Source: Ignisphaera sp. (GTDB lineage: Archaea; Thermoproteota; Thermoprotei_A; Sulfolobales; Ignisphaeraceae). From it: 25,287 nucleotides of DNA. The translations under genes were made by a program, and so were the position numbers. The stretch covers positions 1 to 25,287 of the forward strand of contig JAWAHS010000011.1 of assembly GCA_038889075.1 (NCBI GenBank), in the 5' to 3' direction. Under the pieces are notes generated by a model. That model saw only the letters and a list, made by a program, of their open reading frames with translations, was not told where the DNA came from and did not search any database. Positions 1 through 25,287 of the stretch are shown here, one piece after another. Numbering within the stretch: the first letter of the stretch is position 1; the number at the start of each line of letters is the position of its first letter.

Positions 1-2
1 TG

Positions 3-410
3 TCTAGTAAGGGTCTCGAAAATCGGCTCGTAGAGTACGTTAAGTCCTTAATGACTAAGATCATAACTCCGAGCTTCGATTCGGTGGGTGGCACGGTTAA
101 GACCTACATCCGCAAGGCTGTTCGAACGGGTGCTTGGAGGAGCCTCAAACCCGAGTCGCGCGCACTCCTACTTGCACTACGTAGCTGGAAGAGGAGCGTG
201 AAGTCACTAGTTCTTCGGTCTATACTCTCGAGGATATTCGTTGAGATAGAGCTACACACTACTAGAGGGAAGGCGATATTCTACGGAATACTAGAAGCCA
301 TGAGGGAGGCGAGAGAAGTACTTTCAGACCTCTCGGGGAACCTCTCTAAGATAATCGTTATGGGAATACAGTACATGAACCTACCACTACTCTACAGAAT
401 ACACGGATAG
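3..410 (+). CDS. Hypothetical basic protein, probably 5'-truncated by the window edge
   Basis: The ORF track starts at 51, but the frame is open back to position 3 (SSKGLENRLVEYVKSL-MTK...) and bases 1-2 are TG, so the true start is probably at or before the window edge. No family recognised. Confidence 0.7.
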   Translation, partial: SSKGLENRLVEYVKSLMTKIITPSFDSVGGTVKTYIRKAVRTGAWRSLKPESRALLLALRSWKRSVKSLVLRSILSRIFVEIELHTTRGKAIFYGILEAMREAREVLSDLSGNLSKIIVMGIQYMNLPLLYRIHG

Positions 411-451
411 CTAGCCAGCTGCGCGTCAGGGACGTGTAAGATTGCAGGACT

Positions 452-1561
452 ATGCTTAATGCGCTAGAGGTACTCGGACTCGCACTAGCACTAGTACACT
501 TCACGGTCCCACTGGCGTACTATGCGTACGCTAAGCTAAGGTGGCTTAAAAGACCGTGGGACCTCAGTATAGACGAGAACTACAAGCCCAAGGTCACTGT
601 CATCATACCTACGTACAATGAGTCTAAACTCATAGAGAAGAAGCTAGACAACATCTACGAGCAGGACTACCCGAAAGAGCTTATGGAGATAGTAGTGGTG
701 GACTCGGCTAGCACGGACGGAACTCCGAGGCTAGTCGAGGAGTGGGCTTCTAGACACAAGGATGTTGAGCTCAAGCTAGTTGTCGAGAGCGAGAGGAGGG
801 GTAAGGCGTTTGCGTTAAACAACGCCCTGAGGTACGCAAGCGGTGAGGTAGTAGTGATAGCCGATGCCGACGCGCTGTGGCCTAGAGATGCTCTAACCAA
901 GGCAGTTAAGTGGCTATCGAACCCTTTAGTTGGAGCTGTCTCATGCCTGAAGAAGCCGCTGAGTTCAAGCACAACCAGTATCGAGGTAGGCTATAGACAG
1001 TACTACAACGTCTTGAGAGTTGCTGAGAGCAAAGCCTACTCCACACCGATATTCCACGGGGAGCTAGCAGCCTTCAGGAAAGACCTGCTGGAGAAAGTAG
1101 GAGGGTTTCCCACAGATATAGGAGCGGACGATAGCCACACGGCCACCAAGATAGCTCTAATGGGCTTTAGAGCGATAGTACCCGACGATCTGTGGGTAGA
1201 TGAGATGGTTCCAAAGGAAAAGTACTTCTCGTGGAGAGTTAGAAGAGCCCAGCATCTAATACAGCACTTCGCGAGAACCCTCAAGAACGTTAAACAAACG
1301 CCCGAAGAATTCAAAAAGATACTACTCGCAGAGTCCTTTCTACACATACTAAACCCGCTTCTATTACTCGCATCGGTAGCGATGCTAATCGTAGGTGCTT
1401 TAGCAGTCTCACTCTTAACTCTTGCAGTTCTAGCCGTTGGGATAGGATTGTTTGTAGTGAAACCTTACAAGACATGGGTTTTCTTACAGCTCTCCCTAGT
1501 GATGGCTACTTTAAGGAACCTGAAATCCAAGGAGATGGTCTGGAGCAAGCAAATCAAGTAG
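452..1561 (+). CDS. Family 2 glycosyltransferase with N- and C-terminal membrane helices
   Basis: VTVIIPTYNE, VVDSASTDGT, GKAFALN, DAD (DxD), GADD and RRAQ-type motifs; hydrophobic termini. Confidence 0.93.
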   Translation: MLNALEVLGLALALVHFTVPLAYYAYAKLRWLKRPWDLSIDENYKPKVTVIIPTYNESKLIEKKLDNIYEQDYPKELMEIVVVDSASTDGTPRLVEEWASRHKDVELKLVVESERRGKAFALNNALRYASGEVVVIADADALWPRDALTKAVKWLSNPLVGAVSCLKKPLSSSTTSIEVGYRQYYNVLRVAESKAYSTPIFHGELAAFRKDLLEKVGGFPTDIGADDSHTATKIALMGFRAIVPDDLWVDEMVPKEKYFSWRVRRAQHLIQHFARTLKNVKQTPEEFKKILLAESFLHILNPLLLLASVAMLIVGALAVSLLTLAVLAVGIGLFVVKPYKTWVFLQLSLVMATLRNLKSKEMVWSKQIK

Positions 1562-1565
1562 GGAT

Positions 1566-2046
1566 ATGAGGCTACTCTACATAGCTCCCCGCTACCATCC
1601 CTACATCGGAGGTGTAGAGCACGCCGTTAAGTCTGTAGCTGAGAGGCTCGCTAGGAGGGGACAGGAGGTCGCAGTACTCTGCGGTGAACCCGGCATCGAT
1701 AGCTCTAGAGAAGAATGGATCAACAACGTCTGCGTGGCTAGATGGCCCCTACGGGCTCCTGGAGATACTAACCACTTCCTGAGGATGAGAGGGGCCCTCG
1801 AGCGCTGGCTTCTGGATGTAGCTAAGAAGAGCGATGCAGTGTACTTCCACAGCATTCACAAAGTATTCTCTAAGTATCTTGAGGAACAGTAGTGTACGTG
1901 AGGTCTGGATGCCTTATTATTATGGTATAAATCACATGTTATCTGAGAGAGCTATTATCGAGTATTTTGAGGAGTATTTGATAAGAGCATTTTCAATGAC
2001 ATTAGCGTTGAGCAAGAGGTTTTCAACGTTGGAAGCGGTGTGTTGA
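1566..2046 (+). pseudogene. Family 4 glycosyltransferase, frameshifted and truncated
   Basis: The N-terminus MRLLYIAPRYHPYIGGVEHAVKSVAERLARRGQEV is typical GT4. It stops at 1892, and a degenerate continuation lies in the 1834..2046 frame (VWMPYYYG resembles the usual TPHYHG). No C-terminal nucleotide-sugar domain follows. Confidence 0.8.
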
Positions 2047-2415
2047 AGATATCTAAACTCACAATAACTGTGAAGACTCAATTGCTTAAGAGACTTTCTA
2101 ATCTCAGTGGAAGTTTAGAGAGTTATAAAATAATGAATACTTTTCGTAAAAACATCCATGTCACAGAAATATCTTTATACTCTTAATCACATACGCACTT
2201 GCATGAAAATGATTTTAAACCAGACCATATTGAAGGTATTTTCTCAGATATTACCAATACCGATAAGTAATTTTATGAGCATTAACGTTTCCCGAATATG
2301 ACAGAATCGCGTTTCTGAATAAGAATATCGCAACAAATCGAATATCGATAATGAAGTCAAAAGAAATTCTTATAACCAAGGCTATAGATAAAAATGAGAG
2401 GCTGAGGAAGCACCT

Positions 2416-3108
2416 ATGCCTAAAGTTACTGTAATCTCTATAGCAAAGCATGAGGCTGAATTCGAGAGATTGAAGAAAGCCTTAGAGATGCAGACTTTTA
2501 AGGATTTCGAATTTATCACGTCGACTAAGGGCTCAATACCCGAGGCTTGGAACGATGCTCTCTCAAGGGCTAAAGGCGAAATTATAGTTTTTATAGAGTC
2601 CGACGCTTTTCCGCTCAATGAGCATTGGCTTGAAGAAATCGTTGCTAACTTCCGAAAGGGCGCGGTACTGAAGGGCTTAGAGATCAACCCGACCAGCTTA
2701 AATCTTTGCAACCTAGTATGTGATGCAGAAATCTTCAAAAAGGTGAGATTTGATGAAAGTTTCAAATGTGCTGAAGACACGGAGCTATTCGCAAGGCTTA
2801 GAAAGATGGGGGTTGAAGTCGGCTTTGTAAACGCGTTTCCAGTGGTACACGTCCCATCACGCACGTGGAGGAAAACGCTTTCCAGAAGCTTCAGGAATGG
2901 TATGTACTTCATGAAGATTATATATATGCATGGCAAAGAAAACATAGATAACATAAACACACAAAACTTCAAAAGCAACTACATACACCCTATAAGTAAC
3001 AGGCTAAGAATAATAGTGGAAAATATTCTTGTACTACTGGGTCTGTTGATCGGAGCGGTCATCTATCTTCCGATTCTGATTAAGCGTAGATCAAAGAAAG
3101 ATACTTGA
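2416..3108 (+). CDS. Family 2 glycosyltransferase (short, one C-terminal TM)
   Basis: AWNDALSRAKGEIIVFIESDA, FDESFKCAEDTEL motifs; C-terminal hydrophobic helix. Confidence 0.88.
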   Translation: MPKVTVISIAKHEAEFERLKKALEMQTFKDFEFITSTKGSIPEAWNDALSRAKGEIIVFIESDAFPLNEHWLEEIVANFRKGAVLKGLEINPTSLNLCNLVCDAEIFKKVRFDESFKCAEDTELFARLRKMGVEVGFVNAFPVVHVPSRTWRKTLSRSFRNGMYFMKIIYMHGKENIDNINTQNFKSNYIHPISNRLRIIVENILVLLGLLIGAVIYLPILIKRRSKKDT

Positions 3109-3109
3109 T

Positions 3110-4027
3110 ATGGTCTACTCTGATTCTTACTATAATTCACCTATAATTGACAAATTGCTTTATAGTTACTTCACACGTATTCCGAGAGAGTTTGCGATAA
3201 GAGTCGCAAAGCACAATAAGGTACTCTATCAGCTTGGAAAGCTTTTCCCAGAAATACAAAAAAGTGATGAGTGGATCGAAATCTCCAAAAGACGTCATGC
3301 CCAAGTCGAAGAGCTCATAAAGTTTAATGAGATTGCTAACGAGGTAGGGTTAAAATATGCCGTTGTTAAGACATTTAGGTTTCCGGGGTATGTTCCTGAC
3401 GATATAGATATCTTAGTACATCCTGACTCACGACACTTGATCTGTGATTTCATCTCTTTACTCATTGAAAGATACGGATACTTCTTTAGAAGTAGAGGTA
3501 CTACTGAAATGACCATTCGGAAAAAATTATGTGGAACGTATGTAGATTTTGATATCCACACTAATTTAGCAGCTGGACCCTACATTTACTTAGATGCACG
3601 ATTTGTTTTCGAAAATCTTATCACAATAAAATTGAGACAAGAAAACATACCTACGGTACAGCAAAAACTTGAATTTGTCATTTGTGCGGCACATTCTATT
3701 ATGAAGGAGTTTGAATTAACATTAGCAGATGTGCTGACTTTTCTTTATCTTTACTCGCCCACGAATGAAACTGAAATTCTAGGGACAGCAAAACAAGTAG
3801 GCTTAACGAATGCTGTGAGCAGTTTCTGTAGGCTCTCTCAAATTATAGCCAAGAACTTGTCGCGGGGCAGAACAACAAATCTACCTTATAGGATTCCAAT
3901 ATACTTCATTCTGCATGCATACGTCGAAAACGTATCGTATAGAGCGAAGTTCTATGGCTTTAAACCCATTAAGGATCTGCTATTTTTCCCCAGTGCTAGA
4001 GGTATAAAGAAGTTAATCAAAATATAA
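3110..4027 (+). CDS. Nucleotidyltransferase-fold protein (NTP_transf_5-like)
   Basis: YAVVKTFRFPGYVPDDIDILV carries the DxD pair, VDFDIH supplies a third acidic residue, and AAHSIMKE is a helical motif of this group. Starts 1 nt after the GT2 stop. Confidence 0.75.
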   Translation: MVYSDSYYNSPIIDKLLYSYFTRIPREFAIRVAKHNKVLYQLGKLFPEIQKSDEWIEISKRRHAQVEELIKFNEIANEVGLKYAVVKTFRFPGYVPDDIDILVHPDSRHLICDFISLLIERYGYFFRSRGTTEMTIRKKLCGTYVDFDIHTNLAAGPYIYLDARFVFENLITIKLRQENIPTVQQKLEFVICAAHSIMKEFELTLADVLTFLYLYSPTNETEILGTAKQVGLTNAVSSFCRLSQIIAKNLSRGRTTNLPYRIPIYFILHAYVENVSYRAKFYGFKPIKDLLFFPSARGIKKLIKI

Positions 4028-4068
4028 AAGGTTCCGGACCCCATGCGCCAGCATAAGTTAAGAGTCAA

Positions 4069-4734
4069 ATGCGGGTCCATTATATGCATAATATGTATAG
4101 ACTGATATACTTTTTCGGTCCGGACGGAACTGGAAAAACTACTCATGCAGATCTCATAGCCGCTCGTCTGAGATCGATGGGATTTAAAGTTTGGCGAACA
4201 GGTGTTAAACATCATCACACCATTGCATACTTAATATTGAAGTTAATGGAGAGAGCCGGTTATGATATACGAATGATCAATTATTATGGGTTTTATAAAG
4301 AACTGGCTAACAAAATAAACCTTATCTGGAAGTTTATCGAGATTATTAGTTTTTTCATAGCATGGATTTATCGCATATATTTACCTTATCTTTTAGGTTA
4401 TATAGTGGTATGTGATCGTTATGTTTTGGATACTCTTGTTACACTTTCATATTTTTTAAAGGAGCCGAAGTTTATTACGAGCGAATTTGCAAGGTTGTTA
4501 ATCAAACTTATACCGAAGAACAGTCTTTTATTTTACTTAGAGGCAGATACTCAGAGCATCATGCTCAGAAAATTAGACGAGCCTCTCACATTGGAACTAA
4601 TTGAGTATTACAAACGAATGTACGCTCTCCTAATAAAGATTTATGGAATAAAAGCTAACAATATCAACACCGAAAGTGAAACTATTCAAAGTGTTCATGA
4701 GAAAATCGCGGGTCTTTTAGGTATTTCTGGTTGA
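4069..4734 (+). CDS. Thymidylate-kinase-like P-loop kinase (paralog 1)
   Basis: Walker A GPDGTGKTT, IVVCDRY, FYLEAD and lid RK. The real start may be ATG 4093. Confidence 0.85.
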   Translation: MRVHYMHNMYRLIYFFGPDGTGKTTHADLIAARLRSMGFKVWRTGVKHHHTIAYLILKLMERAGYDIRMINYYGFYKELANKINLIWKFIEIISFFIAWIYRIYLPYLLGYIVVCDRYVLDTLVTLSYFLKEPKFITSEFARLLIKLIPKNSLLFYLEADTQSIMLRKLDEPLTLELIEYYKRMYALLIKIYGIKANNINTESETIQSVHEKIAGLLGISG

Positions 4735-4972
4735 ATAATTTCAATATGAATGAAATTCATCATGTTGAGCTAAATTCTTTAAAACCTGTGGTCTATGCAA
4801 TATGGATGAGGAATATGATAGATTGTTCTTTTGAAAATGTTACTAAGTTAGATCCATGAATGCGATGATTGCATTAAGAGTACTTATTGAATCATAGTGG
4901 TATCTTAATGGATAACTGTCTTTCGGTTGACGCCGCGGGCTTTCCGCCTCTTTTAGCCTTTACAATAAATTC

Positions 4973-6181
4973 ATGTCTATGAAAATCATTATATTCTCTG
5001 AACTCCTTTATCCACATGGCGGAGGTGCAGAGCTGGCTACATGGCTTTACGCAAAACTTCTAGCTGAGAAAGGTTTCGATCTCTCTATAGTAACCAGCAA
5101 ATTTCCAAATGAAAAATCCTTCGAGATAATAAATGAACGAATAAGGGTTTATAGATTTCCCCATAAAGTTCTGCTTGGAACGAGATATTATGGAATAGCT
5201 AACATTGGAATTTTAATGGGGAACCTCATAACCAAATTGATTAAGAGAAGCGATGTTGTATACATTCCAGGCGGATGGTACTCAGCAATATTACTTGCGA
5301 AAACTTTCCGAAAACCTGTAGTACTGCATTTGCACAACTATTTTCTAGTGTGTCCTTTATCCTTAATGTACGATCTTGCAAAACAGAAAGTTGATTCTAG
5401 TTCGCTTAGATCATTTATGATTCATGAGTGCTTTGAAAAGAAACGAAATGTAACATCCGTTATAGTATCAAGCTTTGTACACGAATTTTTCGGAAGATAC
5501 TATAGTAGGCTCGGAAGAATGGCTGATGCTTTGATCTTCGTGAGTAAGGTCCAAAGAGATATAGTTTTGTCTAAAATCCCTAAATTGAGAGACAGGAGTT
5601 ACGTCATATATAACCCGCTTCCCGATGTTCCTCTTATCGAGGCTGAACGTAAAGGTATAGGGTATTTTGGCGGAAAACGCTTCGTGAAAGGCTTTCATGT
5701 TCTGATGTGCTCGTTAAAAATGCTTAAAACAAATTGCGAAGTTTACTTAGCGAATACGTCTGAGAAGCCTAAAAAGCTGAATATGCCTAATGGAGTTTTA
5801 GTAAATCTATTGCCTAAACTTGATAAGAAAAGCATCGAAAACCATTTGAAAAAGATCTCCATTGTGGCAGTTCCATCATTATGTCCCGAGCCTCTACCTT
5901 ATACGTTGGTTGAGTCTATGCTATCCGGTAAGCTAGTGGTTGCGTCAAATATTGGTGGAATACTTGAGGTTGTAGACAGGAACACGAATGGAGTAAAGTT
6001 AGTAAAACCGGGAGACTGCACCGAAATCGCAGAAGCATTAGACTATTATTTGTCTCTGAATCTTGAAGAGGCCAATGAAATAGGTGTTAAAAACAGAGAA
6101 TTTATTCTGAAAAGAATAAATAACGAAGCGATTATAAAAGAGTTTACGAGAGTTCTAGATTTTGTTGTCAACTTGATTTAA
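4973..6181 (+). CDS. Family 4 glycosyltransferase
   Basis: GGGAE, HLHNYFLVCP, FVSK, KG and PSLCPEPLPYTLVESMLSGKLVVASNIGGILE (EX7E). Confidence 0.95.
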   Translation: MSMKIIIFSELLYPHGGGAELATWLYAKLLAEKGFDLSIVTSKFPNEKSFEIINERIRVYRFPHKVLLGTRYYGIANIGILMGNLITKLIKRSDVVYIPGGWYSAILLAKTFRKPVVLHLHNYFLVCPLSLMYDLAKQKVDSSSLRSFMIHECFEKKRNVTSVIVSSFVHEFFGRYYSRLGRMADALIFVSKVQRDIVLSKIPKLRDRSYVIYNPLPDVPLIEAERKGIGYFGGKRFVKGFHVLMCSLKMLKTNCEVYLANTSEKPKKLNMPNGVLVNLLPKLDKKSIENHLKKISIVAVPSLCPEPLPYTLVESMLSGKLVVASNIGGILEVVDRNTNGVKLVKPGDCTEIAEALDYYLSLNLEEANEIGVKNREFILKRINNEAIIKEFTRVLDFVVNLI

Positions 6182-6393
6182 TTCAAATTAATTCAAAATA
6201 AACCTTTCGCTATGATTATGTTAAAATGACTCATTATCGTTGCGGTCATGCTGTTAAGGAAGTGATCAGCTCTACATACGACGAGGCTCTGTATGAGAGA
6301 AGGGATCAGCAATGTTCAAAAGGGAATGTAAAACTAAATAAAAACACGATATGTAGTAACTTAATAATATGGAATGAGAGGTATGGATGACGC

Positions 6394-8034
6394 GTGATGA
6401 AGCATTATAAAATTATTTCTATGGGTCGAAGGGTCGTATACAGGACCTTTTTGGTATTTTCGTTTCTCATTTTATTTATACCTAGTATAATATTATCGCT
6501 TGACGAATATATTGATCCCTTTGCGTTTCATACCGTCGGACTGGCTCAGATTTACTATAGAGAAGGAAGATATTTCCCAAATCCAATAATTGTGGGATCT
6601 GGATGGCAATCAACCGCAAACGATATTTCGATTAGGTTTGTCCCAACTTTACTTCTTTTGGTTTTAAGTAAAATTACTGGGATATCTTTATGGCATTTAC
6701 TTTTTTTACCTACGATCGGCATCATTTTTCCGTTGTTCGCATACTTAATATGCAAAAATCTTCGGTTACCAGTAACAATAGCGATTCTTTATGCGATTGT
6801 TACAAGTTATAACCTCTTTATGGTTAATGCGTATTATATTTCAGTAGGCATGTTCTTTTTTTTGGTTTTTATATACACTTCATTAAAATCTATAGAACAT
6901 CGACGATCAATAAAAGGCATTGATGTAAGCTTACTAATATTAATTTTCATCGCTGCATATTTTTCTTATTATACGTCAGAGTTTCTCATGCTAGGTTATA
7001 CCCTTAGCATTACGTTATTAGTGTGGGTTTGCGAAAAGTTTGGTGTAAAGAACCTCAAAGTAAAATACTTCTCATTGTTTTTGATTTTTCTAATTGTTTT
7101 TACAGGATTTGACAACATATTTTACTGGTATCTCGAGAGTATGAACGTTGAGAGGGCGTCGCATCTATTTAATTCTTACATCAACTACGTTTTACGTCTT
7201 TTGAAGAGTGGAGAGGAGGCCATTTTTGAATATAGGCCGCAAATAGGAAATCCCTTGCTTGTTTATATCGAATTCATTCAGCAAATACTCGTTTGGGCAG
7301 CGATCGGAGTATATTTAATATTTACTATTATCACTAAAATCAAAGATGTTAGAAAAATACCGACGGCACTATCCATTGAAGGACTAATCTTAATAGCACT
7401 CTTTTTGACAGGTATCATGGAAACATTAATATACCTTTCGGTCGGTTATGGTGTATATACTCGAACACTATCAATATTTTCATCATTGGGAGCTCTATAC
7501 TCCCTAGATAAACTAAGTGCAATTTTTCGTACGCAAAGAAAGAAGATTCTCAAAATAGTTTTTGTGGCGGTTGCGATATCAATTGCTTTAGCTAGTATTG
7601 CGAAATTTGCTATGCGGGTAGGTGATCCTGTAAACCCAAATGGGGCAAAATTGCATAGTAAAATGAACGTAACTATCTCGTGGGCACTTTCTTATGCTAC
7701 ACATAAAACGGTTATTGCAGACTTAAGAACCATTGGACAAACATTTTTCGAATTAACAAAGGGAGAGAAAATAAACTCCATAGTCTTACATAGATTGGGT
7801 CCAGAAGTGCGCTATTTGTACTCTTTTAGTAATGAAGGAATTAATATGTTATTTGGAAGGAAAGACGCTCTATTAGTATTATCTTATGAGTTTAGAGAGA
7901 GAGCATTTATCGCTGGAGAAGCCTGGAGATTCTCGCCACCACTTAGGGAAGCCTTCTTATTTTTAAATAATCATGAACAAGTAAACAGAGTTTTTGATGA
8001 TGGACGAGGCTTGATATATGAGTATAATAGGTAA
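6394..8034 (+). CDS. Multi-pass membrane protein (about 11-13 TMs) with a C-terminal soluble domain; GT-C/polymerase-like candidate
   Basis: Many long hydrophobic segments, an acidic DEYIDPFAFH loop after TM1 and a C-terminal NRVFDDG. The function is inferred from context. Confidence 0.75.
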   Translation: MMKHYKIISMGRRVVYRTFLVFSFLILFIPSIILSLDEYIDPFAFHTVGLAQIYYREGRYFPNPIIVGSGWQSTANDISIRFVPTLLLLVLSKITGISLWHLLFLPTIGIIFPLFAYLICKNLRLPVTIAILYAIVTSYNLFMVNAYYISVGMFFFLVFIYTSLKSIEHRRSIKGIDVSLLILIFIAAYFSYYTSEFLMLGYTLSITLLVWVCEKFGVKNLKVKYFSLFLIFLIVFTGFDNIFYWYLESMNVERASHLFNSYINYVLRLLKSGEEAIFEYRPQIGNPLLVYIEFIQQILVWAAIGVYLIFTIITKIKDVRKIPTALSIEGLILIALFLTGIMETLIYLSVGYGVYTRTLSIFSSLGALYSLDKLSAIFRTQRKKILKIVFVAVAISIALASIAKFAMRVGDPVNPNGAKLHSKMNVTISWALSYATHKTVIADLRTIGQTFFELTKGEKINSIVLHRLGPEVRYLYSFSNEGINMLFGRKDALLVLSYEFRERAFIAGEAWRFSPPLREAFLFLNNHEQVNRVFDDGRGLIYEYNR

Positions 8035-8716
8035 CAGACCAGGTTTAGTGATACTTGTAGGAACTGTTGGTTCTGGTAAGTCAACTCACTTAAGACTTCT
8101 AAATTCGGAATTGAAAAAGAATAGATTGAGGGTTAGAATGATTTGTCTAAAGACAGGCCACATGTTTGCCTTCATTTTAGAAGTTTTTCTAGCTAAAATA
8201 CTTATGAGTAACCGAAAGGGTGTTTATCCAATCAGGATACTGATCGATGAAAAGCCATTAGTATTTAAGAGAATCTTTAAATTGTGGATCCTCTTAGATT
8301 TAATAAGTATTACTGTAAAGTTTCTTGTAAGTATCTACTTACCCATGAAGTTAGGCTATACTCTATTGGTTGAAGAGTATATTCCAGCAACGATTTCCGA
8401 TTACATATACATAAGCAGAATCTTGCGATTCCCTTTAAAAATGAATTCCTTAATTATCAGATACTTGTTGAAATTAATGAATCTATGTACTCCCGTGCAA
8501 ACGGTCTTTTTGGATGCTGAAAACAATGAATTGTACCTTCGTTATAAACTCAGAGGAAGTCCCAATGAAACAGAGGACTACCTTAGAATGCAGCGCACAG
8601 TACTTTACCATATCGCAAAAACTCTTTCGAGTAACTTCCTATACATAAATACGAGTTCAAGAACTCCTAGTGAGGTTCATAGGCTAATAATGAATCATAT
8701 TTTTAATATAAAATAG
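8018..8716 (+). CDS. Thymidylate-kinase-like P-loop kinase (paralog 2)
   Basis: Walker A GTVGSGKST; LLVEEY at the DRY position; VFLDA; YINTS...EVH ending as in paralog 1. Overlaps the upstream gene by 17 nt. Confidence 0.82.
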   Translation: MSIIGNRPGLVILVGTVGSGKSTHLRLLNSELKKNRLRVRMICLKTGHMFAFILEVFLAKILMSNRKGVYPIRILIDEKPLVFKRIFKLWILLDLISITVKFLVSIYLPMKLGYTLLVEEYIPATISDYIYISRILRFPLKMNSLIIRYLLKLMNLCTPVQTVFLDAENNELYLRYKLRGSPNETEDYLRMQRTVLYHIAKTLSSNFLYINTSSRTPSEVHRLIMNHIFNIK

Positions 8717-9716
8717 TTTTGATAAACCCTATGAAATAATGCCAACCTTAACTATAATGCCGTCTTCTTCGAGTACAAACTGATTACTAGAAAATTTTTA
8801 TTCTGACTTCGCATTTAGTGGCTCAAGAGTATTTCTGATGCAACACCATAATACATTAACCTTTACAGGGTTGATTATCTCGTGGGTATGGATACATAAG
8901 CTGAGGAAGTCTTAAAAGTTAAAAGATTAATCTTGCATGACGAACTTTATGTAACAGAAATTTGAAGCTTCATCTTTAGTATAAGTTTTGACACAGTAGT
9001 GGCCATAAAAATACCTACGGTCTTCATTTCAGTGCGCTATTGAGAACATTGTTGAAGACATTGTCGAAGAACAAGGTTCAGTGATCATATCTTTGTCATT
9101 GCTTTCACGGGGTATTAGCGTCGAAGACCTTCATAAGCTAGGATATTATGTTTACAGATGTTTACTCTGAGCTTTCTGTCTTAATTAATTTGGAATACTA
9201 CAATGTCTTAGTAGCTATGGCTATAAGTCTTCTTTAGACTAGCAGTAGCTTGAAGTTCGTTGCCAACCTCCTTACCAAAACCTTCCTCAACGTGTCTATC
9301 CTTAATAGTTGCCGTCCTTTAGTCTTGTTCTGAGCTTTTCTTCAGCGTATCTTTTTATTTCCTGATCCTTCTTTGGTTTAAATGTTGCTTTTATGTTTGA
9401 GAGGATCTCTCGTTGTGTAGTTTATTGACTCCTTTCTGCTGAGGCTATTCGCAACCTTATTGATTAGTTCTTCGAATTGGACTACGTATAACTCCGTGTC
9501 GTCTTCCTTGCTCCTCTTCATTGTCACAGCCCCACCGTAACTAATACTGTTGTCCCCCATATATGTCTTGATAGTCTGTATCCAGCTGGCTATAGATAGG
9601 CTGAACTAGTGCTTGGTCTCGGCAGATTTGGGCTGTTTGACATACTTCTATGCGAAGTTTAACTTCGTCTAGTATTCGCACTGGTTTTCTCTCGAGAGGC
9701 GAGAATGTTGATGCTG

Positions 9717-10682
9717 TTAGTATTCTCTCGACCTCTGGGTAACCTGGAACTGGGGTTCTGGGGTACTGTATGTTTTTAGCTGGCTTATGGTCTTCTTAAG
9801 TCCTTCTTCGAGTGGTGTTGGCTTGAGTTGGGTAAGCCTCACTATCTTGCTGATGTCGGCTACACTATGCGTTATGTCTCCAGGTCTTTGTGGCATACGT
9901 ACTATCGGTAGCTCCCTGCCCAATAGCTTCATGATGGTTCTAGCGAGCTCCTCGATCGTGATAGGCTTTCCCGAGCCGATGTTGTAGACTTCGTTGTCGA
10001 AGACATCTCCCCTAACTATGTGTTCGATCACTTTAGCTACGTCTTCAACGTACACGAAGTCTCTAGTCTGAGTTCCTTCGCCGTAGATTACTAGTGGCTC
10101 ACCCCTCGAGGTTTTCTCCAAGAAGACCGTTACGACACCGGCGTACGAAGAGCTCTGACCGGGTCCATACACGTTGAATAGCCTTAGGGTTGCGTACTTT
10201 AAGCCGTACGTAGATGCGAAGACCTTCAGCACTTCCTCTCCCTGAAGCTTGCTCAACCCGTAGGGCGATAGAGGTCTCGCTGGGTGGTCTTCACCGATGG
10301 GTAGCTTCAGCGGCTCTCCGTAGACTGCTGCCGAGCTTAGGTACACTAGCTTTATACCCCTCTTCCCGCACTCATAGCCAACCCTAGCGGTACCCAAGAC
10401 GTTGTTCTCAAAGTACTTAATGGGTTCTCTAACTGATTCCTCTACACTTACGTAAGCAGCAGCGTGCACCACTACATCGACACCACCGTAACTACTGTAT
10501 TCCCTAACATCAGCTCTTACAATAGGTATCCCGAGCTCTTCAAGCCTCCTCAAAGCAAAAGCACTCGACCTCTCCATAGTGTCAACAACTACAACATCGT
10601 AGCCCCTCTTAGCTAGGTAGCACGCTACGTTATGACCAATAAAACCCGCACCCCCAGTGATCAAGACCCTCACGAACACCAC
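9717..10682 (-). CDS. NAD-dependent nucleotide-sugar epimerase/dehydratase (GalE-like extended SDR)
   Basis: TGGAGFIG, HAAA, SSAAVYG, YGLSK (YxxxK), FNVYGP and RDFVYVED. Confidence 0.95.
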   Translation of the reverse strand: MVFVRVLITGGAGFIGHNVACYLAKRGYDVVVVDTMERSSAFALRRLEELGIPIVRADVREYSSYGGVDVVVHAAAYVSVEESVREPIKYFENNVLGTARVGYECGKRGIKLVYLSSAAVYGEPLKLPIGEDHPARPLSPYGLSKLQGEEVLKVFASTYGLKYATLRLFNVYGPGQSSSYAGVVTVFLEKTSRGEPLVIYGEGTQTRDFVYVEDVAKVIEHIVRGDVFDNEVYNIGSGKPITIEELARTIMKLLGRELPIVRMPQRPGDITHSVADISKIVRLTQLKPTPLEEGLKKTISQLKTYSTPEPQFQVTQRSREY

Positions 10683-10969
10683 CCTAGTGAGTAGATCTAG
10701 CCCTCAACAATCTACGAAGTCCTAGAGTTAGCATAGGGTTACCCCTTCATCAAGTTTCTCAATACATTTTTATAAGATGTATACATTTCAGTACAACCAT
10801 TATGCTTTATACCTAGAAGGTTAATAAAAAGGTAGAAACTATTAACGTAGTATGGTGCTCCTCGAGAAGTCATAGTATTTGGTTAATGTTCTACCTTGAA
10901 ACAATACGAAATATTCATAATGTTTAATCAACGTAATCTGCAACTCATATTAAACCAAGAGTTTAATCA

Positions 10970-11926
10970 ATGATCTCGAAAGCTTATATATATCTTCATC
11001 ATAGTCTTATTGGGAGAATTATGAATTCTCGTAGAAAATGTGAGAATAGTACTTGTAAGGGTTCTTGTATCAAGGACAAGAGCTTCGATGAAATCAAGAA
11101 GAAAGCAGAGTTCCTGAAGCAGATCTGGAATAGACTTAAAGAGGAGTTAAGGCCTCCGGAAGCTGAATTTACCTTTCTCTATCAAAATGAGTATGCACCA
11201 CTAATTGGAACAATATGTGATGAAAGAGTGAAAACAGAATATGCATGGAGATTTCCAGAATGGCTTAACAGTAAGTTGGGTGGAATAACCTTAGAGAAAA
11301 TCATTGAATTAGGTGAGAAAGGGGTTAGAGAATACTTAGAGGAATACTTCAAGAACAAATGGCCTAGCGGAATGAAGAAAGAAGATAGAGAAGATTACTT
11401 GAAGAAAATATCACGTTACATAGTAGAGGCCATGAATTTTCTTAAGAAAAGAGGAGTTACACCGATAACTATGTTCGAAAATAGAGAATATAAGGCAGCT
11501 GAGGTTTACTTCATGCTTCGACAATTTAACGGTATTGGTCCTAAGAAAGCTAAGATGATCACAAAGTACTTCCTTTTCACTAGCATGGATATTCTTAAAA
11601 ACTATCCTTGGTTTGATCAAATAAAAGCAAAGAATCCGGAATTCAAAGTATTGGGGGTAATAATGCCGCCTATAGATGTTCATGTAGTTAAAGTGTTCTG
11701 CCGAATCTTCGGGGAAGATCTAAGGAAAAGGAATTGGAATAAAGCAAAAAATGATCCAGACTTGATACAGGATATAGAAGCATTTTCTCAACTTGCTTTT
11801 CCAGATATACCTATGATTATTGACGAGATCTTTTGGAATATAGGTAGAAAGTATTGTGATGAAGAAAAACCAAAATGTCAAGAGTGTCCATTGAACAAGA
11901 TATGTGATGTGTACAAGAAAATATAG
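10970..11926 (+). CDS. HhH-GPD DNA glycosylase/endonuclease III superfamily protein with [4Fe-4S] motif
   Basis: HhH FNGIGPKKA, catalytic Asp in PIDVHV, and C-x6-C-x2-C-x5-C (CDEEKPKCQECPLNKIC). The likely start is ATG 11021, with a TATA-like TTATATA at ~10984. Confidence 0.88.
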   Translation: MISKAYIYLHHSLIGRIMNSRRKCENSTCKGSCIKDKSFDEIKKKAEFLKQIWNRLKEELRPPEAEFTFLYQNEYAPLIGTICDERVKTEYAWRFPEWLNSKLGGITLEKIIELGEKGVREYLEEYFKNKWPSGMKKEDREDYLKKISRYIVEAMNFLKKRGVTPITMFENREYKAAEVYFMLRQFNGIGPKKAKMITKYFLFTSMDILKNYPWFDQIKAKNPEFKVLGVIMPPIDVHVVKVFCRIFGEDLRKRNWNKAKNDPDLIQDIEAFSQLAFPDIPMIIDEIFWNIGRKYCDEEKPKCQECPLNKICDVYKKI

Positions 11927-12889
11927 TGCTTCTATATATATGCATCTATAGCCAAAAGAAGAGTAGTATGTACGAGAGTTGAAGATTTTTATTTCTCGAA
12001 ATCAGTAACTTTTAACTCTTATAATATCTTATGTGAGGAGATTTATTGATGTATATAGCTCTAGGGGTTTATCCTGTGCTATCTTAGTTAGATAAGGCTA
12101 TTGTTCTAGGTTCTACTGTAGAACTATGTGATGATGTCTTGTGTTTGGGAAGAGATGTAAAAGCTGTTTTAGTGTATAAAGTGTTTGTTGAAGGAGATAA
12201 ACCATTAGCTGAGGAGAGCAATATATGCTTTAGAGATCTCTGGCTAGGATATTTTCTCAGTTAATGATACACCATGTTGAGAGAATTCTAATGTGTTTCT
12301 AATACATTATAGAGTGAAGTTTTACATAAAGATTCTTCAATTAGTGTTAGAGAGATACAGCATTATTTAATACAAAGAAGATGCTCTATCATATGTATAA
12401 AAGAACCTGATAAGAACAATTACCGAGCTGAAAAGCTTCGTGGACAGCTCTTGTGATAGATAATTCAATTCATAGAGTCTATACACAATCTCCTATTTCG
12501 ATAAACAAATTTTTAGAGAATAAATCCATGATTCTACCAATCTAGGTTCCTAGCTTTCTCTTCGATCTTAGTAAAGCAGTAGTTGTGGCAATGAGGCTTA
12601 GATTAGGAGGAGAGAAAAGATCTACAAAAATTGAAAAGATGCTTATCAACAGTATATTTCTCTCAGTATTGTCCTCATTTCATTGCTCTACTCTCCATGT
12701 CTCTAAGCTTTAGATTCTCGTATTCATGGAAGAAGATCTCTAGAAGGCAGAAGATGACCTAGCCAATGTATAAGCTAATGTTTAGTATCAATTCATTTGC
12801 ATAAATTGATAGAAAAGCATAAGAGGTCATCAAGCTTCTCTGTAGCAATGTTGAAGTATAGATGTCCTAGACCTAACTGATTGTACATC

Positions 12890-13200
12890 TATCCAAGAAT
12901 AAAATCCCTGGTTTATGTTTTCAACACTCTGCTAAAGCTTTGTTGTAGAACCTAGATCTTCATCGCTGAACTAATGTAGGAAACCCTTGAATTCAAAACC
13001 TCTTTAAATAATGAGTTTGGTGTAAGAGCGAGATCTATGATTATTTGCTCAACATCTGGGTTACCTATTCAGCTTTAACCACGGTGATCAGGTGTACTAC
13101 TGTAGACTTGAGGAGGTTTTCGCTGGGGTTGACTGCAACATATTCACTGTCCACTCCTTCGTTTTATGCCAAATGATCCAGCATGGGATCCAATATCCCT
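12890..13200 (-). pseudogene. Possible relic of a class I SAM-dependent methyltransferase
   Basis: Minus-strand fragments occur in the expected order but in broken frames: DIGSHAGSF (13197-13171), EYVAVNPSENLL, ALAEC*KHKPGILFL. Boundaries are approximate. Confidence 0.35.
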
Positions 13201-13281
13201 AGTTTTAGAGCTCTACACAGACTCTGAGATATTTATTACCTATTCTTAGCTATTAAAGTAGTGTGAAATGGTGTATTAGTA

Positions 13282-14223
13282 ATGTTCTCGGGTAGTCTTC
13301 GTGGAAAAGAATTCACATTTACTCTCATTTTATCAGCTATATTCACAGTAGCTCTATTCTACTCTACTCTTGAAGCACCAATACTTCTAGATAAAGTGCT
13401 TCACCAGTACTTTCCCGAAGTATTCTACGATGTAGAGGCTATAGAAAGAGTCCTCAGCATACTGAGGCCTGTTGGCTACACAACACTAGCTATAACCATT
13501 GTTCTAATACTACTGGGTTTCATGATTAAGAAAGGTATCTTAGCTTCTCTAGGCTCTCTAGTTTTGTACATCCCTACGTTTGGTTATTTTGCATACGCTA
13601 TGTTCTTTCAAACAGGTTTAGGGGTTTTAAGAACTCTCTGGCTACCACTACTTGAACTCTCCCCTTCAACTTTAAAACTAGGGTGTGTAGTGTATCTACC
13701 CTTCTCGGTTGTTCCACATGCACCTCTCATAGGACTGGTTATTACGCTTATCGGTCTCTTCATATTCCTACTAGGTGTAACTACATGGCTCTATGGAAGA
13801 TTCAAAGGATACGAAATCATAGACTTCTGGATTTATAGATATAGTAGACATCCCCAGTACCTTGGATTCATACTCTGGAGCTACGGTCTACTAATATTCG
13901 TAAGCAACAAAGCCTACGTGAGAGGAGCATTCACAACACCACCAGCACTCATATGGCTCATATCAACAATACTCGTGATAGAGATAGCACTCACCGAGGA
14001 ACTCGAAATGAAGAAGAAGTATGGAGAGAAATACGAAGAGTACTGTAGGAAAACCCCATTCATGATCCCTCTACCAGGAATACTAACTAGAGCCATAAAA
14101 ACACCCTTAAAACTCATAGGTGGATACCTAAGAAGTGTAAGAGAAATAGCTTTTGCAATAACCCTGTACACAACTATATTCATTGCAGTCTCCTACATTC
14201 TCATGCTAATGTCGCTTTGTTAA
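13282..14223 (+). CDS. Membrane methyltransferase-like protein (ICMT/PEMT/DUF1295 family)
   Basis: IYRYSRHPQYLG and EE...KKKYGEKYEEYCRKTPFMIP motifs; multiple TMs. Confidence 0.85.
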   Translation: MFSGSLRGKEFTFTLILSAIFTVALFYSTLEAPILLDKVLHQYFPEVFYDVEAIERVLSILRPVGYTTLAITIVLILLGFMIKKGILASLGSLVLYIPTFGYFAYAMFFQTGLGVLRTLWLPLLELSPSTLKLGCVVYLPFSVVPHAPLIGLVITLIGLFIFLLGVTTWLYGRFKGYEIIDFWIYRYSRHPQYLGFILWSYGLLIFVSNKAYVRGAFTTPPALIWLISTILVIEIALTEELEMKKKYGEKYEEYCRKTPFMIPLPGILTRAIKTPLKLIGGYLRSVREIAFAITLYTTIFIAVSYILMLMSLC

Positions 14224-14943
14224 TTCTAGATACTTGAGAGAATAATACCCAGAAACATCGCAAGTACACTAGGTACGTTTTACCTTATAGCGTATACATC
14301 TTCTTATTCCAACGTTAATCGTTAATAGCTAAGTTTGACTAGTTTCCATGAGAAACTTAGCTATATTTCACAGAGCTACCTTAACAACTCTAATGATATT
14401 CCAATTTATTAAAAGCTGAAGACTTGGAAAGCGCTATCCGAAGGGCGGATACATCATCTTACAGGAACGAACGTATAATTTTCGTTGATAATGTTATATG
14501 TGTTCATGAAAAGGTATAAACAGGTATCGTAGATTAGGGTTTGCATAGAAGATTATATCACAGATTTCGTAGGATGATTCTTCGTTTAACTTATCCCTAA
14601 ACCCTAGTTGAAAACGGCTTCACAACAAGTCTTTATATTATCTTGATAATTGAGCCACACAATCGACTAAACAGGTCTACGCTTCTTCTTGTTTAACTCT
14701 TTAAAAGCTTTAGCAATCTCAATGTTGAAACTCCTCAGGGCACGTATGAGAATACTTGGTGACTGTAAGCCTTAATCGTTTCTGTTAATCACCATTAATG
14801 GAATACTGCTAGTCGAATGCCCTCGTGTTTTCAATTAAGACTTAGTGCTACCGTTTAAAACGCTAGAGATGTTTTGGAATATGAGTTGTATACACACATC
14901 TGTAAATTTAAATCTCTACTTAGTGACTCGAATAAGCTTGGCG

Positions 14944-14983
14944 AAAAAGTTTTAAGTAACCATGTTACTAGGTATACTAGGTA
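14944..14983 (+). promoter_or_regulatory. BRE/TATA promoter with a putative antitoxin operator
   Basis: AAAAAG-TTTTAAG ~35-45 nt before ATG 14990, followed by the inverted repeat AGTAAC-cat-GTTACT (14955-14969) and tandem TACTAGGTA x2 (14966-14983). Confidence 0.55.
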
Positions 14984-14989
14984 CACTAT

Positions 14990-15241
14990 ATGGGTGTCTC
15001 AGTGTCTATTAAGGTTCGTAGAGAGCTTGTTGAACTAGCTGATAAAATGGTTAAATACGGTATTGCTAGAAGTAGATCACATGCTTTCAACATAATGATA
15101 GAGAAGGGTTTAGCTGAGGTTACCAGAGAGGTTGAGTACTGGGATAGCATCTATAGAAAAGTAGAGGAGCTAGAGAAGCAAGGATACAAACTAAGACACG
15201 GTGGCTTAAACCAGGTTTTACAAGAGGAGAGAACAAGGTAG
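14990..15241 (+). CDS. vapB: VapB-type antitoxin (RHH/CopG-like)
   Basis: 83 aa; N-terminal beta strand VSVSIKV, then helices with SRSHA; C-terminal LQEER; directly upstream of a PIN gene. Confidence 0.8.
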   Translation: MGVSVSIKVRRELVELADKMVKYGIARSRSHAFNIMIEKGLAEVTREVEYWDSIYRKVEELEKQGYKLRHGGLNQVLQEERTR

Positions 15242-15267
15242 ATCCGGTATTACGCTGGGTTGATTAA

Positions 15268-15684
15268 ATGATCTACGTAGATACTAATCTAATTGTATCC
15301 TATATTGATGAAGCCGACCCTAATCACGAGAAAGCCGCTGAGCTAATTAAGGCAATAAAATAGAGAAGTATATCCAGATTAACACTTGTAGAGCTAGCAT
15401 CTGTTTTCTCGAGAGCTGGACTAGAAGAACCTGTAGCTCTAGCACTCTACTCTATAAGAAGCGTTAAAGCAGATAAAGTTCAGGTAGACTTCAATGAGCT
15501 TTTGAACCAAGCAGTAAAATATGCACCTATTCTAAGGCTTAGAACACTAGACCTACTACACCTAGTAGCAAGCTTACTAACTGAATGCAGAAAATTCGCT
15601 ACACTAGATACAGATATAATCAAGAAATCCGATATCATCTCAAAAACATTGGGTATAGAGGTATTAATACCAAAGAAGACTTAA
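15268..15684 (+). pseudogene. vapC: VapC PIN-domain toxin with one in-frame TAG at codon 32
   Basis: Manual translation gives MIYVDTNLIVSYIDEADPNHEKAAELIKAIK*RSISRLTLVELASVFSR...LRTLDLLHLVA...FATLDTD...; TAG is at 15361-15363. Confidence 0.88.
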
Positions 15685-15735
15685 CTCTACAAACATCAAC
15701 CACGTTTAAAATACGGTGATATCTAGTGATCGACT

Positions 15736-15923
15736 TCAAGCATTTATGTGTATGTTTATCTCCATAACTCCAGGTACTTCACCGATATTCCAGAGGCTTA
15801 AGGATATCTTGATCAAGCTATTGTAGGCCTGCATGTATAGCTGTTGTATGTATTCGCTACCAGATTCTTCGATATACATCTTTACAACTTACTAATGTCT
15901 AAGTAAACTATCTTCTCTCTCAT
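15736..15923 (-). pseudogene. vapC: Second VapC PIN toxin, frameshifted and truncated
   Basis: MREKIVYLDISKL* (15923-15882), then a shifted frame VKMYIEESGSEYIQQLYMQAYNSLIKISLSLWNIGEVPGV...* (15885-15736). This matches the YLDxSxxVKxYxxExGS...SxWNIGEV VapC subtype. Confidence 0.78.
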
Positions 15924-16050
15924 TCCGCATCTCTCTAACAAGTTCACTAACGGGAGTCTTCGCCTTAATAGGTTTGAAATCCGGTTCCGTATCTAACCCA
16001 TTAACAAGCTCCCTAACCACAGCCTCTAGATCCACCATAAGCTCCTCCAT
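15892..16050 (-). pseudogene. C-terminal remnant of a VapB-type antitoxin
   Basis: MEELMVDLEAVVRELVNGLDTEPDFKPIKAKTPVSELVREMRNEREDSLLRH*; the VSELVREMRxER ending overlaps the toxin start; no intact N-terminal DNA-binding part. Confidence 0.65.
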
Positions 16051-16304
16051 AAGAAGATCCTTAGCTTACAGTCTTTTTTAGTTGCATCTCGTGGCTGTGT
16101 TCTACTTGAAGAGGTTTTAAGCTTTCCACAGAAGTGTTTTTCAACCTCTCCGAGGGAAAGTCCATGGAACCTCGGTAGCTAGTAGAAGTGTTCTCGGAGG
16201 TGAGCTTATGTGGGGAACTGTTGAGAAATAAGTGGTTAAGAGGCTTAATGTGAGAGAACACTAACCCATGAAAACGGTAATCATGTATAGGGAGCGTGGA
16301 GGGG

Positions 16305-16392
16305 TGGCGCCGGGGGCGGGATTTGAACCCGCGCGGGGTGTTCCCCCACCGGCTTAGCAGGCCGGCGCCCTACCAGGCTAGGCGACCCCGGC
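16305..16392 (-). tRNA. tRNA-Ser(GCT), intronless, CCA encoded
   Basis: Reverse complement reads GCCGGGG...CCGGC-CT-GCT-AA-GCCGG, long variable arm, GGTTCAAATCC, CCCCGGC-G-CCA. Confidence 0.97.
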
Positions 16393-16523
16393 ATTGTTTG
16401 GTGAATTCTGTGTGTATGTTTTTCTGTATGGAATTAGTTTTATAAAGCTTAATGATCTGTGTGGTTTATTTGTCTCACTGTTCTTATGTTCTATCGGTAT
16501 TCTAGGTTTTTCTAGGGTTTTTA

Positions 16524-17582
16524 GTGCCTAGGATAGATGTTGGTAGAGCTCCTATAGAGTATGTTGATGGTGATCCTAAGGCTGTTGTTGAGAAGTTTTT
16601 AGCTGTTTTAGAGGCTTCGGGTGCTGATGGGAAGACCGTTAAGAGCTATAGGGCTGCTCTAAACGATTTTTTCAATTTTGTTGGTTGGAAGCCCTTTAAA
16701 TCCATTACCTATGACGATATATATACGTGGAGGCTTGAGAGGCTTAGGAGAGGGTTTCCAGGTGCTAAGTATGGTGATAGGAGGTCTAGGGAGAATACGC
16801 TATACTACTATACACTGTTTCTCAGGAGATTCTTCGAATGGCTTAATCTAGATATAAGGTTTCCGAGCATCAGAAGACCTAGGAGGAGGGAGATACAGAC
16901 CCTTAAACCTGAGGAGATACACAGACTTTTTGCCGCTGCTAGAGACCATCTAGATCTACTAGTACTGTCACTCCTTCTCGAAACAGGTCTCAGAGCTGAA
17001 GAAGCTCTAAGCCTCAGGTATAGCGATATAGATTTGAAAAGTAGGGAGATTAGGGTTAGAAATGCGAAATTCGATGAGGAGAGAGTGGTATTCATAGGCG
17101 ATATCACAGCACAGATACTCACACAGATAATCAGTTTAAAGATGCCTACACCTGAAGCCAGGGTACTGCCCATAAGCTACAGCGGTCTGTATAAAAGGCT
17201 GAAGAGTCTAGCCAAAAGAGCAGGGATAGATGCAAATAAAGTAAGACCGCATATAATGAGACACACCTTTGCTACAGAAGCTCTTAAGAAGGGACTGAAT
17301 ATAGTATCCCTACAGCAGATCCTAGGACACAGAGACCTAAAAACAACGGAAATCTATCTACATCTACTACACGATGATGTAAAAGATCACTACCTGAAGA
17401 CATTTAGAAGTATAATAGCCTCTACAACACCGCCACAGACAACAGCCGCTCCACCTCAAGGCCTATATAGCATACCGGTACAGCAACAGCCATACACTAC
17501 ACAGAATCTGTGTCCATACTGCCACTCATCGGTACCTCCAAACGCTAGATTCTGTCCATACTGTGGAGCTAGACTCTACTAG
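16524..17582 (+). CDS. xerA: XerA-like tyrosine recombinase with a C-terminal zinc ribbon
   Basis: N-terminal TVKSYRAAL; catalytic set ETGLR, K (NAKF), HIMRH, LGH and TTEIY all present; tail CPYC-x10-CPYCG. Confidence 0.85.
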
Positions 17583-17583
17583 C

Positions 17584-17660
17584 TCAACCTATACACCACT
17601 AGGTGGAATAGCCATCCATATGCTGTGTATAGGCTGGAGAGCCGCTGTCCTATAGGTTGA
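17584..17660. repeat. Nested inverted repeats between convergent genes
   Basis: TCAACCTATA (17584-17593) / TATAGGTTGA (17651-17660) and CCTATACAC (17588-17596) / GTGTATAGG (17625-17633). Confidence 0.5.
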
Positions 17661-17667
17661 TTAGATA

Positions 17668-18012
17668 CTAGCCCTCCTCTGGAATCAGCTCTCCATCGTA
17701 TTCATCTGAACCCAGCAGTTTGTACCGCCCATCTTCACTAGCGATAACAATGCCCTCATCTTCTAATCTTATAATACATCTTCTAATCTTATCCTCACTA
17801 GCTATTCCAGCAAGTCTGCTGTGCATCTCCTTCAAGGTTTTCGGACCCTCTCTCAACATATCAAGTACAATATCTTTCAACTCATCCTCGTTGGGAGCAG
17901 TTATAACAACTATCTCAGGATCCTCGTATATGATTCTTAGACCTAGATCTGTCCCTTGAATGCGCTCTCTATCATATTGAATAACCTTTTCACTCGACCC
18001 CCTTCTACTCAT
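17668..18012 (-). CDS. Winged-helix (ArsR-like) DNA-binding protein
   Basis: IVLDMLREGPKTLKEMHSRL...SEDKIRRCIIRLEDEGIV...DGRYKL is a wHTH pattern; acidic tail. Confidence 0.8.
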   Translation of the reverse strand: MSRRGSSEKVIQYDRERIQGTDLGLRIIYEDPEIVVITAPNEDELKDIVLDMLREGPKTLKEMHSRLAGIASEDKIRRCIIRLEDEGIVIASEDGRYKLLGSDEYDGELIPEEG

Positions 18013-18179
18013 AGTGTGTATACACCTAGCTTAAGCTATTGGATCTCCAGTTCATCGGTATGTGTATTCAATATACTGTAGCTTTTCCTAAAAGTATTTA
18101 AAGGCTTTACATAAATAAAGTGTTCTACCTTTTATTAACAGTAAAACCCAGGAATTTTCCTATACAGGTGCATAGATCT

Positions 18180-18557
18180 ATGCCCTGTCCATGGTATCAG
18201 CATGGCATGTGTACATCGCCGAAGCTAGCTGAACCAACGGATGCTATAGTATCTGTAGAGAGGTGCTCCTCTGAAAACCTCTATAGAAACTGCTCGTACT
18301 ATGTAGAACAGTCGACCTTTAATCAGAGGCGGCAGCATTCAAGGAGGGAGCGCATGGTAAAGGTATACCCCCCTATACATGCATTGCCACAGAATGAAAA
18401 GATCGAGTGTGTTGATGCGGAGCTCATTAATCTGGAAAATGGTGTGAGAATTGCATACTGTCGTATTCTCGATAGACCTCTCACAAGATATGAGGTTCCT
18501 ATATGTAATAGAAGCTGGCAGCAGTGTGCCTACAGACTCGCTACACCAATAGAATAG
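18180..18557 (+). CDS. Cys-rich putative metal-binding protein
   Basis: ATG 18180 follows GGTG; eight Cys in two groups of four (CPWY..MCTSP..C..CSYY; EC..AYC..IC..QCAYR). Confidence 0.75.
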   Translation: MPCPWYQHGMCTSPKLAEPTDAIVSVERCSSENLYRNCSYYVEQSTFNQRRQHSRRERMVKVYPPIHALPQNEKIECVDAELINLENGVRIAYCRILDRPLTRYEVPICNRSWQQCAYRLATPIE

Positions 18558-18562
18558 AGATG

Positions 18563-19669
18563 CTATGTTGTAATGGGGTATCTTGTTATTGCGGCAACAC
18601 ATCCAAAGGTATCCTTAAACCAGCTGTACTCATCCATGGAACTGGGTAGCAGTATTAGTTTCGCACCTCCTTCGGATGCCATCTTCTCAAATTTCTCCAC
18701 CTCTACACTCTCTTCACATATAAGTATCTTATCAACTGCACCATTCTCTAAAGCTGTCTCAACATCCTTCAAACCGTAGACTACATAGCCATCGCCCTTA
18801 GCTATATGGTATTTAAACTCATCTATAGCACTAATAACTTCAACAAATCTCTGTTTAGTTAAGATATCCTTAGCTTTTACAATAACCTCCCTAAGCCCTA
18901 CAATACCCTGGTAAGCAACATCTATCGGTTCTCCAACAATAATCTTCCTTATCCTATAGTCTAGATTGTCAGCTTCCTTAAGAAAATCGTGCTTAGCGTA
19001 CCCAGGGCCTGCTACTATAACACCCTTCATCTTACCCTCCTCTACCAGTGGAATAAAGTAGCTATTGGCCTTTTCAGCAACGTGTTTATAGAACTCCTCA
19101 ACCATCTGCTCAATAATTCTATCAAATCTTCTCTGACTCTGACCACCTTTGTGGTGCTTTCCTGGTATAAACCACTCTATCTCATCTAGAACCTGTATAC
19201 CTGAGGGTTTGAGCAGACCTATTGTCGCTTCATCTCTCTCTATAATTATAATACCGTATATATCGGATTCCTCAACCATTGGTTCTAGAAACTCTGTATG
19301 GAATTCCTTATCAGTTCTGTAAAAGTATATCGGAACGGGATCGGGTGGGGAAAACAGTAGCACCATACTATCATCTGCATCCTCATTTATACCACTGAAT
19401 ACCACGAGACCATTCCTCGGCGTTTCCCTTAGCTTGGATAGCCTCTCTATAGCTGTAGTTAAAGCCCATTGAACCGCATCCCTCGTCTTCTTCAACTTTA
19501 TATTCTCTGTTATGGCAAGCTCTTGGCGAAGCATGTTAACAACTTCACTAATAGGTCTGCCGGGAGGTATATAGAGACTGAGTAGCGTTGTTGCATGGGC
19601 ATGCCATTTTTTAAGTTCCTTCAATATATTCTTCAGCGTTCTCCTATCTATATTAAACCTCTCATCCAA
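18563..19669 (-). CDS. prf1: Peptide chain release factor aRF1
   Basis: LLSLYIPPGR, ENIKL (NIKS equivalent), YRTDKEF, PGKHHKGGQSQRRF and AGPG. Confidence 0.97.
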   Translation of the reverse strand: MDERFNIDRRTLKNILKELKKWHAHATTLLSLYIPPGRPISEVVNMLRQELAITENIKLKKTRDAVQWALTTAIERLSKLRETPRNGLVVFSGINEDADDSMVLLFSPPDPVPIYFYRTDKEFHTEFLEPMVEESDIYGIIIIERDEATIGLLKPSGIQVLDEIEWFIPGKHHKGGQSQRRFDRIIEQMVEEFYKHVAEKANSYFIPLVEEGKMKGVIVAGPGYAKHDFLKEADNLDYRIRKIIVGEPIDVAYQGIVGLREVIVKAKDILTKQRFVEVISAIDEFKYHIAKGDGYVVYGLKDVETALENGAVDKILICEESVEVEKFEKMASEGGAKLILLPSSMDEYSWFKDTFGCVAAITRYPITT

Positions 19670-19832
19670 TTCACTAAATAGGCATCCCTCACACCAGCTC
19701 TTGCTCCAAATACAATCAGCTTATAGCCTTAAAAGTCTATCGCATCCTAGCTTCCTAGGTTAAATATATGCACTCCGCTACAGAAATATTAAATCCCGTA
19801 CTGGGTATCTAGAGCTAACCGGGTAGCTCACC

Positions 19833-20648
19833 ATGTCAAGAATTTCTACGGATGTACAGAACCTAGAATTCGATGCAATTCTAGCCAAGTTTAACCATAT
19901 CCATGGCTCTGGTGAGAGCTCTGATGGTAGAAAACCTCTGGAAAAAGGCCCTAGATCTAGAATCGTTGATGCGATACTTCTCTTGCTATACCTTAGACCT
20001 ATGAGGAGTAGCGAAGTTGCGAGCATAGTTGGTAGAAGTTCAAAGCTTGTTAGCAGTTATCTCAGCTACTGGAGGAGTAGAGGCTATGTAGAGTATAGAT
20101 CGGGGTACTGGCTCCTATCAAAGATCGGTGAAGAGTATGTTAAGACATTTATAGAGTCTCTAGGCGTACCTATTCTGGCACCCGCCGATGTGGTTCGGTT
20201 AGCCCAAAAACTGATAAATGAACCGGATTTCAATACAGTAAACAACTGGATTCAGCAAAATTCCCCCCAGGAAAAGACAGAAATACAGCAATTTACTGAA
20301 AAGAAAACAGGTTCTAAAGTGGGTAAACAGTATACGGAGGCTCAGAAGAACAACCTAGTGAAGACACTAGAGTGTGTTACAAAGATTCTCTCCTCTAAAG
20401 ATCTAGTTGAAGAAGAGATGCAGATACTCAATTTTATGATAAAACACTATATAGAGTGGAACAGCACGTACATGTATCTAGACCAAATGGCTGAAGAGCT
20501 ACACTATCCAAATAACGAGCTAATCTCAATACTAAGAAAGCTGCAAAGCAAAAAACTAGTCTATCTCTACACAGATACCAGGTTTGGAATACGTGTAGGA
20601 CTTGGAAAAAGCTTTAAGCAACTTTTAGATATGTGCATCAAAAAATAG
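19833..20648 (+). CDS. whiP: Replication initiator WhiP (winged-helix initiator protein)
   Basis: PRSRIVDAILLLLYLRPMRSSEVA...VSSYLSYWRSRGYV N-terminal wHTH, polar linker, and second wHTH ending LRKLQSKKLVYLY...GIRVGL. Recognised from memory of the family. Confidence 0.85.
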   Translation: MSRISTDVQNLEFDAILAKFNHIHGSGESSDGRKPLEKGPRSRIVDAILLLLYLRPMRSSEVASIVGRSSKLVSSYLSYWRSRGYVEYRSGYWLLSKIGEEYVKTFIESLGVPILAPADVVRLAQKLINEPDFNTVNNWIQQNSPQEKTEIQQFTEKKTGSKVGKQYTEAQKNNLVKTLECVTKILSSKDLVEEEMQILNFMIKHYIEWNSTYMYLDQMAEELHYPNNELISILRKLQSKKLVYLYTDTRFGIRVGLGKSFKQLLDMCIKK

Positions 20649-20862
20649 AATCCGACAATTCTACTTCTACCTCCTATACCTGATCCAAACCGATTCCTAT
20701 ATGCAGATCACGATCAGATGCTGCAGTGTGATAGCCTTTATACAAACCATCGTATCTCTGAGTTCGACCATCTGCGTGTAGTAGTTATAGTAGTATCTAC
20801 AGAGCTAACAAATAAATCACAATATAGCAAGATGTTAATGGGTAGCATGCTGTGTATATTCA

Positions 20863-21552
20863 TTACATGTAGTCGTATTCATTGTACCAGCCGTATTGGC
20901 CTACGAGAGGTACAAATATACATGAAATTGAATCTCGAATTCTTATAGATCCCTTTCTATCCTTTATAACTATCTGGAGGATCTGCTCCCATCTATTACC
21001 AACAGGTATAACCATTACACCACCGGGTCTTAGCTGCTGTAGCAATGGTTCGGGTATCCGTGGAGCAGCAGCTGTTACGATTATCTTGTCATAGGGTTGG
21101 AATAGCTCTACACCCTTTGAACCATCTCCAACAATTACTGTTATGAAATCGAGTAGATCCGGTCTAGCATTAGCTATATTCACTACTGCTCTACTAGCTA
21201 GCTGTGGAATACGCTCAATTGTATAGACATGTCCACCGGGCTGCTTAGAAACTATATGGGCTAGTATGGCAGCTTGGTAACCTGATCCAGTACCAATTTC
21301 AAGAACCTTATCACCAGGTTCTACATGGAGCTCCTCCGTCATTATGGCCACCATATGCGGTGCACTTATCGTCTGTCCATATCCTATTGGCAGAGGTGTA
21401 TCGCTATACGCATATACTTTAAGATGGTCAGGTACAAAGTATTCCCTAGGTACACTGAGGAAAGCTTCTTCAACAAGTTCACTTTTAATTATCCCCTCAA
21501 TCTTTAGTTTCTCTACAAGCATCACCCTATCTCTATACATATTCATAGACAA
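20863..21552 (-). CDS. pcm: Protein-L-isoaspartate O-methyltransferase
   Basis: VPREYFVP, AYSDTPLPIGYGQTISAPHMVA, VLEIGTGSGYQAA, GDGSKG, PYDKIIVTAAA and FVPL. Confidence 0.97.
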   Translation of the reverse strand: MSMNMYRDRVMLVEKLKIEGIIKSELVEEAFLSVPREYFVPDHLKVYAYSDTPLPIGYGQTISAPHMVAIMTEELHVEPGDKVLEIGTGSGYQAAILAHIVSKQPGGHVYTIERIPQLASRAVVNIANARPDLLDFITVIVGDGSKGVELFQPYDKIIVTAAAPRIPEPLLQQLRPGGVMVIPVGNRWEQILQIVIKDRKGSIRIRDSISCIFVPLVGQYGWYNEYDYM

Positions 21553-21618
21553 GCCGCATAACCCATATTAGTCGGTATACCTACTTTCAATACTAGCTAA
21601 AAGGGGTATTATCTGAAT

Positions 21619-22089
21619 ATGGTACACAAGCTAGCCACTGTACCGATATTTATTGAGAATCTAGAGGCCAGGGGACATAGAGCAATCAAAGCACAGCATC
21701 CAACAACATTTGAATTGACTAGAGACCTTGATGTAAGTGAAAGAGGAGATTGTATAATAGGTGTAAAACTGGATAGAGGACTAAAAGATTTTGACAATTG
21801 CTTTAAAGAGGCGCTTAGGAAAGACTCATCAATAGTTGTTATAGTTCTGCAGGTAGATAATCTTAGGGAAGTAGTTCTAGCTAGGGGCAGCAGTAGGCTT
21901 ATCCTTGAAGATAATAGAAGGATTGTTGTAAGGAGAAGTAGATACATAGGTCCTGAAACACTAGCTATAGAGTCGAATAAAGCTTCAAAGGATTTGAATA
22001 GAGATCTTATTAAAAGGCTTCAAGATCCTGAGGCAGTACTGCACATCACCATATACGTTTTCGATACCGATAGAGCTCTTCCTGTATAG
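21619..22089 (+). CDS. DUF371 family protein
   Basis: ARGHRAIKAQHPTTFELTRD...RGDCIIGV, IVVRRSRYI and SNKASKDL. Confidence 0.85.
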   Translation: MVHKLATVPIFIENLEARGHRAIKAQHPTTFELTRDLDVSERGDCIIGVKLDRGLKDFDNCFKEALRKDSSIVVIVLQVDNLREVVLARGSSRLILEDNRRIVVRRSRYIGPETLAIESNKASKDLNRDLIKRLQDPEAVLHITIYVFDTDRALPV

Positions 22090-22244
22090 AGATAGAATGC
22101 CCGACCATCAATCTGAGGCACACAGCCTCCATTCCACAGTGCTACATCGATCTGCGGTATTCAGAGCTATCTAAAGCATATTTAAAGTTCTAGAAGCATT
22201 TCTTTAGTAATGATGTAGTAGTGAAACGTATGGCGTGACGAGCA

Positions 22245-23090
22245 TTGGATATAAGACGTGTAGGTATCGTTGTTAAAAAGGGGAGTAGCCAAGGGTATGA
22301 GATAGCCCATAGGCTACTTTCATATGGTAGTAGCGTACTGGGTCTGGATATGCATATAGATGAGGAGGCTCTACCCGATATTAAATGGGATAGGATGTTT
22401 AAAGTCGGCATCGATCCGGTTGATCTAGTGGTTGTTATTGGTGGCGACGGCACTTTTTTAAGAACCTTCCATAGGCTTGGGCTACTGGATATTCCTATAA
22501 TGGGTGTTAGGCTTGGGCGTAGAGGGTTCCTCCTAGATATCAAACCTGATGAGGCTTTGGATAGGCTTAGGGATGCTGTTGAGGGTAGGTTTAGATTGGT
22601 TGAATATATGAGGTTGGAGGTCTCTCTAGATACATCGAGTACATCAATACCGTTAGCATTAAATGATGTTGTTATAGCTGGATGGAGATATACTAGAGCT
22701 AAGGTGGTGAGCCTCTCTATATATGTGGATGGTGAGTACATATATGGTATCGATGGAGATGGTGTAATAGTTGCTACACCACTAGGTTCATCAGCCTATG
22801 CACTGTCTGCTGGAGGCCCTATTATAGATGTAGATCTAGAGAGTATAATCATCGTTCCTCTAGCTCCCATACAGTTTAATGCAAAGCCTATCGTTCTACC
22901 ACCTAGTAAGGTGGTAGAGGTTAGGACCTCAGGTGATAGCGACCCTATAGCGTGTATAGTTGATGGACAGAGTATAGAGGTTGTAGAACCAGGTAGGAGT
23001 ATAGTTGTTAGAAGATCGGCAAGAAGTGCTAAGGTACTGAGATTCCATAGGGTAAATACGTATGCAAGACTCCACGAAATATATGGATAG
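22245..23090 (+). CDS. nadK: NAD(+) kinase
   Basis: GGDGTFL, GRRGFL, ALND and GDGVIVATPLGSSAYALSAGGP. Confidence 0.95.
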   Translation: MDIRRVGIVVKKGSSQGYEIAHRLLSYGSSVLGLDMHIDEEALPDIKWDRMFKVGIDPVDLVVVIGGDGTFLRTFHRLGLLDIPIMGVRLGRRGFLLDIKPDEALDRLRDAVEGRFRLVEYMRLEVSLDTSSTSIPLALNDVVIAGWRYTRAKVVSLSIYVDGEYIYGIDGDGVIVATPLGSSAYALSAGGPIIDVDLESIIIVPLAPIQFNAKPIVLPPSKVVEVRTSGDSDPIACIVDGQSIEVVEPGRSIVVRRSARSAKVLRFHRVNTYARLHEIYG

Positions 23091-23484
23091 CTCAAAGGTT
23101 CTAGTCCTAGATACAGCTGCTTTCCTAGCTGCAATTCCACTGCAGCTCTACAACACCATACTGTATACTGTTCCAGCTGTTATCGATGAGGTTAAAGACT
23201 ATGAGAGTAGGGCCCGGTTAGAACTTGCATCTATAGTAGGTAGATTTCATATTGAAGTACCTGAGGAAAGGTATCTTAGAAAGGCTATGGAGATAGCTAA
23301 AGAGCTCAAAGTTTTAGAGAAGCTATCTATAGCTGATCTACAGGTGCTGGCCCTATCCCTAAAACTTGTAGATGGTGGTGTAAAACCCATTGTACTAACA
23401 GATGACTACGTTCTCCAGAGAATTCTAAAATCTATAGGAATTGAATTTAGAGCGGTTAAAACTATAGGTATAGGAATGCCATAG
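23083..23484 (+). CDS. nob1: Nob1-family PIN endonuclease (no C-terminal zinc ribbon)
   Basis: VLDTAAFL, TVPAVIDEVKD, KLSIADLQVLAL, LTDDYVLQ and GIEFRAVKTIGI. ATG 23083 overlaps the nadK stop. Confidence 0.82.
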   Translation: MDSSKVLVLDTAAFLAAIPLQLYNTILYTVPAVIDEVKDYESRARLELASIVGRFHIEVPEERYLRKAMEIAKELKVLEKLSIADLQVLALSLKLVDGGVKPIVLTDDYVLQRILKSIGIEFRAVKTIGIGMP

Positions 23485-23500
23485 CTTTGCTACACCATAG

Positions 23501-24682
23501 TTAACAGACTTTTGTAAGCTTAGCAATGAAGTAACCTGTAGTGTCGTGTATATGTGGATGAAATCTCGTATAGGCGTAGCTATGGGGGGTCGATACCCCT
23601 CTAGACCCCCTTTTAATCTCTGTATCTACCACCTTTAAACACCTATCATCTTCAACAACTTTTTCAACAACATTCTCATTCTCCTCTATGGTTATGGTAC
23701 AGGTAGAGTAGACCATTACACCTCCCACCTTAAGTATCTTTGAAGCAGATCTTAGAAACTGTATCTGATATCTAGATGCCGATAAGATATCGCTATATCT
23801 CTTTACATCGTATAGCTTTGGTCTAACCCCAAGGGATGTACAAGGAGGGTCTACAACAACTCTATCCGCTCTAATCCAGCTAAAGTCTATATGTAGGTAT
23901 CTAGAATCTGCTCTCCACAGCTCTACAAAGGGGCTGTGCTTAAGCCTCTCGAGCTCCCCCTTCATTACCTCTAAACGCTTCTTTGAGTGGTCAAAGGCTA
24001 TTACAAGTGCTCTACCCATACTGTATTCAACTATATGCCCTGTTTTACCACCAGGTGCAGCACAGGTATCTACAACGAGATCTCCAGGTCTGGGACTAAG
24101 AGCTCTTACAGCATACATTGCAGCAAGACTCTGGGGATATATGAATCCAGCCCTATACTCTGGAAGCTCTACGATTTTCGGAGCTCTGTATACGGACTTC
24201 ACCACCTCCACAGCTATACCCTTCCTTAAAGATCTGGAATCTCTACAGTTTATCATAGCTACACCTTTTGCTATAGGTAGTCCATGTTCTGTAGCTATTA
24301 CAACCTCATCTCCACGTCTAATGGTGTTTGGACACCTAACTATACCAGGTATATACAGATCCGAGCCGAGGTAGACAGACTCCGCAGCATACTTGTCAGC
24401 CACAATTACCTTATCATAGCCATGCATCTCTATATTGAAGGGTCCCTCCACAGGAAAGTACACCGCCTCCTCAAGCTCCTCATCCTGATAAACAGCTATA
24501 CCTCTTGCCCTAAGAGAATCTATAACCTCACCTACACCAGTTCTAAGAACATTCACCCTAGCATATATCCTACTGCCCGGTCTAGATATGCTACCTAGAA
24601 AAGCCTTATATAGCTCACCATAGACCCTCTTAATAGCCTCTAGCACACCAACATCATAGTCCAACAACATAGCTGCAACCAC
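23501..24682 (-). CDS. RsmB/NOL1/NOP2/Sun RNA m5C methyltransferase with PUA domain (NSun6-like)
   Basis: PUA segment AAESVYLGSDLYIPGI, then DTCAAPGGKT, DPPCT and YSTCT. Confidence 0.93.
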   Translation of the reverse strand: MVAAMLLDYDVGVLEAIKRVYGELYKAFLGSISRPGSRIYARVNVLRTGVGEVIDSLRARGIAVYQDEELEEAVYFPVEGPFNIEMHGYDKVIVADKYAAESVYLGSDLYIPGIVRCPNTIRRGDEVVIATEHGLPIAKGVAMINCRDSRSLRKGIAVEVVKSVYRAPKIVELPEYRAGFIYPQSLAAMYAVRALSPRPGDLVVDTCAAPGGKTGHIVEYSMGRALVIAFDHSKKRLEVMKGELERLKHSPFVELWRADSRYLHIDFSWIRADRVVVDPPCTSLGVRPKLYDVKRYSDILSASRYQIQFLRSASKILKVGGVMVYSTCTITIEENENVVEKVVEDDRCLKVVDTEIKRGSRGVSTPHSYAYTRFHPHIHDTTGYFIAKLTKVC

Positions 24683-24756
24683 TATAGTACAGCAAGACTA
24701 ATAAAACTTCTAAAAACATATTATAGAACTTGATGAACCTTAAAAATATGTAGAGC

Positions 24757-24843
24757 GCCGGGGTGGCCGAGTGGTTAAGGCGGTGGGCTCGAGACCCACT
24801 GGGGTACATCCCCACGCGGGTTCGAATCCCGCCCCCGGCGCCA
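24757..24843 (+). tRNA. tRNA-Ser(CGA), intronless, CCA encoded
   Basis: GCCGGGG...GTGGG-CT-CGA-GA-CCCAC, long variable arm, GGTTCGAATCC, CCCCGGC-G-CCA. Confidence 0.97.
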
Positions 24844-24858
24844 AGCAAACACCGTAAA

Positions 24859-24919
24859 GGTCCGATGCAAATCGATGGGCGGTCTGAAAAGTGATGAACC
24901 ATTGTAGAGTTAAAGGGCC
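24859..24919 (+). ncRNA. Candidate box C/D 2'-O-methylation guide sRNA
   Basis: CTGA (24884-24887)-AAA-GTGATGA (24891-24897), flanked by two segments antisense to conserved 16S rRNA sequences; terminal stem GGTCC/GGGCC; outer C and D boxes degenerate. Confidence 0.62.
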
Positions 24920-24968
24920 GCGGAAACACAATAAAACTTTTAATCACAGGCTACAGCAGGTTACATAG

Positions 24969-25042
24969 GGGCCCGTAGCTCAGTCTGGCAGAGCGCCCGG
25001 CTGATAACCGGGAGGTCGGGGGTTCAAATCCCCCCGGGCCCA
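24969..25042 (+). tRNA. tRNA-Ile(GAT), CCA not encoded
   Basis: GGGCCCG...CCCGG-CT-GAT-AA-CCGGG...GGTTCAAATCC...CGGGCCC-A. Confidence 0.97.
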
Positions 25043-25159
25043 CTCTACTAGAATACCGGAATCGACCTGCACATCAATTCTGATATGGAATACATTTCCT
25101 TTAAAACCTTATAACCTCTATAAAAATAGTTTGGAGATGGGTTCGAGCTTTTAGAAAAA

Positions 25160-25245
<86 letters not shown>

Positions 25246-25287
25246 CTATCTTTCCGGCTCTTCATAGATCTAGATAGAGTTCATAGT

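Follow-up and report, generated by a model that had tools for sequence, protein, structure and literature searches.

The DNA examined was the forward strand of contig JAWAHS010000011.1 of Ignisphaera sp. (GCA_038889075.1) from position 1 to 25,287, a stretch of 25,287 nucleotides referred to below as the window. Between 2416 and 8716 on its plus strand lie, in order, a small GT2 gene, a nucleotidyltransferase gene (NTase), a kinase gene (K1), a GT4 gene, a gene for a multi-TM protein and a second kinase gene (K2; Table 1), and the cluster lies within a low-GC island (33-38% versus 43-50% in the flanks). NTase begins 1 nt past the GT2b stop, NTase and K1 are separated by 41 nt, and K2 overlaps the multi-TM gene by 17 nt; gene order and spacing, including the 1-nt GT2/NTase gap and the K2 overlap, are as described in an earlier note on this DNA. 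The start of K1 is uncertain because the homologue alignments begin only at M9 (4093). No TM segments were predicted for NTase, K1 or GT4, with the tail of GT2b as the exception.

Table 1. Genes and gene remnant of the cluster in the window.
Feature	Position	Strand	Description
GT2b	2416..3108	+	small GT2-like glycosyltransferase, 230 aa, C-terminal hydrophobic helix; Pfam Glycos_transf_2, 26.6 bits
NTase	3110..4027	+	Pol-beta-fold nucleotidyltransferase, divergent NTP_transf_5 (PF14907) member
K1	4069..4734	+	thymidylate-kinase-fold P-loop kinase; start possibly 4093
GT4	4973..6181	+	GT-B glycosyltransferase; Pfam Glyco_trans_1_4, Glycos_transf_1, Glyco_transf_4
multi-TM protein	6394..8034	+	546 aa, no family; GT-C type as a lead only
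K2	8018..8716	+	second P-loop kinase, K1 paralogue
truncated GT4 remnant	1566..1892	+	N-terminal 108 aa; Pfam Glyco_transf_4, 36.7 bits

The NTase was scored at 25.8 bits by PF14907 (NTP_transf_5), under the cut-off of 31.2, and 50 of the 60 homologues aligned with it matched this family at E<=1e-3. K87, D98 and D100 are invariant in all 60, the two aspartates forming the 'DxD', and H195 and K199 are nearly invariant. The AF2 model (pLDDT 94.2) was matched best in Foldseek by MenT1, ANT(2'')-Ia and LnuA, with MenT3/TglT also among the best, and the query-normalised TM-scores to MenT were low (TMq 0.37-0.41, 11-14% identity). By its model, the NTase is similar to ANT(2'')-Ia and LnuA, which nucleotidylate sugar hydroxyls, and also to MenT.

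K1 passed the cut-off of Pfam PF02223 (Thymidylate_kin) with 37.2 bits against 27, and K2, a full-length paralogue (27% identity, E 2e-14), fell under it with 21.4 bits and also matched P-loop families. Walker A (GPDGTGKT), D116-R117-Y118 and the lid arginine R167 were located in K1. For its family, 95 homologues were found and then aligned; W87 is invariant and specific to the family, and the conserved aromatics (W87, Y118 and the stretches 'NYYGF' and 'SYF') include several invariant positions. Walker A, D-R-Y, R167 and W87 are kept from the archaeal kinases to fused bacterial forms. The predicted model of K1 (pLDDT 86.1) has the TMK fold, TMKs being the only structures among the Foldseek matches listed (about 40, within ranks 1-50), at 14-20% identity. 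K2 carries E-E-Y at the position of the TMK D-R-Y and an R-x-K-L-R-G-S lid. It belongs to a sister kinase subfamily, often found alongside NTase and K1, that is marked by a conserved (V/I)EE(Y/H) motif and is present in L004, L005, L008, L009, L012, L020, L024, L029, L033 and L035 (L numbers denote loci in other genomes).

By TIGR00041, the dTMP-kinase equivalog with a cut-off of 83.25, K1 was scored at 28.7 bits, K2 at 20.4 bits and the bacterial fused NTase-kinase proteins at 30-45 bits. Alignments of the kinases with TMK were restricted to the P-loop and residues ~103-213, and the nucleotide-acceptor region was unalignable. There are two kinase paralogues per cluster, and several kinase loci, up to three, occur per MAG (L001/L004, L006/L020/L038, L012/L025). 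A housekeeping dTMP kinase was rejected as an identity for K1 and K2 on these sub-cut-off scores, the diverged acceptor region, the glycan-cluster setting and the copy number per MAG, which bears out the claim of the earlier note that the kinases are not dTMP kinases.

Linkage was analysed in 62 loci of other genomes, fetched independently using the K1 family. An NTase gene lies within 150 nt of the kinase gene in 24 of these (13 with NTase then kinase, 10 with kinase then NTase, 1 on opposite strands), and in a further 10 it is not adjacent and lies within 6 kb (8 within 2.5 kb, 2 at 5-6 kb). Six loci, all bacterial, hold a single-ORF PF14907+PF02223 fusion with the NTase domain first and the kinase domain second; L036 is one ORF with NTase, kinase and GT4 domains. 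When one fused protein was used as the query, both Pfam domains were found in 46 of 53 hits. The fused bacterial proteins have N-x-D where archaeal NTases carry D-x-D, so the metal site differs. In 11 of the 62 loci the kinase has no detectable NTase although the flanks are complete. Over the 62 independently fetched loci, kinase and NTase occur together 40 times, the 6 fusions included, which puts the arrangement far beyond chance. The proposal that the kinases work with the NTase is thus supported by adjacency in both orders and by the bacterial fusions, and the suggested search for co-occurrence of NTase, TMK-like and GT genes returned the pairing in these 40 loci, in glycan clusters throughout. 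NTase and K1 very probably form one co-functioning unit of surface-glycan clusters that is distinct from Tmk. The kinase-NTase pair is a real, widespread and so far undescribed module, present in many archaea: in full-text literature searches no pathway combining these genes was found to have been characterised, in agreement with the remark that no characterised archaeal one was known, and the pair itself received a passing mention only.

Glycan clusters were the setting of every kinase/NTase context inspected, with neighbours that include GT4, GT2, Wzx flippase, UDP-GlcNAc 2-epimerase, methyltransferases, DUF1616 and an exosortase-like protein. Strong homologues of GT2b lie directly upstream of NTase in L001, L003, L005, L007, L008, L009 and L011, and GT4 homologues (E 1e-92 to 1e-190) follow K1 in L001 and L003-L012. 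The remnant at 1566..1892 covers only positions 1-83 of 170 of the Glyco_transf_4 profile and corresponds in blastx to residues 1-~100 of GT4s of 365-390 aa in L016, L027, L022 and L037; in more distant loci the gene directly upstream of NTase is a full-length relative of the remnant, and blastx of 1893-2415 matched nothing. A GT4 gene flanks the kinase-NTase pair in 21 of 39 loci, and because 14% of all genes there are GT4, this adjacency is hardly above chance for GT-rich clusters. Within the gene set first claimed, the kinase-NTase link stood and the GT4 link was weaker than stated. The link to the membrane protein was also weaker than stated, homologues of the multi-TM protein being detectable in just 2 of 62 loci (L001, L005). 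This protein has no Pfam or NCBIfam match; its nearest ESM Atlas clusters ('Glycosyltransferase RgtA/B/C/D-like', PMT_2 with 12% of members, DUF2206 with 10%) suggest that it is possibly a GT-C-type membrane glycosyltransferase. In L027 and L028 the kinase and NTase genes have a 'Phosphodiest' gene (alkaline-phosphatase superfamily) in line with them, and in L014, L016 and L026 there is one nearby. In L024 and L035, whose flanks are complete, K2-K1 lies next to a Wzx flippase and NTase is absent.

The favoured reading, held tentatively and a little short of an even chance, is that the NTase-kinase unit tailors a sugar in two steps, by phosphorylating it and then decorating the phosphate. The unit would act at the cytoplasmic side. 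K1 would use ATP to phosphorylate a sugar residue within a growing, probably lipid-linked glycan, and K2 may phosphorylate a second position; with an NTP or NDP-sugar donor, the NTase would then turn this phosphate into a decoration of phosphodiester type. GT4 and GT2, encoded next to the unit, would build or extend the glycan, which the GT-C-like multi-TM protein, together with the Wzx flippase in related loci, would handle at the membrane. The NTase step looks optional, given the NTase-less K2-K1 loci with a flippase (L024, L035). The two kinase paralogues per cluster and the 'Phosphodiest' genes were counted in favour of phosphorylation followed by decoration, and the kept kinase motifs (Walker A, D-R-Y, R167, W87) and invariant D98/D100 of the NTase were taken from the alignments as signs of probable catalytic competence. 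Counted against it were the HPr-kinase type of PsmK (see below), the lack of a LicD/FKRP match, the weak GT4 adjacency, the 11 NTase-less loci and the N-x-D metal site of the bacterial fusions. The arginine of the TMK D-R-Y binds the acceptor phosphate; its retention in K1 would suit an acceptor that is a phosphate, not a hydroxyl, and also counts against this mechanism.

A second explanation, unlikely and still the strongest of the rivals, is precursor activation, in which K1 would phosphorylate a free unusual sugar, the NTase would add an NMP to give an NDP-sugar, and GT4 would take this as donor, making a non-canonical 'kinase plus pyrophosphorylase plus transferase' line. HldE and FKP are bifunctional sugar-activating enzymes of such a fused design, and the common kinase-NTase fusions, the triple fusion with GT4 in L036, the position of GT4 directly downstream of K1 in the closest relatives of the window (L001 and L005-L012) and the prediction of NTase, K1 and GT4 as free of TM segments all agree with it; the conserved aromatics of K1 would suit sugar binding. 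However, sugar 1-kinases are GHMP, ROK or APH-like and sugar-1-P nucleotidyltransferases RmlA/GlmU-like, and neither the TMK-like nor the Pol-beta NTase fold is known to serve these sugar-activation steps. Attack in Pol-beta NTases is normally by a hydroxyl, not a phosphate. Precursor activation also leaves the two kinase paralogues per cluster unexplained and sits poorly with the kinases of L024 and L035, where NTase is absent, and its GT4 link is statistically weak beyond close relatives.

It is improbable that K1 and K2 are instead dedicated nucleotide kinases, which would either re-phosphorylate the NMP that a phosphotransferase-type NTase releases or add a phosphate to the ribose of an intermediate nucleotidylated by the NTase, the latter in parallel with the kinases of PAPS synthase and CoA synthase. 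APS kinase in PAPS synthase and dephospho-CoA kinase in CoA synthase are NTase and P-loop-kinase fusions, the domain order of the fusions here equals that of CoA synthase, and a nucleotide is the ancestral substrate of the K1 fold, whose Walker A, D-R-Y and lid arginine are intact. Yet the NMP-binding region of TMK is unalignable in the kinases, K1 is far under the dTMP-kinase cut-off, K2 is missing the D-R-Y arginine, and a recycling enzyme would be redundant given housekeeping NMP kinases. Besides PAPS, no 3'-phosphorylated nucleotide donor is known to be used by a glycan pathway. Scarcely credible is a set of unrelated neighbours or a toxin-antitoxin/defence pair within a glycan island (NTase as toxin, kinase as antitoxin, as in MenT/TglT-TakA), for which the MenT1 and MenT3/TglT matches and the low GC speak, and against which stand the 40 of 62 paired loci, always amid glycosyltransferase genes and including a GT4 fusion, the weak P-loop-level PADLOC hits only (E 7e-4 to 6e-3) and the low query-normalised MenT TM-scores.

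The module was compared with known systems. LicD, fukutin and FKRP transfer X-phosphate from NDP-X onto a sugar hydroxyl, and on its NTase fold, DxD and glycan-cluster genes the module NTase would be a plausible mechanistic analogue. The LicD/FKRP analogy drawn in the earlier note was not borne out, since LicD was absent from the Pfam matches at E<=0.1, the Foldseek matches listed (about 40, ranks 1-50) contained neither LicD nor FKRP structures, and known glycan phosphotransferases came neither from the Pfam search nor from those matches. An ESM Atlas 'LicD family' cluster at a score of 0.75 is a lead at best. Tmk shares with K1 the fold, Walker A, D-R-Y, the lid arginine and a passed Pfam cut-off; K1 and K2 differ in the missed equivalog cut-off, the unalignable acceptor region, multiple copies in glycan clusters and bacterial NTase fusions, and K2 in having E-E-Y for D-R-Y. 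PAPS synthase, CoA synthase and HldE likewise fuse nucleotidyl transfer with a kinase acting consecutively on one small molecule, but with other NTase folds, and none of them was detected by sequence search or among the listed Foldseek matches.

Both Pfam families stand side by side, as here, in 'GCF 540' of a phosphonate inventory (PMC8942020), where thymidylate kinase and PF14907 genes flanking PEP mutase are noted as unusual, with no explanation in the passage concerned. That context is phosphonate biosynthesis, unlike the glycan clusters here, and no PEP mutase was seen among the scanned neighbours of the kinase/NTase loci. The nearest parallel in chemistry may be the lasso peptide pseudomycoidin, for which the published account (PMC6993621) describes phosphorylation of a serine by the kinase PsmK and a requirement for PsmN, an 'uncharacterised NTP transferase' with a DxD metal site and ANT(2'')-like character, for the addition of hexose(s) onto the phosphate; the same account allows that PsmN merely makes the substrate for a host glycosyltransferase. 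PsmK is HPr-kinase-like whereas K1 is TMK-like, PsmN is set beside the module NTase by its published description and not by sequence, and PsmK/PsmN belong to a RiPP cluster, with a ribosomal peptide as substrate, where the module here lies amid glycosyltransferases and flippases. Common to both are a P-loop kinase with an NTase and the existence of kinase-only clusters, the paeninodin cluster, described there as being without psmN, corresponding to L024 and L035. The mechanism proposed here parallels that of PsmK/PsmN, the one pair of kinase and 'uncharacterised NTP transferase' known to have been studied, and by this analogy the kinase would act first and an NTase-dependent decoration would follow.

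The module consists of six closely packed ORFs on the + strand (window 2416-8716), which encode two thymidylate-kinase-like P-loop kinases (K1 and K2), an NTP_transf_5-like nucleotidyltransferase (NTase), the glycosyltransferases GT2b and GT4, and a multi-TM protein. The gene arrangement claimed in the earlier note is real, the 1-nt gap included, and the overlap of K2 with the TM gene measures 17 nt.

Positions of the module genes and of other features in the window
Feature	Position	Strand	Remark
GT2a, full-length GT2	452-1561		upstream of module
GT4 N-terminal remnant, 108 aa	1566-1892	+	upstream of module
Empty stretch	1893-2415		
GT2b	2416-3108	+	ORF
NTase	3110-4027	+	start 1 nt past GT2b stop
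K1	4069-4734	+	
GT4	4973-6181	+	
Multi-TM protein, 546 aa	6394-8034	+	
K2	8018-8716	+	17-nt overlap with TM gene
Stretch past K2, 1 kb	8717-9716		no ORF reaching 80 aa
GalE-like epimerase	9717-10682	opposite strand	downstream of module
HhH-GPD/EndoIII-like protein	10970-11926	+	just outside glycan module
ICMT/PEMT/DUF1295-type methyltransferase, multi-TM	13282-14223	+	just outside glycan module
Nearly ORF-free stretch, ~2.3 kb	14224-16304		upstream of integrase-like gene
tRNA-Ser(GCT)	16305-16392	-	131 nt from integrase-like gene
XerA/tyrosine-integrase-like gene	16524-17582	+	Cys-rich C-terminal tail
aRF1	18563-19669		archaeal gene
tRNA-Ser-CGA, tRNA-Ile-GAT, tRNA-Leu-CAA	24757-25246	+	three consecutive genes, end of window

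The GC content of window 2001-9000 is 33-38%, against 48-50% upstream and 43-45% downstream, and the module proteins are 55-94% identical to those of MAGs labelled Korarchaeota, Bathyarchaeia, Nitrososphaeria and Pyrobaculum. Lateral transfer of the cluster is suggested by this low-GC island together with such identity across MAGs whose labels name different phyla. The GT4 remnant upstream of the module is a truncated N-terminal third, and in L016, L027 and L033 (L numbers denote kinase loci from other genomes) full-length relatives of it (365-390 aa) immediately precede the NTase; the remnant travels with the cluster, since short GT4 remnants survive in L003 and L005 too. The window is archaeal; its genes outside the module include those for aRF1, a XerA-type integrase, NAD kinase and PIMT. 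The tRNA-Ser(GCT), the integrase-like gene and the ORF-poor stretch may together mark the edge of an integrated element. The 1 kb past K2 gave neither an Rfam match nor homology to related loci, and a strong T-over-A bias was seen there (AT skew -0.295 for 9001-10000). The HhH-GPD/EndoIII-like protein has a C-terminal Fe-S motif and scores under the Pfam cut-offs.

Conservation of the kinase-NTase pair was analysed with the K1 alignment in a scan of the GTDB set, each species being represented by one genome. This gave 62 loci, of which the record titles mark 43 as archaeal and 19 as bacterial. The ORFs of these loci were searched with HMMs of the K1-family and NTase-family alignments (A1 and A2), and each locus was classed by its closest kinase-NTase pair. 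The NTase was located 150 nt or less from the kinase in 24 loci (13 NTase-then-kinase, 10 kinase-then-NTase and 1 on opposite strands), within 2.5 kb in 8 and at 5-6 kb in 2, and both domains were present in one ORF in 6. An NTase was missing despite adequate flanks in 11 loci and, uninformatively, in 10 with the kinase less than 1.5 kb from a contig end; 1 locus gave no kinase hit. The 34 loci in which the NTase is a gene of its own are all archaeal, and 34 of the 43 archaeal loci thus have one; seven of the other nine lie at contig ends, and the remaining two (L024 and L035) have K2-K1 followed by a Wzx flippase. The co-occurrence in other genomes that the earlier note proposed to test is found in 34/43 archaeal loci and in the six fused ones, and kinase and NTase form a conserved unit in glycan clusters.

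The fusions, detected with Pfam in 6 of 13 long ORFs scanned (L036, L040, L041, L044, L048 and L056), combine PF14907 and PF02223 in single ORFs of 596-902 aa, with a C-terminal GT4 domain added in L036 (candidate division TA06). A search for K1 homologues among longer proteins gave none, and the fusions came instead from the loci and from a query with the L044 fusion (2737-4551), which returned 53 proteins, 46 of them with both Pfam domains. At source these are named only 'thymidylate kinase' or 'dTMP kinase', and no NCBIfam model describes NTase-kinase fusions. Kinase residues (P-loop, W87, D-R-Y and R167) and NTase residues (K87, D100, H150 and H195) are conserved in the fusions, and the first carboxylate of the NTase D-x-D motif (D98) is Asn in 50 of 51 fused proteins (P0246-P0296). 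The stretch from the kinase P-loop to W87 is variable in the fusions, often with long low-complexity inserts. At least six archaeal lineages carry the two as separate genes, and Chloroflexota and TA06 carry them as fused proteins. That the genes lie adjacent in either order, and that fusion recurs, speaks strongly for a shared function. In Actinomycetota (L049, L052, L054, L057 and L060) the kinase domain is preceded by a region of 260-480 aa matching no Pfam family. Alignment of the NTase profile to the ~320-aa N-termini of L054 and L057 with hhalign was weak (probability 13% and 35%) and confined to a 'GRD(L/V)D' strand matched with the catalytic D-x-D motif; the region is possibly an NTase of very divergent or minimal form.

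Against the dTMP-kinase equivalog TIGR00041 (cut-off 83.25), K1 scored 28.7 bits, K2 20.4 bits and the fused bacterial relatives 30-45 bits. K1 exceeds the cut-off of Pfam Thymidylate_kin (37.2 bits versus 27), and K2, a full-length paralogue of K1 (27% identity, E 2e-14), is below the Pfam and TIGR00041 cut-offs alike. In A1 (32 sequences) G17, G20, G22, K23, T25, H50, W87, Y118 and R167 are invariant and D116, R117 and D121 nearly so; the K1 Walker A motif GPDGTGKT and D116-R117-Y118 are nearly invariant in the family. The arginine of D-R-Y binds the acceptor phosphate in thymidylate kinases (TMKs). The K2 subfamily keeps the P-loop, has a lid of the form R-W-K-x-R-G-S and shows a conserved (V/I)-E-E-(Y/H) at the position of C-D-R-Y, and is therefore without that arginine; K2 itself has E-E-Y, so that the Tmk-type D-R-(Y/F/H) feature is found in K1 only. 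The K1 model (pLDDT 86.1) has the TMK fold, and all of the ~40 PDB matches listed by Foldseek among ranks 1-50 are TMKs (TMq 0.55-0.67, identity 14-20%). HMMER alignments of K1 or its profile to TMK structures span only the P-loop and residues ~103-213, leaving uncovered the region that holds dTMP in TMKs; residues ~69-102, where model confidence is lowest (65-79), are skipped in the profile alignments and spanned by a single low-score, low-confidence alignment (15-169). The conserved dTMP-binding region of Tmk between P-loop and D-R-Y was thus not found in K1 by HMMER comparison with TMK structures. A PDB sequence search with K2 gave nothing meaningful.

Relatives of K1 (95 out of 452 candidates in a large protein collection, nearly all of 205-240 aa) are named at source only 'hypothetical protein' or 'thymidylate kinase', and come from MAGs labelled Korarchaeota, Bathyarchaeia, Nitrososphaeria, Thermoproteota, Thermofilaceae, Ignisphaera, Thermosphaera and Anstonellales. 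Several loci of this type occur per MAG, always within glycan clusters. K1 and K2 are not canonical Tmk, and the label 'thymidylate kinase' or 'dTMP kinase' is probably wrong for the whole family in archaea and bacteria. The core of the earlier note, that the kinases are not dTMP kinases and act with the NTase in glycan biosynthesis, has good support, on the first count by the TIGR00041 scores and the unaligned dTMP region and on the second by adjacency, both gene orders and the bacterial fusions, which extend it. A BY-kinase/Wzc reading of the kinases was dropped because the fold found by Foldseek is TMK rather than MinD-like, and a sulfotransferase reading because they have a classical Walker A motif, GxxGxGK(T/S).

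The NTase scored 25.8 bits against PF14907 (NTP_transf_5; E 9.7e-6), below the cut-off of 31.2, the fused bacterial relatives reached up to 55.6 bits, and 50 of the 60 sequences aligned in A2 matched at E<=1e-3; the window NTase is probably a divergent branch of that family. Exhaustive HMMER searching gave 182 representative relatives at E<=1e-3, of which 37 reached <=1e-10 and 8 reached <=1e-30, and A2 was built from the window NTase and 59 of the 150 relatives listed. K87, D98 and D100 are invariant in A2, and H195 and K199 nearly invariant. The AlphaFold model (pLDDT 94.2, pTM 0.92) and Foldseek identify a Pol-beta nucleotidyltransferase fold with a DxD metal motif, the best PDB matches being MenT1, a fungal NTase-like protein, ANT(2'')-Ia, TglT/MenT3 and LnuA, with Pol lambda/mu also matched; a PDB sequence search gave nothing meaningful. 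The structural comparison envisaged in the earlier note bore out the TMK fold of K1 and not a kinship of the NTase with LicD/FKRP: no such structure is among the ~40 Foldseek matches listed in ranks 1-50, Pfam gave no LicD match at E<=0.1, and an Atlas 'LicD family' cluster scored only 0.75. Complex prediction for NTase and K1 (A2 with A1) scored 0.00 against a mark of 0.32, which speaks neither for nor against binding.

The kinase loci are glycan clusters with many GT4 and GT2 neighbours, together with a Wzx-type flippase (Polysacc_synt; after the pair in, for example, L018, L024, L029 and L035), DUF1616, FkbM and other SAM methyltransferases, UDP-GlcNAc 2-epimerase, GFO/IDH/MocA oxidoreductase, radical-SAM proteins, DegT aminotransferase and a MacB-type ABC transporter. 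The window has neither Wzx nor AglB, and contains GT2a, GT2b, GT4, the TM protein that may be GT-C-like and the GalE-like epimerase. In L027 and L028 an alkaline-phosphatase-superfamily 'Phosphodiest' gene lines up with those for kinase and NTase. In L014 (4614-20085) and L016 (1463-19444), from ammonia-oxidiser-type Nitrososphaeria MAGs, the pair stands beside an exosortase-like membrane protein of 720-750 aa, a Wzx flippase, a G1P-dehydrogenase-like Fe-ADH, an NTP_transferase, a CDP-alcohol phosphatidyltransferase and a Phosphodiest protein, which as a set make up, within the one cluster, a second and conventional route to phosphodiester substituents.

Glycosyltransferases as partners, also part of the earlier proposal, held for close relatives, in which the GT2b-NTase-K1-GT4 core is syntenic (L001, L003, L005, L007-L009 and L011; the Pyrobaculum MAG locus L005 has the complete set, TM and K2 included), but the GT4 link is weaker beyond them. 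A GT4-family gene is directly beside kinase or NTase in 21 of the 39 loci with both (L044 excluded), only a modest enrichment because GT4 accounts for 14% of all genes there (76/554). Homologues of the multi-TM protein were found in L001 and L005 only, and BLASTP showed no similarity to the 572-aa membrane protein at the same position in L008 (E 0.30). It matches no Pfam family; its resemblance to ESM Atlas clusters with 'RgtA/B/C/D-like glycosyltransferase', PMT_2 and DUF2206 members suggests, as a lead only, a GT-C-type enzyme.

The predicted catalytic motifs are intact in kinase and NTase alike. In the chemistry that we favour, tentatively and at somewhat less than even chances, K1 would phosphorylate a sugar residue, K2 would do the same at another site, and NTase-dependent decoration of the resulting phosphates would follow. 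This order is favoured because the one studied pair of this kind, PsmK/PsmN of the lasso peptide pseudomycoidin, works so: according to PMC6993621, PsmK phosphorylates the C-terminal serine, addition of hexose(s) to that phosphate requires PsmN, and PsmN D134A/D136A is inactive. The same paper describes the paeninodin cluster as such a system lacking the NTase, and L024 and L035 likewise have kinases without one; the presence of two kinase paralogues in a cluster is easier to reconcile with two phosphorylations than with one activation step; and phosphodiesterase-superfamily genes recur beside the pair. Against it stand the retained D-R-Y arginine of K1, the absence of a LicD-like signal among the Pfam and Foldseek matches listed, and the role of PsmN, which PMC6993621 itself leaves open. 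The main rival, which we consider rather unlikely, is that the kinase phosphorylates a free sugar, from which the NTase makes an NDP-sugar for GT4; this is attractive in view of the fusions, the lone triple fusion of L036 among them, but both folds would be in jobs for which, to our knowledge, they are not known. A PAPS/CoA-like order, with nucleotidylation followed by ribose phosphorylation, or simple NMP recycling is improbable. A toxin-antitoxin or defence pair is unlikely and was dropped, as PADLOC gave only P-loop-level noise for K1 and K2 (E 7e-4 to 6e-3) and nothing for NTase, GT2b, GT4 or the TM protein.

Full-text literature searches, whose coverage did not extend to subscription journals, found no paper combining thymidylate kinase, uncharacterized nucleotidyltransferase and glycosyltransferase, and nothing relevant for 'thymidylate kinase-like' with polysaccharide. 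NTP_transf_5 or PF14907 is named in two papers found. In a phosphonate inventory (PMC8942020) thymidylate kinase and PF14907 flank PEP mutase in gene-cluster family GCF 540. A term search of a 2024 review of archaeal N-glycosylation (PMC11407970) gave no match for 'kinase', 'thymidylate' or 'nucleotidyltransferase'. The chemistry of archaeal surface glycans is very diverse, but the known enzymes that tailor them are few. PF14907 continues to be a family of 'uncharacterised nucleotidyltransferase', and a defined partner and one-polypeptide fusions offer a direct way to its reaction.

A kinase-NTase tailoring pair as such is already known, and there is a fair chance of new chemistry here. K1 and K2 differ from the lasso-peptide PsmK/PsmN type in matching Thymidylate_kin and AAA families, not HPr kinase, and lasso genes were found neither in the window nor in the scanned neighbours of related loci. 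It is possible, though doubtful, that TMK-fold kinase and NTP_transf_5 NTase represent a new, widespread glycan-tailoring class that makes a phosphate-bridged decoration on surface glycans (phosphoglycosylation or sugar nucleotidylation) or an activated donor of a new kind, both of them chemistries undescribed for any polysaccharide or archaeal glycan. If phosphate-bridged decoration is indeed the outcome, glycan phospho-modification would gain from the pair a new enzyme logic, next to those of LicD/FKRP, Stealth and WbdD.

Follow-up and report, generated by a model that had tools for sequence, protein, structure and literature searches.

Directly behind the tRNA-Ser(CGA) gene of an Ignisphaera species lies what is, on the evidence of sequence comparison, a genuine archaeal box C/D sRNA gene, aimed at the equivalent of C1402 in the decoding site of 16S rRNA. 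The stretch of DNA that was analysed, here called the window, comprises 25,287 nucleotides (GCA_038889075.1 JAWAHS010000011.1:1-25287); coordinates are counted from its first letter, and the features described from the tRNA-Ser to the tRNA-Ile gene, both genes included, lie on its plus strand. Taken as a whole, the data make it likely that we are dealing with a functional C1402 guide, belonging to a family that extends over the whole order, which in the Ignisphaera lineage is excised at a relaxed bulge-helix-bulge (hBH) and circularised. Neither the guide RNA nor its linkage to a tRNA is new, and the family is in print. What is new is the architecture, which combines an inverted quality of the boxes with a covarying helix-bulge-helix and may be a sign of excision by an endonuclease and circularisation.

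The gene stands in a cluster of tRNA genes that ends the window. Upstream, tRNA-Ser(CGA), with an encoded CCA, occupies 24757-24843 (ARAGORN; Rfam tRNA score 62.5 bits) and is the probable 5' cistron of a precursor. Downstream come tRNA-Ile(GAT) at 24969-25043 (ARAGORN), a neighbour of the sRNA that is conserved in close kin, and tRNA-Leu(CAA), the third of the cluster, at 25161-25246. The first-pass annotation had let the sRNA begin at 24859, 15 nt after the CCA, and had seen no promoter behind the tRNA. Both observations stand: tRNA-Ser does end at 24843, and merely 8 nt (24844-24851) separate it from H1, the outermost helix of the structure discussed below, leaving no room for a promoter. 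The tRNA and the sRNA, on the same strand, a few nucleotides apart and with no promoter between them, have the layout of a dicistron. Further on, 24 nt ahead of tRNA-Ile, AAAACTTTTAATC (24933-24945) associates a T-run with a TATA-like box and is conserved in close kin; it is possibly a terminator together with the promoter of tRNA-Ile. The RNA contigs give no cover over 24933-24945, which by itself is uninformative.

From 5' to 3', the sRNA contains a degenerate remnant of box C, CCGATGC (24862-24868; canonical RTGATGA), the D' guide (24872-24883), a perfect box D', CTGA (24884-24887), the 3-nt loop AAA of the C'/D' k-loop (24888-24890), a perfect box C', GTGATGA (24891-24897), the D guide (24898-24909) and a degenerate remnant of box D, TTAA (24910-24913; canonical CTGA), placed exactly 12 nt after box C'. 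The quality of the boxes is therefore inverted, perfect inside and degenerate outside, as had been noticed from the start. The inner motif, CTGA-AAA-GTGATGA, has the form of a C'/D' k-loop (UGAUGA and CUGA with a linker of 3-9 nt). As for the outer boxes, CCGATGC is aligned with the RTGATGT or GGGATGT of relatives, and the pair CCGATGC and TTAA with their canonical RTGATG and CTGA; being homologous to canonical boxes, they must be seen as decayed, not absent. The D guide measures exactly 12 nt between its boxes, and the spacer from the C remnant to box D', 15 nt, is atypical.

The gene of the organism's own 16S rRNA lies outside the window in the same genome (G000:C19:13466-14971), and both guides were paired with it. 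Nucleotides 24873-24883 of the D' guide make 11 contiguous pairs with 16S 1359-1369, ten of them Watson-Crick and one G-U. According to the N+5 rule, the methylated base pairs with the fifth guide base upstream of box D or D'. Here this base is G24879, and it stands opposite C1363, within ACCGCCCGTC; since ACCGCCCGTC corresponds to E. coli 1398-1407, as measured from the 1492 primer site in an E. coli copy, C1363 is the equivalent of C1402, and the register that had been proposed for the D' guide is borne out. Under the same rule, C1363 would be 2'-O-methylated through the D' guide. The second guide had been described as antisense to a conserved part of 16S rRNA, and it does pair with CUACAAUGG in the organism's own molecule: 24899-24907 form nine Watson-Crick pairs with 1195-1203, CTACAATGG, with A1197 at the N+5 position. 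In E. coli numbering this target starts at about 1234-1236, both E. coli copies examined having indels. The pairing of both guides thus conforms to what defines archaeal box C/D guides (about 12 nt, at least nine pairs, N+5), and no better target than these 16S sites was found in the organism's own 23S rRNA and 37 tRNAs.

How much weight these matches can bear was estimated with random 12-mers. Against the rRNAs, a run of 11 pairs with at most one G-U was obtained in 6/400 cases and a run of nine pairs in 98/400; an exact run of at least nine occurred in 123 of 2000 12-mers. The D' match is therefore unusual, whereas chance suffices for the D match taken by itself. It may be added that part of one guide can pair with part of the other (24873-24878, CGATGG, with 24899-24904, CCATTG). 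This pairing appears both in the single-sequence fold and in the alignment fold; as it shows no covariation, it probably just follows from the sequences of the two 16S targets.

The D'-C' motif is likewise weak by itself: one match is found where 0.25 would be expected, and when the window is shuffled 100 times, at least one turns up in 21. If we add that the outer boxes are degenerate, and that Rfam returns no family at its gathering score (the match to sR14 is weak, 12.6 bits, E 0.88), we might fear that the locus is a decaying, non-functional sRNA remnant, or a chance motif caught between tRNA genes. Considered alone, the locus is indeed suggestive only; it is conservation that carries the case. 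A degenerate pattern search of species genomes yielded 105 stretches, of which 22 are bacterial chance matches and 83 come from Desulfurococcales, Ignisphaera and allied archaea (Ignisphaera, Desulfurococcaceae, Thermogladius, Staphylothermus, Desulfurococcus, Pyrodictiaceae and allied MAGs). The family alignment, A2, comprises 76 distinct archaeal cores, bacterial rows having been left out. In these 76 copies neither the guide cores (GAYGGGCG for the D' guide) nor the inner boxes vary, CCAYTGTAG is conserved in the D guide, and variation is seen in the linkers; fully canonical boxes are present in 25/76. A sequence-only model built from these copies finds one copy per genome in 102 of the 151 sampled genomes of the order, which also establishes homology to accepted box C/D members. 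Restricted to genomes of good quality, the count is 86/124, and by family the matches are complete in two (18/18 each) and absent in one (0/8). The range of the family includes Ignisphaera, Desulfurococcaceae, Thermogladius, a probable Ignicoccus and Sulfolobaceae-like genomes. In relatives the guide GACGGGCGG forms ten uninterrupted Watson-Crick pairs with 16S rRNA, in both genomes checked. With a single copy per genome across the order, invariant guides, covarying flanks and a discrete RNA contig of 100% identity in an RNA library, whose flanks are uncovered, a remnant or a chance motif is very improbable indeed, and we rejected both on conservation.

Part of this had been anticipated in relatives. 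Cm1402 was detected in N. equitans, no guide being assigned to it in the account of Seistrup et al. (2017, PMC5389701); the same text states that in I. hospitalis 'Iho sR11 could direct Cm1402', at a site that is less than 50% methylated. A box C/D sRNA lying directly behind tRNA-Ser in I. hospitalis is mentioned by Breuer (2021, PMC7994747), citing Tripp (2017). The reading of a C1402 guide behind tRNA-Ser, made in the first-pass annotation, was right, but it has been published before, for an Ignicoccus relative. Iho sR11 shares with the present RNA the proposed target Cm1402, and we infer that it belongs to the same family and may be the sRNA behind tRNA-Ser. The copy found in a probable Ignicoccus genome (G047; model match E 4.9e-11) is close in several respects: it has the same D' guide core and a CCATTGTAG guide, and it lies directly behind a tRNA-Ser gene, just as the published Iho sRNA does. 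It differs in having a canonical CTGA as box D, no H1-bulge-H2 flank, and tRNA-Ser(GGA) instead of tRNA-Ser(CGA). Outside the archaea, the U43-type snoRNAs (snR70 in yeast, SNORD43 in human) and the bacterial enzymes RsmI/RsmH act on the same conserved 2'-O-methylated cytosine of the P-site, the bacterial route being protein-only. A table in PMC11542601 equates E. coli Cm1402 with yeast Cm1639, human Cm1703 and Arabidopsis 18S Cm1645 (AtU43).

The gene context was counted at 95 distinct loci fitting a strict pattern. A tRNA-Ser gene lies within 60 nt upstream in 5/95, with anticodon CGA in the window and in three close kin and GCT in locus L011; G047, with GGA, shows the same adjacency. Downstream, tRNA-Ile(GAT) lies within 160 nt in 24/95 and is a neighbour throughout the genus. 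The link to tRNA-Ser(CGA) holds for the window and its three close kin only, a different isoacceptor lying upstream in two other lineages. The counts indicate a patchy link with tRNA-Ser, involving three isoacceptors, and a broader one with tRNA-Ile. These three isoacceptors (CGA, GCT and GGA) could go back to a single ancient linkage whose anticodon has since turned over, or to several captures. In the part that was compared, the 3' end of tRNA-Ser is the same in the window and in G047 (locus L203), and almost the same in L011. Another box C/D sRNA, whose guide contains GCAGCGGATAA ahead of CTGA, occurs some 10-70 nt behind the first at loci of Desulfurococcaceae type (L088, L110, L132, L086, L097, L098 and L129), and tRNA-Ile(GAT) lies 128-157 nt downstream at the six loci having one in range (L086, L088, L110, L129, L132 and L130). 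In several families this second sRNA separates the C1402 sRNA from tRNA-Ile(GAT); Ignisphaera is devoid of it.

The flanks of the RNA are organised as a helix-bulge-helix, which was analysed at 16 loci of Ignisphaeraceae type picked by eye, L015 being left out as devoid of such a flank. A GC stem, H2, pairs GGTCC (24859-24863) with GGGCC (24915-24919) and closes the sRNA at 16/16 chosen loci, as it does in the fold. Outside it, H1 pairs CCGT (24852-24855) with GCGG (24920-24923). It comprises four base pairs at all 16 chosen loci, where it is made of seven different sequences, with changes on both sides at each of the four pairs. Between H1 and H2 the 5' strand bulges by 3 nt at 16/16 loci (AAA, AGA, ATA or AAT; here AAA, 24856-24858), and on the 3' side H1 is followed, again at 16/16, by a triplet beginning with A (here AAA, 24924-24926). 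A fifth H1 pair is impossible at 14 of 15 loci, L023 standing outside this count. That all 128 of 128 paired cells are indeed paired follows from the choice of parsing and is not a test; with a shuffled 5' flank the same parse was obtained in 133 of 3200 trials. The minimum free energy fold contains both H1 and H2 (z = -2.44), and RNAalifold recovers H1 and mis-registers three rows when given a MAFFT alignment of 13 trimmed loci, the 18 available having been reduced by two near-duplicates and by three of outlying length. The same layout with an unrelated H1 (TGCT/AGCA) is found at L088, L110 and L132. The locus left out, L015, belongs to a single-contig genome of the same genus (G015); in place of an H1-bulge flank it has only a 4-bp stem, ATGC/GCAT, and its box D is a canonical CTGA. 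A search for similar structures at other sRNAs gave 18 parses among the 40 D'-C' motifs of the genome, and the other 17 are AT-rich and look like chance.

Six kin in which no tRNA lies upstream have a TATA-like box 20-27 nt before H1. By the usual spacing between an archaeal TATA box and the start of transcription, the transcript would begin at H1 in these six.

This arrangement recalls the bulge-helix-bulge (BHB) recognised by the tRNA splicing endonuclease. In tRNA introns the BHB has a handedness, with the bulge of the 3' strand outside and that of the 5' strand inside; read from the outside, the window has a triplet on the 3' strand, four base pairs, a 3-nt bulge on the 5' strand and the inner helix. 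The central helix has exactly the four pairs of a BHB, and the inner 3-nt bulge is there at 16/16 loci; the outer triplet is present, without a conserved closing helix. A canonical BHB was therefore discarded: judged by eye, the outer helix is reduced to 0-2 bp in kin and is absent from the window. At best, the flank would have a relaxed, hBH, geometry, in which 24856-24858 is the proposed site of 5' cleavage and 24924-24926 the proposed second bulge, an open one, at the site of 3' cleavage.

The RNA evidence comes from four runs labelled as RNA (X17 to X20), compared with the window as assembled contigs, which carry no strand information. A metatranscriptome contig of X17, 98 nt long with a depth of 41.9, covers 24856-24923 (68 nt) with 0 differences and continues with 30 further letters. 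Runs X18, X19 and X20 have no cover over 24854-24923, which is uninformative either way. No run covers 24844-24855 or 24924-24965; this tells us nothing about the spacers and, as no contig bridges 24844-24855, nothing in either sense about a joint precursor. A scan of metagenome contigs with a 46-nt stretch of the window gave one DNA contig of 22 kb and no RNA form. X17 also holds one RNA contig that goes back 38, from 25044 to 25007, in the 3' part of tRNA-Ile; it may come from a relative or from a repeat.

The 30 additional letters deserve attention. The description of Logan contigs in PMC12424806 gives circular ones a 30-mer end repeat and has non-circular isolated contigs below 150 bp discarded. 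Since the end repeat is a 30-mer, 68 and 30 nt make up the form that a 68-nt circle would take in Logan. The length of this one contig, in one run, fits such a circle; a linear 68-nt RNA to which other letters became attached is a possible alternative. The aligned piece ends at 24923 and not at 24926, which fits a circle only if the shared AAA was trimmed. Canonical BHB cuts fall after the second base of the bulge. If each triplet were cut behind its second base, 24858-24925 would be released, also 68 nt, and of identical sequence to 24856-24923, as both triplets are AAA. Whether the RNA is a circle or linear, its limits, 24856 and 24923, coincide with elements of the structure rather than with the end of the tRNA. 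The first-pass annotation had implied release by tRNA 3' processing; here the account must be amended, because the only RNA evidence at hand places the 5' limit inside the conserved bulge, so that tRNA 3' processing alone is probably not the mechanism of release.

The enzymes that another mechanism would demand are encoded in the genome: the catalytic domain of EndA (PF01974) scores 100.3 bits and RtcB 568 bits, and no Pab1020-type Rnl ligase was found in this genome, which is 99.6% complete. Rnl circularises C/D sRNAs in Thermococcus and is reported missing from several crenarchaea (PMC9014305), and Breuer et al. (PMC7994747) describe the ends of C/D sRNAs as usually without BHB motifs and the route to circularisation as unclear. 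We propose the following sequence of events. Transcription would proceed from behind tRNA-Ser or, in kin without that tRNA, from a promoter setting the start at H1. Cleavage by the tRNA splicing endonuclease in both A triplets would then free the RNA, for RtcB to ligate into a 68-nt circle. The terminal C/D kink-turn of the Ignisphaera lineage has decayed, and the GC stem H2 closes the RNA in its stead. Within a particle made of L7Ae, Nop5 and fibrillarin, the D' guide would pair with 16S rRNA and C1363, the C1402 equivalent, would be 2'-O-methylated; the second guide, which pairs with 16S 1195-1203 and stands ahead of a degenerate box D, may serve chiefly to keep hold of the rRNA or to chaperone it. 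The sRNA of Ignisphaera and some Desulfurococcaceae would then be an 'intron without a host gene', its hBH-ended stem replacing the kink-turn; EndA would free it from the trailer of tRNA-Ser or from a leader of 4 nt, and RtcB would close it as a 68-nt circle. This specific scenario is quite possible, and we advance it tentatively.

The simpler scenario is the one suggested originally: a dicistron of tRNA-Ser and sRNA from which RNase Z and trimming by exonucleases produce a linear sRNA, H1 and H2 acting as a terminal clamp for a weak kink-turn at high temperature, with neither splicing endonuclease nor circle. It accounts naturally for the adjacency of the two genes and the lack of room for a promoter, and precedents exist in N. 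equitans (sRNA8/tRNA-Val), Pyrobaculum (sR44/tRNA-Met), I. hospitalis (the sRNA behind tRNA-Ser) and the tRNA-snoRNA dicistrons of plants. In the known dicistrons too, only a few nucleotides part the sRNA from the tRNA that precedes it on the same strand, and the sRNA is devoid of a promoter of its own; the 5' end of those sRNAs has been attributed to RNase Z, whereas the limit of the present RNA lies 13 nt further in, at the bulge. Trimming to 3-4 nt outside H2 would also leave an RNA spanning about 24856-24923, and the missing outer helix of the hBH speaks for this scenario as well. Yet H1 is kept at exactly four base pairs by compensatory changes although its 5' strand lies outside the RNA contig, which implies that it acts in the precursor. 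Moreover, H1 is retained in most kin although no tRNA precedes it there, the TATA-like box of six of them sets the start of the transcript at H1, and the contig of 68 and 30 nt fits a circular Logan contig. We consider release by RNase Z and trimming rather unlikely, though far from negligible.

Excision by the splicing endonuclease, followed by circularisation, has counterparts of its own. The box C/D RNA in the intron of archaeal pre-tRNA-Trp is excised at a BHB by the splicing endonuclease and circularised (PMC3326292, PMC9014305). That RNA has a host tRNA, whereas the present one has none, the part of the 'exons' being played by a spacer on one side and, on the other, by the trailer of a tRNA or a leader of 4 nt; and the outer BHB helix of pre-tRNA-Trp is missing here. 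If the circle is real, the RNA would resemble the small circular guides of other hyperthermophiles, the C/D sRNAs of Pyrococcus and Thermococcus (Rnl, Pab1020-type), with the difference that the genome of the window has no detectable Rnl and that its RNA has a defined helix-bulge-helix. The permuted SRP RNA of Thermoproteus is comparable as a transcript, neither tRNA nor rRNA, that has BHB ends and is circularised by the tRNA splicing machinery; it belongs to another class of RNA, its BHB is described as functional, and the process restores a permuted gene.

The degenerate outer boxes raise the further question of what the D guide does. With CCGATGC and TTAA the only oppositions possible in a terminal C/D kink-turn are G-A, A-A, U-U and G-U, and the C strand has no 3-nt bulge if H2 forms. 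A textbook kink-turn being thus unavailable, assembly of a symmetric particle is uncertain. A simple box scan of the same genome gave no fewer than 43 further sRNA candidates whose outer boxes are near-canonical, a figure from which the frequency of degenerate boxes cannot be derived since the scan demanded good ones; the candidates are spread across contigs C1-C16, one of them (C11:44986-45032) just outside the window. Across alignment A2 the state of the outer boxes is coupled to the D guide. Copies with a CCACTG guide have canonical C and D boxes in 25/25 cases; among those with CCATTG, both outer boxes are degenerate in 42 of 49 and box D departs from CTGA in 47 of 49. The guide CCATTG matches the 16S target CTACAATGG perfectly, whereas CCACTG leaves a C-A mismatch in both CCACTG genomes checked, and the rRNA operons of two genomes contain no perfect target for it. 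Around nine loci with further matches to the CCACTG 10-mer, no tRNA was present.

From the coupling of guide and boxes, together with the C-A mismatch, it follows that the D guide may serve binding rather than methylation. One could go further and see in the RNA a one-sided guide, of which only the C'/D' half methylates C1402, the D guide providing extra pairing or a chaperone function; this would fit either model of processing. That 47 of the 49 perfectly matching copies have a non-CTGA box D, that all 25 CCACTG copies with their mismatch have canonical C and D boxes, and that chaperone roles have been proposed for double guides, as stated in PMC4644070, would all be understood. Conversely, L185, from a Sulfolobaceae-like genome, combines CCATTG with a canonical CTGA. 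It also counts against a one-sided guide that efficient 2'-O-methylation in archaea is said to need both C/D and C'/D' motifs. On balance we hold the one-sided guide for possible, if on the doubtful side. The Sulfolobaceae-like copies at large (L185-L189 and L199; family f13, with genomes of 1.9-2.9 Mb) mostly have near-canonical outer boxes and a degenerate box D' (AAGA, GTGA, TAGA or TGGA); they are the mirror image of the copy in the window, canonical outer boxes with a degenerate D' being the usual pattern.

The consequences extend beyond a single locus. C1402 is listed in PMC11542601 among the very few ribose methylations common to bacteria and eukaryotes, and a dedicated C1402 guide conserved across a crenarchaeal order makes the state of this site in archaea directly testable. 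The association of a covarying helix-bulge-helix, no Rnl and a contig of the predicted size provides a concrete substrate on which a route using EndA and RtcB can be tested. If true, this would define a way to circular C/D sRNAs that is independent of Rnl, where covalent closure replaces the C/D kink-turn. The locus also illustrates how the terminal boxes of an sRNA can decay with its guides still working, a matter of some concern for gene finders that demand canonical outer boxes.
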